From: Carpediemonas membranifera BICM
Lineage: Eukaryota > Protista > Fornicata
Direction: 5' to 3'
Length of the DNA stretch: 64,000 nucleotides
Assembly (NCBI GenBank): GCA_019828565.1
Contig: JAHDYR010000053.1
Span: forward strand, 532,214 to 596,213
Shown: positions 1 to 64,000 of the stretch, one piece after another
Layout of the letters: the number at the start of each line of letters is the position of its first letter
How positions within the stretch are numbered: the first letter of the stretch is position 1
Program-made: the position numbers and the translations under genes
The notes under the pieces: generated by a model
Told to the model about the DNA's origin: nothing
Database searches by the model: none
Seen by the model: the letters and a program-made list of their open reading frames with translations, nothing else

Positions 1-838
1 AGCGGTGCCATGGCTTGGGGTAGTGGTGGTAGTGGTGCACCTGCGGGTCGGGTGTCGGGGCCGGCTCCGCGTACCTAGCCTGGGGCTGGGGCCGCGGTTG
101 GGGCTGGGGCGGGGTGTTGGAAGCATGGTTCTGGTTGCCGTATGAGGGGCTCGGCTCGGTGCTGACGTACGGTCCCGTATAGTCTTGACCTTGGGCCCGG
201 CCTGGCTCTTCGGGGTAGAACTCGGACGCCTGGGGGGCTGAAGGCGGGGCGAGGGGTTCTTCAGAGACAGGCTGGCGCCTGCGTCTCTCCTTGAAGAATC
301 GGATGAGCTTCCGGACAACGAAGATGGTCAGCACAATCATGACCACTCTCTTGATGATGGGAAAGAAGTAGTGCTCGCGGTCTACATCGTCTATAGCTGT
401 GGACATATACATTTTAGCCTGCCCCTTTCCCTTGGCGGGGCGGCCGTTCAGCTCATACTCGATGTTGCAAGACCCGGGGACAATCCTCGAGTCACTCGGA
501 CCCGACCAGCCCTCGCAGATGATCTCAAACCTACCGAGTTCGACTCCTTGTGGGAGTTGGGCCGAGCAGCGCCAGTTGACGTTGTTCCGGTCATCCGTGC
601 CGACGTTTGTGCATTGGATTGACGATGGAGCGAACTTGGTGCCCTTGGGCGTGGTTCCGCCAGTGCGGACCAAAGAGGGGAATGTCTTGCCGCGAATAGA
701 GGCGGTTGTTTCGCCATCAATGAACGTCAGTGCGTCGATGGTGCGCAAATCGACGGGCTGAAGGCCACTGTTAAACCTTCGCGCCAGAACCATAGCTGTT
801 AGCAGTAGCAGGATCGATAGCTGCACGTTTAACTGCAT
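1..838 (-). CDS. SARAF: SARAF/TMEM66-like protein (store-operated Ca2+ entry-associated regulatory factor, DUF1183); runs off the window end
   Basis: Not in the ORF track; translated by hand from ATG 838. Signal peptide MQLNVQLSILLLLTAMVLA, then LRTIDALTF...SSIQCTNVG..NVNWRCSAQL..EIICEGWSGPSDSRIVPGSCNIEYEL (SARAF luminal Cys pattern), a TM (VVMIVLTIFVV) and a Pro-rich tail. Confidence 0.85.
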   Translation of the reverse strand, partial: MQLNVQLSILLLLTAMVLARRFNSGLQPVDLRTIDALTFIDGETTASIRGKTFPSLVRTGGTTPKGTKFAPSSIQCTNVGTDDRNNVNWRCSAQLPQGVELGRFEIICEGWSGPSDSRIVPGSCNIEYELNGRPAKGKGQAKMYMSTAIDDVDREHYFFPIIKRVVMIVLTIFVVRKLIRFFKERRRRQPVSEEPLAPPSAPQASEFYPEEPGRAQGQDYTGPYVSTEPSPSYGNQNHASNTPPQPQPRPQPQARYAEPAPTPDPQVHHYHHYPKPWHR

Positions 839-906
839 TCTTTGTTGTGGCTCGATGACGTGGCATCCATGTCATCGCCAAGGATAGACGGAGATTTTTG
901 ACTCAA

Positions 907-1554
907 CTAACGCTCCTCCCATGCCTTATGCGCCGCCTCGAGCGCCCTCTCAGTCTCTAGCCTTCCGCGGATTGCCCCTTCGAGCGAGTTGAGGCCCTTG
1001 CCCTCGGCGACCTTGTAATGCACGAACCAACGCTTCAGCCGGTTCAGTAAACCAGGGAATAACGCCTCCACATCCTCAGTATCGTCCATCAGACGTGCCA
1101 GCTTGTGATCTATGTCTACCGCTACACACTTCCAGTCAGACTCGCCGCAGTCAACCAGTGGGATCGAACAAAGCGGCTTAACCTGCACGACATCGCCAGT
1201 CGACGGGGCAGGGACGGCGTCTGAGATACAGAGACAGTCCATCGGGTCGGCATCTCCTGGGAAGGCACTGCCGCGGGGCGAGACGAACTTGGTCTGCGGG
1301 AACGAACCATACGCCAGTGGTATGGGGCCGTATTTGTAGAACCGTGGCGTTCCTATCGATGTTGGACTCATATTAATCATGTCTTGGCGGATATCTTCTT
1401 CGTTTGCCTCCATTTTGGCGGTATGATGCTGTGGTATCTCAATGAGGCAGTTCTTGGCCCCGTCAACGAGTGCTTGGAGAGGTATATCGTTGATTGGCGA
1501 TATGGCGTGCAGAGTTGTTGGCGAGAGCAGCTGAATTCGCTTAACCAGGTCCAT
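907..1554 (-). CDS. Soluble inorganic pyrophosphatase (family I)
   Basis: ISPINDIPL, IEIP..AKME, YGSFPQT, GDADPMD, LVDCGESDWK, WFVHYKVAEGK motifs. Confidence 0.9.
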   Translation of the reverse strand: MDLVKRIQLLSPTTLHAISPINDIPLQALVDGAKNCLIEIPQHHTAKMEANEEDIRQDMINMSPTSIGTPRFYKYGPIPLAYGSFPQTKFVSPRGSAFPGDADPMDCLCISDAVPAPSTGDVVQVKPLCSIPLVDCGESDWKCVAVDIDHKLARLMDDTEDVEALFPGLLNRLKRWFVHYKVAEGKGLNSLEGAIRGRLETERALEAAHKAWEER

Positions 1555-1658
1555 TCAGGCCGAGTCAAGGCGAATCCAAACACGCCCAGGATGACGATAA
1601 CAGCCTGCTACGGCGGCGGAAGGGCGACACGCACAACGAATGATCAGGCCAGCTTTAC

Positions 1659-2162
1659 TTAGGCGATGGGCACGGTGGTGATGGTGCTCTCCTGGGGCGT
1701 CGTCTTGGGGAAGGCCATCGTCAGGACGCCGTTCTCGTGGCGAGCGGTGCAGTTCTTGCCATCGACGTTGCCGGGCAGCTGGACGCAGCGGCGGTAGGAG
1801 CCGGCCTGACGCTCCATCAGGAAGTAGTTGGCCGTCTCGTCGCGGCGCTCGGTCTCCTGGCGCGTCTCGATCGTGAGAACGTTCTCGGCGGTCACGTTGA
1901 CGGTGATGTCATCCTTGGAGATGCCGGGCAGTTCCACCTGGACGGTGAGGTTCTTGTCGTCCTCGGTGATGTCCATGACGGGGCGCGAGATCGTGAGCGA
2001 GCGCTGCATGGGCTTGGCGGAGCGGTTGGCAATGCTCAGAGACTCGGGGCGGCGCATCAGCGAGCGGCGGTCCTGGTGGGGGCGCTGGTGCGTCCAGTCC
2101 TGGAAGACGTGCTCAAAAGGCTGCTGGAAGTCCTGGAAGAAGTCAGAGAGATCGGAAAACAT
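1659..2162 (-). CDS. Small heat shock protein (HSP20/alpha-crystallin domain)
   Basis: PVMDITEDDKNLTVQVELPGISKDDI...ERQAGSYRRCVQLP...ARHENGVLTMAFPK; first ATG at 2162. Confidence 0.92.
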   Translation of the reverse strand: MFSDLSDFFQDFQQPFEHVFQDWTHQRPHQDRRSLMRRPESLSIANRSAKPMQRSLTISRPVMDITEDDKNLTVQVELPGISKDDITVNVTAENVLTIETRQETERRDETANYFLMERQAGSYRRCVQLPGNVDGKNCTARHENGVLTMAFPKTTPQESTITTVPIA

Positions 2163-3015
2163 GTTTTGGCAAACTTTGCTGCTCAAGCGTGGATTGTGCC
2201 AGTGACATGCTTGTCGTGGTTACTTTTGAGACGCTGTAGAGCGCTGTAGGTCAAAATGACATGTGGTTGGCCTAAAAGTGCGAAATCGCCGGCATCGAGG
2301 TCAAAACGACAGCATCTCGCCCGAGAACCGTCTCGACAGCCTCTAATGCATGTTGCTTGCTGTCCGTTCTTTTCCAACTCATTTTGCCATTTCGGAAATT
2401 TTGGCAATTTCTTCTGACAGGCAATGCCAGACATGCACTCCTCTTTCCGACCCAAAACACCAGAGTTCCGCGCCACATAGACGTTCTCGAATCATATGAT
2501 GAACTTTTTGCATGTCTGCATTGAAACTTCCGAAATGAAAATCTCGAGATGATGATCGAGAACAACAGGCGAACTGCGAACACCACACAATCCCGGGACC
2601 GAAGAGCACCCATCGAACTTACTTTTTGATTTTCTGTGCATTTTATCGTCACTTCTGATTGGCGTTCCAAAAATAGCCCAATTCGATTTTTCGTGATTCT
2701 CGGGGAACGAAAAGAGAATCAGCCAGCTATCGCCGAACCTCATAACTCATAAGAGCAGTTTACTGACTTCTCCGAATCGATTCGGGCTCTCAAACAGCCA
2801 TACTACTTTCTTTTTTCGTATCTATCCAAAAATTTGATCGATCTTCCACATTTTCCAACCAATCGTTCCTTCTTAGTTTGGCGTGAATTAAGGCCACCTG
2901 AGTCGCTACTTGGCACGCGCCGCCGTGACCGACTCCTTCCGGATCAGATCCGCGAATTTGCAAGAAAAAATTTGTCACAACTGAAACCACAAAGCACGAG
3001 CCAGAATCCACGAAG

Positions 3016-5025
3016 ATGCAACAGTATCAAGCATCAGGCAATGGAGAACAGATTTACAGAGTGTTTAACGATATGATGCCGCATGTTATCGTTCCCAGTC
3101 TCCATGCCGAACCGATGGAATATCCACCGGCTCTTTCTGCAGGTTCCATTGATTCTGGCCAACCATTTAGCTGTGATTCATATGGAAGCATGAGTCCGTC
3201 GCATGTTGGGTCGTTTTCCGGCTCATTCTCTTCCGAAACAGGAGCTATAAGAGAAAGGCTTAGCGATGTCGAAGTTTCCCCACACAACGAGGCCCGTTCC
3301 ACCGAGAATGGAGGAGCCAATAGCGGCATGCCCCGTGTATTTTCCGCCGACGACGTCAAATCCCGAACCTATTCCCAGCACTTCCCCTTTGGCCGCAACC
3401 AGCCAAGCCCCTGCCACACCAGGCCTTTACCAACCTCCTCACTCGCCAAAATACCCTCCCAGAGCGCTTTTGCGCCGCCCATTGCTTCTCCCAATGCCAC
3501 CCAGCCTGGACCTGGTCTGCCGCACCCGGTTCGCCACGTTACCTCGCAGAGCATGCATGCGTTGCCATTAGGCGGTATGCACACCGCACAGAGCCACTGT
3601 GGGGTCCTTAGTACCCATCAGGGGGCCGGGTCTGGCTCTCGCTTGGACTTGACTCAGCGAAAGTCGTTGCGGCAAATCCGAGAAGTTCTCAACCGGAAGC
3701 TTGAAAAATGCGGGTTCTTCCGGCTCTATCTCCGCAAGAACTATCTGTGCAGCCACTCCGAGAGCCAGATCGACATTCAGTCCGACACCGACTGCTCTAG
3801 TGACGAGGTCCCCTCCTACGTCGAGCTCGCCTCCTGCAAGAAACTGCGCCTGATCAAGCACTTTAACGACATCTGCCAGGCACTAACGCCCTGCGACAAG
3901 AACCGCATGTCCCAAGAGATGGTCGACCACATGTTCACCCGCACCTTCTGCCAGGGCCTCAAGATTTACGATGATCGCCCAGAGCTCCGCGCCTCAGTCA
4001 ACCGGGCAGCGTTCGAGGCCGTGTGTGACATCAAGGAGACTCTGATCCCCAAGCTTCACGAGCACACACTGTTCGAGGTGACAATTGCCGCCCAGTTCAT
4101 CTGGCTCAGCCGGATGCAACCCCTCGACCCAGAGCTCGCACACACCAAGCGACTCTCCCCCCAGCACATCAAGCGGATTGCCCGCTACTCGTCGAGTGTT
4201 GAGGCTCCCACGGGCAAGCAGGTCCGCGCTCACTTCCAGGAAACTGTCCTAGGACAGCACGTCAACGAGATCCAGTGCCACTTTGACGCCCACCCATGCG
4301 CTGCCGAACTCAACAAGCGGAAGCATCGTCTGGTGGCGACGGTGTACATGTGGGCTTTCATACTCAACGAGCAGCTGCACTCTGATCCACTTCTCAGGGC
4401 GGAGCTGCCGGTCGACTCGAAGCAGGTGGCAGACTTGCGCAAGAAGTTCGTGGCAGACTCGATGGGCTCGGGCAGTGGAATCAAGTCTGCTTCATTCAGC
4501 TCAGACAGCACCATTCCTCTCGCTTTGCGTGGAAGCAAGAGTATTCGCTCCCTTAAGCTGCCCGACCCCCTAAACTGCGAACTACAGGTGGTTGCCCTGA
4601 CTGAGTTCACGAGGGCCTGCCTCTCTGCCTCCCAGCAGCCTGACGTCAAGCGCATCAACGGCAAGTACTTCACGTCCAGCGTCAAGCTGAACAAGACCCT
4701 AACCTGCGTGTACCTCAACTTCTTCCGCAGCCTTGAAGAGAATCCGGAAGAAAGCGCCCCTCTCATTCTCTCAGACAAAGAATGGTACAGCAAGGTCAGC
4801 AAGTCCCTCGGGTCGACCCTGCTCGCCCACATCAGGGCGCTGCAGTACATTGAGCCGGCAGTCCAGGTCGGGTTCAGACGGAATCTCGAAATGTGGCCTG
4901 AGATCGAGCGAGTGCGTGGGATCAGCGAGGCTGTGTTCACAGCCGGGATCGACGCCTTTCAGTTCCAAGAAGAGGTCGCTCACTTTATTCGGCAGGCACT
5001 GTTTGATCAGGCCATGTTGAACTAA
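3016..5025 (+). CDS. Hypothetical protein (S/P-rich N-terminus, helical C-terminus)
   Basis: 669-codon ORF; no recognised motif. Confidence 0.7.
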   Translation: MQQYQASGNGEQIYRVFNDMMPHVIVPSLHAEPMEYPPALSAGSIDSGQPFSCDSYGSMSPSHVGSFSGSFSSETGAIRERLSDVEVSPHNEARSTENGGANSGMPRVFSADDVKSRTYSQHFPFGRNQPSPCHTRPLPTSSLAKIPSQSAFAPPIASPNATQPGPGLPHPVRHVTSQSMHALPLGGMHTAQSHCGVLSTHQGAGSGSRLDLTQRKSLRQIREVLNRKLEKCGFFRLYLRKNYLCSHSESQIDIQSDTDCSSDEVPSYVELASCKKLRLIKHFNDICQALTPCDKNRMSQEMVDHMFTRTFCQGLKIYDDRPELRASVNRAAFEAVCDIKETLIPKLHEHTLFEVTIAAQFIWLSRMQPLDPELAHTKRLSPQHIKRIARYSSSVEAPTGKQVRAHFQETVLGQHVNEIQCHFDAHPCAAELNKRKHRLVATVYMWAFILNEQLHSDPLLRAELPVDSKQVADLRKKFVADSMGSGSGIKSASFSSDSTIPLALRGSKSIRSLKLPDPLNCELQVVALTEFTRACLSASQQPDVKRINGKYFTSSVKLNKTLTCVYLNFFRSLEENPEESAPLILSDKEWYSKVSKSLGSTLLAHIRALQYIEPAVQVGFRRNLEMWPEIERVRGISEAVFTAGIDAFQFQEEVAHFIRQALFDQAMLN

Positions 5026-5193
5026 TCAAGGGCGGCCATTCTGTGGGGCGAGGCTGATGGCTTTTTGTCAACCCCCGACTGGTGTATTTTAATGTATTTA
5101 GGTGTTCATTTGTTCAATAAAAATCATAGCTCTGTACCCTTTGAGTAGGTGGACCCCAAGCACCCCAACAGACTCAGGCGAGACCCGCGGGCC

Positions 5194-8100
5194 ATGGGAG
5201 CCTGGGCCGTTTCGCAGATTATGTCACAAACGATGTGCCCGATCTCACCATCTATGCCTTGCCGTCCACCAGATACTGGAGCCGGAATGAGTACTTCTAA
5301 TGACAGTAATCATAAGCAAGACACACACATCCAAGCAGAATCCACTCCTATTACAGAACCCGAAAACATGCAAGCTGAGAACAATAACGCGCCTTCAGAT
5401 AGCACGCTCAATGAAGAAAACGACGCATGTACGACAAATACTCTCTCTCCATTCGTCCCAACGGACGTCAGCTCATCTGCTCCGTCGAGGCCAAGTTCCT
5501 CCCCAGCAACAGGCCCGCTGGGCCCCGAGACGGTGCGGACAGCGTCACTGGAGGAGACAGAGTCTAGCAAGACACCAGATGATGAACCACAGCAGTGGTC
5601 TCCACTGTTTGAGGCCTCAGTCGCGGGCAGTGTCGACCTTATTCGAGACCTGCTCCAAGCTGAGGCTGACCCAGACCTCCGTGATTGGGCTAATCGGACT
5701 CCCCTCATCGCTACAACAATTAAGAACAACACCGAGATCATCAAATTGCTCATTAATGCCGGGGCGGGTCTCGACCTCCAGGACGATGATGGCGATACCG
5801 CACTCATGGCAGCGTGCATTGAGGGACACACCGGAGTCGCCCGCCTCCTCTACGAGCGCGGTGGGGATCCCAAGCTGTGCGCCAATGACGGCAAGACCAT
5901 ACTCATGGCAGCAATGGCCACACAGAGTGCGCGAGCGTGCTTATCGAAGCAGGAGTCGACTGCACCATGATTCGTCCGGACGGAGCAAGCGCCCTGTATC
6001 TCGCGTCCTACTTTGGTCATGCCGACGTTGTTAAGCTACTTCTGGACACCACTCCAGACATTGTCGACGTGGCCAAGAAGCATGGCTTCTCGCCGCTACA
6101 CGCAGCTTCCTTGAAAGGACATGCTCACTGTGCCAGGGTCCTGCTCGAGAATGGCGCTGACGTCGATCGTCGCGATCGCGATTTAGACACGCCACTTATG
6201 GTAGCAGCAGCTTATGGTCACACCGAGGCCATCAAGTTGCTCATTGATGCCGGGGCGACCCTCGACCTGCGGAATAAGAAAGGTTGTACGGCCCTGCTGT
6301 TGGCATGCCGTGGTGGTCGCGGCGAGAGTGCCCAAGAGCTACTGAATGCGGGGGCCAACGCAGCCTACCACTGCTCATTCGGGACTTGTCTGACGATCGC
6401 GACCCATTTTGGATTTGACGACATCATTATGCTCCTCCTTCAATCCGGCGCCGATGTCAACGCGGCCGAACTGGATGGGTTAACCCCACTCCACTGGGCC
6501 GCCAAGAGGAACCGTGTTACGTGTGCCCGACTACTACTGCAGGCTGGGTGCGATGTTGATGCAAGAGGTCCGCTTAGTCGCACAGCAGTCTTCATAGCTG
6601 CAAGAGAAGGATACACAGACGTCGTCAAGCTTCTCGTGGCGGCAGGGGCCGACCTGGCCATCTCTGGTAGGACGTCTCGAATACGCCGGCCCCGGCTCCC
6701 CAGGGATATCGCCCAGACAGAGGGCCACACGGACTGCGTCGACCTGCTCGACCACCCAGAGCTATGCGGCCCGCTAGACTTCGAGGTGGGCTCGCTCGCC
6801 ACCCGCCCCATCCGACCCCCGCCCTCGCTGGACATGATCTGGACCACCTCTTCTGGATACCATTATTTTGTGGAGCAGTGTGCAATCCAAGGCATCGATT
6901 TCTATTGGTCAGGTCTCTTTGCCAGCGTGAAGATATACACATGGGGGTTGCGCCATTGCGTGGTGCTACAGCACATAACACAGTTTGCTTATGGCAATGA
7001 CTATGCGACCGATGTGGGTTACGCCATTGCGTGGTGCTACAGCACATATCAGAGATTGCTTATGGCAATGACTGTGCGACCGATATTAGCCTTGCAGGCC
7101 CAGATTTTTAATGGGAACACTGCTTACCACGAAGCTGTTCGGTTTGGGGGCTTGTTCATGCAACTTGGCGGACTCATCTCATTTGCTGGAGTCCGTGACG
7201 TAATTCATCAACCGACCGACGATGGCGCCACCCCTCTCTACATAGCGTGTGTCAGCGGCGAGACCAAATCCGTTCGATTTTTGCTTAATGAAGGCGCTGA
7301 CCCGAATGTGCGCACGAATACTGGCAGAACGCCGCTCATTGCCGCGGTTTTAGAGGGGTTCACCACCATCATCGGGCTCCTTCTCGATGCTGGCGCCGAC
7401 TGCACAATGGTTCTTCCTAACGGCTGCAGCGCCCTCCATATTGCTGTCCAGAAAGGGTTTACTGGTATTGCTGAGATGCTGTTGGACGCCGAGCCAGGTC
7501 TGGTCGACGTGGCTGATGACGACGGCGACTCTCCGCTGCATGTAGCTGCATATCATAACTACGTCAGGATTATCGTACCGCTTATCAAGGCCGGGGCGAC
7601 ACTCGACCTTGTCACCGAAGATGAGGGCACACCGCTTTACTTGGCCTGTAGTCGTGGTCGAATTGAGAGCGTAATGATATTGCTGGCTGCTGGAGCTAGC
7701 ACATACAAAAGCCGCAAGTGCGTCACATGCCTGGGTGCGGCCGCATTCGAAGGCCATGACGCCATCGTTCACGCCCTCCTGCAGCATGGTGCTGACGTCA
7801 ACGCGACCATCGCGGAAGAGTGGACCGCTCTCCACTGGGCAGCAAAAGCGAACCGTGTCACGTGTGTCCACCTTCTGCTGCAGGCTGGGTGTGAAGTCGA
7901 CGCGCGCGATACGTTTGGTTATACTGCCACGTTTTATGCAGCGATTGAGGGTCACTTCGATGTCCTCAGGCTGCTCATTGCGGCTGGGGCAAACCCTTAT
8001 CTCTCTGTTGAGACCGTGCTTCCCAGGGATTTCGCCAAGGCCAACAACCACAAGATGTGCGTTAACCTGCTCGACCATCCCGAGGATTACAGCAAGATCG

Positions 8101-9692
8101 CCGTCAACGTCGGGTCTTTTGTGCCCGCCATCGCACCTATCGACGCGAGCATCCCGCCTGCCAAGGACAAAGTCGTCGTCTTGGCGAGTGTGTACATGGC
8201 TTTGTACACTGACGCCGACGTGCCCCGCGCCAGCCGCCTTCTGGCAGAGTTCAAGTCGGCCTCATCCCCTGACCAGTTGCGGAAGCTCGCCTCGCAAATC
8301 CAGGAGATTCAGACCGACATCGACCGGCTCACCCCGGTTCTTTCACTCGCCAAGGACCCGATGCCCGCCCTGAAAGAAAAAGACCGCGTCAGGGAGGCGC
8401 TGGAGAGGAGCGACGCCTTCCATGCCCACGTCATCAGCGGCAACGTCTGTAGGATCCGGTCTAAACCCCTCTTCAGGCGCGACAAGTTCGGCCCCGTCGT
8501 CCTCAATTGCCTCGACCGTGAGGGCCGGTCGCCCCTGTACAACGCGTTCATACGCGGCCAGGCAAAGGTGTTCGCCGCGCTGCTCAAGACTGGTGGCCTC
8601 GTCGACGACGCCTTCCCTGACGGCCACCCGCTGCTGGCTATTGAGGGGAGGCGTGCGATGTGCGACGCGATTCTGAAGGCGAAGGTCGACATCAACCTTG
8701 TCAATCGAGGCACAACCGCGCTCGTCGCCGCCATTCAGGGGGGTCGGGAAGGCTTCGCCCACTGGCTGCTCGATCACGGCGCCGACCCGCACCTTCCACT
8801 GGGGCGCGTCAACGCGCTTCATGCGGCACACGCCACTCCTTTTATTGATTTAGGGGAAGGCGTCCTCAATCACATCCACAGGGCATTCCCACAGCTACAG
8901 CATCACCCAGCACTCCCCGCCTTGCCCCACCCGCCGCTCGACATCAGCCTGTTCCAGGTACTGGACGCACAAAGCTCGGAGCTGCACGATGGCTTCGCGC
9001 TCGGGAATGCCCGTTACCGCAACAACGCTGGTGGAGGCGACTGCGCCTTCTTCGCCCTACACAACCTGGACCCGACCCTCTTCAGCAACGAGCCCGAATG
9101 GACCCGCGCCGCCGCCCGGGCACTGCTGGGGTGCGACAGTGCCCCTATCGACCTGACCGAGACGGGGTACACCCACGAGGAGCTCCGCGGGATGTTCGAG
9201 GGCAAGAACTTCGTCAACCTGCCCGCACTCTGGGCGATCCAGCTGTACCTGTCGGGGCGGGTCAGAGCAGAGACCGTCGGCCAGTTCATGCTGATCCAGT
9301 ATGCTTGTGTCTCTGCCGGCGGCAGCGTGCACCGGTCTATTGAGCGCTTCCACCTCGAGCTATCCCAGCACGACGATACGAGCGACAAGCTCGTGCTCCA
9401 CTGCTCGTATCCAATGCAGTATGTGGCCTCGCGCTTTATCGCCTTCACCGACGGCGTCGGGTTCCGCCACGGCCACTACTTCAACGTCTACCCCACAGCA
9501 GACGTGCCCACCCCCACTGAGTGGTCCCCCGACCCAGACCATGGACCAGGGCCAGCGGTGCCTGCTGAGGTGAATGAGCCAAGCCCGGCGCCTGAAGCTC
9601 CCCTACCCCCGAATTGGCACCAGAACTACGAGCTTGCACTGGAAGCCGCCCCTCGGCATCTCATACGGCTTCATGCCTTGGCTGTAGCCTGA
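5194..9692 (+). CDS. Large ankyrin-repeat protein with C-terminal OTU-like cysteine protease domain; one frameshift near 5910
   Basis: Many TPLxxA...GH ankyrin repeats across ORFs 5149-5970 and 5937-9692; the repeat 'TILMAA/NGHTECASVLIEAG' is split across frames. The C-terminus has NAGGGDCAFFAL and GHYF (OTU Cys and His boxes). Confidence 0.8.
6945..7086 (+). repeat. Tandem duplication, 2 x 71 bp, inside the ankyrin ORF
   Basis: 6945-7015 and 7016-7086 differ at 6 positions. Confidence 0.9.
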
Positions 9693-10257
9693 TCATATCC
9701 ACTCAATAGCCATGCGTGATCTCACAATGCATGCGACCCGTTTTGAGAATTCTGCCAGGAGAAGGCCAGTAAAGTTGTCCACGTTGTCGGATGCGAAGAG
9801 TCCAATGCTTGTGCAGGCTTCCACGGTGTCGTAATGACAGTAATAGCGTCCCTGTTCACTGTTTCATGCTCTCGTCATAGCGACACTAAACTGCTCCTTG
9901 GCGAGCGACAGCGTGACGTGCCACTGTGACAAATGTGCAGCTTAAGGAGACGAAAGGGCAGTTTAGCATAAATGTGAATTTGCGTCAACTTGACAAACAA
10001 CCGCAGTCTCACGCATGGGAAAGTGTGATAATAGGCAGGTACCAGGCCTGCATAGCCCACATGTCGGCCAATAGCCCCACAGCTGGCTCGGTCATTTCGC
10101 GAAACGTCCTTCACACCATCACCCAAGGTACCACCCGACCAACAAAGCCAGCTGAACACGGAAGGCACTGGCCCAGGAAGCCAGAACGTCTGACCTGAGA
10201 TGGCCGCTCGGTCAATTGATCGGATCATTCTCTAACGACGACGACGCGACAAACTAA

Positions 10258-11643
10258 ATGGATGAACTTCTCCCGCCAGTTCTGTATGATGAATTGTACA
10301 ATATTCTTCACTCCAAAGACTACGATGGCAACTCATGCCCTGTTCTAATCCCGGATACCATAATTTTCCGCGATGGGGTCATAACAGCGTGGTTCTTCTG
10401 CTCTTCGCATGACTCGACTATCCTACGCCGTCATCGTTACAAGATCAACCTTGATCTCGTCACTAAGATGCTCGGTAGCGGCGTTAAGCGCAGTTCTTCC
10501 GTCGCTGCCGTCGTTTACACCACTGTCCCCGACCACAACGGCCACAATTCCATCAGTGTCGCCCACATGAACCTAGCAGACGTCACCAGTCTCATACACA
10601 ACGCCCTATCCACAAAGTTCAACGGCGTTGTGCAGAAATTCGTCCCAATCCAACCGAAGGAGATTGTGTACCAGGTCGCTTGGTCTCCCGCAGTCACACG
10701 ATGCGCATGCAAGGTCAATAAGTACAGTATCCACGACGCAAGATGCGGGGCGGGTGTGAAAGGGGCGACGTGGAACGCAGCGATCGCCCACTCAGAGGAA
10801 CAGCAGGTAAGGTCAGGCGCAGCGCTCAACATACTGCAGGCAACAGCAGACGCGGTGGTGAGTCACATTGAGCAGCACGGCGCCTCTGTGCTACACGTGG
10901 AACCCGGGACACTTCAAGCTGTAACATTTTATGTCAAAATCACTGAGGGAATGCCCACAATACTCTATTGTGACCAGGTGGTGGCCGGGGATGGTGGGAT
11001 CAGATATAGCCTGCCCTGCTACCACTGGAACATGATGATCTCTGGATATCGGCCCGCGCTCTCGACCGCTCTGCCCCAAGAATTGTCAAAGGGTCGCGGT
11101 GTGACATGCCCTCGGTGTCAGAAGGCCGTCGGTGTTGATGACACGGGCATTGTATCAGTCAAGAGTCTGATCCTCGACCACACCGGCAGCCTATTATCAA
11201 TGGTCATGCCCGGCGAGTCACCCAGAGCGGTCCAAGTCACATCCAAGAAGAAGCGGCGTCCAGTTGACCAATACATGTCACCAGCCGAGCGACTTAACCT
11301 TGTGAGTCTTGCCAACGAGCTTCTGGGCGATACAGGTCCCAAATCGACCCCGCTCCACCCATTGAACCCGAGCTACCGCATGATCAAGGGCAAGGTGCAC
11401 GGGGCGACCCCTGCTGCGGGTTACGGCGGGGAGATGCCAGCCCGGACGCCATCGCCATCGGAGCCGGAGCCAGCGGCCATACCAGACGCGCTCAAGCGGG
11501 CATTCGTGGGGCTGAGTGCTGAGCAGTATGAGCTCAAGCTGAGGGAGCCCGGATTCTTGTATGGGGACGTCCGGGTGTGTTTGGACTGTGCGATGGCGGT
11601 GTCCAGGCAGCTTAACGACGCCCTGGAGGTAGCGGGAAAGTGA
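10258..11643 (+). CDS. Hypothetical protein (possibly ATP-grasp-like, with CxxC pairs)
   Basis: 461-aa ORF; LIPDTIIF, GVVQKFV, CPRC and VCLDC. Confidence 0.6.
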   Translation: MDELLPPVLYDELYNILHSKDYDGNSCPVLIPDTIIFRDGVITAWFFCSSHDSTILRRHRYKINLDLVTKMLGSGVKRSSSVAAVVYTTVPDHNGHNSISVAHMNLADVTSLIHNALSTKFNGVVQKFVPIQPKEIVYQVAWSPAVTRCACKVNKYSIHDARCGAGVKGATWNAAIAHSEEQQVRSGAALNILQATADAVVSHIEQHGASVLHVEPGTLQAVTFYVKITEGMPTILYCDQVVAGDGGIRYSLPCYHWNMMISGYRPALSTALPQELSKGRGVTCPRCQKAVGVDDTGIVSVKSLILDHTGSLLSMVMPGESPRAVQVTSKKKRRPVDQYMSPAERLNLVSLANELLGDTGPKSTPLHPLNPSYRMIKGKVHGATPAAGYGGEMPARTPSPSEPEPAAIPDALKRAFVGLSAEQYELKLREPGFLYGDVRVCLDCAMAVSRQLNDALEVAGK

Positions 11644-11868
11644 GGGGTGTGTTGTGTAGTAGTATTACTGGCTTGGTGAACGGTGGTAAACGTGCGGCTG
11701 GGTTTAAGGTCATGGGGTTTGGTTGGAGCATGAAGGGGTGAACTGTGGATATGGGAGATCGTAGCATGCTGGTGTTCTCTGGTTCTGGGGTGGCGTTCGT
11801 TTTTGCTTCTCATTTGCCTTTATGTGTCACTCATGTATCACATGTATTTCGAAAGACACCGAGCAGAC

Positions 11869-13485
11869 ATGGCAGATCTCATCCTGCCAGTGAAGTCTGC
11901 GCGTTCAGGCGCGGTCATTGATACGCGTTTGCTTCCTAGCGGCAGTGTCTTCATGGCCATGTACGATAAGCAAGGCGAAAAGGAAGGAAACCTCCTCTTC
12001 ACCAACTACGTCGATCCGACTGCTACTGGCGTCGTAGAAGAAGATGCTGTGGACATGCAAGTGAAGAGCTTCGATCTAGTTACGCCCAATGTGCAAGAAC
12101 TGCTTCTTTTGGAGGGCCTTTCCCAGCCTATATACGATCTCCTCAAGGACTCCCGCACGAGGAACCCCTTCATCGTTCTGGCCGAACTGCTGCATATCAT
12201 CACTTCCGGGGACATGCAAGACAAGCTCACGCCATCTGATATCCATGCTTCGCTCCGCTTTTCTCTCCAGCTTCCCCTCTGCTCGCAGACTCTCAACGCT
12301 CTCCAGAAAATTGCCCACAAGTGCTGGCCCAAGAGCCAAGCCATGCCAAGCGACGCCAGTCTGGTGGAGGAAGAAGGGGACGAAGATGAGCGCGTAGACC
12401 TGCTCGACCAAGACGGCGTTGTCCTCGACACCATTCGGGAAATCCCGTGGCGCCAAATTGTAGACGTTATTCTGCACTCATACGAGGATGACGACGACGA
12501 CCACCGCAGAACAACGGCGTTTGAGCTGATGATGACCGTCTTCGGGCTCTGGTCCAGGATGGCTCTCAAGGCCGCGGAGGCCGAAAAGGAGGCGCAGGAA
12601 AACACAGAGGAGCCGGGTGACGCTGATACTCAGATGGCCGAGGAAGAAGATGCCGAGGCCGCAGGGAAAGAAGATGAAAAGGAGGATGACGAGGAGCCCC
12701 AATCAGAGTCGGAGTCGGAGTCGGCCTCTGACGACTCCATCGTCGAGTCAGTCCCCCCTCCCTCCGCAATGCCCCCCGCCCCAGCCCAGCCCGCCCCAGC
12801 CCCCGCCGTGCCAGCCCCGGTCGACCTCAAGGAGTTCCTTAACGGCGTCGTCCAGTACATCGCAAACGCCGTGTTCGATGTCACTCCCATCCAATCCCGC
12901 CGCGCCCTGGCTACTATCCTCGCTTTGTGCGATAACCCGGCCTTTGCTGGGTACCACCGGGCGACGAGAGAGGCGCTTAGTCAGCTTCCCGTGATGAAGG
13001 CGCTGCTCCGCATGCTCGGACAGTACAAGGCCCAGGTGTCGAGCGCTCGTGACCCCTTCAGCATCAGATTGCCCATGGATTTCGCGTGGATCCGTCCTCC
13101 GCTTGAGGAAAGATCTGATATGATGGATGTTTTGTATCTGATGGATATGGATGATGTTTTGATGAACTCAATTCCCACACGGCAGATGGCCCAGAAGCTT
13201 CGGCCGACAGTCGTGTGGCTCACTTCATTGCGCGGCGACAACCCTCATTACGATGCTATCACCCCCGTTGCCGAGCGCGTTCTTGCCAAGTTTGACGACT
13301 ACTTCAACTCGAAGAAGAAGCGCGAGACCCGCCATGACCGTAGGTCGAAAGATGGACCCAAGATCAAGCGGACAACGTCACGCCTCCCGTCGGAAGGTGG
13401 GCGGGGCCGAGGCCGTGGACGCGGCAGGGGCAGGGGCCGTGGGAGAGGCCGTGGCCGAGGGGGGTCGCGGGGCCGGCGTGAGTAG
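11869..13485 (+). CDS. Hypothetical protein with acidic middle and C-terminal RG-repeat (GAR-like) tail
   Basis: Long ORF with D/E-rich tract and terminal GRGRGRGRGRG; start codon uncertain. Confidence 0.7.
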   Translation: MADLILPVKSARSGAVIDTRLLPSGSVFMAMYDKQGEKEGNLLFTNYVDPTATGVVEEDAVDMQVKSFDLVTPNVQELLLLEGLSQPIYDLLKDSRTRNPFIVLAELLHIITSGDMQDKLTPSDIHASLRFSLQLPLCSQTLNALQKIAHKCWPKSQAMPSDASLVEEEGDEDERVDLLDQDGVVLDTIREIPWRQIVDVILHSYEDDDDDHRRTTAFELMMTVFGLWSRMALKAAEAEKEAQENTEEPGDADTQMAEEEDAEAAGKEDEKEDDEEPQSESESESASDDSIVESVPPPSAMPPAPAQPAPAPAVPAPVDLKEFLNGVVQYIANAVFDVTPIQSRRALATILALCDNPAFAGYHRATREALSQLPVMKALLRMLGQYKAQVSSARDPFSIRLPMDFAWIRPPLEERSDMMDVLYLMDMDDVLMNSIPTRQMAQKLRPTVVWLTSLRGDNPHYDAITPVAERVLAKFDDYFNSKKKRETRHDRRSKDGPKIKRTTSRLPSEGGRGRGRGRGRGRGRGRGRGRGGSRGRRE

Positions 13486-13791
13486 GCTGGTTGAGGAGTT
13501 GGTATTTATAAAGCGTCTCGCGGGAGGGTGTGGCTGCTCTTTGGGAAGAACTCGACGTGGCCAATGGTAGTACATGACAGATGCGGCGAGAATGAATGGG
13601 CCCATTCGTGGTGGACGACTGCTTTGCCGGGCGGTGATACGGCATACACGTAATCATTTGATGAGACGAGGAATGGTAGATCTACCGCGACCAAGAACCC
13701 AGGCGTTCGCTCCCTCAGCCCCTCCATTCCCTGCAGCTGGCCCACGGGTCTCCGCAAAGGCCATCGCATTTTTAGACACTTCGCGTTCGAC

Positions 13792-14430
13792 ATGTCTGAT
13801 CTGGAGGATTGGGAGAACGAGTCCTTTGACGAGGACGATTTCCTTGGAGAAATTGAGACCAAGAAGCCTGTGGCTACCAAAAAGCCTGAGCCGAAGAAGC
13901 CTGCGCGTGCCCGCGAGCAGTTTGATGGTGAACTGGCAGAAGACGACGTTGATGAGGATGATGCTAGGGCTGCTGAGATCCGCCGCATTGAGCTTGGTGC
14001 CATGGAGCAGGCCAAGGACCTTCTCGACGGCATTGACGACCGCGACGGTGCCGACATCAGTGGCATTCCCTTCGAAGAGATGGACCCCAAGACCGGCGCT
14101 GAGTTCGACAAGCTTGCTGACCTCATCTCCGCGAAGCTCCGCAACTACAACACCCGCGACAACGAGCTTCTCTTCATCCCCATGATGAAGCGCATCCTCC
14201 GCGGAGTGTTTGCCGACACCACTGACACCGATGACACGAAGGAGATGGTCGACATCTGCTCCGTCATCCACAACGAGACCGTGGACGCCAAGAAGAAGTC
14301 CCGCCGCAAGGGCAAGTCGAAGCCCAAGCCCAAGAACACCAAGGGCCGTGTCAGCGTCAACATCAGCGGCCGCGGGCCCTCTGGTCCTGTTGATGAGTTC
14401 GACGGCGTGGACGAGTACGACTTCATGTAA
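13792..14430 (+). CDS. EIF3J: Translation initiation factor eIF3 subunit J (Hcr1)
   Basis: Acidic N-terminus EDWENE, AKDLLDG, PKTGAEFDKLADLISAKL, Lys-rich segment and terminal DEYDFM. Confidence 0.85.
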   Translation: MSDLEDWENESFDEDDFLGEIETKKPVATKKPEPKKPARAREQFDGELAEDDVDEDDARAAEIRRIELGAMEQAKDLLDGIDDRDGADISGIPFEEMDPKTGAEFDKLADLISAKLRNYNTRDNELLFIPMMKRILRGVFADTTDTDDTKEMVDICSVIHNETVDAKKKSRRKGKSKPKPKNTKGRVSVNISGRGPSGPVDEFDGVDEYDFM

Positions 14431-15247
14431 ATACGAGAGACTTTGCCAGTTGGCTATGATGCCCAGGACCGGCAATGGTGGAGTTAACCCCCGTTAGGGA
14501 AATAGCTGGGGTTGTGTAGGGCTAAGTGCAGCATGCTAGTATAAAGCACGCATGAAATGTCGGCTCGCGGCATTCCCGATGCTCCCGACAACTATGGGCG
14601 GCTCGTAAGGGTGGCAGTAATCCCCAGCAGCCTCAATACGCGGCCGGCCAATGCTTGGTTTCTTGGGCCTGTTTGCGGGGTAATCTCGGCATCACCTCTC
14701 ATCCTGACCCGGCCGAGACTTCCAATCATTTGAGTGGCACTCTACGAACGTCGTCACCACAAAATCTCGTCTTGACCGAAGCCAGACCCAGTGCGGACGA
14801 GGGAGAGCCCTAGCGCAGTGTGATCGCATGGCTCGCCGAAATGCCAAGGAGCTTGGCGAGATCATTGCCCGGCCGAATCCGATCCACGATCGTGTAACGA
14901 AAATATGTGGCGAAAGATGGTTTAGAAGGCTTATAGCGAGCGTTTTGCGCTGTAATTCAACAACTTGTCAGGAAAACAGCGTAATCATGTCAATTCGCGC
15001 TTCAAAGCAACGATTCAAGGATGTCGTCGTACGAACGAAGATTCTGACCAAACGAGCATGAATCTGTTCCCAAGTTCGTTCGAATGAGACCAATCATTTC
15101 GTTTAGATGGTTTCGTCACGAGGATATTCTCACCTTTTTCTTTGAGATCTTCCACAAGGGTCAGCTGAGTTCAAAATTCCGCCATTGGCAGAATTCAGCA
15201 CTATAAATGGACATGAGCAGACGTGGGCTCGCTATGTGTCCGGTGTG

Positions 15248-16369
15248 ATGTGTGATACTGCTATAGCTTCGCCCAATCGGGTGAAAACACAAATTTCAAG
15301 TCTATTGGGAATGGCCTTAAAACGCACAAGCAAGGCCGAGCGTGTTGTTTTGCCCGTACAAATGGGCAAGCACGAAGATAGGTCATCACGCCATCAACAC
15401 GGCCAGAAACATGTCGAACCCGCTTCTCGGCCGGTGATCGAAGGTGTTGGTCATCGACAAAGCAGCATTTGGACTGAGGAACCACGTTTACCATCGATAA
15501 GCACTCCGTCATCCACACTCAAGGCTTTCAACAAGATTATTGACGAGCTTCCCATGGTTCCAATAGACAAAGGGGCAATTCGATTCAACAAGCTCTTGGT
15601 CCTGGATCTAGACCAGACGATCCTCGATTTCCGTGGCGTTGACCGCACTACGACTGACCAGCCGTCCACAGTCTTCAGGCCGCACATGATCCGCCTCTTC
15701 AGCGTTATTCGAAAGTGCTATGACGTCGGAATATGGTCGATGTCGAGCCCAGCCTCTCTTCGACACAAGCTCCAGTGTCTGGAGCTCAGCCGCTACGGTA
15801 TACGACCAGTCTTCGCTCTGTCTCGCACCATTGCCCTTCAATGCTCCTTTCGCTCAGCCAAGGGCGTGAACGGCATGTATTTCGCTAAGCCACTCCGTTA
15901 CATTACCCGCCTATGCCCAATGTATTCTGAGGACAACATCCTGTACCTAGACGATAACCCGCTCGCCCTAACCCTCTCTTTCGGCAAGGCGCTGCTCATC
16001 CGACCATGGTACCGAGAGTGCCCCCGAACCGACGACCAGTACGGGTTTAATCCATCGCTAGGCGAGGCGGACACCGAGCTGCTTCATCTGGCGTATTATC
16101 TCATATACCACAAGGACGCGAATAGCCTCAAGGGCGTCGCTTCGTCCACGTGGCATGATAAGGCGCACAAGATGTTGAAGCACTGCCAAAAGGTCGCCAG
16201 CCTCCGCCATAACCGAAAGGTAGCTCTCCAAGAAGGCCACGCTGTCTCCAAGGAGGGCAAGGGCGAGCTTATCGAGAACGACGACGATGATCTCGAAAGC
16301 CCGGAGCCCACAGGCCTCGAGAACTCATCGCCGAACCTACCGACTTTCTCCTCCGTTCACAGGGGGTAG
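15248..16369 (+). CDS. NIF/FCP1-family HAD phosphatase (UBLCP1-like catalytic domain)
   Basis: KLLVLDLDQTI (DxDxT), FRPH, YDVGIWS, KPL, ILYLDD, DTELLHLAYYL; start uncertain. Confidence 0.85.
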   Translation: MCDTAIASPNRVKTQISSLLGMALKRTSKAERVVLPVQMGKHEDRSSRHQHGQKHVEPASRPVIEGVGHRQSSIWTEEPRLPSISTPSSTLKAFNKIIDELPMVPIDKGAIRFNKLLVLDLDQTILDFRGVDRTTTDQPSTVFRPHMIRLFSVIRKCYDVGIWSMSSPASLRHKLQCLELSRYGIRPVFALSRTIALQCSFRSAKGVNGMYFAKPLRYITRLCPMYSEDNILYLDDNPLALTLSFGKALLIRPWYRECPRTDDQYGFNPSLGEADTELLHLAYYLIYHKDANSLKGVASSTWHDKAHKMLKHCQKVASLRHNRKVALQEGHAVSKEGKGELIENDDDDLESPEPTGLENSSPNLPTFSSVHRG

Positions 16370-16906
16370 ACATAGAATCTGACACGAGATTTTAGCGCGC
16401 TGGGGTCAAATCCTCGACGCTTATCCGAACTTGCTTGCTCGACACGCCTTGGTTACTTTTACGAAGGATCTTGGCCTCTAGTCGAGCAGGTGAGATGTAT
16501 CCTATTTATCAAGTCATATATAACATCCTAGAGCCCATGGGCATTGTAGAATTGTGCTATACCATATCGTTTATTTATTCCATAAATTACGCATTGCGGT
16601 TGGTCGAATCTTTGGCTGATATGACTGAATCAAAGAGAATGAGACACACGACTGATACTCCTCCCTACAAAGTAGCTTACAGCCGCGCCACCGAGGTGCT
16701 TCATCCGCCCAATCACTGGGCATCGCCATCGTGTCAGCCTTGATTGATCCGGCGTGCAAGGGTTATTGCCAAGTTGCAAGGGACGGAACCCGGGTCAGAG
16801 GCCTTGCTTGGTGGAATGCCGACTCATTTATGTGTATTGGACTGCATTTACGTCAGCGCTGATGTGGCGCCTGTCAGCACAACTCAATCGACTTTGCCAA
16901 GAACGA

Positions 16907-18268
16907 ATGATGAAAGTACGCAGCGGAGCGCTTGTTCTGCTATGTCTTGTAGTATTTAGTGTTCAATTGGAGCGCTTGTGCGGCCAGCACGTTGACGACG
17001 CTGTCTGCGTTGTAGATGACGCTGACGCAGCAAATGCTGACGTTATCCAAGTTCTAAGCAACCTAGTGGTGCGTTAACCAATCCCTAATCACCCCTTTAC
17101 CCAGAAAACCAAGTACTTCCGCACATTCAAGGTGGACTACCTCCGCGAGTGCCCTTTCTGGGAATCAGACTTCCAGTGCGGCATTGACGGCGGCGGAGCT
17201 TGCCACGTCAGCGAGTGCGACGATGCGGAGATCCCTCTGATCTTCCAGGAGTGCAAGGACGTACCCGCTTCGCCATGGGGCCGCGTAATCCCCGAGGCCG
17301 GCGTCCACGGCTGGGCTGACGGCGACAACGGCGTATGGTGTGACTGTGAGGGCTCAGACGCTGTGTACATCGATCTCCTGAAGAACCCCGACTCCTTCAC
17401 CGGCTACTCTGGGCAGGACGCCACTCGCGTTTGGATGGCCCTTTATAACGAGAACTGTTTCGGCGACACCACGAGCATCGAAGAGCAATGCCTCGAGAAC
17501 CGCGTGTTCTATCGCCTCATCTCTTCTTTCCACGGCATCACGACAATGTCAATCTGCAAGGACGGTGAGCGCCTCGACATGTTCAAGTGGCGCCTGGCCA
17601 TGTTCCCGGATCGTCTCAAAAACATTTACTTCACGTATCTCGTTCTCATTAACGCCGCTACGAAGGCGCAGGAGACTATCTCCGCAATGGACATGAGCGT
17701 GGGCACTGCTGAGGACGTCAAGGTCAAGGAGTTCATCGACGAGTTCTATGCAATCGACGGGCTTGCCGAACTTGCTGGCGCATTCAACTTTGACGACATC
17801 AAATCCATTTCCGGACTCGAGCAGGAATACATGCACAAGTGGCAGAACATCAGTCGTGTGGTCGACTGCACCGGGTGCGAGAAGTGCAAGATCCACGCCA
17901 AGCTGACCCTCCTCGGCATCGGCACTGGCCTCAAGATCCTATTCTCCGACGACTCCACTGATCTTTCCCTCAAGCACAACGAGGTCATTGCTCTCTTCAA
18001 CACCATCTACAAGTACTCTGAATCTGTTGCTCTCATCCACGACTGGCTCGACTTCCTCGTGAGTCAGGAGGAGGAGACGGAGTCGACCCAGCTTGAGACT
18101 GATCCCGTGATTGAAGAGCTCGGTGCGGCTGACGGCTATGGGCCTGCCCCGGACAGCCTGGTGATTCCGGTGATGCTGGGCGGGATGATGCTCACAGGGG
18201 TGCTGATCGCTGGACTGAAGCACGCCGGTCGGAGAGGGAGAGGCCGTGGAGAGAAGAAGAGCCAGTGA
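16907..18268 (+). CDS. ERO1: ER oxidoreductin 1 (2 exons; intron 17069-17104)
   Basis: Signal-peptide exon joined by a 36-bp GTGCGT..TTTACCCAG intron to KTKYFRTFKVDYLRECPFW; YIDLLKNPDSFTGYSG, CLENRVFYRLISSFH, NISRVVDCTGCEKCKIHAKL (CxxCxxC). Confidence 0.93.
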
Positions 18269-18437
18269 GGCTTATGTGGTCGACTGTAAATACTGTGAGG
18301 TGGGGCTAGCTGGGGGTCTGCAGAGCTTTCTCGGTCTGCACGAGCAAAAACGTATGATCAGCCTTGAACTCGACTGATTCAAACTTGAAGGTCCATATAT
18401 AAATGAAAAGTCTGCACTCTTAACACAAATACTTGCG

Positions 18438-20072
18438 TTGAGAACTACTAATACTGCTGAGAGAGCGTCATACCGGCCCGTTCTTCCATCGAGCAGTTTA
18501 TGTCACAACGAGCTGCACCAAGCGCCGTCCATGGAGAAATTCCAGAATCAAGCGCTGTACGAGAAGGGGGCAACCGTATTCAGTTCTGATACCGGTCTTG
18601 CGCTCATGAAAGCCACGGATATGCTTCTCCAGAGGAAGAACGACTCAGAAATCAACCCCTACCTCAATGAAGCGCTAATTGCACTTGAAAGTACAATGAG
18701 AACCCTATATGATGACAATATTGATTGCGCGTTCGACGTTATCGAGCTCTTGGCGAAGAACTCGCTTGCTCTTTCCATGGAGGCCAACGCATTCCTCGCA
18801 CCAGTCCAGCGAGCCGTTGCCCAGCCCATGACAGACGCCCTAGTTGCCCTCCTCCACTCTGGCCGCGCGGACCCCTCCTCATTCGTCATGCTCCGGCCCG
18901 ACGGGTCGTTCCACCTGGACATCTCCAAAGCTCCCCCATTCCTGCGGCAAAAGAAGGAATGGCTCCACCACCTCATGGCCCTTGGCAAGACTACACGCGC
19001 CTTGTGCTCGCTAGGCATCCCTGTCACTTGGTCCGAGATCCCCGCCGACTTTGATTTACTCAGTCTCGGGTCGGTCAGACAGCTCATGGAGAGGACAGAG
19101 GCAGACCTCAAGGCCGTGTTCAAGGCTAACCCGCCCTTCTTCCAGGGGCTAAGAGCTGAAGTCGGGTTTTTGGCGAGAGTGTATCTTAATTCAGACGGCG
19201 TTGTCAATGATTTCATATCTGCTGGATATAAGGAGCTGTTCTTGAGGAAAGGATCGGATTCGACCGCTCTGATATGGCATCTCCGGCATACACTTGTCAC
19301 TCACGGCGTCGATGACAACCATGTGGCAAGAATCAAGTTGACCGTCCTTGGAAATGAGTCAAAATCCGACTCACTCTTCGTTGCACCAGATTACACCGTG
19401 GATCCATACAGTTTCAGCTCGCTCCTGATCACTCCTGACACAATCTTGGCTTTCCGTCGTATCTTTTCGACTATTTTCTCGACCCGCGCCACTTTGGAGA
19501 AGCTCACCCGACTCGATAAGATCGTGCGTGTGCTATATCGTACCGTACCGCATCACACACTCCGCCGTATCTCCCTTGACCGTCACAAGCTCGTGTCATT
19601 GACACAACGTATCCTTCTTTTCATGCAGCAAGAGTGCGCTGCAGCGGTCAAGAACATGGATCGTGTTGTATCTTCAGCCGAATCTTCCGGTCGAGTTTCT
19701 GGCATTGGAGAGTGTCAGTGCCGGATTGCCCTGGGTCTGGTCCAACGAACATTTACAATCAGCGGGCTCGGCCAGGATAGGAGCGATCATACCGTCATAT
19801 CACGGACCTTTTCAGTGATGCTAGCTACGATCAGATCGTACGCTTTGATTGGAAACCGGTTGGGGCTTATCGATCCAGCCACTGCGAGCGAGGAATATGT
19901 GGCCATGCAGCTCCCCTCTGAGAAGATGCTGAGCTTGCCCACCCATGCAGTAGACCATGCCAGGTCAGCTGTGACCTCTCTGCGGCGTTACGTGGCGTCT
20001 GTGAAGGATGTGGGGCACTGCGACCGGATCCAGACGCTAGCGGGGGATCTGGAGGCCATATGCGGTGTGTGA
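18438..20072 (+). CDS. Divergent gamma-tubulin complex component (Spc97/Spc98/GCP family)
   Basis: C-half pattern FLARVYLNSDG..F..GYKEL..DYTVDP..LLIT...FRRIFSTIF..RHKLVSLTQRILLFMQ resembles the GCP C-terminal domain; 5' end uncertain. Confidence 0.55.
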   Translation: MRTTNTAERASYRPVLPSSSLCHNELHQAPSMEKFQNQALYEKGATVFSSDTGLALMKATDMLLQRKNDSEINPYLNEALIALESTMRTLYDDNIDCAFDVIELLAKNSLALSMEANAFLAPVQRAVAQPMTDALVALLHSGRADPSSFVMLRPDGSFHLDISKAPPFLRQKKEWLHHLMALGKTTRALCSLGIPVTWSEIPADFDLLSLGSVRQLMERTEADLKAVFKANPPFFQGLRAEVGFLARVYLNSDGVVNDFISAGYKELFLRKGSDSTALIWHLRHTLVTHGVDDNHVARIKLTVLGNESKSDSLFVAPDYTVDPYSFSSLLITPDTILAFRRIFSTIFSTRATLEKLTRLDKIVRVLYRTVPHHTLRRISLDRHKLVSLTQRILLFMQQECAAAVKNMDRVVSSAESSGRVSGIGECQCRIALGLVQRTFTISGLGQDRSDHTVISRTFSVMLATIRSYALIGNRLGLIDPATASEEYVAMQLPSEKMLSLPTHAVDHARSAVTSLRRYVASVKDVGHCDRIQTLAGDLEAICGV

Positions 20073-20345
20073 TGGTGCTGGCATGTAGTTTAAAACCTTC
20101 GGGGCTTACGGGGCATATATGGTTGAGTTGGGTTGGGTGGAGAGAAGCTCTCTCCATGTAACACTTGGGGTTTGAGTGAGAATCAAGTCAACCCCGGCCT
20201 GACCTCCGCTCGGCTAAGTTTATGGCGCTTCTCTCCGGACTGCCGGACTCGTTGTGACTCTGGACCCTGATTTGACCAGCATTGACGGTCCTTGAACGGT
20301 CCGGAATTTTCTTGTGCAACTTTGACAACAAGGTCAGCGTTTCTC

Positions 20346-21833
20346 ATGCTCAGCGCTCTTACTTCCCTCAACAAGGCGGCTAGCCTCGCTAATTCCAACA
20401 TTGGGGCCTCTTTTGCCGTTCTTTCCCGAAGCTTTTCCATTGGAAACGATCACATCCGCGAATCCGATCCTGCTGTGCACAACCTGATCGAGCTTGAGAA
20501 GGAGCGCCAGTTCCATGGTCTTGAGCTCATTGCTAGCGAGAACTTCACCTCTCGTGCCGTTCTCGAGGCCCTCGGCTCCCCTCTCACCAACAAGTACTCC
20601 GAAGGCTACCCCTCCAAGCGCTACTACGGCGGCAACCAGGTCATCGACCAGATCGAGGTTCTGTGCCAGGACCGTGCCCTTGAGACCTTCGCCCTGAGCC
20701 CTGACGAGTGGGGTGTGAATGTTCAGCCCTACTCTGGTTCCCCCGCCAACTTTGAGGCATATACTGCTGTCCTCCAGCCCCACGACCGTATCATGGGCCT
20801 CAACCTCCCCGAGGGCGGCCACCTGACTCATGGCTTCTACACTCCCAGCAAGCGCATCTCGGCCACGTCTATTTACTTCGAGTCGCTGCCGTACCACCTT
20901 GATCTCGCCACCGGCCTCATCGACTACGACGCGCTCGAGAAGTCTGCCCTGGACTACCGTCCCAAGCTTCTCATCGTTGGCGCCTCTGCCTACCCCCGCC
21001 AGATTGACTATGCCCGCATGCGAGAGATTGCCGACAAGGTTGGCGCCTACCTCCTTTGCGATATGGCTCACATCGCCGGTCTTGTCGCCACTGAGACCAT
21101 CAACGACCCCTTCCCTTACTGCGATCTTGTGACCACAACTACCCACAAGACACTCCGCGGTCCCCGCGCCGGCATGATTTTCTTCCGCAAGGGTGTTAGA
21201 AAAATGACCAAGAAGGGCGAGAATGTCATGTACGATCTCGAGACCAGAGTCAACCAGGCTGTCTTCCCATCCCTCCAAGGCGGCCCCCACAACAACGTCA
21301 TTGCCGGCATCGCTGTTGCTCTCAAGGAGGCGCAGTCGGCCGACTTCAAGGAATATCAGGTCCAGGTCTGCGCCAACGCCAAGGCTCTGGCTGACAGGCT
21401 CATGGTTCACGGCTACAAGCTCGTGAGCGACGGCACAGACAACCACTTGATGCTCATCGATCTCAACAAGTCAAAGGTCAGCGTCGACGGTGCCAGGGCC
21501 GAGAAGGTCCTCGAGATGGCCCACATCACTGTCAACAAGAACAGCGTCCCCGGCGACAAGTCTGCCCTCGTGCCCGGTGGTATGAGGCTCGGTACCCCAG
21601 CCCTGACGTCTAGAGGCATGGACGCCGCGGATATGAAGCAGGTGGCGGATTTCATCCACCGAGGCGTGAGCATCGCTCGTGATGTGCAGGCTGCGAGCAA
21701 GAGCAAGAACCTCAAGGGCTTTACTGCGGCGCTCAAGGGCAACACTGACATCCAGATCCTTGGCGAGGAGGTCAAGCAGTTTTCGAAGAAGTTCAAGATC
21801 CCCGGCTTCACCCAGGAGGAGATCGACCTGTAG
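20346..21833 (+). CDS. SHMT: Serine hydroxymethyltransferase with N-terminal organellar presequence
   Basis: [51 protein letters not shown] (PLP Lys); presequence [14 protein letters not shown]...LSRSF. Confidence 0.97.
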
Positions 21834-21846
21834 ATAAAGTATGACT

Positions 21847-22295
21847 TTAGCGTGAGTCACTTTGCTTACTGGGTTGACGGGTGTGGCTTGGGTTCTTTTC
21901 ACGGGTGGTACAAATGGAGACGGCGCCGCTGTGTGTTGACTTCACTGCAGCTTGGCAGCGTGACCGTTCGACCGAGATCTTGATGATGTCTGGCCCCTCA
22001 AAAGATTCGCTGACCACAAGATCGTACTTGCCGGATTCCATTGCCTTGGCGATCTTGTCAAGCTTACGATTGGTCTGAGTGATGGGTCTAAAGATCTTGA
22101 GATAATCGCTGTTGTCAGGATCGAGGTCCATTGCTCTCCGAGCAAGCTTGTACGCTGACTGCACGTCGCCCAAATGTGCCATGTTGTTGTGGTCTGTTTA
22201 CATAAACTGCGGCAGGGTGAGTTAGTGGAGTCGATCAGGGTGACTTCAATGACTCGACACAAGAGCATCTTGCCCTGGATAAAACGTAAAGTCAA
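21847..22295 (-). pseudogene. TPR fragment resembling DNAJC3/P58IPK, frameshifted and truncated
   Basis: IDSTNSPCRSL / HLGDVQSAYKLARRAMDLDPDN..NRKLDKIAKAMESGKY..ERSRCQA..AVSIC follows the TPR order of DNAJC3; no J domain; frame break near 22200. Confidence 0.45.
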
Positions 22296-22481
22296 GTAAA
22301 TGCTCTACCGTAAATTTCTTTCTTTCATTGGCTTCAAACCTGCGTCAAGCAGATTGCTTGAGATGACTATACACCCGACCCGATCGGCGTCTGATGGATC
22401 CCACTGTTCCTGAAGCTAGTGTGATAACGAGAGAAGATTTATGGGTGACTTCTTCAAGGCCATTCGCTCAGGCAGCACAGG

Positions 22482-23400
22482 TCAAGCTGGGCGATTGAGG
22501 GACTCGATGCAATGTGATGGTCTTGCCACAGCCACAGAGCAGGGTCGACCCGTCCGGGGAGAAGGCGAGGCTGAACACCATGTTATCACACTTGATTGTA
22601 TGGTAGCACTCGCGGCTCTCGGTATTCCACAGCTTGATGGTCTTGTCCAGTGACCCGGATGCGAGGACCCTGCCGTCAGTCGGTGAGAAGGCGACACAAC
22701 AGAATCATGGCCAGTGAGAGGTTTGCCGACGCACTTCCAGGTCCTGGTTTCCCAGAGTTTGATAGTCTTATCGTACGACCCAGAGGCCAGCAGAGCGCCG
22801 TCCGAGGAGATGGCGAGACTGAGATCATCACGATCACCAGTGTGCCCTCCAGAGTCTTCACGAGATTGCCGCACTGAGTTTCACACACGGGTGATGGCGG
22901 CGGAGCTTTCACCTCCGTACTCCAACTGCAGACACTTGTCGGTGTCAAGGTCCCACAATTTGACTTATATAGCCCATAGACTGTCCCATCCTCGCATCCG
23001 GACAGCAGCTTGTTGTTGGCGTCTGGTGAGAAGGCGAGGCTGTGGATAGGTGCCTTCAGTCATCGTTTCAGTTCCGCTGTATTCACCATCAGAGTTAAAG
23101 TGTTCAACGTATTCAAAACAATATGAGAGGTGTTCCGCATCACCACTGTGCCCCTCGAGTCTTAGGCTAGACTTAGGCACTCGTGTGCCATCCGCCTCAT
23201 ACAACTGGATTTCCCCACACTCGTAACCTAATGCGATCAGCCCCTTATTGGATACAGCAATGATGCTAACAGGTCCGCCATCGCCGCTGTGTTCCCGCTT
23301 ACCTATACATAGGCCGCTCTTGTCCCAAAGCTTGACTTCTCTGCCGGCTGCAGTGAGAATGAGGTGGTCGGTCAGGAAGGCGTTGACATTTTGACGGCTA
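22482..23400 (-). pseudogene. Disrupted WD40-family paralogue
   Basis: AFLTDHLILTAAGREVKLWDKSGLCIGK and LASGSYDKTIKLW; ~22500-22715 is nearly identical to 55710-55930 but lacks 4 bp (TAGA), causing a frameshift. Confidence 0.8.
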
Positions 23401-23519
23401 TGACAGATCCGTTGTTATGCCACTTGCGTATCGGACCAAACTCTGTTGTCTCGTCGGACATCGCTTGGTACCTCGCTAGAGGAGACGCCTCAGTGCGGAT
23501 TTAGACTTCTTCTTCTTGT

Positions 23520-23710
23520 CATGGCGCACTCGCGGCTCTCAGTGTTCCACAGCTTGATGGTCTTGTCAAAAGACCCAGAGGCGAGGGTCCTGCCGTCAGG
23601 TGAGAAGGCGATGCTGTTGATAGAAAAGTGGTGCCCAGTGAGAGGTTCGCCAACACACTTCCAGGTCTCGGTGTCACAGTCATTGAGGGTCTTCTTCCAG
23701 AGTCTGACGG
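23520..23710 (-). pseudogene. WD40-family fragment
   Basis: TVRLWKKTLNDCDTETWKCVGEPLTGHHFSINSIAFSPDGRTLASGSFDKTIKLWNTESREC, paralogous to the C-terminus of 55694-58648. Confidence 0.8.
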
Positions 23711-23752
23711 TCTATTATTACCGAAAACAACGTCAATATGTCATTATTACCT

Positions 23753-25022
23753 TTAGTCAGCCAAGTGAGGGATTCTAAACGGCATGGAGGTCATGTTTTC
23801 AAGGCCATAGTACAGGGTCGACCCGTCTGTGGAGAAGGTGAGGCTGAGCACAGTGGTGACACGCTCCAACGTTGCGAGATACTCGCTGCTCTCAATATCC
23901 CACAGCTTGATGGTCTTGTCATGAGACCCGGATGCGAGGACCCTGCCGTCAGGTGAGAAGGCGACACAAAAGACCTCGTCACGATGATCAGTGAGAACGG
24001 CGACGCACTCCCAGGTCCTGGTGTCCCAGAGTTTGATGGTCTTGCCAGATACTGAGGCCAGCAGAGCGCCGTCCTGGGAGAAGGTGACGCTGGTGACATC
24101 ATTAGTGTGCCCCTTCAGAGTGTGCTTGAGTGTCAAACTGCCCATGTTAAGGCCCCACACATGGATCGTCGGCGTACCTTCATTTTTGTACGGAATCCCA
24201 GAGACAACAGTCTTGTTGTCGGGGGAGATGGCGACGGAGAGTACACAATGCGCGTGTCCTCCAGCCATCATACACTCGCCGGCGTCAACGTCCCACACCC
24301 TGACCTTGTTGTCACAGGAAGATCCGGACACCAGTTTCGTACCGTCTTGGGAGAAGGCGAGGCTGGTCACAATAGAAGTGGGCTTGCCCATAAGAAGTTC
24401 GTCATCTGTGTAAAGTTTGGACAGCTCCACGGTGTTCTCCTTGAGTGTCTTGTAGTGGTAGGGGTCCTGTGGGTTCTCCGCCTTCCACACCTTGATATCG
24501 CCAGTATTGACACCTGATGCGATCAACCCGGCCTGGGAGACGGCGATGCAGAAAATTGGAAGGAAGTTGTGCTGCAGCTTGCGTTTGCAGGAGACAATAC
24601 AGCTCTTAACGCGGTCCTGTCATCATATCAGAGAACGGTCCCATCTCGGGCAGGTTTGAGCGCGACAGAGTTGCTAGGACTATTCCGAATATTATTGTTC
24701 TCGATACCAATGTTGCGAATAGTCCAGCACAAAAGAAAACACGGGGGATCCACTCAAGTCCCGCGAACTCGGCCAACTTCCGCAAGTAACACGCAAGTTT
24801 TCTGAGAAACTGGACCAGATATGGGATAAGAACACGCATGCGAGCTATATTCTTCTTGAGCTTTCCCCAGATCCACTTTGCGAAATGCATTCGATCAGCT
24901 GTCTGATTGGACACCATCCTGCTTCTTGCTGAGCCTATATTGTTTGTAAGCGATATGGACGGCGAGGATGTTACTAAAGATATCGTGGTAATAACGGCTA
25001 AAATCGTGGTGATAACATCAAT
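23753..25022 (-). pseudogene. WD40-family gene with intact propeller ORF (23753-24526) but disrupted leader
   Basis: About 6 WD repeats; upstream frameshifted leader IDVITTILAV / LAVHIAYKQYRLSKKQ (~24918-25022) is homologous to the leader of 48521-49660; stops in between. Confidence 0.7.
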
Positions 25023-25043
25023 CCTGTCCCCAAGCTCTCAAAT

Positions 25044-25253
25044 TTGAGAGTCCTATTCGATTGTGGCAAGGAAACGTGGCGGAAGATGCTTGTGGCCGGC
25101 CTGGGCGAAGAAATTTCGAGGCTGCAGACCGTTGTCATCACCCATTCCCACGCGGACCACACAGTCGGGTTGACTCGGCGACGGCTTGTTCATAAGAGAA
25201 CCAAGGCAGAGGCGACTAGCCCGCTGTTCTTAGCGTGTGCTGATGTCATCTGA
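25044..25253 (+). pseudogene. Metallo-beta-lactamase-fold (RNase Z/PhnP-like) fragment
   Basis: VLFDCG...TVVITHSHADHTVGL (HxHxDH), then the ORF ends; no ATG. Confidence 0.6.
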
Positions 25254-25370
25254 TCGCTCTTCTCGTCAGTTCTCGGGTCGACTGTACAAGAGTCAACTCG
25301 AGTGTAGGTCGCCCAGCAAACAGCCAACATTGGGCCCAGATAAAATTCGCGTTTACATCTGCTTCCTCGC

Positions 25371-26285
25371 TTAGTTGGTGACTCTATACAGGCCCGAGAT
25401 ACAGGCATGGTTCTTCTCGTAGGGCTCGAGCGTGGTCTTCGCCTTGGGGACGAAGTCGTTCTGCTTCAGCACCTCGGTTTCCGACGCGAAGACGACGGAG
25501 GGGTCGAGCGTTGAATCCACGCAGGAGGCCTTGATCGAGATGATGAAGCCGCCGTTGTTCTTGAGGAAGTTCTCGGCGTTGTGGGCGACGATACGGGACT
25601 GGTCTGGCTGGGCTACGTCAGAGAAGATCACGTCGACCATGGGCACCATCATACGGTACTTGTGGGGGTGCCGGGCATCCTCGATGATGGGCACGATGTT
25701 CGGGCGCTTCTTGGCGACCTCGAGAAGGTCACGGCCGGACCTGTGCGAGAACTCCACGGCGTACACGCGGCCAGCAGGGCCGACGAGATCGGAAACGTGG
25801 GATACAGTGGTGCCAGACGCGGCGCCGAGGTACAGGATCTTGCAACCGGGGCGCATGTAGATGTCGGCGATGCCGTTGACGATCGAGGCGCCGAGCTTGG
25901 AGCGGAAGGGGTTCCACTCACGGTACTCGAGGCTCTTGTCCGTCTCGTCCACCTGGAAGCGCTTCTCGGAGTACACAGACACGCCGGGCGCGAGGTTCTT
26001 TGTCGCAAGGTAATCCGAAGTGGAGCGGATGATGAACACGCCGGGATGGCGCTCGTGTTGCTCAACCATGACGCGGCCGGGCTTGCCGGGGGGCCCGCGG
26101 GCACCACCACGGCCGCCACGGCCTCCACGGGGCGCACCACGACCGCGCGGCGCGCCGCCACGTCCACGAGGAGCACCACCACGGCCACCGCGGCCGCGGG
26201 GGGCACCACCATTCGCGAAACCACCTCTACCACGAGAACCTCCACGACCACCGCCGCGAGAACCACCACGAGGCTGGAAACCCAT
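25371..26285 (-). CDS. NOP1: Fibrillarin (rRNA 2'-O-methyltransferase)
   Basis: RGG N-terminus; [38 protein letters not shown]. Confidence 0.98.
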
Positions 26286-26352
26286 GTTCTTCGCTACAAC
26301 TTCTTTTCACAAAAAAAACGACGCAGTTTTAGACAGATTTTTATTCGCCCGT

Positions 26353-27394
26353 TTAGTAGTTGTAGTGTCGGCGTCTGCGGTTGTTATTGTTCTTACGCTC
26401 GAAGTACAGGTAGTCAATGAGCATCAGCCCGCCAAGGAGGACGGTGCGGACGCGGCTGTCGATCTGGGGGAACTGCTGGTGGTTGGGGAAGCTGCGTGAG
26501 GGAAGGCTCGGGGTACTTACTAGATTGAGTAGTTATCGGCGTCAGTGAACACCTCGCGGAGGCCCGCGAACTGCTTCTGGATGCGGCCAGCCTCGTGGCC
26601 ATTAACCTCGACTGTATAAAAACACGAAGCGAAAGAAACATACTGTAGAACGTCCAGGGGCGGAAGAGAGGGCCTCTGATGACACACACTTCCTTCTCAT
26701 CCGCATCAAAGACGCTAAAGATCTTCTCGCACACGGAGTACTGCTGGGCGATCTTACCAATGAGCTGGTCCTTGTAGTCATACACGTTGAGCTCCTGGAG
26801 GAAGCAGCAGCTGCCAGGAGCGACGAACCGGAAGGGGCGGTCGTACTTGGCAAAGACGTTGCCGCTGTTGTCCTTGAGGCTCATCATGTAGGGACGGCGG
26901 GGGCCGCACATCATGCGGATGAGGAAGTCGGAGTCCTCCTCGCCGGTAAGAACCTTCTGCTTAGAGTTGGACTCGCGGATTTCGAACTTCTGGTTCGAGT
27001 CATAGCCAAAGATGATTTCCCACCACTTCTTGTCCTGCTCGACGTAGAGGTGGTCGAACTGGTACAGGAAGTCAAGCTCGGGGGACTTGGAGGGGCCCTT
27101 GGCCTGTGGGGGAGCGGGGTTGCTGGCGGGAGGCTGCATCTGCTGGCCCTGGGGAGGATAGCCCTGCTGCTGCGGAGGATAACCTTGTTGCTGAGGAGGA
27201 TAACCCTGAGGAGGATAGTTCTGCTGAGGCGGATTGCCCTGTTGCGGGGGATAGGCTTGTTGAGGAGGATAACCTTGCTGGGGAGGATAGCCTTGTTGGG
27301 GAAGATACTGGGGGTTCTCACCGTACGGCTGGTGCATTTCGGGGTTATAGGCCGGAGGTACGTTCTGATACGTGGGATTCTCCGATTCAGACAT
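26353..27394 (-). CDS. Phospholipid scramblase (3 exons; introns 26612-26643 and 26492-26520)
   Basis: PPQQGY-repeat N-terminus; EEDSDFLIRMMCGPRRPY, CCFLQELNV. Splicing the 32- and 29-bp introns gives GRIQKQFAGLREVFTDADNYSIYFP...LLGGLMLIDYLYFE. Confidence 0.92.
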
Positions 27395-27733
27395 GAGATA
27401 TAGGCGAAAGAAAGACGTGGCGCCGCAGTTTAGCCCGAAATTGCGTGTGTCGACCAAACAGGCGACAAATCTCATATCGCAAAATCTCGAGAACGCTCCG
27501 GATATACCCAGGGTAAAACGGCGATATTTAGCATCCACGCCACCCGCCCAGGCGTTAATTTTTGGATCTGGAGCTGGGTCATGAGTCTTCAGAAGTCAAC
27601 AAGATATAACCCGTAAATACAGACGAATCTATGGGTTTATGTCATCAAAATTGTCAGCCAGGCAAGTAAAACGCTGAGAAAAACACCTGGCTCCATTCTG
27701 AAGAACACAATAAAACAGGGATAAAAAACGGAC

Positions 27734-28804
27734 TCACCCACTATCGCTACCGCTCCCGTCGTCCGGCCCGGCACACCACACAGGCATCCAGTGCCCGTTG
27801 GTCCCAGGCAGCGAGGGTTCAGCATCCCATGCGTTCATCTCGGGCAGACCATGGGACCCGAGTGCAATCGCCCCGTACGTCTCGAGCGGACCGACTGGGG
27901 TGGGATTGTCACTGTCCATCGAGCCCTCACTGCCGCTGCCGCTGGGGGAGTGGGCTTCACTGTCAGGCGAGGGTTGGCGTGGCGGGACGTCAAAGGGATG
28001 GGGTACGGGGTCAGCGAGGCTCCGGGCGCGGGCGGTGGGCTTGTACTCGGCCTCATTGATGAGCTCGGTCTGGAGCATCACCTGGGGAAGCTGGATTAGC
28101 GTTCCTATGCCGCAGAAGCCGCAGGTTAGCGTTGAAGCGATGGCGGCCCGCTTGTTGTTCAGATACCTATAGTGGAACGGCCCAGGCATGAATAGGGTAA
28201 GCATAGCTATCCACTTGCTCTTGGGGCCCTTTCCCACGGGTGCTACTGCGATTGAGGCGATAAGGCTGAGCAGATGAATTGAGAAGCATCCGCAGGCGAT
28301 AAACAGGATCAGCAAGAGCCCAGTTGCAATGAATATGGTGAGTGTGACTACTGAGTTGGACTGTATAGACACCGTGATGGTGGCGTCGGTCGTTACGGGC
28401 GCATGAATCACCAGGTATTGTGGCTCGAACGTATAAGGCTCAATGACGAATTCGAAGCTTAGCGAGCGGCGGTTGACGAACGACAGTGTTGATATGGATG
28501 CCAGGTAGCTTACCGTTGCTAGATCGTGGGTAAAGCGGCTGTAGTGGTCCCTGCTCACAAGGTAGGCGTCCACTCCGTGGGAAAACGAGCCGTTCACGAT
28601 AACATCAGCCTGTAGATTGGTGAGTATACTTGAGGTCATTGATATGGCAAGGCATTCCGTGTTCGAAATAATGTGCTCGAAGTGTCCTTGGAAAAACGTC
28701 GAGGTTTTGCTATCTGCCTCGAATTCTGTAACATCTACGGCACGAGAACCGTTAAATAGCATCAATAGTACTAGTATAACTAGTATCGATACTGCAGGGA
28801 TCAT
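27734..28804 (-). CDS. Membrane protein with signal peptide and TM2-like domain
   Basis: Hydrophobic N-terminus, a TM segment, then MLTLFMPGPFHYRYL...LTCGFCGIGTLI. Confidence 0.65.
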   Translation of the reverse strand: MIPAVSILVILVLLMLFNGSRAVDVTEFEADSKTSTFFQGHFEHIISNTECLAISMTSSILTNLQADVIVNGSFSHGVDAYLVSRDHYSRFTHDLATVSYLASISTLSFVNRRSLSFEFVIEPYTFEPQYLVIHAPVTTDATITVSIQSNSVVTLTIFIATGLLLILFIACGCFSIHLLSLIASIAVAPVGKGPKSKWIAMLTLFMPGPFHYRYLNNKRAAIASTLTCGFCGIGTLIQLPQVMLQTELINEAEYKPTARARSLADPVPHPFDVPPRQPSPDSEAHSPSGSGSEGSMDSDNPTPVGPLETYGAIALGSHGLPEMNAWDAEPSLPGTNGHWMPVWCAGPDDGSGSDSG

Positions 28805-29031
28805 GGGTGAGGCTTCGCTCCTCGACGAAGCACGTTGCTAAATCGGGCAAATGAAAGCATCAAATTTCGGGGATATCAAGACGATTTCGACCCTGCCACC
28901 CCTACAAACGCCTCAAAGAGCTGCGAGAGCCACAATACCCCCCGTTTAGCCTCAAAACACTTGAACTTACGCCTGATTATCTCAGCAACAACTCAACCTT
29001 CACTCACCCCCCATAATCCGGATTTACGTAC

Positions 29032-30576
29032 TTACATTTCCACATCATCGCCCTCCTCGCCGTCGACCTCCATCTGCACCATCTCCTCCTCACCGGCCGT
29101 GTGGACCCGGAGGAAATCAGTCCCCTCCACACCAGTGGCAAGGAGCAGGTTCGCGACATTACGGTCCCAGCAGATCTCGGAGAACTCCTTCTGGGCGTTA
29201 TGCGCGAAGAAAAACTCCTTGGGAGCACCGTCTTCTTCGGGCTCTTCGTCGTCGAGGTCCTTGAGCAGGTCGAAGTCGAAGTAAGCCACCTTAGCCATCT
29301 CGCTAGTGGTCGGCTGGTTCGAATGGACCGGGCCGAGTCGGGTGGCGACTGCAAATGCCGTTTTGAACTCGTCATCCTCTTCGTCTTGGATCGGGACGGC
29401 CGTAGCGGGACTGTACGCGATCGAAGTGATCTCGAGGGGCGGGTTCTGCTGGGCGCAGTACGCAGACTTGTCGCAGGGCGCCTGGGCGATCTGCCAAGTC
29501 TTGTGGTCGACCTCGTAGCAGTAAACGTGACCTGAGTCGCCACCAGTGACAAACTTGGTGACATCCTTGCCGTCATCGTCAGTATACTTCTTGACAGAGA
29601 TGGCGTTGAGGTCAGCCTCGTCCTCGACCACCACGCGAGACACAACATCGCCCTGGAGGTTCCCTTCGGCGTTGTGGGTGAGGGAAACGAGGCAGACTGT
29701 GGGCCTGCCGCCGCTGGGGGCGTTAGTGGAGACGAGGAAGATACCATCGTTGAGCCACGTGATGTCCAGGGCGTTGTACGCCCACCCCTCGATGTTCAGG
29801 GGCACAGGGCGGGTCAGCTCGACTGCGAGGGGCGCGTTAGGGTCTGACGAGTTGATTTCGTAAACATGGACGGCGTTGTCTTCACCAGCAAGGGCGAGGT
29901 ACTTGCCCTTGGGGGAGAAGCGGAGAGCGTAAGTGAGGGGGCATGGGAGGGGGAAGGTGACCGTACGCGCGTCTTCGCGTTCAGTGCCGGCGATGAAATT
30001 CTCGAGCTCTGCCATCTGAGCGGCAACTGAGCAGACCTGCAAAAACTCTTGGCGTCCGTCAAGAGACTCGTAAACGGCGGCGAGGACAGGCTCAACGGGG
30101 TGGGCGCGGACACGGTGGACGTCGCCGATGCCCGTGAGGATATCGACGGACTTGATCGTGGCGTCGGTAGGGTTCTCCTCCGCGAGCTCGGGGTTGTCAT
30201 CGTTACGGGTCTCCTTGAGCTTGGAGGCGACGTGCATAGCGACAGTGGATGGTTCCTTGCGCTTGTGCTTCCTCATGTCGGCCTCTGTGGGGTTCTCTGT
30301 CTGGGTACCGGTGACGAAGCAGAGAGAGTAGTTCCCTGGGTTGTTCACGTTGCTGAAGACATCGTTGAACAGGTCAATGGTGTAGCAAGACCAGTTGTGC
30401 TTGACACGGTGGAACATATCATAGAACTCGGAGTCGTAGTCCTGCTTTCCTGCAGAAGCCTCGTTGAGCTTCTTAGGATCTTCGAAGTGGAGCTTTGTTT
30501 CGCTCTTGCCCTTCTTAGCGATCCCGGCATTGGCACGCTTCTTCTTTCCCTTGCTGTGACGACTCCCCCTGGCCAT
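29032..30576 (-). CDS. Ribosome biogenesis WD40 protein RRB1/GRWD1-like
   Basis: YDMFHRVKHNWSCYTIDL..VTGTQ N-terminal motif; C-terminal FFFAHNAQKEFSEICW..LLLATGVEG. Confidence 0.75.
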   Translation of the reverse strand: MARGSRHSKGKKKRANAGIAKKGKSETKLHFEDPKKLNEASAGKQDYDSEFYDMFHRVKHNWSCYTIDLFNDVFSNVNNPGNYSLCFVTGTQTENPTEADMRKHKRKEPSTVAMHVASKLKETRNDDNPELAEENPTDATIKSVDILTGIGDVHRVRAHPVEPVLAAVYESLDGRQEFLQVCSVAAQMAELENFIAGTEREDARTVTFPLPCPLTYALRFSPKGKYLALAGEDNAVHVYEINSSDPNAPLAVELTRPVPLNIEGWAYNALDITWLNDGIFLVSTNAPSGGRPTVCLVSLTHNAEGNLQGDVVSRVVVEDEADLNAISVKKYTDDDGKDVTKFVTGGDSGHVYCYEVDHKTWQIAQAPCDKSAYCAQQNPPLEITSIAYSPATAVPIQDEEDDEFKTAFAVATRLGPVHSNQPTTSEMAKVAYFDFDLLKDLDDEEPEEDGAPKEFFFAHNAQKEFSEICWDRNVANLLLATGVEGTDFLRVHTAGEEEMVQMEVDGEEGDDVEM

Positions 30577-30919
30577 ACGCAAACCGCTGGAACTTGGTCA
30601 ATCAAAAAAGAAAAATGATTGAAAATGATGAGATCTCGTGCATGCACGGCCAATAGCCGAAACCTAGCCCGCAGCGTGCCGTACTATCAGTCTAGAGGCC
30701 ACTCCGCCCTATTCCATTTTTACGAATATGTAAACGACGCTTAGACCGCTAAGACCGAGCAACTAAGAACAGAAACAGGCATAGCAGCCACAACCGCCAT
30801 AATTCAGTAGAAAGTTCACATGTATCCCCTCAAATGGGCACCCTGTGTTCATCTTTCAATCACCTCATCGCCCACCCAGACACTCCGATCAGCAGGCATG
30901 CGTTTATGTAATAAGATGG

Positions 30920-31531
30920 CTATTCGACAGAAAGATGGTTAGTATATGCGTTAGTATGGATGCTCTCGACCTCCTTCTCCTTACAGAGTAGGTCGGTCTG
31001 ATGCAGGGTCTCCGTGTCGCTGAACACAAGCTGGCTCTCTGGCGAGCAGGGTTCGCGGACACGCTGGCCAGGTGTCGATTTTCGCCGGGCACGCTTCTGA
31101 ATGCCGCTGGACGGGCCCGTCTTGCTTCGGTCCGACGATGATGGGCGGTTGCAGAGGTTAAAGTCACAGTGCGATACGACAGGGAACGTAGAAGGGACCT
31201 GGACTGGATAAGAACAGGGCTCACAACTGTACGAACTAGTAGTAGCCGCCAGTGACTGTTCTAGAGGATCTTCAACACAGATCAGCTTGTTGGAATCGTA
31301 AGCCACGGGCTTCGAGCTTGACGTGTACACGAGCTTGGAAAAAGAGGTTTGAGCGGACGAATTGTTCCGTCTAAACGTCCTTGCAGGAAGTTCCATCGTT
31401 CCCTTGCTATTCTCACGAGCCCTTCGATTGTGATTCTCCTCGCTTTGGGTGGATACGAAGATCAGATTTTGGACTGGCCCTGAATATCGGCTGGCCGTAT
31501 CAAAAAGACCCATTGTACCCGTGGCTGACAT
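30920..31531 (-). CDS. Hypothetical Ser-rich protein
   Basis: 203-aa ATG-initiated ORF; no motif. Confidence 0.45.
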   Translation of the reverse strand: MSATGTMGLFDTASRYSGPVQNLIFVSTQSEENHNRRARENSKGTMELPARTFRRNNSSAQTSFSKLVYTSSSKPVAYDSNKLICVEDPLEQSLAATTSSYSCEPCSYPVQVPSTFPVVSHCDFNLCNRPSSSDRSKTGPSSGIQKRARRKSTPGQRVREPCSPESQLVFSDTETLHQTDLLCKEKEVESIHTNAYTNHLSVE

Positions 31532-32002
31532 GGATTAGAGTCAGCTCCCCGCGATTCGCTTTCTTTCACTCATGATTGCTCTCAATCGTGCGTCCTAAAT
31601 CTGCAAAATTATAAAGCCCATGTACATGCTATGTAGTCTCTATAGACGCCACACAGACCCTAACTACTGTCCTAATTCATGGGCTGACGAGGGACGACTT
31701 GTTCTAGATTAGCGGATACCGGCCTCAGGGACTGTGACGGATTGTTGTTTGGCAGACAGTGTCTGGCTTGTGTTCGCCCTGATTCGGTTAGATTGCTTTC
31801 GCGGTGAGAAAAATCGGCGTAAGGATCAGAATTGATGCGACCATCTCGCGGTGCCGAAGAGCAAAAGAACGCTCAAACAAAGGAATAAAGGAATATCACA
31901 CAACGCGTTGCATCTCTCCAACCATCTCATCGAACCACTCTAGCGTCTATTTAACAATAACATTCCATTAACAATATCACCAAGCTGTACAACACATCTC
32001 CA

Positions 32003-35000
32003 CTACTGAGGCCATGCAACGCGCCCCTTCTCCCTTCCAGCATGGGTAATGCTCGAAACCGAATCAAAGCGCGCGTTCTTCAAGCTTGCGCCCGTCACGG
32101 TGATCGGTGAGAGGATGGTCCGTGCCCTGCTCGTCGTCACAGCGGGCGTGTTCGTCCTGAAACCAATCCTGAAGTGAGAGTGGAAGGACCTGTTCTCTCC
32201 GCACACAAAGAGACCGTCAGCGCCCTCGAAGTACGAGACCACGCCGTCCGAAAGCACGCGGGTAATGTCGAAGGGCAAAGCTGCGTTCAGCTCAGTCCAC
32301 CGCCGCAGATGCTTCTTATGCCCCAGGCCAGTACAGCCCTGCTTGTTATGGCCGCGGACGAGCACCTTTCCCTCCGGAGTCGTGAGGAAGATGGTCCGGG
32401 TCACCATCAGCGTGGTCTGGGCGATCGGCCAGTCCTTCATGAGCGTCAGGCGTAGCGTGCGCTTGTTGGCGTCAATCAGCTTCTTGTGGCGGTTGCAGCC
32501 GCAGGCAAAGACACCCTTGGGCGTGTGGAAAAGCGTGCTCTTGCGGTCGTTGATTATATGGTCGACCCGCTCATGTAAATCGATCCGCGTAAATCCTCTA
32601 ATCACGTTGCCGCTGGGCACACCAGTCTGGCCAAACTCGTTCTTCCCCGCTGCAAACAGCGCAGGCCCGTCAGAAGTGGTTCCGACAAGGAAAGTCTGCT
32701 CAGGCCCAGGGTAAATGGTCGCGATGGCACAGTCGAGGTCAACCAGAGTCGGAGTCATGACTCGGATGGAGTCAGAGTTAAGCCCGAGTCGACCGAAGGA
32801 ATTTGACCCTGCCGCCACCAGGCCGGAAGAAGTGAGTGCGAAAGTGGTGGATTCCGAGACGAACAGCTCATTGATCAAGGGCACTGCAACGGGTCCAAAG
32901 AGCTGGGGCTCTGTGTTATCAGTCAGCAGCTGGCCGAAAGCGTTAGAGCCCGAGCAAAAGACGTTACCACCCGCCCTGACAAAGATGCCAGCAGTAGTAG
33001 TCCACGCCTTGTCCGCGGCCACGGGGAGAGGGGTGAGTCTCGGGCCCGACGGGGCGACCGTCGGCACACCTGTAACCTGGCCACCAGTGTTACAGCCAGT
33101 GGCATACACGCCCGTGGGAGTGGCGAAGAAGGCGTTGTGCGGGGTGACCAATACTGTCCGAACATGGGATGAGATCGTCACGCGGGACCAGCCCTTGAGG
33201 ATCCGGTCGGTGTTGGCTGTGCCCAGACGGCACGAGGCGTTGTCTCCGCGGGCAAATGTTTCGCCCATGATGCTGAAGAACTCGCAGTCGGCTGTTTGGG
33301 CGATCACAGCGCCAACTAGGGGTCTGGCGATTGAATCCTTCCTAAAAAGACCGGCGCCGGCCCAGGAGGTGTCGGTGAGGAAGAAGCAGTGGTCATGATC
33401 GACCGAGACGGCCTTGATGTTCACTGTCTGCACGAGCTTCGGCGTGGGAATGGACTCTGCAACACAGTCGACGCCGAGTCGACCGTATCTATTGTCACCG
33501 CACGCGTAAGTCTCCGTATCTCCGATAAAGAACTTAGCACCTTTCTCAGAAATCACCTGAGCCGGGGTAAAGTCGGGAGGAAGCACATCGACCTCCAGCC
33601 CCTTGCTTACAAGCTGCAGCGGGCCAAGAGAGTAAACAGTGTAGTCGCCCACGGCTCGGGAGGGGAAGGTGGCGCGGCATCCTTCGAGTGCAACTGCGAG
33701 GATCACATGAGCGTCCTTCTCGCAGTTCTTGAGCTTCTTCCTGAGCTTTGAGAGTGAGGTGTGGGTTACGATACTCTCCAGCAGGGCAATGAATGACCCA
33801 AGGCAGGTGAGTCCTATGATGGTCTGGCGCTGCTCGATCCGCATGATCTCGCACATTGCCTGGCCGTCCATCGTGGAGATCACGGGCATTGGAATACCGC
33901 CGTTAGCGTGCAGCTGGTCCTGCACGACGTGGTAAGCGAGCTGACCCGCGATAAGAGTCTGCCCAGAGGCCGAGTGGATGGTATCAAATGACTGGACGAC
34001 CGCCTGGAGGGCATGGAACGACTGGCACCGGCTGTGGCCCGGCTCGATGGCCGTGATCAGGGCCTGCAGGGCGGGGCGGGGGTCCTTGAGTTTGACTGCA
34101 TCAAAAAGCACGACCTTGCCCGTCATGAGGTCGACCGAGACTGCGTGCTCGCCGTCTCTCAATAGGAGAGAGCGCCTGTCCCTGAGGAGAACGGCCTCTA
34201 CCCCGCCGACCTTGGCTTCGAACCAGTGTGCCCCGAGGTCGGCACATAGTGTGGCGAGGCGGGTCGAGACGGTGTGGATGCATGGCCTCTCGTCAGGGTC
34301 GGTGGCCCACATCTGGCGGATGAGCTCGGCCACAGGCTCAGGAATCGACTGGGCGATCAGCGGCCTTTCTCCTGCCCTGATGAGCATGGGGATCTGCATG
34401 GGATGAACTGCAGTGCCCTTGTTGCTTGTAAGTCGGGGAATCGCAGTGTTGTGGAGCATGCACCAGAAGGTCACCGCGAGCGAGAACACGTCCGCCTTTG
34501 GATCGTAGTCGCGGCCATCGATGAGCTCAGGGGCTGTGAACCCGACTGTGCCGATGTTGTTGAGTGTGGCATTTGATATATGGAGGAGATTGCCCAAGTC
34601 TCCGACCTTGACACGGACAATAGGGGAGCCTTTGGACGTCATCAGGAAGTTCTGAGGCTTCAGATCGCGGTGGATCACCCCTTTCACGCTAAACGACGCC
34701 ACGCCCAGGGCCATCTGCAGTGCGAGTGAAAGGATGTCGGCGAGCTCCCAAGAGGCCTCAGGGGAGCCGAGCTTGAGGTACGTCGATGCATCGCCCAGCT
34801 CGCAGTGCTCAAGCCCCAGGTAGAAGCCGTGCGGGGTGACTAGAAGGCCGTGGGACGAGATGATGTAGTCGCCGCCGTGCTTGGAGAGGTTCTGGCCTTC
34901 CTTGAGGAACTCCATGATCGATGGGGGGTAGATGGCGATGTTGTTGGCGTCTGGGCGTTTGAACACGATAGTTTCACCGCGTAGGGTGCCTGTAAACACC

Positions 35001-36259
35001 TGGCCCTGGCCGCCATCGCCCAGAGCAGTGGCGACGGAGGGTCTGGAGGCGAAAGACATGCCATGGTTGCGGCATAGGTTCTTCAACATCTCCTTCTCTT
35101 CGTCTTCAAACACGAACTGATTGGCTACGGCGTTCCCACCGGTATACAAGTCTTCAATGAGCTTGGTGGCGATGGCATGCTGGGCGCGCCACTCACGGGT
35201 CTCCTCGGGTGGTGAGAAGAAGTCCATAATCTGCGTGAGATCATCAAAATGCAGCAGGAATGTGAGGAGGATGCGTGTCTGCTGGATGCTATCCTCCGTC
35301 TGGCGGGCTGCTTGGAGGAGGGCTTCGAGGTCTGCGGCACCTTCGCCGGGTTCAGCACCGGGCTCGATCTGCTTGCCGAGAGATTCGACTAAATCTAGGA
35401 TCTTGGAGTCAATTTCCGAGATTTCGTCATATGCGGCGACGATCTTGAGCACGCTCCCAGCATGATGCTGCACGAGGCCTATATAATCGTGCATAACATC
35501 TGCGGGGAAGGCTGCCACGTCAGGCATCGTAGCAGTGAGCATAGCGATCTGTGCAACGAGACCATGCATGTCAGCAGCGGCCTCGAGTGTGTCAATAGAG
35601 TTCTGTATGCTGTCTCGATTCATCATGGCTTCGTGGAACTTGTCGTCAGAGGCGGAGAATGCGATCTTCTCTTGTTCTGCGATGCGGCGGGTGCAAATCG
35701 ACCCGCCCAACTCAATGTGGGGGAGCATTTGGATCTCGAGCACGGCGTCACGAACGGTATCCATGTCTAAAGCTGCAAAACCGCGAGCGATCTCTCTAAG
35801 TGCATTGTAACACGTTGTACCCCACGTCAGCAGGTCTAGCGAGTGAATGAACTGCTTCGTTCTCATCAAAACGTCTGAAAACGAGTGTGTCATTGAGAGG
35901 AGGTACTGGTTGATGCACGGAGGGAGTGTCATGCCGAGTGACTGGGCTAAGCGGGAGAGCTGAGCGACCTCATGGTCCGAGAGAGACTGGAACAGCGCCA
36001 TTAGGCTGGTGCCGGGCTCGTTGAGGGAAGCCAGAACGAGGAAGCGCTCCGTTGTTGTCATTTCTGTGGTGTTTAGGAGCATCTCTTTGATATTATCCGT
36101 AGTCTCTGGCGAAAAGACAGGAGCTATCTGTGAAAGGACATCATGGAGCGTAAAGTAGGAAAAATCCTCGTCATCAGGCGTTGACGTTCCAGAAACAGTA
36201 GTAGATGGGGCAGTAGATACCCGTGTAGTGGTAGAAAGCGCCGTAGACTTCAAGCTCAT
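32003..36259 (-). CDS. Helical N-terminus + TKL-like protein kinase + RCC1-like repeats
   Basis: LGDGGQGQVF, VFKR, IHRDLKPQN, VGDLG, GTVGFTAPE, DVFSLA; then repeated CGDNRYGRLG / GSNAFGQL / AGKNEFGQTG. Confidence 0.9.
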   Translation of the reverse strand: MSLKSTALSTTTRVSTAPSTTVSGTSTPDDEDFSYFTLHDVLSQIAPVFSPETTDNIKEMLLNTTEMTTTERFLVLASLNEPGTSLMALFQSLSDHEVAQLSRLAQSLGMTLPPCINQYLLSMTHSFSDVLMRTKQFIHSLDLLTWGTTCYNALREIARGFAALDMDTVRDAVLEIQMLPHIELGGSICTRRIAEQEKIAFSASDDKFHEAMMNRDSIQNSIDTLEAAADMHGLVAQIAMLTATMPDVAAFPADVMHDYIGLVQHHAGSVLKIVAAYDEISEIDSKILDLVESLGKQIEPGAEPGEGAADLEALLQAARQTEDSIQQTRILLTFLLHFDDLTQIMDFFSPPEETREWRAQHAIATKLIEDLYTGGNAVANQFVFEDEEKEMLKNLCRNHGMSFASRPSVATALGDGGQGQVFTGTLRGETIVFKRPDANNIAIYPPSIMEFLKEGQNLSKHGGDYIISSHGLLVTPHGFYLGLEHCELGDASTYLKLGSPEASWELADILSLALQMALGVASFSVKGVIHRDLKPQNFLMTSKGSPIVRVKVGDLGNLLHISNATLNNIGTVGFTAPELIDGRDYDPKADVFSLAVTFWCMLHNTAIPRLTSNKGTAVHPMQIPMLIRAGERPLIAQSIPEPVAELIRQMWATDPDERPCIHTVSTRLATLCADLGAHWFEAKVGGVEAVLLRDRRSLLLRDGEHAVSVDLMTGKVVLFDAVKLKDPRPALQALITAIEPGHSRCQSFHALQAVVQSFDTIHSASGQTLIAGQLAYHVVQDQLHANGGIPMPVISTMDGQAMCEIMRIEQRQTIIGLTCLGSFIALLESIVTHTSLSKLRKKLKNCEKDAHVILAVALEGCRATFPSRAVGDYTVYSLGPLQLVSKGLEVDVLPPDFTPAQVISEKGAKFFIGDTETYACGDNRYGRLGVDCVAESIPTPKLVQTVNIKAVSVDHDHCFFLTDTSWAGAGLFRKDSIARPLVGAVIAQTADCEFFSIMGETFARGDNASCRLGTANTDRILKGWSRVTISSHVRTVLVTPHNAFFATPTGVYATGCNTGGQVTGVPTVAPSGPRLTPLPVAADKAWTTTAGIFVRAGGNVFCSGSNAFGQLLTDNTEPQLFGPVAVPLINELFVSESTTFALTSSGLVAAGSNSFGRLGLNSDSIRVMTPTLVDLDCAIATIYPGPEQTFLVGTTSDGPALFAAGKNEFGQTGVPSGNVIRGFTRIDLHERVDHIINDRKSTLFHTPKGVFACGCNRHKKLIDANKRTLRLTLMKDWPIAQTTLMVTRTIFLTTPEGKVLVRGHNKQGCTGLGHKKHLRRWTELNAALPFDITRVLSDGVVSYFEGADGLFVCGENRSFHSHFRIGFRTNTPAVTTSRARTILSPITVTGASLKNARFDSVSSITHAGREKGRVAWPQ

Positions 36260-36536
36260 GCTTTCGTTCTCGCCTTCAATGATCGTGAGATTGAGTCATG
36301 ATACAGTCATGGAGATTGATTTGCGTGTCAAGGAGTGTGTCAGATGGTGTGCCTCTGACCTGGGGCGTGATTCGGGCCGAGCCGACGCTGTCCGAGATCT
36401 GCCATTTGAGATGAGGGCGCATTCCGAGATTTGAGACGAATCATTTCCAGATCGCTTTGATAGATTCGATATGAACTGCGGTACGACAACCATTCGTATA
36501 ATAAATCCATTATTTACACAGAAACCACGATCTCTC

Positions 36537-38380
36537 TTACACACCGGTCTCAACCTTCTCTAGGCTCTTCCCAACGCTCTTCTGCAAAGCATGCCGCAGC
36601 TTGCCCTGGTCAATTCGGATCTGGCGCTGCACGCCGCTCCTATCCACGTGGGGGAACAAGAGAGAGGCCAGCTGATCCCGGACGATGGCCCTGGGGTTGT
36701 TGTGGTAACGAGCCTCGATGTCGGCGTCACGGTGGGCAATGGCCTCTGCCTGCTTCATGGCTGCAGAGCCGGCCTGCTCGCCGCTGAGCTCAGCAACAGC
36801 CTCACGGGCAGCCTCGCTGATGAACGAGTGAGCGGCGCCCTTGCCGGCATCCGCCACGGCCTGGAAACGGGCCTCTGCCTTAGCCTGGCGCTCTGTAGCG
36901 TCCTGGCGACGCCCGTGCTCCTCAGCCTCACGCCTGTTCCTAATCCTGCACGCCATGTCGAGAACATGACGAATACTGCTCTCTTGGCGCTGCCGGGTAT
37001 ATTCCTTGCTATAATAGTCGAGTAGGTTTGAGACTGTGGCGCCCTCAAGGTGCTTGACGATTGATACGGCGTCCTTCTCAGTTCTGTGCTTCTTGAGCAT
37101 GGATAGGGCAGTGTCATCCGCATCGAGCACTTCAACAAGACGAAGCTCCTTAATGAGGGCCAGACGCCGCTCCTTGCCGATAAACATGGCGTTTTGAGCC
37201 GCGCGGCCTCTGAGGAGTCTCTGGATGAGTACAGTAGCGTCGTGGACGTCCCGGTCGTACGGGGCTGGGGGCACCTCGGGTGTCGCGGGTCTGAGGGTAA
37301 CGGGCTTCTTCTTCATGGTGTCGACCTCGGGCATGGGGGCGACTGTCTCCGGCATGTCACCCCCATCCATTGCCACAGTCTTGGCAGCGGGGCGGGAGGC
37401 AGAGACTGAGCGGCCAATCGTGCGGAGAAGAGGCCCGCTGCGCTCGAGAACAGCGGCAGCGGTGGAGGCGTGCTTCGTGGTCTGGACGTCGGCTGGCAGG
37501 GCCCGTTCCATGCGGTCGATGACGGTGATGTCGTTGAGCTGGGTCCCGGGGAGCGTGATGACTGATTGGAACTTGCCCGAAGTCTTGCCCAGGCGGGTCA
37601 CGGGGGCGCGGACCTGGCTTGTGGCGTTGGCGTAGTCCATGATGCGGTCCTTGCCGGGCTTGCCCTGGCCTTGGAGGACGCGGCGGGCGGCGGCGTATTT
37701 GCGGAGGGTCTTGACGCGTTGTTTGTCGATCTTCTCCATGGTGCGCGCTCTCTCGCGCTCAAGCTTGGCTGTGCGAGAGGCAAGTTGGGCCTGGCGCTGG
37801 GCCTCGCGCTTGAGGGCACGCTTGTCGAGCATGGAGCGGAGCGCAGTGAGGTGACGCTCTTGCTCCTCGGCAATCTCTGCCTCACGCTCCTGCCAGTCAG
37901 CGACTTCCACCTCAGAGAGGATCTTGAGGCGTCCTTCGAGGTCGTCAGGTTGGCTGGCAAGCTTCTTCTCGCGCTCCCGGATCCAATCGATCTTACGAAG
38001 CGTCTCCTGGTGAGCTGGAAGAAGACCATTCGCCACAGTGAGTGCCTTCATGCCCAGCACCTCCGGGGCCTGGCCCTCTGGGACGTCTACGTCCGGTTCC
38101 CATGGGTCCGTCTGAGCTGCGCTCTCACGGTAGTCAGTTTGGATGCCCACGGTGCATTGCTGCTGGTTCGTGTCGGTAGGAGTCATACGATCAGCCTCGT
38201 CCATGAAATCTTGTTCGGGGGGCGCAAGAATGCTATGTAATGGAAAACTGTTCAAACATACATCTCAGCAGGGAGATACTCGTGGAATGAAGGGATGAGG
38301 GGACGACGGAAGTACAGGGAGCGCATTGCACCGGTTACTGCTGCTTCACGGCGCACATAGTCCTGTCTTCTTGACTGCAT
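36537..38380 (-). CDS. CFAP91: Cilia/flagella-associated protein 91 (MAATS1); 2 exons, intron 38233-38261
   Basis: Exon 1 ...LYFRRPLIP joined by a 29-bp GTATGT..ATTACATAG intron; TVGIQTDYRESAAQTDPWEPD and IQRLLRGRAAQNAMFIGKERRLALIKELR. Confidence 0.9.
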
Positions 38381-38640
38381 GAAATTTTGTGGCTAAACTG
38401 CACATTGCAATGAACGGCGAGAAACACTCGATGCGGCGCATAGAAGCCACGTTCATGAGGCTCCACTGATTCTATTCATGCTACTTAAAACATCAACGGC
38501 TCTGCCGGTCGTTCAGACCCGGGGCAACAAGACCAAGTCCACTCGACTATGGCAACCCCATCCAGATCAAGAGCCTCCACCCCTCTCCCAATGAGTAAAT
38601 ACCCCACATGAACTGGCCATGCAACCGAATGTTTACTTCC

Positions 38641-40562
38641 CTAGAGTTTCTCGACGGGCTCGATGCCGAGGATGTCGAAGCACTTCTTCATCGTGAGCTG
38701 GGCGGCCAGCAGCATGTGCAGGCGGGACTCGCGCATGACGGCATCATCCGTGATCACACGGCACTTCTCGTAAAAGTCAGAGATCTTGACCGAGAGGTTG
38801 TAGAGGTAGTCGCACAACCGGTGGGGGTAGAGGTCCTTGAGGGTGCTGACCACCTCGTCCTGGAAGCGGGCGATGTGTATCATCAACGCGACCTCGGCCG
38901 CACGCTCCTCAGCGACCTCCGAGAGAACGATTGCCTCGGGTGTCTCGAGGAGAGCCTCCTTGGTCGTGCCGGCCTTGCCGAAGATGGAGGAGATGCGGGC
39001 GTACGCGTACATAAGGTAGACGGCGGTGTTGCCCTTGAGGTTGAGCATCCGGTCGAACGAGAAGACGTAATCCTTCGTCCGCTGCGAAGAGAGGTCGGCG
39101 TACTTCACAGCAGCGATGCCGACCTTCTGGGCGATCTCGGGCATCTCCTCCTCTGTCATACGGTTGGCCGACCGCTCCTTGAGGATAGCGTGGACCTTGC
39201 CCACCGCCTCATCCAACAGAAGCCGCAGCCCGACCGTGTCGCCCGACCGCGTCTTGAACTTCTGCCCACTGGTGTCCTTGACGAGGCCGAAGCCCACGTG
39301 GACGGCTTCGGGGTCGGGTCCCATCTCGACCCACCCCATGGCCTTTGCTGCGGCGAAGATGAGGTCAAAGTGGGGGGCTTGGCCGTGATCGGTGCAGTAC
39401 ACGATCTTGTCAGCGTGCAGGCGCTGGGTACGGTAGTAGATCGCGGCCATGTCGGTCGAATCGTATCCGTATCCACCGTCTGTCTTACGGAGGATCAAGG
39501 GGATCGAGGCGGACTGGCCCTTCTTGCTCTTGGGGGCGTCGGGGTCGGGCTTGCCGTCACGGAACCAGCAGAGGGCGCCGTTGTCGAGCTCGGCCTTGCC
39601 CTCGTCTTCCATCATCTTGATTACGACCGGGATGAGGGGGTTGTAGAAGGACTCGCCGCACTCGGCGATAGAGACCTTGAGCATGTCGTAGATGACCTGG
39701 AAATCGGCCCGGGAGAGCTCGCAGATCTTCTTCCAGGCGGCGTACTCGTCAGGGGAGTGGGATTGGAGCTTCACGACAGTGCGGCGGGCCTCCTCCTTGA
39801 ACTCGAGGTCCTCGTCGAAGTGGGCCTTCGCGCGCTTGTAGAAGGTGACCAGATCGCCGATATCGGGCATCTTCTCCTTGAAATCGGGCGCCTCGAGCTT
39901 GAGCTGGGCTATGAGCATGCCGAACTGCGTGCCCCAGTCGCCGACGTGGTTGGTACGGATCACAGCGGGCTTGGCGTTCTCGCCCTCGTCCTCGATAGCC
40001 TTCTCGACGGCGGCCCAATCACAGACGGGGTCGACATCGACGCCGCCTTCGGGGATGCCGAGGCAATACTCGTAGAGGCGGCAGATGGTGTCGCCGATAA
40101 TGGTGGAGCGAAGGTGTCCGACGTGGAGGGGCTGGGTAAGCGGTGGATGGTCATACAAACCTTGGCGATGTTGGGCGATGAAAAGTCGACGACGACGCGC
40201 TTGTAGGGAACCTCAGGGGGGATGGGGGAGCCAGTGGCCAGAAGACGCTTGATCTCGGCCTTGATGAAGTCCTCCTTGAGGTAGATGTTGATGAAACCGT
40301 TGACAGGCTCGCACTTCGCGATCACGTCGTTCTCGGGGACGTTGGCTGCGATCTCAGAGGCAACGTCGAAGGGAGACTTCTGCTCTGTCTTCGGCTTGCC
40401 CTTGTTGTGAAGCTTGGACAGCTGCATGGCGTTGTTGCACTGATAGTCACCGAATCCGGCACGCACGCTGACCATGATGATGGCGTTCACATTCTTCCCC
40501 GCGTACTTGGGAGCAACAATGTCTAGAGACTCCTGGAAGAGCTTTTGAAGCGTTACAAGCAT
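38641..40562 (-). CDS. RARS: Arginyl-tRNA synthetase (2 exons; intron 40132-40160)
   Basis: GDYQCNNAM; VVVDFSSPNIAK|PLHVGHLRSTIIG joined by a 29-bp GTTTGT..CTTACCCAG intron; NHVGDWGTQFG, KFKTRSG, GNTAVYLMYAYAR. Confidence 0.97.
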
Positions 40563-41343
40563 TGGGTAAGCTGATCTGAGTGCTTCGACTGGCGATGACT
40601 TTGGTGCAGTTTATGACATTTTCATCGGAGGAGGAACGCCTCAGATCAGACAAGTCAGTCGCATTAAGCGCTAAGTCGTGCTCATCAGTGGCCCAGAGTT
40701 TGAAGGGACAGTTTGTCGCAATACAAGTGTCGTATCGGAGTGGATTCTCGACCGGTTCGCTTTTCAGGTATACTTTGTCAAATGATGGTGCCCATTGAAC
40801 GAGCGCCCATTCTCCCTCTCCCGACGACTCAAGATGGCCTTAAAGAGCGAGAGTCGTGGAGTCTGCGTGACTCCAAGTGAGTCACAACTACTTATCGGTA
40901 AACTGAGTCCTCACAGTACGGTGCTCAATCGAACTCAAGGGGCACTGAATATATTGTCAGCAACACTTCTCGCCTCAGTTTCGCAGTCCATATCGATAGT
41001 GTCAATCATCAGACTCTAGAACACCGAGACCTGGGTTTCAGCCCCAATCTTCCGGAAGTTGCCCCTTGCCGGACCAGATCACACAAGGGAGGCGGACGCC
41101 CACCGCACCGCTCCCTGGACACCGACCACGTCTGCCCATGTAGTTGAGTGTGGGTTGGTGGGTACCTTTTGGCATAGGTGGTTAGTTAGAGTGTCAGTCC
41201 GTAGAGCTAAACCCACAATCCCAGAGACGGCCCGATATCACTGGATGTATCTGCCGGAGAATTATTCATCGGTCAGATCTTCGAGTCGCTTTTTTCGACT
41301 CGGCCAGAAAACTGGCGATAATCATCATTAGCTCAGCTTTTCT

Positions 41344-42027
41344 ATGGGTATTGCAGCGCTGTTGTCCAGTTGGACGCATTATAGTATAGAAGACTTGTCG
41401 ACTGATGCCAGGGAAGTCATCGTCGGCGTTCTAGTTGCCATCATCTCGAGCTTAATCCTCTATTGCATTGGCTGTGGCTGTGCTACGGCCGTTTACAAAT
41501 GTGGTTCTCAGATAATAAGTATCGTTAGGGGGCTCAAAAAGAATCCACATCCAAATCCTCGTCTTATTCCCAAGCCGTCGGCCAGGACGGACAGCATCGC
41601 GATCGCGCCACAGTCAACGGACGACACCGACCTTCTCGTCGACATCTGGTTCAGGGCATCGCTCCAGGCCCATGGCTTCCTGGGGGCGGCCCGGCTGGAA
41701 AGCCAGCGTGAGGCGGTGCGCGACGTCTATTTCCCGCAGGCCGAAACCTGGGTCGCCACCGACGGGTCGAAACCGGTCGGCTTCATCAGCCTGCTGGGCG
41801 CCCACATCGGCGCCCTGTTCGTCGACCCGCCGATGCAGGGCCGGGGCATCGGCCGGCGGCTGATCGCGCAGGCCGGGGCCGTTCGCGGCGCCTTGTCGGT
41901 CGAGGTCTACGCCGAAAACCGGGCGGCTACGGCCTTCTACCGCCGCCAGGGATTCGTCGAGACCGGGCGCCGGCCGGTCGACGACAACGGCCTGCCGCAT
42001 CCCCTGATTCGCATGGAACGCGCCTGA
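41344..42027 (+). CDS. Chimeric gene: eukaryotic TM leader fused to a bacterial YjaB-like GNAT acetyltransferase
   Basis: TM VIVGVLVAIISSLILYCIG; then DIWFRASLQAHGFL..VGFISLLGAHIGALFVDPPMQGRGIGRRLI..VEVYAENRAATAFYRRQGF..GRRPVDDNGLPHPLIRM; abrupt GC increase from ~41572. Confidence 0.85.
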   Translation: MGIAALLSSWTHYSIEDLSTDAREVIVGVLVAIISSLILYCIGCGCATAVYKCGSQIISIVRGLKKNPHPNPRLIPKPSARTDSIAIAPQSTDDTDLLVDIWFRASLQAHGFLGAARLESQREAVRDVYFPQAETWVATDGSKPVGFISLLGAHIGALFVDPPMQGRGIGRRLIAQAGAVRGALSVEVYAENRAATAFYRRQGFVETGRRPVDDNGLPHPLIRMERA

Positions 42028-42089
42028 CCGACCCGGCGACCGGATCAGGCCACCTTATCAATGCGTTACCCCCCTGCCCAACGAGCCAG

Positions 42090-42227
42090 ATCCCGACGCC
42101 ATTGTGGCAACATTAGGTTCACGTTCATCGGATTGCTCCGGTCATGTCAAGGCCGTCGCCTTCCTGACCGACTACATCATGCTCACTATCACGAATTATG
42201 TCAGGCTGTGGGACAAGAGCGGCCTGT
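42090..42227 (+). pseudogene. Truncated WD40-family remnant
   Basis: SSDCSGHVKAVAFLTDYIMLTITNYVRLWDKSGL; DNA nearly identical to ~48805-48907. Confidence 0.85.
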
Positions 42228-42296
42228 CTCGCCGGAAGGTAATCCGATCAGCTCTTCAGGCCCTTATCCCCACAGTTTCGCAGTCCAAGGATACTG

Positions 42297-42380
42297 TGTG
42301 GTTTGGAAGAGAAAGAGTTTACGAGTAAAAAGAGGTTTGGACCCTCCCAGGGATATTGGTAGATATTAATACTGACTACA
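42297..42380 (-). repeat. 3' LTR (84 bp)
   Basis: Identical to 48247-48330. Confidence 0.97.
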
Positions 42381-42390
42381 CTTCCCCCCC
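42381..42390 (-). other. Polypurine tract
   Basis: GGGGGGGAAG on the minus strand directly abutting the 3' LTR. Confidence 0.9.
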
Positions 42391-43083
42391 ATGGCCAAGC
42401 AGTCGCGCGGCCATCACCACAACCAACATCTGGTATTACGTGGGGCTAGAGCCACCAATCGAACTTGGGATTACGCTCGCTCATGCCGAACCACTATTGG
42501 AATTATCGACGGGATAACGACAACCAACTTCTGGGATTACGTCTTATTGCAACCTCCAGGTGAGGTATTATGCGTAGTAAGGTGTGACCGAAAGATTCGA
42601 GGATGATATCAAAAAGATTCGGAAAAGATCTATGCAGCGCTGCTAATTAAGATATGGGTTCAGGAGCTCCTGTATAAGTATAAAAAGGACGTACCACAGC
42701 CCCGCCCCCTCGCGGGCACTCTGGGGCTCGCGCTCGACTCGGGAATTCTGGCCCCGAGCATTTTTAGGCATTTCGCCATCGCTCATACAGAAAGTTCTGG
42801 TACGTTGGGCTGATCCGCCCCATTCTTACACAGTGCCCGAAAAAGGGGTTTTCGAGCCCCAATTCGGCTTCGTTGGCGAGTTCTGACTCTTTTTGTTCTG
42901 CGCTGTACCGAAAGTTAACCAACATCATAAGCACTGCTCCACGGACGGTAGAAGTCTCGTGGACTGTGTTTGAGATATAAATATTGTGAATAGTCCGTCA
43001 TGGGGATCACTATGGGCACTTCCATTCGTCATTTGGGAAAAGTGCAGGATATGTCGCTTTTTCCTGAGGAAAAGCGGCCAAAC

Positions 43084-44171
43084 ATGGCGGATACGCGTGC
43101 GCTCGACCAAATTCGTGAGCTTTCGATGGAGTTAACTGATGACGATTATCGCAAGGTGCTCGAAAATGCCCTTGCGACGATTGCTCGGACGCAACGCTAT
43201 AAGGCCCGCACGATGAGCGCCCTGCAGAAGAGGGCCATCCGCAAGAGCGGCGGGAATGCCTCCCAGATGCCCATGATGCGGTTTGTGCGCCTCTATTCTT
43301 CTTACCTAGGATCTTCACCGTGCCGGCAACTTCCGCTCGGGAGCTCTGCCGTGTGCCGGTGGGGGGTGTGATGGAGGGGTGCTTCACGAAGCAGGCAGAC
43401 CAGCTCGCCGATGTGGTTCGACGGTGCTTGGCTGGCTACGTTAACTTCGTTGAGGTGCCCCTCGAGGGGATCTTCGATCACCTCTCCACCGGCACGCTGT
43501 GGAGCAAGGACGCAGGCGGCTTGCTCGATCTGTCAGCCGGCCTGCTGGTCCAGCTCCAGCGAGAGCATCGTGCGCTCCGCTTCCTGCGGGAGGCGTCTCG
43601 CAGCCGTGCCGAAACCGACTCCGGCATAGTCCGCGACGCCGTTGACGCCGGCGTTTTCGATCTCAAGGGCAACGGCTCAAACAGGTACGTCACCCCGGAG
43701 ACCCTGTTCTCGCTCTCCCGCGCTCTCGGCTGCGGCCAGAGCCTGGCCCGCCGCACCCTGTACCGGGTCGCCGTCTTGGCCCTCGCCCCAGACTACTACC
43801 GCTTGTTCCTCCACGGGGAGCGTAGCGAGAACGTCTCAGTCACCGCCACTCACTGGGCCGCCCTGGTCGCTAACCTCCGCGCCATGGACGAGCTTCCGTC
43901 CCTGCCGGAGCGGCTCGGTCTGGCCATGCAGGTCTCTGACCCTGAGCGCGAGTACGAGGTCCTTGACGTGCTGGGTCACGAGATCCTGACGGCTGGATCC
44001 GACCGCCGACTCATTCTTCACGTTCAGTACGCGGGCTACACTGCCCCTACCTGCACTGGTCTGGACGAGACCCTCGCTGCCGTCAGCGTGGCTCGCGAGT
44101 ATCTGATCGACTTTGAGCTCGAGGACTGGATCAAGGGCCCTGACGACGAGTCCGATGACGACTACCAATAA
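43084..44171 (+). CDS. Element-encoded antisense accessory protein (~352 aa) with C-terminal chromodomain-like region; predicted intron 43281-43309
   Basis: Removing GTTTGTGCGCCTCTATTCTTCTTACCTAG joins ORFs 43000-43371 and 43320-44171 in frame (..MPMMR|IFTVPATS..). C-terminus EREYEVLDVLGHE..LHVQYAGYTAPT..ETL..AREYL; AATAAA overlaps the stop codon; start could also be ATG 43000 or 43051. Confidence 0.75.
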
Positions 44172-44190
44172 ATCTTGATTGAGAATCCGT

Positions 44191-47100
44191 TTACTGCCTG
44201 GAGTGCGCAGCACGGTGTAGTTCTCTCTGCTCAAGAAAGTCCTCAAACTTGTCACAGCCATCGACATTCTCGAATGGCTCCCACGAAGCTTCGTCCGGCT
44301 CATAGCCCAGCCACTCAACCAAGTATTCGCGATTCTCGACCGGACCGGAGTCGGGCCGGGACTTCACAATCTTGCTCGGTATATACTCGGCCGCAACAGT
44401 GTTAGCCAAGCGAGTAACTTGCTCCACGGACATGTCGCCGTGATCGAACGGGAGGACCCGGGAAGCGTCGACCCTGAACTGCTTCAGAGATTCAAGGTCA
44501 CGCACAGTATAGGCAACAACCTTGTTGTACTCCTGGTGCACCGACACTAGTGCCATTGGGCCACGCAGGCCGGCGGCGAATTTGTCGGGTGGTCTGTCGG
44601 GGTAAGCCACCAGGACGTACGGAGTCGAAACCGTGGCACGGGCGTCCGGCCTGTACTGCTGTAGGAGCCGCTTGCTCTTAATGCGCTCGGCAGCCATGAG
44701 CCGGTACGCCTTGGCCTCGGACAGCCAGTCCTCTTGCTGGTCAACGATATACGTCTCACCCGGCGCGATAACGGTAATGTCCTTTGGCACTCGCATCTCG
44801 GTGCCATACAGGATCTCGGCTGGGGAGAGTCGAGTAGGGACTCGAGGGGTCGAGTTAACAAGGTATTGGGCAATCGGTAAGCTGTGGACCCAATCATTGG
44901 ATCTAAACTGGTAACGACGTGCTGTCAGGATGGACTTAACCGACACATTCGCTCGCTCTACTAACCCATTCGACTGGGGATGATGAGCCGTCGTCTTTCT
45001 CGTTGTAAACCCGAGTCGGGCACTCAGGTCGTTAAAGACTGCGTTGACGAACTGGGATCCTCCATCCGTCTGCAGTACCTTCGGTACGCCGTATCGGAGG
45101 ACCCAGTTATTGACAAACGCCCTGGACGTCTCGACCGCTCGGGTAGTCTGGAGCGGGACAAGCTCAGTCCAACGTGAGCACATGTCTATTACAACGAGGA
45201 TATACTTATAGGTCGTGCCGTCGACCGTGCACGAGGTAGCGGACATAGTGTCCATGGCCACTCGGTCGAAGGGGTGCTCGACCGCGGTGTGCAAACCCGC
45301 ATCGGAAGAGGCCGGGGGCTTACGCCTTAACTGGCATATTGGGCACTTGGCGATATAGTCGTCCACGTCCTTCTGGCGGACACGTACGCCCCAGTCTCGA
45401 AGAAGGTTCTTGGTCGCCCAGGCGGACAAGTGAGCCCCGGCGAAGTGATGCGCCTTCTGCAGCCTGTCCGCGACTTGGGTATCGAGGGTGTTAGCGAACA
45501 CGCGAGAAAGGCCATCTGCTGCCCCGTTGTCAACACCCGGAACGTGACGTATGGTGAAATCGAGGTCAGCTAGTTGGTCGTACCATCTACGGACCTTGGG
45601 GTTGATGGACTTGGCCATGAACAGCAGGTTGCGGTGATCAGTACGGATGGTAAAGTGCGTCCACGAGAGGAATTTCCGCCAACGCTGGACGGCCAGGATG
45701 ATTGCGTAGGCTTCCTGCTCTGTGGTACTCCACCTAGTCTGGACCGCGGAGAATGCGTGGGACATGAAAGCGATCGGCTGCCCGTCCTGTAGTAATACGG
45801 CGCCGCATCCCACGTCTGAGGCATCGGTCATGAGGACATGTGTCGCGTCCGTCTTGAAGTGAACGAGGGAGACCCGCTTAAGGAGCTCGGCGATAACGTC
45901 GCCCAGGGCCGCTTGCTGACCCGGCCCACCGGGTTCGGCCTTGCCAGCCGACACCTGCAACAGAGGATGAGCTCGGGACGCGAAGTTGGGCACGAAGTCA
46001 CGGAAATAATTGAGGAAACCGACGAGTGCCTGTGCGGACCGCTTGCTGGTCGGTAGTTTCAGCTTCTTAATGTCGTCGATGCGGTCTTCGGCAATCCTCA
46101 CGGTGTCTCCGGACACGAGTCGACCCAGGAACTCGACCTCAGCCGCGGCGAAGACGCACTTATCGCGACCTAGGTGTAGGTCATACTCTTGGCAACGTTT
46201 CAGGACGTCCCATAGGTTCCTTATGTAGGAAGGCTCGTCCCGACCCATGACAATAATGTCATCGATGTAAATAAGGCACTTCCCTGCCGAGATCAGGTCG
46301 GAGAAAGCCTGCTCCATGGCCCACTGGAAATGAGAACCAGCGTTACGCAGACCAAAGGGCATAGTCGTGTACTCAAACCGTCCAAGGGGAGTCCCGAAGG
46401 CGGTCAGAGGACGAGAACGGTCCGTCAGTGCCACCTGATGGTAGCCGGCCTTGCAGTCGAGCGTAGCAAAGATGGTATTACCCCTGAGCTTAGCTAGACA
46501 ATCCTCTATGATCGGGATAGGGTAGTTGAACGGGGAGTCTTCGCGTTGACCAAACGGAAGTCGATAACGAACCGGGTACGGTCCTTCCCCTTTGGGACCA
46601 AGAATGCCGGTGAGGAGTAAGCCGATGCTGATGGCTGGATGAAGCCATGTCGGGACAGGTCGTCAAGGTGTTCCTGGAGAAGTGTCTTCTTCTCCGGCGG
46701 CATGAAGAACTCGCGGCTAAAGACGGGTTCATCATCAGACAAGACTAGATCGTAAGGGATGAGCTTACTCGGACGCCCTACTCTGTCCTCGAACAGGCCG
46801 ACAAACCGCGCGAGCAGTCTGTCCTGAAGGGAAGACGACTTGTCAGACAAGGTGAATAGGCTCAACTTCTGGGGAGTAATGACCGTTGAGACGTCTTCAG
46901 CCTGCTCGGCGTCATTGGCGTCAGACTCCTCGCAGTCGTCAATCTGAGGAAGGATCCCCAGGGTGACCATATCAGGGTACCCAATGATTAGATCGTACTC
47001 TGAGGGTAGGAGGTACGCACGAGTAGTAAAGGTGCACCCACGGGGGACCAGAGCTGATTTGGCAAAGGTTACTTCGGTGGAAATAGTCTGGTCGACTGTG

Positions 47101-48230
47101 ATGACTCCAGCCGGTGTCGTCACCTCGACCGGGTCACAATGCAGGATCTTTTCGCCGGACCTCTCGGCCACTTGCGGCGATATGAAGGTTGCTGACGCGC
47201 CACAGTCGAACAACATCGACTCTGCGCTGGTCCTGTATATGGATCCTGACACAATCGGAAGAGCCTGCGCTCTGCGTTTGCTAGACGCCGCGAAACAAGA
47301 CAAATAAGAATAGTTCTGGACCTTTATACGGTCACAGAACTCTCTCTTGTGGCCCTCGCGCCCGCACTTCTCACACTTGGACTTGGGCTTCCGGCACTCG
47401 GGGCTGAAATGGCCCTTGCCCCCGCAGTTGTAACAGGTTGGGGTCGTGCTGGTAGGGCGAGCCCGATCGCGGGACCGCTTGTCCGGGCGGTGATGGTCAT
47501 GCGGGCGGTCACGACGGTCGTAGGGGCGGTCTCGGCGGTCATCTCGGCGGTCACGACGGTCGCGCTGGTTACGGCTCTGGCCGCGTTGCGGATGGGCGCC
47601 TGGCACGGGCGCTGTCGGACGGCGCGACTGATCGGAGCGGATCGCCTCGGTGAACGGAGCAAGGTACTCAGCCGACTCGGCTACGTCGCGTGCCGTCTTC
47701 ATGGTGTATTGCTGGGTCTCCGCCAGTGAGCAACCCTCAGTCTGCTCCTTCAGTCTGTAGTAGAGGGATTGGCCCTTCACAGCAAAGGCCCGCAAGTAGG
47801 CTTCACGAATGGTGTCATCCTCGTCCATGTTAAGGCACTCCAACAAGGTGTTGAACTGCGAGTTGAGCTTCGACACCTCGAGCGGCGTGAACGCCGCGAT
47901 GCGCAGCCTGATAAGGTTCAGGCATTGTTCCTTTCTGGTGGGGCGCAAGGCAGCGGCGAGTCGCTGCATGATGATCTTCTCTCTGAGCTTGCGTGATGAA
48001 GTGGAAGGTTCGTCGTCATGTTGGTCACCCTGAGGAAGCGGAACCTCCTCTAGGGTCTCTAAGCCTAGCACTTGTGATGCATAGGACTGGATCTCCGGGC
48101 TTATAAGCTTGCGGAGCTTCGCCTTACCTCCTCTAGCCTTAAAGTCACGCAGTGACGTCGTAAAAGCTACGAAAGCGCTGAATGTTGCCTCTTTCAGGAG
48201 CGGCGCTTGTTTTTTCTGTTCTCTACCCAT
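44191..48230 (-). CDS. Gag-Pol polyprotein (one 1-bp frameshift at ~46532-46535 inside RT)
   Basis: Two CCHC knuckles (CYNCGGKGHFSPEC, CEKCGREGHKREFC); protease LFDCGA; RT SSPAFLVPK..FVIDFR / YPIPII..GYHQ, MPFGL, YIDD; RNase H TDASDVG, RTDH, ADGLSR; integrase HHCC + DDE; chromodomain EYLVEWLGYEPDEASWEP. Confidence 0.95.
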
Positions 48231-48246
48231 AGGTAAGTACTAGTAC

Positions 48247-48330
48247 TGTGGTTTGGAAGAGAAAGAGTTTACGAGTAAAAAGAGGTTTGGACCCTCCCAG
48301 GGATATTGGTAGATATTAATACTGACTACA
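48247..48330 (-). repeat. 5' LTR (84 bp)
   Basis: Minus strand TGTAGTCAGT...CCAAACCACA, identical to 42297-42380. Confidence 0.97.
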
Positions 48331-48520
48331 ACTGTGTCACATGACCGTACCCTGTCTCCCTGGCACCATGGCGCTACATCACCTCACCTGTCAACTTGGC
48401 TGACGCCACCCACAAGAGACGATTGATTGTTGCGCGGCTCCGCCGACTGTCTTCAGTGAGGAGACCGAGGTTTCTAAAGTAAATAGTGCAGTTTATGCTC
48501 GCAACAAGGTGAAGGACGGG

Positions 48521-49660
48521 ATGGTTGAAACTATAGACATTATTGTCGTTATCGCTACAGTTATTGGCGTGATTGTCGGCATTATTGTTGGGATTGTTAC
48601 CACGATCGGCGTCTATATCGCTTACAAGCAATATAAGCTCAGCAAGAAGCAAGCTCGTGTTCAAGTACACACAGAGGATCCAGAATCGGGTGGGGCGTTG
48701 GATCAAACCAGCTACCAACTGATTTCCGACGACAACGAGACAGACGATGCGAGCGCCAGCTCGATTGTTTCCCCCGACGCCGGTGGAATAGTGGCGACGG
48801 TACATTCATCTGATTGCAGCGGCCATGTCAAGGCCGTCGCCTTCCTGACCAACGACATCATGCTCACTATCACGAATTACGTCAGGCTGTGGGACAAGAG
48901 CGGCCTGTGTATTGGTAAGATGGAACACAGCAACGAGTTTTCCATTGACAATATCGCCGTCTTCAAGGGCACGCCCAATGATAAGTTGATTGCAGCAGGG
49001 AGAGGTTCTGGAGAGATCCTGTTGTGGAAGGCGGATGGCACACTGCTCAGGACCTTCAACGGAAGTAACCAAAATGTGACCGGGCCCGCATTCTCCCAAG
49101 ACGGTACAAAACTGGTGCATGGATCCAGTGACTGGGCAGTCAGGATGTGGAACGTCGCCACCGGCGAGTGCACGACGATGGCAGGGCACAGCGATACAGT
49201 CATCTCCGTCGCTATCTCCCCCGACGGCAAGACCATCGTCTCTGGGTCATGCGATAATACGATCAAGGTGTGGGACGCTGGGTCGGGCAGACTCGAGCAG
49301 ACTCTGGAGGGGCACGATCGTTGGGTTTCCAGTGTTGCCTTTTCCCCAGACGGCGCTTTGCTGGCCTCTGGGTCGTACGACAACACCATCAAACTCTGGG
49401 ACACCAGGACCTGGGAGTGCGTCGCCGTTCTCACTGATCATCGTGACGAGGTCTTTTGTGTCGCCTTCTCACCGACTGACGGCAGGGTCCTCGCCTCCGG
49501 ATCAAAAGACACGACTGCCAAACTGTGGAATATTGAGCGCCGCGTGTGCTACCATACAATCGATTGTGATAACATGGTGTTCAGCCTCGCCTTCTCCCCG
49601 GACGGGTCGACCCTGCTCCATGGCTGTGAAACGACGGCCAAGCTGTATCGAGTCCCATAA
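48521..49660 (+). CDS. N-terminally TM-anchored WD40-repeat protein (HET-E-like WD repeats)
   Basis: IIVVIATVIGVIVGIIVGIVTTIGVYIAYKQYK, acidic linker, ~7 repeats of GHxxxVxSVAFSPDGxxLASGSxDxTIKLW. Confidence 0.9.
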   Translation: MVETIDIIVVIATVIGVIVGIIVGIVTTIGVYIAYKQYKLSKKQARVQVHTEDPESGGALDQTSYQLISDDNETDDASASSIVSPDAGGIVATVHSSDCSGHVKAVAFLTNDIMLTITNYVRLWDKSGLCIGKMEHSNEFSIDNIAVFKGTPNDKLIAAGRGSGEILLWKADGTLLRTFNGSNQNVTGPAFSQDGTKLVHGSSDWAVRMWNVATGECTTMAGHSDTVISVAISPDGKTIVSGSCDNTIKVWDAGSGRLEQTLEGHDRWVSSVAFSPDGALLASGSYDNTIKLWDTRTWECVAVLTDHRDEVFCVAFSPTDGRVLASGSKDTTAKLWNIERRVCYHTIDCDNMVFSLAFSPDGSTLLHGCETTAKLYRVP

Positions 49661-49820
49661 CCATTGCTGTCTTGACAAGTGGCGGTGGGAAGTGTAGCAT
49701 AAATAGCCTCTCTTTACTGCCCTGGCTGCGAGAAGGATGGTCAATATTGTCGTCTTCCACCAGCATTTCCACCCATATCTGGAACTAAGGAACTAATTTT
49801 ATAACTAGCTATTGATATAT

Positions 49821-52514
49821 CTACCTCTCGTTGGCAGGCAGCAGCATCGTCCTGTCCCCATCGTCGATCCAAGTCACAGTCTCAAACCAACTTTGTGCAG
49901 TCTTAGACGTCCTTGTCGACGACGTCTGGTTCTTGCTGTGGCTCGGATCGTTCACACAAGGCGGGACCAGCGCGGTCCAGAGCGAGGCCGAGTCGGTCGG
50001 CTTCGGGACTGGAATCGGCTTCGTCCTTTTCGACTTTGACTTTGACTTCGACTTGGACCGACTTGTGGCTGTCTTGCTGTGGCTCGAGGGTGACCCGAGC
50101 GGAAGGAGGTGACTCGACTCTGACTCTGACTTCTGGTAGCTCTCCGGGAGTTGAAGAGTCGGGACGGGTAGAGACGTCTCGACAGGGGATCGTTGGACAA
50201 GCCGGGTGTGGGAAACCACGCCGAGCACGATGGAGGCACTCAGCACGATGATGCCGCAGCAACAGGCGCGGCCGGCAACATAGGCGGTGACGGCGATGAT
50301 GGCAGCGGTACAATACCAGCAGCCCGAGACGGGCAGGGTCGTGTTGAAGAAAGGTTGGCCCTGGATGAGGGCGGCCAACTCTGTTGGCTTGGAAGATGTG
50401 CCAGTGCAAGCTTCACCGTCATTGACATAAACTGCACTGACTTTGCCATCAAGAGCGAACGAGAGGCCGAGGGAGTCAATAATAGGTATGCTGAGCTTCA
50501 TACACACCATGTCGGTCCCTGTGCCGCCAACCACATGCCCCCTGATACTACCGTTGTTCTTTGTGCTCTTGACAAATCTGAACTTCGGCTCGAGCGCCGC
50601 CATGTTCTTGACGGTCGCAGTGACAGACGCCCAGCATCCAGTGAAATCGCCTTCATGTTTGGCGACTTGGGCGTTGATTGTAGCCCCAGTTGAGTCAATT
50701 CCCGGATAATAAATTTCATACGGGCATGCCAACCCAGGCGAGTAAAGCTTGAGCATCCCGTCGTTATACTCAACCGAGGTCTTACCAAACTTCAGCGTGA
50801 CCGGCACCTCCATCAAGAAGTGAGGATTATTCTGCTGGTTGATCAAGTTCACGTGCACTACAAAGTGGCCAGAAGGGAAGGAATTCCACTCGGCTCGGGC
50901 CCGTGGGAAGATGTAGAGGATGTCCTTGTTGACATCCATGCCCAGTGCCATGTCGATAGGCTCGCCGTCGAAAATGATGGCGAAAGCATGGTCATCGGGT
51001 ATACGTTTTTCAACAAGGCTGTATGTAACAGCAATGGGCAGTTCATACAGCACCACCTGGGGCGTGATCCAGTCATGACAGGTCGTCTGCCGGCCATAAG
51101 CCAGCGACCCTTCCAGCCCAGTACAAGCCTTGCAGCTAGCCTGGCCGACTTCCGGCTGGTACGCTCCAGTGTTGCAGTCCTGGCAGACAATGGCACCAGT
51201 ATCACTGGAGAATGACCCGGCGGGACATGGGGCGCATGAGTACAGGGTGTCTAGGAACGTACCTGGGATGCACCGGTCGGCAGTCATCGCGTAAACAGAC
51301 CCGGCCCCGTTGTCCTCGAGCACGGCAGAGGCGAAGAGCGCGTTGGGTGTTGCCAGCACAGTCTGGCCTAGCCCTGCTTTATGGCCGAGAGTCGGTGAGA
51401 AATACTGGGCGTCGCCCTCGACTTCGAGCGTGGTGTGATTGAAGGTGAAGAGGAGGAAGCCGCCAGAACCGAAGTCGCGGCCGGGAAGACCGACCATGAG
51501 CATAGAGGTGTCGTGGCAGTAGGATACAGCCTCGCCAAAGTGGTCTGCGTGGCCTGTATACGGCGGTGGGGGGGTCACGGTGAGGGCGAAGTCCCAGTAT
51601 GGCGCGATGGCCGTGTCTTCGGGCGTGTACGTCGCTTTGTAGACATAAACTGCACCGCAAGCTTTCGAGGAGGTGTCGACGACGGTTTGGCCGACAAACA
51701 TGAGGTCGGCGTGAATATCGACTGAGATGCCGAACAAGAGACCGCCGGGAGGGGAGATAACTTGAGTTTGGTGATATATATCAGCCTCGGTTTCCTTATT
51801 ATACACGTAAACACGGCCTTCGTTGATTGAGATGCTAGTGACTATGAGCTGATCCACAGTCGGATGTAGGGCAAGCCTGTATCCAAAGTCGTCTCTCACA
51901 TGCTCATTGGCCGTGATGAGCTGGCGCTGGATCCAGGTGAGGCCGTCACCGCCAAGGGTATGGATAGTAACTGCACCAAACCCGACAGAGTCAGCGGAAG
52001 AGTTTGCTGGGTGGAAGCCGAGGGCAGAGGCGGCAAGGGTGGTGTTCCTGAGTGCTACGTGAAAGCCGTAGTCTGTTGCCTCGTCCTTCTGGCGTGAGAT
52101 CTGCAGGATTTGGCTCTGTGCAAATTCGTACGGCAGCCGCTGGAAAATGAACACTGCCCCGCCGCCGGTGAAGCGAGGAGCACCTACGGCCAGCCAGTCC
52201 TGATTGAGAGACACCGAGCGGCCGAAGCGTGAGGTCTCCGTGCCTGGGACTGGATGGAGTATTTCTGGTGAGCGCCAAGAGCTCTGAACGGCTTGAAAGA
52301 CTGCAACCGCATTATTGTCTCTCGTCAGGCCGAAGTTGCCAGAAGCCCCAATGACGAGTGTACTGTTGAATGTGGCTATGGAATCGCCAAATAGGTCACC
52401 GGAGCGGCCCATTGAATCAGAAAGCTTCTGGAAGCGCAAATAGAGTGGATCGCAGTGGACTAGAATGATAAGAAGTAGCACTACAGTTAGTTGCAGTGGA
52501 TGCATGAGCACCAT
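49821..52514 (-). CDS. Cell-surface protein: signal peptide, FG-GAP-like propeller, Cys-rich ephrin-receptor-like repeats, TM
   Basis: Repeated FGxSV...LAVGAP...GAVF motifs; CAPCPAGSFS..CQDCNTGAYQPEVGQASCKAC; hydrophobic segments; start placed at MVLMHPLQ. Confidence 0.8.
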   Translation of the reverse strand: MVLMHPLQLTVVLLLIILVHCDPLYLRFQKLSDSMGRSGDLFGDSIATFNSTLVIGASGNFGLTRDNNAVAVFQAVQSSWRSPEILHPVPGTETSRFGRSVSLNQDWLAVGAPRFTGGGAVFIFQRLPYEFAQSQILQISRQKDEATDYGFHVALRNTTLAASALGFHPANSSADSVGFGAVTIHTLGGDGLTWIQRQLITANEHVRDDFGYRLALHPTVDQLIVTSISINEGRVYVYNKETEADIYHQTQVISPPGGLLFGISVDIHADLMFVGQTVVDTSSKACGAVYVYKATYTPEDTAIAPYWDFALTVTPPPPYTGHADHFGEAVSYCHDTSMLMVGLPGRDFGSGGFLLFTFNHTTLEVEGDAQYFSPTLGHKAGLGQTVLATPNALFASAVLEDNGAGSVYAMTADRCIPGTFLDTLYSCAPCPAGSFSSDTGAIVCQDCNTGAYQPEVGQASCKACTGLEGSLAYGRQTTCHDWITPQVVLYELPIAVTYSLVEKRIPDDHAFAIIFDGEPIDMALGMDVNKDILYIFPRARAEWNSFPSGHFVVHVNLINQQNNPHFLMEVPVTLKFGKTSVEYNDGMLKLYSPGLACPYEIYYPGIDSTGATINAQVAKHEGDFTGCWASVTATVKNMAALEPKFRFVKSTKNNGSIRGHVVGGTGTDMVCMKLSIPIIDSLGLSFALDGKVSAVYVNDGEACTGTSSKPTELAALIQGQPFFNTTLPVSGCWYCTAAIIAVTAYVAGRACCCGIIVLSASIVLGVVSHTRLVQRSPVETSLPVPTLQLPESYQKSESESSHLLPLGSPSSHSKTATSRSKSKSKSKSKRTKPIPVPKPTDSASLWTALVPPCVNDPSHSKNQTSSTRTSKTAQSWFETVTWIDDGDRTMLLPANER

Positions 52515-52928
52515 TGTTGCAGAATTGGTGTTGTGGTGGAGAAAGCCGCACGGGCGGGTGGGGATGCCGATCAAATGTGCAAATGATTGGTGGGAAGGCG
52601 GGGGTGAAACACCGTGCATGCCAGGCCATAGAGTCATGCCACGTGATCCTTGTGTGCTATTCGCTGAAGTCCACTCGGAAAACTTCAAACATGGAATGTT
52701 CAGGCACCCGAGAAATGGCCAGTGATGCATCCGTATCTCGTTCTTATGTCTCTCCTTGATCGTCTTCAACTTCACGGCGCTCATGAGCTAGTCGAGCTAC
52801 GATCCTTACGGGCCAAGCCCTGAGTTACCTCCTCACCCCCTCTCCCATAACAACCGGCCTGTCTCGGCAGCCACCAGTAGCAATCGCCACAGTCAGCGCT
52901 GCCTGGTTTACATCCGTACATACGGCTG

Positions 52929-53825
52929 TTAAAACACCATATCATAGAGCATACTCGTGGACCAGGACCCGACCTCGACCTCCACCATGCCGTACAACGT
53001 AACGACCGTAAAGAAGCCAGTCGTCCTTCCAGCAGCACAGCTAATGACCAAATCGTCCTTATGCCACGCTGGGAGACTTGCTTCGTGTCTGCCCACCGTC
53101 GTCCCTGCCAGGTTGACTCTCACTGGACTTTGTCGGTCAAGCAGGTTCCACACCCACAACCCCTTGGCTGTTACAGCTAAGAAGCACTCCATCGGCCTAG
53201 TGTACGCGCGGCTTTTCATTGTGCAGAGGATTGGGCGCTTGATCAAGGGGACTCGGGTCCTTGTGAAGACGCCACCTGAGTTATCGTCGGAGATGAACAG
53301 CCGGCCATTGCTTATGATGTGTTGGTAGTCGCCTGTAAGGCTGAGATAAAAGTCGTAACCCGCGCCTTCTGCTGTGTATTTGTCCGCCACATTCGAGGCG
53401 TCCAGAGTGCTCTTGCAGATGAACCAGGTGTCGCATTTGCCACGTATGCGTCTTTGGAGTGTCCAGTCATCCTCATGTGTACTTGGGGAGACCCCTCCTT
53501 GGAGGAAGATCGCCCAGAGCATGCCGGGGGAGAGGCTAAGTATGGAAGGGACAGCAATGGAAGGAAATGGGCTTCTGGAACGTGGGAACGTGGTTACTTG
53601 GGAGGTACTAGTTCGGCTATTGTGCTCTTGATAGCTTAGACGTAGTGGTGGCAGTTTCGTGAGCATTGCGAGCTGGGATTCATGAGAAATGGTGCCATCT
53701 GGCAGCAAACTGGTCGTGGTTCTTTCATCGGCGTTTATCTCATTGCAGATGTCAGTTTCTTCTCCAATACTTGTCATTCTTTCGTGCTTCATGAGTGACA
53801 TGCTGATTGTTTCCACTCTGGTCAC
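52929..53825 (-). CDS. Hypothetical protein (possible degenerate RCC1-like fragment)
   Basis: 298-aa ORF with a non-ATG first codon; FLAVTAKGLWVW resembles RCC1-like blades. Confidence 0.4.
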   Translation of the reverse strand: MTRVETISMSLMKHERMTSIGEETDICNEINADERTTTSLLPDGTISHESQLAMLTKLPPLRLSYQEHNSRTSTSQVTTFPRSRSPFPSIAVPSILSLSPGMLWAIFLQGGVSPSTHEDDWTLQRRIRGKCDTWFICKSTLDASNVADKYTAEGAGYDFYLSLTGDYQHIISNGRLFISDDNSGGVFTRTRVPLIKRPILCTMKSRAYTRPMECFLAVTAKGLWVWNLLDRQSPVRVNLAGTTVGRHEASLPAWHKDDLVISCAAGRTTGFFTVVTLYGMVEVEVGSWSTSMLYDMVF

Positions 53826-53900
53826 AATATCATGACTGACTGCCCCGTAGTAATGACAATGCCCCCAGTCGGAAATGCTGTCCTCGCTCTTTCATGAGCC

Positions 53901-54509
53901 CTAGTTCGCTCTTTTATTTTCCAGCAATGACGCTTCAGGGTTAGCCCTTCTCGTTCCAGCTTCATTCCATAGATCCACCAAGGATGATGATGGAATCAAG
54001 CCGGGACTGGAAGTTTGGCGATTGCTTGTATCTGCCACTGGACCTTGGAATGTGTCTGTGCTACCCTCGTCCTGATGGAAGGTCGGGACTATCATTGAGA
54101 TTGGATCATGCTCCCATGATTTCTGACGTGCTCGACGCATTTGAGTCAAAACTGGGGCTTGAGTCTGCGTCTGTCGCTGTGTCCACGTGGCTATGTGTGT
54201 CTGGTGTTGTGGTTGGTTGGTCGACACGCTCCTGGGTATTAATTCCAGCAAGCGGTTGGCCAGCCTCGTTACTTCGTCGTTCTTCTCGCGGCACTCCTCA
54301 TTGATCATATACGTTCTCCGAGCCTTCTGGTCGAACATTGTCAGCTGGGACCGATTCCCGAGTACCTCAACCAGTGCCTCTGCATCCGTCCGAGACACGT
54401 TTGGCAGCCCATCAGCTATCCACCCGAGCAATAGCGTCCGCTCATCCTCTAGAACCTCGTACAACGCGTCCAGAAAGGTCTTGTTCTCCTTCGCATTTTC
54501 AAGGAACAT
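53901..54509 (-). CDS. Hypothetical protein
   Basis: 202-aa ATG ORF; may be the continuation of the 54700-55464 ORF. Confidence 0.4.
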   Translation of the reverse strand: MFLENAKENKTFLDALYEVLEDERTLLLGWIADGLPNVSRTDAEALVEVLGNRSQLTMFDQKARRTYMINEECREKNDEVTRLANRLLELIPRSVSTNQPQHQTHIATWTQRQTQTQAPVLTQMRRARQKSWEHDPISMIVPTFHQDEGSTDTFQGPVADTSNRQTSSPGLIPSSSLVDLWNEAGTRRANPEASLLENKRAN

Positions 54510-54699
54510 GACTCCGGACCAACGCCGGAGAAACTTACTGCTGCCCAGCGAGTTGTTGTAGTCAGGCGACGATAGGATGCGGACACGATATTCATCGTCA
54601 TATCGAACTCGGGAGAGGAAGGAGAAGTGGTACCAGACCGGGATGAGGGGCGGTAGACTAGCTTGACTACTTGCCCTGGCCCAGCGTCAAAGGCCTTCT

Positions 54700-55464
54700 T
54701 CAACCCTTTCCGGTTATACGCCTTTGTCTCCTGTTTTTTCCCTCGGGGAAAAGGCGGACGGACTTGAACGCTGCGTCGTCGGGGTCCTCTTCCTTTGTGT
54801 GTACCTCTGCGAGATAGAAGAATCTGCTCTTCTCGTTCAGGTTGTAATCTGGTGGGGCGATTTCTATTACTGTTCTGTTGTCTGTCATTTCTTTCGTTTG
54901 TTCTTTTCTTTTCCTCTTGAGTTCTTCTTGTACACTTGTTCCGTTCCATGGCCACTTGTCGGGGTAGACCAGGGGGCAGGGGTGTGGGCCTTCCATCGGA
55001 AGCTTGTCGCATGGAATAAGCTGCGGGAAGGAGTAGCGTTCGGTGGTGTTCCCAAAGATGGTAAACTCGACCCCGCCGTCTCTCACAGAGAAGGCGTCCA
55101 TGGCACGTTCTAATGTGTTGCGGTCACCGTTAGCCCGATCAACAGCTTCAGTGTCTCTTTGGACCGGAGGCCGGAGGGACCAGATGACTGCTCCGCTGAC
55201 GCTGGTTGCGATAGCGAGACTGAACGTTAACCCATGACTACCACCTCTGCCAACTGAGCTATGAGGCCTAACATGTGATGATTCGCGTTTCCAGTCAAGT
55301 TCTGTCCACTTCCGATGAAGCGCAAGGCAGAGAATGAAGATACAAAGCCAAACAAAAGCTATAACGGTCCAACAGAAAGCTGTTTTGCAAACTTGATGCT
55401 TTGATTCAGATTTTGCACTATGTGTTTGGTTGTTAGAGCATTCTTCAGAGTGGCGAAGAAGCAT
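54700..55464 (-). CDS. Hypothetical membrane protein
   Basis: 254-aa ORF with two hydrophobic segments. Confidence 0.4.
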   Translation of the reverse strand: MLLRHSEECSNNQTHSAKSESKHQVCKTAFCWTVIAFVWLCIFILCLALHRKWTELDWKRESSHVRPHSSVGRGGSHGLTFSLAIATSVSGAVIWSLRPPVQRDTEAVDRANGDRNTLERAMDAFSVRDGGVEFTIFGNTTERYSFPQLIPCDKLPMEGPHPCPLVYPDKWPWNGTSVQEELKRKRKEQTKEMTDNRTVIEIAPPDYNLNEKSRFFYLAEVHTKEEDPDDAAFKSVRLFPEGKNRRQRRITGKG

Positions 55465-55693
55465 TGGTTGTTCTGTTTGCTCAAATTTCGTCAGAGTCGA
55501 CGTGAGTCGATCGGTTGGGGTCTTGTGGGGTCAACGCGGGTCAGACATGCTCGAGAGATGGTGATCCTCAGTGTTTCAAAGGGCTCTTCTTTGTTTGGCG
55601 TGGACATCACGAATTGCAGATGGAATTCATCCTCGCCAGAATGGCAAAGCGAGTTAATTTATGCCACGCTGACATTCAGACAGCACAGCACAG

Positions 55694-58648
55694 CTAACTG
55701 GACAATTGGGGGACTCGATGCAATATGGTGGTCTTGACACAGCCACAGAGCAGGGTCGACCCGTCCGGGGAGAAGGCGAGGCTGAACACCATGTTATCAC
55801 ACTTGATTGTATGGTAGCACTCGCGGCTCTCGGTATTCCACAGCTTGATGGTCTTGTCCAGTGACCCGGATGCGAGGACCCTGCCGTCAGTCGGTGAGAA
55901 GGCGACACAATAGACAGAATCATGGCCAGTGAGATCGCCATCGCATTCCCAGGTCTCGGCGCCCTCGTTATTGACGGTCTTCTTCCAGAGTCTGATGGTG
56001 TTGTCGCCAGACCCAGAGGCTAGCAGAGTGCTGTCCGGTGAGAAGACGACGCTGGCAACCCAACCAGTGTGTCCCTTCAGAGTCTGCACGCGACTGCATG
56101 ACTCAGCGTCCCACACATTGATTGTACAGTCCTTTGATCCAGAGACGATGAACTTGCCGTCGGGGGAGATGGCGACGGAGTTGACATTATTGGTGTGCCC
56201 TGCCAACGTCCTGAACTTGCCGCTGTCGACGTCCCACACCCTGACCTTGTTGTCCAAGGATCCAGACACCAGCATCTTGCCGTCTTGGGAGAAGGTGAGG
56301 CTCGTAACACCAGCAGTGCACGTCTCGAAGGAAGAAATTGGCATGAGCAGCGGTACTGCCACATTCCACAACGAGATATCTCCTCTATTGTCACTTGTCG
56401 CGATAATCTTATCTTGGAAGACGGCTATGCAGGAAACAGAAACATTCCTTGGTAGAAATACTTTTTCCTTACCGCCCTCGTCAAACAGCTTGACAGTCTC
56501 GGCAGCAGCAAGCATGGTGCCATCTGACAGGAAGGCGACGGCTCTGACCCAGAAGTCTGAAGAGCACTCAAAGCGCAGAATGGGTTCAACCCAATCTGGA
56601 TCGACCACAGGCAGGGATCGAAGTTGAAGGACTGCCCGAATTCGGTCAGCCAAACCCTCGGCATTGATATCTTGTGTGTTCAACTGAAACTCGGCCAAAC
56701 GTATTCGGGCGACATCCTCGAGTCTGGCTTCCGTCTCGTCGCACTGGAACACGAGCTCTTGAGACTCGCCTGAGATGGTCAAGTTGAGTGTGACAATAAA
56801 TGTGCCGTCCGCTTGGACCTCCAGACGGTCGCCGAGCATGAGGGGGTGGGTGGCGAGGTCTTTGACGGAGGGGCGGGTGTCGCGCGGGAGAAGGCAGCGC
56901 TGGATAAAGTGCCGGACGGTGTGGTCTGTGACAGTGGCTAGTGATTCGGGAAGGATGCCCTGGGAGACCTTCTTGTATACCTCAATATCATTCTCGCACT
57001 CTCTATAAGGATACTCGCCCGTGACCATCTCGAGGACGCACATCCCGAGCGAATAGACGTCGACACCTTCATCGTATGCCTTATCATAGATCTCAGGGGC
57101 CATGAATTTGCGCGTGCCCGTCAATGTCTCGGCGTGAGTTCCCTCGAGGATGCGCGAGACCCCGAAGTCGCCGATCTTGACCTTGCCGCTGCTACTGTCG
57201 ATGAAGATGTTATCGCACTTCAAGTCGCGGTGTATGATGGGCGTCGTCCGCCCGTGTATGTAGCTGAGGCCCGATAGGATCTGGCGACTGTACTTGGCGA
57301 CGTCGCTGACGCTCATGGTCCACCCGTTTTTCCTCATCTGCTTAATGTGCTGGCGCAGGGTGCCAGACATAAGCTCGGTGATGAGAATGATGCGGTCACC
57401 ATCCATCCAGCTGTCAACGTATGAGATGATGTTCTGATGGGATAGTTCAGACAGTATCTTCATCTCCCGGTGTATCCGCTCGGTCTCGCGCTCATTACTG
57501 GGGTCTTTCACCCTAACCTCACACCAGGCCAGGTCGACACAATCCTCGTGATCCCTTGCCTTGTATACTACCTTAAAGGACCCACTACCGAGCATATCAT
57601 CGGATCGGTCGAATCGAGTCGGGTTACTTGATCCGCCACGCTTCGACGAAACGGGAGGGCTTACACCATTGGCGACGATCTCAACGAGAGGCACACTCAA
57701 CCCACCCGCAGGAATGGTGCCATTGTCCGTCGTCCAAGGCAAGTCGTCGTAGAATCCGTCGACCTTGTCGAGTCCATCTGCCCACTCGAACACCAACAGC
57801 ACCTTGGTCGCGCCCACCGCGTAGTGCAGCAGGGGTGGGTGGTTGGCAGGTGTGGAGACCTGTCGGGACTTGAGCTGGTCCACCAGCTCTTTTTCCGAGA
57901 GATTAGCAGGTCGCACGACGAGCTTGACGAATACCTTGGCGGGCTCTCTCGCGTTCTTATAAAAGTACTTTCCACTGAAGAACATGGCGAATCCGGTGTA
58001 ATTGGGACGTGGGATACTGCAAAGAGGCAGCGTTGCCCGGAATACCTCCAAATCATTGCCAGCAGAACGCTCGTCCGCGATGCTGTAGAGTCGACATAAA
58101 TCGAAATCGAAGAGCTGATAGCGCTCGCCAGGATCGTCTATAGGTGCGATCACAGGAAGGGGTCTATGGTAAAGCTCCAGCCTGTGGGAGTCGGCCCTAG
58201 CGGCGTCTTTGACATGCCTTGAATCGTTAAGCGACTTAGCGAACTTGTTGATGCTCTCGTCCAGCTCGTCGATCATCGTGGCGTCGACAGTCTGCCAGTC
58301 CTTGGGCCAGTTGTTAGCCAGACCTATGAGAGCCTCAGACGATCTCCAGACCCTATCGATGTTACGATGCGACTTTCGGTATGTGCCCAATTGACTATCG
58401 GCGATGTCTTCGATCAGCTTAACGCGGGCCGGAAAGAGGACAGCAATGTGAGATCGATAAATGGCACTGAAACGCTTGTCTCGGAGTGTTTCCTCGTACT
58501 GAATCGGGTCTTTGCGGTCCTTGGGAGGCATCCAGCCGAAGTAGTCGAAAATCCGGTCTAAACCGCTGGGTAAACAGCCAGAAAGACATGTTAGCAGAAG
58601 TGGAATGCCAAGAATAGACAAGATTGCACCCACAAGCTCTACAACCAT
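55694..58648 (-). CDS. Hydrophobic leader + helical domain + WNK-type kinase + WD40 propeller
   Basis: LGSGSFKVVYKA..DLAWCEV (WNK signature), IIHRDLKCDNIFI, VKIGDFG, GT..FMAPE, EMVTGEYPY; C-terminal WD40 repeats. Confidence 0.92.
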   Translation of the reverse strand: MVVELVGAILSILGIPLLLTCLSGCLPSGLDRIFDYFGWMPPKDRKDPIQYEETLRDKRFSAIYRSHIAVLFPARVKLIEDIADSQLGTYRKSHRNIDRVWRSSEALIGLANNWPKDWQTVDATMIDELDESINKFAKSLNDSRHVKDAARADSHRLELYHRPLPVIAPIDDPGERYQLFDFDLCRLYSIADERSAGNDLEVFRATLPLCSIPRPNYTGFAMFFSGKYFYKNAREPAKVFVKLVVRPANLSEKELVDQLKSRQVSTPANHPPLLHYAVGATKVLLVFEWADGLDKVDGFYDDLPWTTDNGTIPAGGLSVPLVEIVANGVSPPVSSKRGGSSNPTRFDRSDDMLGSGSFKVVYKARDHEDCVDLAWCEVRVKDPSNERETERIHREMKILSELSHQNIISYVDSWMDGDRIILITELMSGTLRQHIKQMRKNGWTMSVSDVAKYSRQILSGLSYIHGRTTPIIHRDLKCDNIFIDSSSGKVKIGDFGVSRILEGTHAETLTGTRKFMAPEIYDKAYDEGVDVYSLGMCVLEMVTGEYPYRECENDIEVYKKVSQGILPESLATVTDHTVRHFIQRCLLPRDTRPSVKDLATHPLMLGDRLEVQADGTFIVTLNLTISGESQELVFQCDETEARLEDVARIRLAEFQLNTQDINAEGLADRIRAVLQLRSLPVVDPDWVEPILRFECSSDFWVRAVAFLSDGTMLAAAETVKLFDEGGKEKVFLPRNVSVSCIAVFQDKIIATSDNRGDISLWNVAVPLLMPISSFETCTAGVTSLTFSQDGKMLVSGSLDNKVRVWDVDSGKFRTLAGHTNNVNSVAISPDGKFIVSGSKDCTINVWDAESCSRVQTLKGHTGWVASVVFSPDSTLLASGSGDNTIRLWKKTVNNEGAETWECDGDLTGHDSVYCVAFSPTDGRVLASGSLDKTIKLWNTESRECYHTIKCDNMVFSLAFSPDGSTLLCGCVKTTILHRVPQLSS

Positions 58649-59042
58649 AAAACTCGCGGATTGCTGTCCTTTCGTCTGGCTCAAGAGCCTTTATTAACCG
58701 CAATCGTTTATGATTCATGTAATTACATAAATGGATTGGAGGTGGCATCCAAGGCGGCTAGCAGCCACCACTCAACTCGCCTCCTTTGATACACCGCCCC
58801 TCTGCCCAAGGAAGCTAAGGGTGAGGCATACATTTACAACCCTTGGTCCTCAACATCAAGCAACCCCTCAGCAATCGCTCCCACGCCCGCGGCCACGGCA
58901 TCGGCGTCCACGTTTCGACTCGCGTCCCGAGCCCACATGCGCGCTATCCGCAAAGACCCTCCCCAGCATCCTCTACCGGCCGAGTCATCGCTACCAGACG
59001 ACGCGACACAAGCCGCACGTCACATTTCTTTGAGTTTTCCCC

Positions 59043-59135
59043 TCACCGCTTCAGCAGGGCGGCCATCTTGGCAAGGGGGTCATCCTTGGCTAGCCGCTTC
59101 ACGCCTTTGGACGATGGCCGGGCTGGCTTCTTCTT
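59043..59135. repeat. 93-bp exact copy of the CWC25 3' end (62156-62248)
   Basis: TCACCGCTTCAGCAGG...GGCTTCTTCTT identical at both sites. Confidence 0.95.
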
Positions 59136-59225
59136 GTTCGACAGACCCCCGACCGGAATCAGATGGATCCCACCGTTCATGCAGAAAGAGCGGGTCATTT
59201 ATTTCAGGGATACAACAGACATTAG

Positions 59226-61808
59226 TCAAGCGATGGCGGGCTCGTCGGCCTGTGCAGCACCCACGAAAGGGGGGGCAACCAGGCCGTTCTGGCGGCAGAA
59301 AGCAGCCAGGTGGGCATGGAGACGCTCCAGCAGCTTCCGACGGTCGTCGGCAGTGTCATGTAGATCGTTGTCCCGGATTATCTCAGCTACGGTAGGGTCC
59401 CAGTGCGTCTGATGAAGGCACGCTGATTCCTGGCACTGGGCCTTGGGGGTGTTGATACAGACATTAGCTCGCTTGACATCATCCGGGCTGTTATTGCGTG
59501 CGAAGCCTTTGTAGTGAATAGCCCAAAACCAGATGACCAGGGCATTGGCGGGGGTGATCGGAGCGATCCCAGCCTTCTTAAGGTCATCAGAGCGAGAGAG
59601 ATGAGGATATTGGCAATAGTGCTTGGTGCAAACAGGATCGAACCTACACAGCTTTCGAAGGGAATGGGGTTGGGTCTCAGTCTCGACCGCGACAAAGCCA
59701 TTACAAAACTTCGGCATTATAAGATTTCGGATTTCATGCATGTTATCGTCCGTGATCTGCAGCGGTGACTCGGGGTGGTAGTGGGTGTGTGGGTGGCAAC
59801 GAAGGACGGCGCGAATCCGGCCAGCTAAACCCTGGGCGCTGATGTCGAGGGCGTCTGTTTCGTTCAAACGAAGCTCGGCCAAACGCTGCTGGGCGACATC
59901 CTCGAGTATGTCTTCCGTCTCGTCGCACTGGAACGCGACATCCCGAGGCTGACCTGCGATGGTCAGGTTGAGTGTGACAATAAAGGTCCCGTCCGCTTGG
60001 ACCTCCAGACGGTCGCCGAGCATGAGGGGGTGGGTGGCGAGGTCTTCGATGGAGGGGCGATAGCGGCGCTGGCAAAGGCAGCTCTGGATAAAGTGCCGGA
60101 CGGTGTCGTCTGTGACAGTGGCTAGTGAGTCGGGGGGGATGCCCTTGGTGGCCGTATCGTACACTTGAAACTCATGATTGCACTCTCGTCCATAAGGAAT
60201 CTCGCCCGTGGCCATCTCGAGGACGCACGTCCCGAAGGCGTATACATCAATGCGCTCATCGTATGTCCCCTTGAATATCTCAGGGGCCATGAACGCTGGT
60301 GTGCCCGTCAATGTCTCGGCGTGAGTTCCCTCGAGGACGTGGGAGACCCCGAAGTCGCCGATCTTGACCTTGCCGCTGCTACTGTCGATGAAGATGTTAT
60401 CGCACTTCAAGTCGCGGTGTATGATGGGCGTCGTCCGCCCGTGTATGTAGCTGAGGCCCGATAGGATCTGGCGACAGCACTTGGCGATGTCGCTGAGACG
60501 CATGGTCGGCCTATTCTCGACGTACTGGCGCAGGGTGCCAGACATAAGTTCGGTGATGAGTATGTGCTTTTTTTGTTCTTCATCCCTCCAATAGTCAACG
60601 TATGATATGATGTTCTGATGCTCAAGAGCAGCCAGTAGCACAATTTCCTGCTCTTCCTTCTCGGTCGCGCTCTTATCATTGGGATCTTTCATCCTGATCT
60701 CACACCAGGCCACGTCGACCTTCTCCTCGGAGTCGAATGCCTTGTATACAGTCTTAGAAGATCCCCTGCCGCTCACAATAATGGATCGCTCGAATCGAGC
60801 CTGGTTAGTTGATCCATCACGCTTCAACAACGCTTTGATAATCTCACTAGGCCAGTCGCTGTAGAATCCGTCCCTCTTATCGTCAGAATTTGTCCCCTTG
60901 AACACCAACAGCACCTTGGTTGCACCCACGGCGTAGTGCAGCAGAGGTGGGTGATTTTGTGGTGTAAATTTCGCACGGACATTGAGGTTGCGCACCAAGT
61001 CATCCCTCGCCTTTCTCGTGAGATCATCAGGCAGTGTGACGAGTTTGATGAGAACATCCGAGCGAGTGAGCTCGTCTTCTTTCCACTCGAAGTACTCTCC
61101 ACTGTAGAACTTGGCGTCGTTTCGTTTGTTTGGCTCGGGGGTGATGTCATGAAGAGGGAGGGTTGACCTGAATACGTCCTTCTCTTCCCCATAACTGTTA
61201 TTCGGACATTCGACCTTGATGTTGCAGACCCGACGGAAGTCGAAGTTATTGCTGACATCGGTGTGATAGAGCTTCAGCCTGTAGAAGTCTGGCGCAGAGG
61301 CGACTTTGCTCACACGCCTTGTATCATCAAGCGACTCGGCGAACTTGTTGATGCACTTGTCCAGCTTTTTGATCTTCGTGGCGTCGACAGTCTGCCAGTC
61401 CTCGGGCCAGTCGATAGCCAGCCGCATGAGTGCCTCGGATGCTTTCCAGACACCACGGACTCGTTTAGACGCTCGGTATGTGCCCAAGCAGCTTGTGGCA
61501 ATTTCTTTGACCAGCTTGACGCGTTTTGGCAGGAGGACAGCGATGCGAGACTGATATATGACGCTGAGACGGCAGTCTCGAAGATTCTTTTCATAGTCAA
61601 TCGGGTCTTTGCGGACTTTCGGAGGCAGCAAGCCGAAGCAGTTGCAAAAACGTCCTAGGCAGCTCGACAATATGCCAGACAAGCCAGAAACAAGCGTTTC
61701 CTTGAAAATAAAAAGAAAAACAAGAAGCAATTGAGACCAATATGTCGTAAGAAAATCCAAAGGCCAAATCTTGCCTGCGGCGTCTTTCAACTCGAAATCT
61801 TGGGACAT
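59226..61808 (-). CDS. Paralogous leader + WNK-type kinase with Cys/His-rich (CCCH-like) C-terminus instead of WD40
   Basis: GRGSSKTVYKA..DVAWCEI, HRDLKCDNIF, GTPAFMAPE; tail CRFDPVCTKHYCQYPH and CINTPKAQCQESACLHQTH. Confidence 0.9.
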   Translation of the reverse strand: MSQDFELKDAAGKIWPLDFLTTYWSQLLLVFLFIFKETLVSGLSGILSSCLGRFCNCFGLLPPKVRKDPIDYEKNLRDCRLSVIYQSRIAVLLPKRVKLVKEIATSCLGTYRASKRVRGVWKASEALMRLAIDWPEDWQTVDATKIKKLDKCINKFAESLDDTRRVSKVASAPDFYRLKLYHTDVSNNFDFRRVCNIKVECPNNSYGEEKDVFRSTLPLHDITPEPNKRNDAKFYSGEYFEWKEDELTRSDVLIKLVTLPDDLTRKARDDLVRNLNVRAKFTPQNHPPLLHYAVGATKVLLVFKGTNSDDKRDGFYSDWPSEIIKALLKRDGSTNQARFERSIIVSGRGSSKTVYKAFDSEEKVDVAWCEIRMKDPNDKSATEKEEQEIVLLAALEHQNIISYVDYWRDEEQKKHILITELMSGTLRQYVENRPTMRLSDIAKCCRQILSGLSYIHGRTTPIIHRDLKCDNIFIDSSSGKVKIGDFGVSHVLEGTHAETLTGTPAFMAPEIFKGTYDERIDVYAFGTCVLEMATGEIPYGRECNHEFQVYDTATKGIPPDSLATVTDDTVRHFIQSCLCQRRYRPSIEDLATHPLMLGDRLEVQADGTFIVTLNLTIAGQPRDVAFQCDETEDILEDVAQQRLAELRLNETDALDISAQGLAGRIRAVLRCHPHTHYHPESPLQITDDNMHEIRNLIMPKFCNGFVAVETETQPHSLRKLCRFDPVCTKHYCQYPHLSRSDDLKKAGIAPITPANALVIWFWAIHYKGFARNNSPDDVKRANVCINTPKAQCQESACLHQTHWDPTVAEIIRDNDLHDTADDRRKLLERLHAHLAAFCRQNGLVAPPFVGAAQADEPAIA

Positions 61809-62155
61809 CTGCTTTGTGGGACTTAAACTGCTCGCGCATCAAATGATGAGCATCACGAGTCTGCGAAATGTACCTCATCCCCAAGACACATAAGTAGAGA
61901 TGCTGATTGCTGCCCGGTCCGGAGTCCAGTCGGCTCTGTCCTGCATGGGAGACCTGGCCTGGGTCTCGGGTGGCCCATCGTCGACTCGACCCTTGAATCT
62001 ACCTTTGCATCACCGGTCAGAGCTATTAAGCCGGAATTTATACATGTGCCGCGATAAATGAGCCGCGCTACTCAGACCATGAGGATGGCGTTGATGCAGC
62101 CGTCGTTCTCCGGGTTGTTCGTGACCTGCGCATACTTGCCCCAAGCCCCATGCCA

Positions 62156-62599
62156 TCACCGCTTCAGCAGGGCGGCCATCTTGGCAAGGGGGTCATCCTT
62201 GGCTAGCCGCTTCACGCCTTTGGACGATGGCCGGGCTGGCTTCTTCTTCTTCTCGATAAGCACTGCTGCACCGACCTTCTCGGCCTTGATAACGTCCTCG
62301 TCGCGCTTGGAAGGCTCGATTGGCTTGCCCAGAAGATGGGCTTCGGCCTCAGCAGCCTTGGCCTTCTTTGTGCCTGAATACATCCAATCGATCCGATTAG
62401 CACTCTCGGGAGCCTTTCCAGCATGCGCAATTGTCGAAGCGCCCTTCTTTCGCGCCTTTTGCTCACGAATGACGCGTTTCACCTCTTCGATCTTACGCTG
62501 TTCAATTTCAGCACTCGCTTCAGCATTCTCAATGGCCATCTTGTTCTGGTACGTGCCTACGTGCCATTCCTTATGCGCATTCAGATTTCCGCTCCCCAT
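62156..62599 (-). CDS. CWC25: Pre-mRNA splicing factor CWC25
   Basis: MGSGNLNAHKEWH..AE..EQRKIEE, RIDWMY, LLGK, DDPL. Confidence 0.85.
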   Translation of the reverse strand: MGSGNLNAHKEWHVGTYQNKMAIENAEASAEIEQRKIEEVKRVIREQKARKKGASTIAHAGKAPESANRIDWMYSGTKKAKAAEAEAHLLGKPIEPSKRDEDVIKAEKVGAAVLIEKKKKPARPSSKGVKRLAKDDPLAKMAALLKR

Positions 62600-62840
62600 T
62601 GCCTGTCGTGGCAGCCGAGTTATCGTATACATGCGTCACATAAATGCCCAAAACAGCCCGGTTGGGTAGCCAGCGCTTCAAACAGTTGTATGCACATGAC
62701 TCAGCGCTGGAAAGACGTCGGTGTGATCCCCGTTCACCATGACATAAAAGGGACATCGCATGCATCGGACATTCACCAGATCGTCAATATTAAACTTTAC
62801 AAATGGCGCTACAAACGTCCATTGTCTGAGGAATCTAGGC

Positions 62841-63962
62841 TTAGTAGTTTCTGTAGTTGTCGGCCAGGCCGGGTCTGCGCCCCGCGCCATAGCCGTAGTT
62901 GAGCCCGCCGTATGTTGGCCGGGCAGGCGCGGCGGCCGTGAACTGGCGGCCGGCCGTGGTGGCCTCGCGCGTCTTCAGGCTCTGCTCGCGGCGTGTCGCT
63001 TCGGTCTCGCGGCGGGCGACGGCGGCCTCTCTCCTCTCGAGGTCGGCCTCGCGTCTGCGAACCTCAGCCTCACGTCTGTCGAGCTCACGCTCGCGGCGGT
63101 CCGCAACGGACTCGTCGGAGGGCTCGGACGCGGCCTCCTGCGAGGGCGCCGTCTTGTTGATCGTCGCGAGGATCTTCGCCATGCGGGGGTTGCTCTCGAG
63201 TGACGCCGCGGACGGCCTGCGCACGGGCGACTTGTCGAGCATCGTGTTGATGAGCGCGATGAGCTCGTCGTCGCGGCCGCGGATCGGGAGCGGCGACTCG
63301 CGCAGGATCTTGCGGTTGAGCGTCTCCTGGGTCGTCGCGGTGAAGGGCGGGTTGAGCGTGGCCAGCTCGTAGATAACGCAGCCGAGCGACCAGATGTCGC
63401 ACTTGTCGTCGTAGGGCCGCTTCTGGATCTGCTCGGGCGACATGTACAGGGGCGTGCCGACGTTGGTGAAGGCGTAGCTGTTCGCGTTGAGCTCTCTCGC
63501 GAGGCCGAAGTCGCCGAGCTTGACGCACTGGCCCTCGCCGATCATGATGTTGCCGGGCTTGATGTCGCGGTGCAGGATCTCGGTCGGCTTGCGCGTGTGG
63601 CAGGCCGCGAGCGCGGACACCATCTGCGCGAACACGCTCCAGATCACGTCGTCGCGGATCGGGCGGGCCTCGCGCTTGTGGCGGCGGATGTAGGCGGCGA
63701 GATCGCCACCAGCGCAGTATTCCATGAAGACTGTGAGCTTCCCGGCCTCCCTGTTGACGTCGCGGTCGATGTAGCGCACGATATTCGGGTGCGAGAGGTC
63801 GCGGAGGATGTTGACCTCGTCCACGAGCAGCTTCTTCTCCTTCTCGCTCATGCGCGCGTACTTCACGATCTTCGCCGCCATAATCTCGCCGTTCCGTTCC
63901 ACCTTCATCACCTGGCCGAAAGAGCCGCGGCCGAGTTCCTCGATTGTCTTGTATTCAGCCAT
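62841..63962 (-). CDS. NIMA-related kinase (NEK2-like) with coiled-coil tail
   Basis: LGRGSFGQV, MSEKEKKLLVDEVNILRDLSHPNIVRY, MEYCAGGDL, HRDIKPGN, LGDFGLAR, VGTPLYMSPE. Confidence 0.93.
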   Translation of the reverse strand: MAEYKTIEELGRGSFGQVMKVERNGEIMAAKIVKYARMSEKEKKLLVDEVNILRDLSHPNIVRYIDRDVNREAGKLTVFMEYCAGGDLAAYIRRHKREARPIRDDVIWSVFAQMVSALAACHTRKPTEILHRDIKPGNIMIGEGQCVKLGDFGLARELNANSYAFTNVGTPLYMSPEQIQKRPYDDKCDIWSLGCVIYELATLNPPFTATTQETLNRKILRESPLPIRGRDDELIALINTMLDKSPVRRPSAASLESNPRMAKILATINKTAPSQEAASEPSDESVADRRERELDRREAEVRRREADLERREAAVARRETEATRREQSLKTREATTAGRQFTAAAPARPTYGGLNYGYGAGRRPGLADNYRNY

Positions 63963-64000
63963 CGTGCAGAATTTGCCGAATTCTCAAACTGCCCCAGAGT

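Follow-up and report, generated by a model that had tools for sequence, protein, structure and literature searches.

The E. coli proteins YjaB (PDB 2kcw) and YiaC are small, single-domain protein lysine acetyltransferases of the GNAT fold. Mutagenesis identified Tyr-117 of YjaB as the general acid, needed for lysine acetylation in vivo (PMC6199490). YjaB-like GNATs of 142-155 aa occur as free-standing proteins in alphaproteobacteria, among them Cribrihabitans, Pararhodobacter, Nitratireductor, and Rhodospirillum rubrum. In other eukaryotes, host-derived N-terminal extensions occur on transferred genes. Transfer from bacterium to metamonad is already known as a kind, and the earlier Carpediemonas cases comprise prokaryotic RarA and RNase H1, both of which are expressed (PMC8516963).

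The locus described here adds a further case. It lies in a 64,000-nt stretch of Carpediemonas membranifera BICM contig JAHDYR010000053.1 (positions 532,214 to 596,213), hereafter the window, and window numbering is used for coordinates below. The locus encodes a chimera whose GNAT part shares the single-domain fold and its length with YjaB and YiaC. Unlike the E. coli proteins, the chimera is encoded in a eukaryotic nucleus, carries an 80-residue host TM anchor plus linker, and lacks its own start codon. The alphaproteobacterial proteins are its nearest relatives, with 50-55% identity and membership of the same clade; they match it in GC content and codon choice, and all are too distant to be the donor. 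As in the earlier transfers, a bacterial gene is surrounded by eukaryotic genes on a large scaffold and has acquired host 5' sequence. The present case differs in that its composition is still bacterial, its breakpoints can be placed to ∼20-40 nt, and its recipient is a decaying paralogue that would provide promoter, start codon, and membrane anchor.

The Chimeric Open Reading Frame and Its Host-derived Leader

The ORF extends from 41344 to 42027 on the plus strand as 227 open codons, and the frame opens just four codons 5' of the ATG. The same 227-aa protein is called in the published annotation; it is absent from the genome paper and its supplements (PMC8516963). The original prediction that a host TM leader runs in frame into a GC-rich GNAT-coding region was borne out. 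As judged by paralogue identity and hydropathy, the leader (41324-41571, plus strand) comprises 20 nt of 5' flank and codons 1-76, starting from the ATG at 41344. Its N terminus is short and acidic. A TM helix spans approximately residues 25-50 (41416-41493), and after it come a CxGCGC motif and a linker that is basic and rich in proline. Residues 25-50 are strongly hydrophobic, with a 19-residue Kyte-Doolittle maximum of 2.7. The N-terminal flank of this segment is acidic (four Asp/Glu, one Lys/Arg), and the C-terminal flank is basic (seven Lys/Arg, one Asp/Glu). Under the positive-inside rule, hydropathy and charge bias predict a single-pass anchor with the N terminus outside and the C terminus inside. 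The AF2 model has a helix at residues 20-44 and disorder at residues 66-79.

The leader is paralogous to that of a TM-kinase-WD40 gene encoding 1033 aa, gene K (G000:C39:522943), which lies 50 kb upstream. The homology takes in the ATG, the short ectodomain, the TM helix, the Cys cluster, and the basic stretch, with 70% nucleotide and 44-51% amino acid identity. Two indels, of 6 and 9 nt, separate the two leaders, and the frame is kept in both. The dN/dS of 0.48 was obtained over just 66 codons, too few to be informative. Similarity to gene K also extends into the 5' flank. The bacterial frame follows on without interruption from the host ATG, TM helix, and basic linker, and the product encoded at the locus is therefore an intact chimera of 227 aa.

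The GNAT Domain

A GNAT domain of the YjaB/YiaC type is encoded at 41596-42027 on the plus strand (residues 85-227 plus the TGA), as delimited by Pfam, NCBIfam, and 2kcw. Its 5' end offers no ATG, GTG, or TTG in frame. Residues ∼85-227 match the Pfam families Acetyltransf_7, _10, and _1 (E values of 4e-15 to 1e-11), and bit scores exceed the curated cut-offs throughout: 56.4 against 27 for PF13508, 52.2 against 23.6 for PF13673, and 45.3 against 20.7 for PF00583. YjaB is the closest named family, with 108.3 bits for PRK10514/NF007807 over model positions 4-143 of 147, below the equivalog cut-off of 134. The YiaC model PRK10562/NF007853 gave 96.5 bits, likewise below its equivalog cut-off of 125. 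Since both equivalog scores fall short, the domain belongs to the wider subfamily and is an orthologue of neither YjaB nor YiaC.

The AF2 model has a pLDDT of ∼98 over residues 81-227 and predicts the canonical GNAT order of elements, β1-α1-α2-β2-β3-β4-α3-β5-α4-β6(-β7). The top fold match was PDB 2kcw, with a TM score of 0.88 and a root mean square deviation of 1.8 Å; by sequence, the E value was 8e-26 at 38% identity. At least 500 GNAT chains in the PDB match the model at E ≤ 0.001. The acetyl-CoA motif A between β4 and α3, Q/R-x-x-G-x-G/A, is present as Q165-G-R-G168-I-G170; the form Q-x-x-G-x-G is common to the chimera and the E. coli enzymes, and Gly-168 and Gly-170 are conserved in 95-100% of homologues. 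Tyr-199 aligns with the YjaB general acid and belongs to a column in which Tyr is invariant in 62 sequences. Glu-187 occupies the general-base position, as does Glu in YiaC and RimI. Overall, the domain retains the conserved residue in 26 of 27 columns, as many as the median bacterial homologue does. At position 88, adjoining the junction, an Arg found in 97% of homologues is replaced by Ala. These features suggest that the GNAT domain would be catalytically competent. A young insert would be intact even without selection, and its ORF and active site would be whole whether or not it functions.

Composition and Codon Choice of the GC-rich Block

The block of bacterial origin, defined by a change-point fit, codon choice, and its single copy in the 24-Mb genome, occupies 479 nt of the plus strand (41572-42050) at ∼70% GC. 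Besides the GNAT coding sequence and its stop codon, it contains ∼24 nt 5' of the GNAT core and 23 nt 3' of the stop. A three-segment GC change-point fit placed the GC-rich segment at 41574-42100, with a GC fraction of 0.70 inside and 0.50 on each side; the start is supported within 41557-41660 and the end within 42036-42112.

Within the ORF, the leader has a GC3 of 0.47 (0.474) and the GNAT part one of 0.885. Among 73 host ORFs, none of the 10,780 positions compared shows a jump as large as this rise of 0.41 (maximum 0.384), although some host genes themselves have high GC3, namely the arginyl-tRNA synthetase gene (0.87) and a kinase gene at 62844-63962 (0.91). Among 444-nt windows, 9 of 3,768 reach 70% GC. 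GC3 by itself was rejected as proof of foreignness because host housekeeping genes are equally high, and for the same reason synonymous codon choice was taken as the test instead. The block had a codon-choice log-likelihood of −0.076, which favors an alphaproteobacterial codon table over that of the host. In comparison, high-GC3 host chunks gave +0.139 (S.D. 0.045), and bacterial chunks gave −0.125 (S.D. 0.065). The block thus lies 4.8 S.D. from the host high-GC3 genes and inside the bacterial range. Its synonymous codons are alphaproteobacteria-like (CCG, CTG, CGC/CGG, and GAA at least as frequent as GAG), unlike those of host high-GC3 genes. GC1 and total GC are higher than in all 70 host ORFs sampled. 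Bacterial-type codon choice, the outlying GC3 jump, and the abruptness of the GC boundaries argue for a young transfer. The transfer is apparently evolutionarily young, in that composition and codons of the block are still bacterial and the host-derived codons of the same ORF are AT-richer.

An inverted repeat does overlie the GNAT stop codon (42022-42050, plus strand), with GCCTGA at 42022-42027 and TCAGGC at 42045-42050 forming a stem of 6 + 3 bp with one bulge. As a terminator relic it is not significant: the fold has a z-score of −1.4, and 18 of 200 shuffled sequences fold as well. The AGGA at 41584-41587, 8 nt 5' of the ATC at 41596, had been put forward as a relic ribosome-binding site and is a mere 4-mer, not statistically distinct from chance.

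Bacterial Relatives of the GNAT Domain

A word search returned 45 relatives, the named ones being from Cribrihabitans, Pararhodobacter, Rhodospirillum, Ponticoccus, and Chania; EukProt appeared as a source only for the chimera's own protein. The 1.84 billion representatives searched exhaustively with HMMER yielded 4,155 hits, of which the best has 55% identity. Named cluster members are all bacterial and most named relatives alphaproteobacterial; for the majority of metagenomic relatives no taxon is named. In the ESM Atlas, the nearest clusters are 100% Bacteria. In a maximum likelihood tree, the domain falls within a clade of 59 rows with 89% support, which includes all of the named alphaproteobacteria and is separate from the gammaproteobacterial group. 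No eukaryotic GNAT relative was found in the word search, the ESM Atlas, or EukProt, with the sister species C. frisia outside the direct search. The predicted bacterial origin is therefore upheld by relatives that are exclusively bacterial, by nesting with named alphaproteobacteria, and by bacterial codons and composition.

The donor was also sought by scanning 185,579 species genomes and 241 million metagenome records with the back-translated sequence. Neither these scans nor the word and HMMER searches found a relative above ∼55-58% identity. With a best identity of only ∼55%, no donor can be named, and it is composition that marks the transfer as recent. The part of the original prediction that described a recent, unameliorated transfer from a high-GC bacterium thus holds for composition and codons and falls short of a donor. 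The source lineage is unsampled, high-GC, and probably alphaproteobacterial.

This modest identity, together with a fairly long terminal branch (0.91 versus a median of 0.6), is what would be expected had the GNAT gene been acquired long ago and inherited vertically in the Carpediemonas lineage, its GC content then reflecting the host bias of highly expressed genes; the equal GC3 of some host genes would also fit. We regard such an old acquisition as hardly credible, given that the synonymous codons follow alphaproteobacteria and not host high-GC3 genes, that GC1 and total GC exceed the host sample, and that the leader of the very same ORF has low GC3. Moreover, the 23 nt past the stop are non-coding and still 74% GC, and the searches above produced no eukaryotic relative.

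Physical Integration in the Assembly

The published C. membranifera assembly comprises 24.2 Mb in 69 contigs with 57.1% GC (PMC8516963). In the linkage as assembled, the block is located in the middle of a 1.2-Mb contig, and both of its flanks are paralogous to host genes of that contig. The culture contains bacteria, prokaryotic contigs had to be removed by the authors of the assembly, and a look-up did not find the exact 227-aa protein in any other, independent assembly. These points would suit an artefact of assembly or polishing, in which contaminant DNA from a food bacterium was incorporated in the contig and the cell itself has no such chimera. We consider this very unlikely. It would need two chimeric joints in a long-read consensus polished with short reads, around an insert of just 479 nt that lies deep in the contig and is flanked on either side by paralogous host sequence. 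The insert continues the reading frame of the host leader, and the bacterial start codon expected in a contaminant read is missing from it. Finally, neither a second copy of the block nor a bacterial contig with the GNAT gene was found in the assembly. Integration of a bacterial DNA piece of ∼479 nt in the C. membranifera nuclear genome, and with it a clear transfer, is strongly supported by these sequence data.

Host Flanks of the Block

The host sequence on both sides of the block, which we label gene A, belongs to a local TM-(kinase)-WD40 family. Downstream of the GNAT stop, and out of frame with GNAT, the host linker and a first WD40 blade lie in frame 2 of the plus strand (42086-42231). 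They are homologous to gene B (48521-49660, plus strand), an intact gene of 379 aa with a TM leader, linker, and WD40 propeller that matches Pfam WD40/β-propeller families with E values of 1e-49 to 1e-76. Linker and blade are 84.5% identical to 48773-48908 of gene B over 142 nt, with 73% amino acid identity by tblastn (E value of 3e-19). The 107-nt blade core (42121-42227) is 93% identical to the first blade of gene B (48802-48908), which substantiates the predicted orphaned first blade; the dN/dS of 0.73 comes from too few codons to be informative. Gene B is the source or conversion partner of the gene A blade. In an empty site, the linker expected directly after the leader would read PPYQCVTPLPNEPD.

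A decayed second blade starts at 42232-42296 and continues at 48335-48366 once an LTR retroelement is removed. With 42297-48334 taken out, frame 2 continues with weak alignment to blades of gene B, gene K, and K2, a further TM-kinase-WD40/TM-WD40 family member at 55697-58648 of the window (E values of 1e-4 to 0.7). The retroelement (42297-48330, with gag-pol ORFs on the minus strand) has 100% identical 84-nt LTRs at 42297-42380 and 48247-48330, and its 4-nt target duplication, ACTG, is found at 42293-42296 and 48331-48334. It is a fresh insertion 270 nt downstream, splits the decayed blade, and is unrelated to the bacterial transfer.

On the 5' side of gene A, a decayed WD40-like remnant at 40670-41019 (plus strand) was detected by weak matches to blades of family members (tblastn E value of 0.11, blastn E value of 0.016). 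Other debris of the TM-WD40 family lies at 22482-24526. A 25-nt direct repeat has its first copy in the upstream remnant (40966-40990) and its second at 42263-42287. The first copy translates to LLASVSQS, close to the WD40 motif LLASGSxD, and the 15-nt core of the repeat occurs at two sites only in the 24-Mb genome. The repeat was rejected as a family promoter motif on the grounds of these two sites genome-wide and its reading as a decayed "LLASGS" motif. Simple tandem duplication of gene B was rejected as the origin of gene A, given that only the linker-blade patch and the 25-nt repeat are shared; leaders and upstream regions of the two genes do not align.

Gene A differs from its local family in having neither a kinase domain nor a complete propeller, and its WD40 remnant is untranslated in the chimeric ORF. 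Gene A is a mosaic remnant: its leader is K-like and its blade B-like, its second blade has decayed, and the rest of the propeller is missing. The original prediction of an insertion into a WD40-family gene is therefore correct as to the family of both flanks and incorrect if an intact host gene is meant.

With fragmentary host parts, decaying copies, and a fresh retroelement, a neutral insertion fits equally well as a new gene. There is a real, if minority, chance that a genuine and recent bacterial fragment fell into a dying TM-WD40 copy, the chimeric ORF being an unselected accident that will decay. The host gene keeps one good blade beside a decayed second one, family debris lies nearby, and a retroelement with identical LTRs has newly landed downstream. 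Intactness is expected of a young insert without selection, and an in-frame junction has a prior of ∼1/3 by chance. The Ala at position 88 alters a highly conserved residue, and the genome paper reports other laterally acquired genes in C. membranifera that lack expression (PMC8516963). Against such a fate, the leader has kept its ATG and TM helix, its indels preserve the frame, and its 5' flank is still like that of the expressed-type paralogue. Furthermore, the absence of a bacterial start codon leaves the host ATG as the sole route to the enzyme, as a selected fusion predicts, although chance could also produce this.

Discussion

We propose a young capture of a bacterial GNAT gene, its fusion to a host leader, and a predicted membrane-tethered enzyme; this explanation as a whole we hold to be about evenly poised between right and wrong. 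Specifically, a bacterial fragment of ∼479 nt, bearing a yjaB/yiaC-type gene with no usable start, would have entered the linker of a truncated family member. C. membranifera is a bacterivorous metamonad. Since metamonads, to the best of our knowledge, lack Ku and DNA-PKcs, prey DNA could plausibly have been captured when a double-strand break was repaired by alternative end joining. C. membranifera itself has the a-EJ pathway and lacks NHEJ. Transcription and translation would begin at the host-derived 5' end, which is similar to that of the paralogous kinase gene, and the anchor would keep the GNAT domain on the cytosolic face of the membrane. By analogy with E. coli YjaB and YiaC, the tethered GNAT may acetylate protein lysines or small amines with acetyl-CoA.

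It is possible but doubtful that the locus is a snapshot in which a start-less, promoterless prey ORF, caught at a break in a redundant decaying gene, has gained promoter, ATG, and anchor and is now expressed, with selection beginning. "Domestication" and "membrane-tethered enzyme" are unproven readings of the sequence.

Much of the new metabolism of anaerobic protists has come from bacteria by lateral transfer. To our knowledge, almost all known transfers are old, and their breakpoints and the steps to eukaryotic expression signals have been erased. Here, the bacterial block, both junctions, and the host pieces with start codon and anchor are all still readable. If the locus is silent, it would be a record of the raw and mostly failing input of prey DNA to a eukaryotic genome. 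If it is expressed, it would offer a compact and testable case of exon-capture-like activation of a transferred gene, and also of neofunctionalization, in which a soluble bacterial enzyme has become tethered to a membrane.

Gene A Is an Uninterrupted Chimeric Reading Frame

Carpediemonas membranifera is a free-living, bacterivorous metamonad with an assembly of 24.2 Mb in 69 contigs at 57.1% GC (PMC8516963). The genome as searched here comprised 24,237,836 bases in 69 contigs. The chimeric gene, gene A, sits mid-contig on a contig of 1.2 Mb. As originally predicted, an AT-richer transmembrane leader runs in frame into a GC-rich acetyltransferase block, giving an uninterrupted open frame of 227 codons (41344-42027, + strand) that begins just four codons 5' of its ATG. 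The 227-residue product is the annotated model in NCBI, UniRef, and EukProt.

The leader (residues 1-76, + strand) consists of a short acidic N terminus and a hydrophobic helix at around residues 25-50, with a Kyte-Doolittle 19-residue maximum of 2.7. The helix is followed by a Cys-rich CIGCGC motif and then by a basic proline-rich stretch containing seven Lys/Arg residues against one Asp/Glu. An AlphaFold2 model based on 62 sequences predicted a helix at residues 20-44 and a disordered linker at residues 66-79. By the positive-inside rule the leader is predicted to be an N-out, C-in signal anchor, and the product would be a single-pass protein with the GNAT domain on the cytosolic face.

Composition and Codon Choice of the Inserted Block

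A three-segment change-point fit identified a 70% GC segment at 41574-42100 between flanks that are both 50% GC, the start being supported between 41557 and 41660 and the end between 42036 and 42112. The foreign block was set at 41572-42050 (+ strand) because host-like, AT-richer codons extend to Lys-76 (41571) and homology to gene B, an intact downstream WD40 gene, restarts at 42086. The resulting 479 nt match the block of about 480 bp first read from the sequence.

Between the leader (0.474) and the GNAT sequence (0.885), GC3 climbs by 0.41, a step not reached at any of the 10,780 positions compared across 73 host ORFs taken from the window and 13 other genome regions (maximum 0.384). The step is an outlier, although the GC3 level is not: the adjacent host arginyl-tRNA synthetase (0.87) and a kinase at 62844-63962 (0.91) equal the GNAT, and high GC3 by itself was rejected as a mark of foreign origin. 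A 532-codon open frame at 38608-40206 (+ strand), antisense to the arginyl-tRNA synthetase and with a GC1 of 0.84, is no gene but the shadow of that high-GC3 gene on the opposite strand.

The discriminating signal is the choice among GC-ending synonymous codons. In the block, CCG, CTG, and CGC/CGG are favored and GAA is as frequent as GAG, whereas host high-GC3 genes favor CCC, CTC, and GAG. A per-codon log-likelihood score (host-high table minus alphaproteobacterial table) was -0.076 for the GNAT, compared with +0.139 for host chunks of equal length (S.D. 0.045, minimum +0.057, n = 34) and -0.125 for genes adjoining the bacterial homologues (S.D. 0.065, n = 10); this gap is somewhat flattered, since no more than two genomes supplied the bacterial table and each training set was scored with its own table. 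The total GC (0.70) and GC1 (0.72) of the block exceed those of nearly all of 70 host ORFs.

No in-frame ATG, GTG, or TTG is present between 41572 and the core of the GNAT domain, so the GNAT is translatable only via the host ATG. The bacterial start codon would have been either clipped by the breakpoint or mutated. The AGGA that had been proposed as a relic ribosome-binding site is present (41584-41587), 8 nt 5' of the ATC at 41596 and 5 nt 5' of the AGC aligned with the Met of the nearest homologue; it is compatible with such a site, yet as a 4-mer leaves relic status unproven. The inverted repeat across the stop codon (42022-42050) also exists, as a 6+3-bp stem with a bulge, but its fold was not better than that of shuffled sequence (z -1.4) and its relic status is likewise unproven. 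The 74% GC of the 23 non-coding bases 3' of the stop is a stronger point than either.

Bacterial Origin of the GNAT

A word-indexed search of 5.8 billion proteins returned 44 relatives besides the gene A protein itself, none of them from EukProt. Identity peaks at 55% (58% over a shorter segment), and those relatives that carry names are without exception bacterial (Cribrihabitans, Pararhodobacter, Rhodospirillum rubrum, Ponticoccus, and Chania). No closer relative was found in one genome for each of 185,579 prokaryotic species or in 241 million metagenome records. An exhaustive HMMER search covering 1.84 billion cluster representatives gave 4,155 matches, the best again at 55%; the named members of the matched clusters are bacterial, for example Nitratireductor, and in the ESM Atlas the closest clusters are 100% Bacteria. 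A maximum-likelihood phylogeny of 83 sequences placed the Carpediemonas GNAT, which is single-copy in the genome, in a 59-row clade (SH-aLRT 89) together with all the named alphaproteobacterial sequences and apart from the gammaproteobacterial group. No sister was supported in this tree, and the end branch of the Carpediemonas sequence measures 0.91 (median 0.6).

On the basis of these relatives, clusters, and tree, bacterial ancestry is secure and an alphaproteobacterial source likely; with the best relative at 55%, the donor lineage itself is unsampled. That the gene is ancient and vertically inherited is contradicted by the bacterial, un-host-like codon choice, the composition break inside the ORF, and the lack of eukaryotic relatives in the searches.

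State of the Predicted Enzyme

The GNAT domain (residues ~85-227, + strand) was recognized by Pfam, NCBIfam, AlphaFold2, and Foldseek, bearing out the reading of a complete YjaB-like acetyltransferase. Pfam Acetyltransf_7, _10, and _1 all matched above cut-off, and 140 of the 147 model positions of NCBIfam PRK10514 (YjaB) were matched. PRK10562 (YiaC) also matched, both scores lying below the equivalog cut-offs. Escherichia coli YjaB (PDB 2kcw) matched in sequence with an E value of 8e-26 and ranked first in Foldseek (TM 0.88, root mean square deviation 1.8 Å). Residues 81-227 were modeled with a pLDDT of ~98 in the canonical GNAT strand/helix order.

Among 27 alignment columns at least 85% conserved across 61 bacterial homologues, 26 are kept, and departures equal those of the median homologue. 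The sole exception is Ala-88, in place of a 97%-conserved Arg, three residues into the first strand and near the fusion point. The first GNAT codons (41596-41607) are a 6-nt tandem duplication, ATCGCG ATCGCG, which coincides exactly with this replacement and may reflect slippage at or after integration. Tyr-199 aligns with YjaB Tyr-117, whose substitution by Ala or Phe abolished lysine acetylation in E. coli (PMC6199490). Glu-187 lies where RimI and YiaC have their general-base Glu, and the acetyl-CoA motif Gln-165-x-x-Gly-168-x-Gly-170 is intact. The predicted enzyme is intact; if it works as YjaB and YiaC do, its substrates would be protein lysines or small amines.

The Recipient Belongs to a Decaying Gene Family

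The leader and the 20 nt 5' of its ATG share 70% DNA identity with the 5' end of gene K (944-4045 of upstream locus L005, contig positions 522943-526044), which lies 50 kb upstream on the same contig and encodes 1033 residues with a transmembrane anchor, a protein kinase, and a WD40 propeller. A second such gene, K2, is at 55697-58648 (- strand). K and K2 share the order of N-terminal anchor, conserved middle region, kinase, and propeller, and look like a receptor-like kinase family clustered on the contig.

On the other side of the block, a linker and first-blade remnant (42086-42231, frame 2) is homologous to gene B, the intact transmembrane-plus-WD40 gene at 48521-49660 (84.5% over 142 nt; 73% amino acid identity by tblastn, E 3e-19). 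The orphaned WD40 blade of the original prediction is confirmed by a 93% match over a 107-nt core. Since it is in frame 2 and after the GNAT stop, the remnant is outside the chimeric protein. Excising 478 nt (41572-42049) places leader and blade in one frame, which is compatible with simple insertion, the boundaries being too loose for a test.

Homology to gene B ends past 42231. A decayed WD40 remnant between genes A and B has received an LTR retroelement (42297-48330), whose two 84-nt LTRs are identical and which is bordered by a 4-nt target duplication (ACTG). Once the element and one ACTG copy are taken out, frame 2 stays open and continues into a stretch with weak alignment to a second, decayed blade (E 1e-4 to 0.7, from a tiny search space). 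Apart from the linker-blade patch, units A and B align only at a 25-nt direct repeat (40966-40990 and 42263-42287, 88% identical), whose 15-nt core, CAGTTTCGCAGTCCA, occurs at only these two sites in the 24-Mb genome. The repeat translates as a degenerate WD40 LLASGS-type motif, and its upstream copy sits in blade-like debris (40670-41019). Its retention in otherwise unalignable stretches could reflect gene conversion, or a blade may have been duplicated after it had decayed. At 21847-24526 (- strand) lie broken WD40 ORFs of this family, together with a 111-residue DnaJ-TPR fragment that is near-identical to part of the TPR-DnaJ gene adjoining K (L005:6004-7488). The segment looks like a segmental duplicate of the K locus, in decay and ~30 kb from it.

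Given the partial A/B homology, the decayed blade, the debris, and the broken WD40 fragments, the recipient was a member of a locally duplicating, decaying family. Insertion into a WD40-family gene holds in that both flanks are paralogous to the family, but the clean splitting of an intact gene was rejected, the pieces being paralogue remnants amid decay.

Transfer and Its Possible Consequences

A block with bacterial codon usage lies between host paralogous flanks. An assembly artefact is unlikely: the block is just 479 nt in a contig of 1.2 Mb, has family sequence at either end, and lacks a bacterial start codon. Lateral transfer and fusion into the host leader are supported by the bacterial relatives, bacterial codons, host flanks, and intact chimeric ORF. 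Ingested bacterial DNA may plausibly have been captured at a chromosome break; metamonads are reported to lack Ku70/80 and DNA-PKcs, and C. membranifera to have the alternative end-joining set (PMC8516963).

The main rival to domestication is a genuine but neutral insertion. Selection is not needed for a young insert to be intact, the frames would be expected a priori to agree in about one third of cases, the neighborhood is a graveyard of genes, and other genes that this genome has acquired are silent (PMC8516963). Any expression of gene A would have to be driven by the K-like 5' region. As a lateral transfer fused to a host leader, gene A is a new and unusually legible case of an already known phenomenon.

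Follow-up and report, generated by a model that had tools for sequence, protein, structure and literature searches.

An antisense accessory gene with a probable intron and a predicted chromo-like C-terminus in chromoviruses of the metamonad Carpediemonas membranifera

HBZ of HTLV-1 is encoded on the minus strand of this vertebrate retrovirus and is expressed as a spliced antisense transcript that starts in or near the 3' LTR, where its promoter resides; the product is a bZIP factor that acts in the nucleus. In plants and fungi, antisense ORFs located between pol and the 3' LTR form an established class (aORF-3R), which includes gene23 of maize Grande, rice RIRE2, Retand of Silene and angiosperms (TRP28), and Boty of Botrytis (PMC7264820, PMC11963269). 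These genes have their own promoters, as shown for Grande, whose antisense protein is nuclear; none has an established function, and a regulatory role is suspected (PMC7264820, PMC11963269). The gene family described here, found in the metamonad protist Carpediemonas membranifera, shares with the aORF-3R class its position, its orientation and its conservation in most copies of a family. To our knowledge, the antisense ORFs described in LTR elements carry no recognisable domain beyond TRP28.

Several features set the Carpediemonas family apart from this class. Its host is a metamonad protist, and its carrier is a chromovirus with 84-bp LTRs, not an element of the Tat/Retand type with a long internal region. 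The encoded protein has neither TRP28 nor any other Pfam match, shows no sequence relation to the aORF-3R proteins, and ends in a predicted chromo-like domain. In addition, the gene contains a probable spliceosomal intron, whereas the word "intron" does not occur in the main texts of PMC7264820 and PMC11963269. What it has in common with HBZ is that a retroelement codes for a protein on its minus strand; however, the promoter in Carpediemonas appears to be internal, the intron lies inside the coding sequence, and the protein is unrelated. No paper describing this antisense gene family was found in the literature. New are the metamonad host, a protein family without relatives, the presence of an intron, the chromo-like end of the protein, and the wide distribution over element families within one genome.

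The carrier element lies in the window, a 64,000-nucleotide stretch of the C. membranifera BICM genome (GCA_019828565.1, JAHDYR010000053.1:532214-596213), and is a recently active Ty3/gypsy chromovirus with the following parts.

42297-48330, minus strand: Ty3/gypsy chromovirus, the whole element, bounded by LTRs
42297-42380, minus strand: 3' LTR, 84 bp, TG..CA, 100% identical to 48247-48330
42381-42393, minus strand: polypurine tract (PPT), seen as its C-rich complement cttccccccccat on the plus strand, directly adjoining the 3' LTR
44191-46434, minus strand: 3' ORF of pol with reverse transcriptase (RT), RNase H, integrase and chromodomain (Pfam RVT_1, RT_RNaseH, rve, Chromo)
46506-48230, minus strand: gag-protease ORF (Pfam zf-CCHC, Asp_protease)
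48247-48330, minus strand: 5' LTR, 84 bp, paired with 42297-42380

The domains follow the order gag(CCHC)-PR-RT-RNase H-IN with a C-terminal Chromo, and the LTRs are flanked by a 4-bp target duplication, ACTG, at 42293-42296 and 48331-48334. The integrase chromodomain (44230-44385) is recognised by Pfam Chromo with an E-value of 5.7e-10, and a six-frame PF00385 scan of the genome (24.2 Mb, 69 contigs) recovers it at C39:576443-576598. In the window copy, gag-protease and pol are split by a 1-bp deletion near 46531; a sister copy (L052) has one extra base there and a single gag-pol ORF of 1349 aa. Comparison of copies places the exact border at the LTR edge in 16 of them, with unrelated flanks beyond, so that the 1.8 kb extending from the PPT to the pol stop belongs to the chromovirus. 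The proteins of the window are identical to GenBank entries of the KAG939xxxx series, annotated as "hypothetical protein J8273_...".

Within this 1.8-kb segment, between the PPT and 3' LTR on one side and the pol stop on the other, the antisense gene lies inside the LTR unit and opposite to gag-pol.

42394-43083, plus strand: non-coding block with 88-100% identity between subfamilies A and B, probably the promoter and 5' UTR
42800-42833, plus strand: weak candidate for a 34-nt intron in the 5' UTR (GTACGT..CTTACACAG), whose motif recurs in subfamily B (L037)
43084-43280, plus strand: exon 1 coding sequence, 65 codons and 2 nt, ATG at 43084, present in GenBank models P0003 and P0005
43281-43309, plus strand: intron, 29 nt, phase 2, GTTTGTGCGCCTCTATTCTTCTTACCTAG
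43310-44171, plus strand: exon 2 coding sequence, an open frame of 286 codons after the split codon, TAA at 44169-44171
44172-44190, no strand: 19-bp spacer between the convergent stop codons, the pol stop lying at 44191-44193 on the minus strand

The preliminary description of this locus had proposed that two plus-strand ORFs become joined in frame when the intron is removed and that the resulting gene converges on pol. Both points stand as described: exon 1 is a frame-1 ORF and exon 2 a frame-0 ORF, their union gives 352 codons, and the 19-bp spacer separates the gene from the pol stop. The start is uncertain (43045 or 43084) because further in-frame ATGs occur upstream at 43000, 43012 and 43045. 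The upstream block contains a TATA-like sequence, TATAAGTATAAAAAGG, at 42673-42688, and on sequence grounds this box and the high conservation of the 0.7-kb block fit a promoter or cis-acting role. As for the candidate intron in the 5' UTR, an intron-like 33-mer also precedes the ATG in family G.

The distribution of the gene across element copies argues for a coding function. In the genome, 13 copies share 99.9-100% identity across 42381-44190, and exon 2 is 100% identical and fully open in 12 copies; every young copy has the gene intact. Subfamily B, which has about 82% nucleotide identity to subfamily A, also keeps both exons open. Between the two subfamilies, the Nei-Gojobori method gives a dN/dS of 0.10 for exon 1 (pS 0.69 vs pN 0.17; Fisher p 2e-10) and of 0.16 for exon 2 (pS 0.54 vs pN 0.13; Fisher p 8e-31), with an overall range of 0.10-0.17; the antisense gene is under purifying selection. 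In these genome searches the exons were taken separately, while whole-protein searches used the public proteins P0003 and P0005. A six-frame genome search with exon 2 returned 115 matches, including families at 33-36% and at 25-27% protein identity, and homologues within the range of 25-36% are present in at least six further element families, antisense and just after pol. In all nine fetched loci with a tblastn match, the homologue follows the pol stop immediately and is encoded on the other strand, and a tenth (L035, family G) has an antisense ORF of 489 aa at the same place. The RT tree and the accessory-protein tree are compatible, separating (F,G) from (A, C, D/E), which indicates that the accessory gene is older than the divergence of these families; its rate of evolution is several times that of RT. 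Copy number, selection and cross-family conservation speak against a chance ORF or the transduction of a host gene. Judged from these sequence comparisons, the locus almost certainly harbours a real protein-coding accessory gene. The claim of an independently encoded, intron-containing antisense accessory gene is thus borne out by purifying selection and by persistence through retrotransposition, and among other copies both the ORF and the 29-nt intron are conserved in subfamily B.

The antisense RNA itself might instead be the functional product, acting as dsRNA, as siRNA or through transcriptional interference, for example in copy-number control, with the ORF being incidental. Antisense transcripts of retroelements can be regulatory (PMC7264820), and a transcript of this gene must overlap the genomic RNA and probably also the 3' end of pol. 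Nevertheless, strong codon-level selection, frames that stay open at 25-36% identity, and a conserved domain architecture are not what an RNA role predicts, which makes this explanation very improbable, although RNA and protein roles could coexist.

The intron resembles those of host genes. It has the ends GTTTGT...CTTACCTAG, and the preliminary description had pointed to its likeness to an intron in the host ArgRS gene; the latter (40132-40160, minus strand) indeed has the same length of 29 nt and the same ends, and its removal joins in frame two exons that encode the N-terminal and the catalytic ArgRS Pfam domains on either side. The features of host-type introns are all found, namely a GTTTGT/GTAAGT donor, a CTNAC branch-like box, a length of 28-35 nt and a restored frame. 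For the pattern GTTTGT-N12-20-CTTACNNAG, the window has two occurrences where 0.01 would be expected, and the genome has 76, compared with 6 for a reversed control; about half of the 76 occurrences lie in host genes and about half in copies of elements with the antisense gene. In subfamily B the intron is again 29 nt long and retains GTTTGT, CTTAC and AG, with 7 of 29 bases differing, while the codons beside it have diverged strongly from those of subfamily A. In family C, a 33-nt GTAAGT...CTAAC...TAG intron of the same phase 2 directly follows the same basic patch. In families D and E, GTAAGT donors at this place are followed by in-frame acceptors 33-48 nt downstream, and they probably share intron position and phase with the window gene. 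In families F and G, a homologous N-terminal helix and basic patch form part of one continuous ORF of 453-489 aa.

Database annotation bears on splicing as well. Three GenBank models (KAG9391677.1, KAG9392079.1 and KAG9395287.1) match the predicted junctions exactly; the models with these junctions are P0003 (338 aa, ...PMMR|IFTVPATS), P0005 (364 aa) and P0007 (300 aa, ...KTAKN|ATITT). The annotation pipeline used for C. membranifera drew on RNA-seq intron hints and PASA (PMC8516963). This junction usage is suggestive of splicing; it falls short of proof because the annotation of other copies leaves out exon 1 and begins at an internal Met. These latter models, P0001 and P0002 (266-267 aa), accord with a reading in which the second ORF alone is expressed from the Met at 43371 (MEGCFTK..., 266 aa), exon 1 is an upstream ORF or leader, and the 29-nt intron is unused. 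Against this stand the purifying selection on exon 1 (dN/dS 0.10, p 2e-10), the conservation of intron length and splice signals amid diverging flanking codons, the fusion of the homologous N-terminal helix and basic patch with the rest of the protein in families F and G, and the family C intron, which agrees in both phase and place. Expression of exon 2 alone is accordingly quite improbable, and the 29-nt intron is very probably spliced as modelled.

Because of its antisense orientation, the intron cannot be removed from the genomic RNA and is therefore copied unchanged at each retrotransposition. The preliminary description had assumed that such an intron would survive, and all young copies do retain it, as expected from its orientation.

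Between subfamilies A and B, the accessory coding sequence constitutes a sharply bounded island of divergence, with 69-87% nucleotide identity and a dS of 0.9-1.8. On its two sides, identity amounts to 88-100% in the upstream non-coding block and to 89-100% in the 3' 1.5 kb of pol, where dS is 0.26-0.38. Synonymous divergence in this comparison is higher for the accessory coding sequence than for pol (p 4e-13). Relative to a third lineage (L024), pol and the accessory gene are equally diverged, with a dS of 0.8 each. The simplest reading of these sequences is that recombination between lineages may have left old accessory alleles in otherwise similar elements. It is also possible that the accessory gene represents a specificity or conflict module, and deeply diverged alleles in near-identical elements would be expected if the protein were in conflict with host silencing or with rival families. 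A more specific proposal holds that the protein is a factor for self-limitation, copy-number control or competition between families, which marks or silences its own or rival copies. The island fits old allelic cassettes kept or exchanged by recombination, as expected of a specificity or conflict module; however, plain inter-lineage recombination gives the same pattern, and dN/dS lies well below 1, with positive selection not seen at the present resolution. Such a factor is therefore an improbable explanation.

The predicted protein is divided into the following regions downstream of exon 1, which encodes the predicted N-terminal helix together with KRAIRK, a basic patch that resembles an NLS.

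43395-43886, plus strand: central all-helical domain, about 165 aa (AF2 helices 81-244, block pLDDT 55-90)
43929-44117, plus strand: predicted C-terminal chromo-like domain, three beta strands and a helix (AF2 pLDDT 81.7)
44136-44168, plus strand: acidic C-terminal tail GPDDESDDDYQ, acidic in families A, B, D and E, not in C

The AlphaFold2 model of the whole protein, calculated from an 8-sequence family alignment, has a pLDDT of 64.6; the alignments behind the AlphaFold models hold 7-8 sequences from a single genome. In this model the N-terminal part consists of a long helix and a linker of low confidence, followed by the helical domain (81-244), three strands and a helix (259-320), and a disordered acidic tail, the presence of which had been noted at the outset. 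None of the protein pieces and none of the family members has a Pfam match at E-values up to 10, and sequence-profile searches of the PDB returned nothing relevant, in agreement with the earlier remark that the N-terminal region is unrecognised. A word-indexed search of 5.8 billion proteins with protein and profile queries retrieved C. membranifera entries only. HMMER gave five matches among 1.84 billion representatives, four of them C. membranifera paralogues; the fifth, an ENA protein with a marginal, multi-stretch match, was taken as spurious. From these searches, the family appears to be lineage-specific and has so far been found only in C. membranifera. The central helical domain has no recognisable fold in Foldseek with the whole model, the wide VIA search, the ESM Atlas shape search and language-model searches, all of which gave weak or generic results, such as KorB (Z 5.0, rmsd 4.8 Å) and low-TM fragments of chromoviral integrases.

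The C-terminal domain presents a different combination of evidence at the levels of sequence and predicted structure. Its approximately 60 aa have no sequence match to any chromodomain: hhalign against the integrase chromodomains of the elements themselves gives a probability of 0.3%, BLASTP against the integrase chromodomain an E-value of 0.41, and the genome-wide six-frame PF00385 scan misses the domain, with nothing on the plus strand at the element. These same values (BLASTP E 0.41, hhalign 0.3%) lend no support to the idea that the domain arose from the integrase chromodomain through an inverted duplication. In the predicted models, a three-stranded antiparallel sheet is packed against a C-terminal helix. 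Foldseek with the domain model places chromo or chromoshadow domains in about 40 of the best 50 rows, including the HP1a chromoshadow domain (CSD), MPP8, Swi6, Oxpecker, Rhino, CBX, Chp1 and cpSRP43, with probabilities of up to 0.98, rmsd of 2.2-3.1 Å and weak E-values of 0.14-0.95. On re-alignment with VIA, the best 50 rows are all chromo or chromoshadow domains, with a Z of 5.8-6.8 and an rmsd of 1.8-2.7 Å over 50-56 residues, a Z of 6-7 being "middling" on the tool's own scale. A wide search of the whole model without Foldseek ranks the Oxpecker and Chp1 chromodomains at the top (Z 5.1, rmsd about 2 Å, 21-24% identity). The predicted fold thus superposes at about 2 Å rmsd, over nearly the whole of a domain of about 55 residues, on the chromodomains of HP1, Chp1 and Rhino and on the HP1 chromoshadow domain. 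On the strength of these models, the C-terminus probably adopts a chromo-like fold.

The positions that form the aromatic cage in HP1-type domains are of particular relevance. The motif Tyr-x25-[Tyr/Phe]-x-[Gly/Asn]-[Tyr/Phe] is conserved in an alignment of seven families, and the columns at the three presumed cage positions hold Tyr, Tyr/Phe and Tyr/Phe in 7 of 7 families (Tyr/Tyr/Tyr in the window protein); the putative equivalence to Y24/W45/Y48 of HP1 derives from aligned ranges and residue counting. The three presumed cage positions therefore stay aromatic, though both canonical Trp residues are lost, with Tyr or Phe in place of the cage Trp. The preliminary description had portrayed the C-terminus as lacking the Trp residues, which is accurate for the two canonical chromodomain Trp and not for the domain as a whole, as one Trp after the last helix is invariant. 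In contrast to HP1-type domains, the accessory domain shows no sequence homology to them and is placed at the C-terminus of an uncharacterised helical protein encoded by a transposon. The integrase chromodomain of the same element shares with it the predicted fold class and, collinear within one residue, the spacing of the Y...W-x-G-Y pattern (Y...[aromatic]-x-G-Y). The coding segments of these two domains face each other across the 19-bp spacer, but the accessory domain belongs to a separate polypeptide and probably to a separate transcript. The earlier suggestion of an element with two chromodomains is consequently retained in part: a Pfam integrase chromodomain coexists with a predicted chromo-like fold, for which chromodomain homology is absent at the sequence level. 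Likewise, the AlphaFold and Foldseek comparison bears out the predicted chromo-like fold, while homology at the profile level (hhalign 0.3%, no Pfam match) is not found.

Chromoshadow domains share the small chromo fold, but they dimerise instead of reading histones. The C-terminal module may accordingly be a chromoshadow-like domain for dimerisation or peptide docking, which would make the protein an adaptor for integrase, Gag or a host factor, for instance in nuclear import or in assembly of the integration complex. In structural comparison the HP1a chromoshadow domain comes first (Foldseek probability 0.98; Z 6.8 over 56 residues), the domain model ends in two short helical elements, all families keep Leu, Leu and Trp after the helix, and the long N-terminal helix could form a coiled coil. 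On the other side, chromodomains lie within 0.3 Z of chromoshadow domains, so that the two are tied and structural matching does not distinguish a reader from a dimeriser, and the aromatic triad, which a shadow domain does not need, is kept across families with 25% identity. Based on the models, the chromoshadow-like reading is unlikely. Pfam signals for Pre-SET and chromoshadow (PF01393) domains were not found in the C. membranifera genome, so that an H3K9me/HP1 system of the host would be a putative one. When the chromo-like domain and the unmodified H3 tail of the host (1-45) were modelled as a complex, the score was 0.13 against a mark of 0.34, which counts neither for nor against binding. 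Reading of methyl-lysine or histones by the accessory protein is possible but doubtful.

Taken as a whole, the explanation that we favour, with some reserve, is that of a real spliced accessory gene whose chromo-like protein would act on chromatin, or on a chromatin-linked partner, for the benefit of the element. The conserved 0.7-kb upstream block would supply the antisense gene with a promoter of its own for transcription, and splicing would join the N-terminal helix and NLS-like patch to the helical domain and to the chromo-like domain with its aromatic triad. The protein may then enter the nucleus, bind chromatin or a partner bearing methyl-lysine through the chromo-like domain, and serve the element in trans. 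Together with the integrase chromodomain, it could assist the integration complex in selecting its target or staying bound to it; alternatively, the chromatin state of element copies could be subject to its influence. Taken singly, any specific role (targeting cofactor, anti-silencing or self-limitation) is unlikely at best, and functions in anti-silencing, as an HP1 decoy, or as an integration cofactor are speculation. A still bolder and rather improbable proposal is that a protist chromovirus clade encodes its own HP1-like chromatin reader, made from a separate transcript, as an exchangeable specificity cassette, cooperating or competing with the integrase chromodomain.

Through its predicted chromo-like module with an aromatic triad, the gene family turns an accessory protein of unknown role into a testable hypothesis. 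It offers what the known antisense ORFs lack, namely a clear signature of selection and deep conservation across families, and it provides a natural demonstration of an antisense intron riding through reverse transcription. If the protein proved to be an HP1-like reader, no earlier antisense gene of a retrotransposon would have had a biochemical activity assignable to it, and no stand-alone chromo-reader would have been found on a transposon before. C. membranifera does not possess canonical replication-origin and kinetochore proteins (PMC8516963), and to this organism, of interest for the proteins that it is missing, the family adds a lineage-specific gene set.

Between subfamily A, which comprises the near-identical copies of the window's own element, and subfamily B (L018-L022), the coding sequence of the antisense accessory gene has a dS near 1, and the non-coding block upstream of it (42394-43083) is 88-100% identical. 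The block is far better conserved than synonymous sites and must therefore be either under strong constraint, as a cis element or a promoter, or else a recent recombination tract. Family D repeats this pattern of an accessory gene diverged beyond pol: its sub-lineages (L031, L032, and L039) have virtually identical reverse transcriptases (tree branch lengths 0-0.006) and clearly different accessory proteins.

The accessory gene may also contain a second intron in its presumed 5' UTR, as suggested by two intron-like motifs, the second of which is similar to the coding intron of family A:

42800-42833: 34-nt motif, GTACGT..CTTACACAG, families A and B
L035:8627-8659 (family G locus), minus strand: 33-nt motif, GTTTGTGCTCCTCT..CTTACATAG, approximately 380 nt upstream of the ATG

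The element is bounded by LTRs of just 84 bp each (42297-42380 and 48247-48330), and its 13 near-identical copies indicate that an element with 84-bp LTRs is clearly active. Because only 16 bases separate the 5' LTR from the gag ATG, little space is left for a tRNA primer-binding site. The LTRs of subfamily B share ~82% identity with those of subfamily A and have the ends TGTAGTC..GACTACA. Compared along all 6 kb with a sister copy (L052, at C39:835300-841400 of the C. membranifera assembly), the copy in the window shows one difference, a single base missing near 46531, which splits the minus-strand gag-pol ORF of 1349 aa found in the sister into ORFs of 574 and 747 aa. The missing base may reflect either an error in the long-read assembly or a true deletion that inactivates the element. 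In this copy the accessory gene is intact. Outside the element, a repeat lies on both sides at unequal distances:

42121-42227 and 48802-48908: 107-bp direct repeat, copies 93% identical

Since the right copy sits within a WD40 gene (48509-49660), the left flank bears a fragment of a related gene.

Across the 24 Mb of the genome searched, at least 150 Pfam Chromo matches were found (among 536 first-look candidates), nearly all of which terminate long pol-like frames. A few occur in short frames of ~290-380 aa (e.g., C7:137911, C8:189517, C30:171747, and C67:671186) and could represent host chromodomain proteins; genome-wide, chromoshadow and Pre-SET domains were looked for and none was detected. 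The host histone H3 (L040:1474-1890, contig C24) carries ARKQ at K9 and ARKT at K27, where the canonical motif is ARKS, and these substitutions bear on any reader-domain hypothesis.
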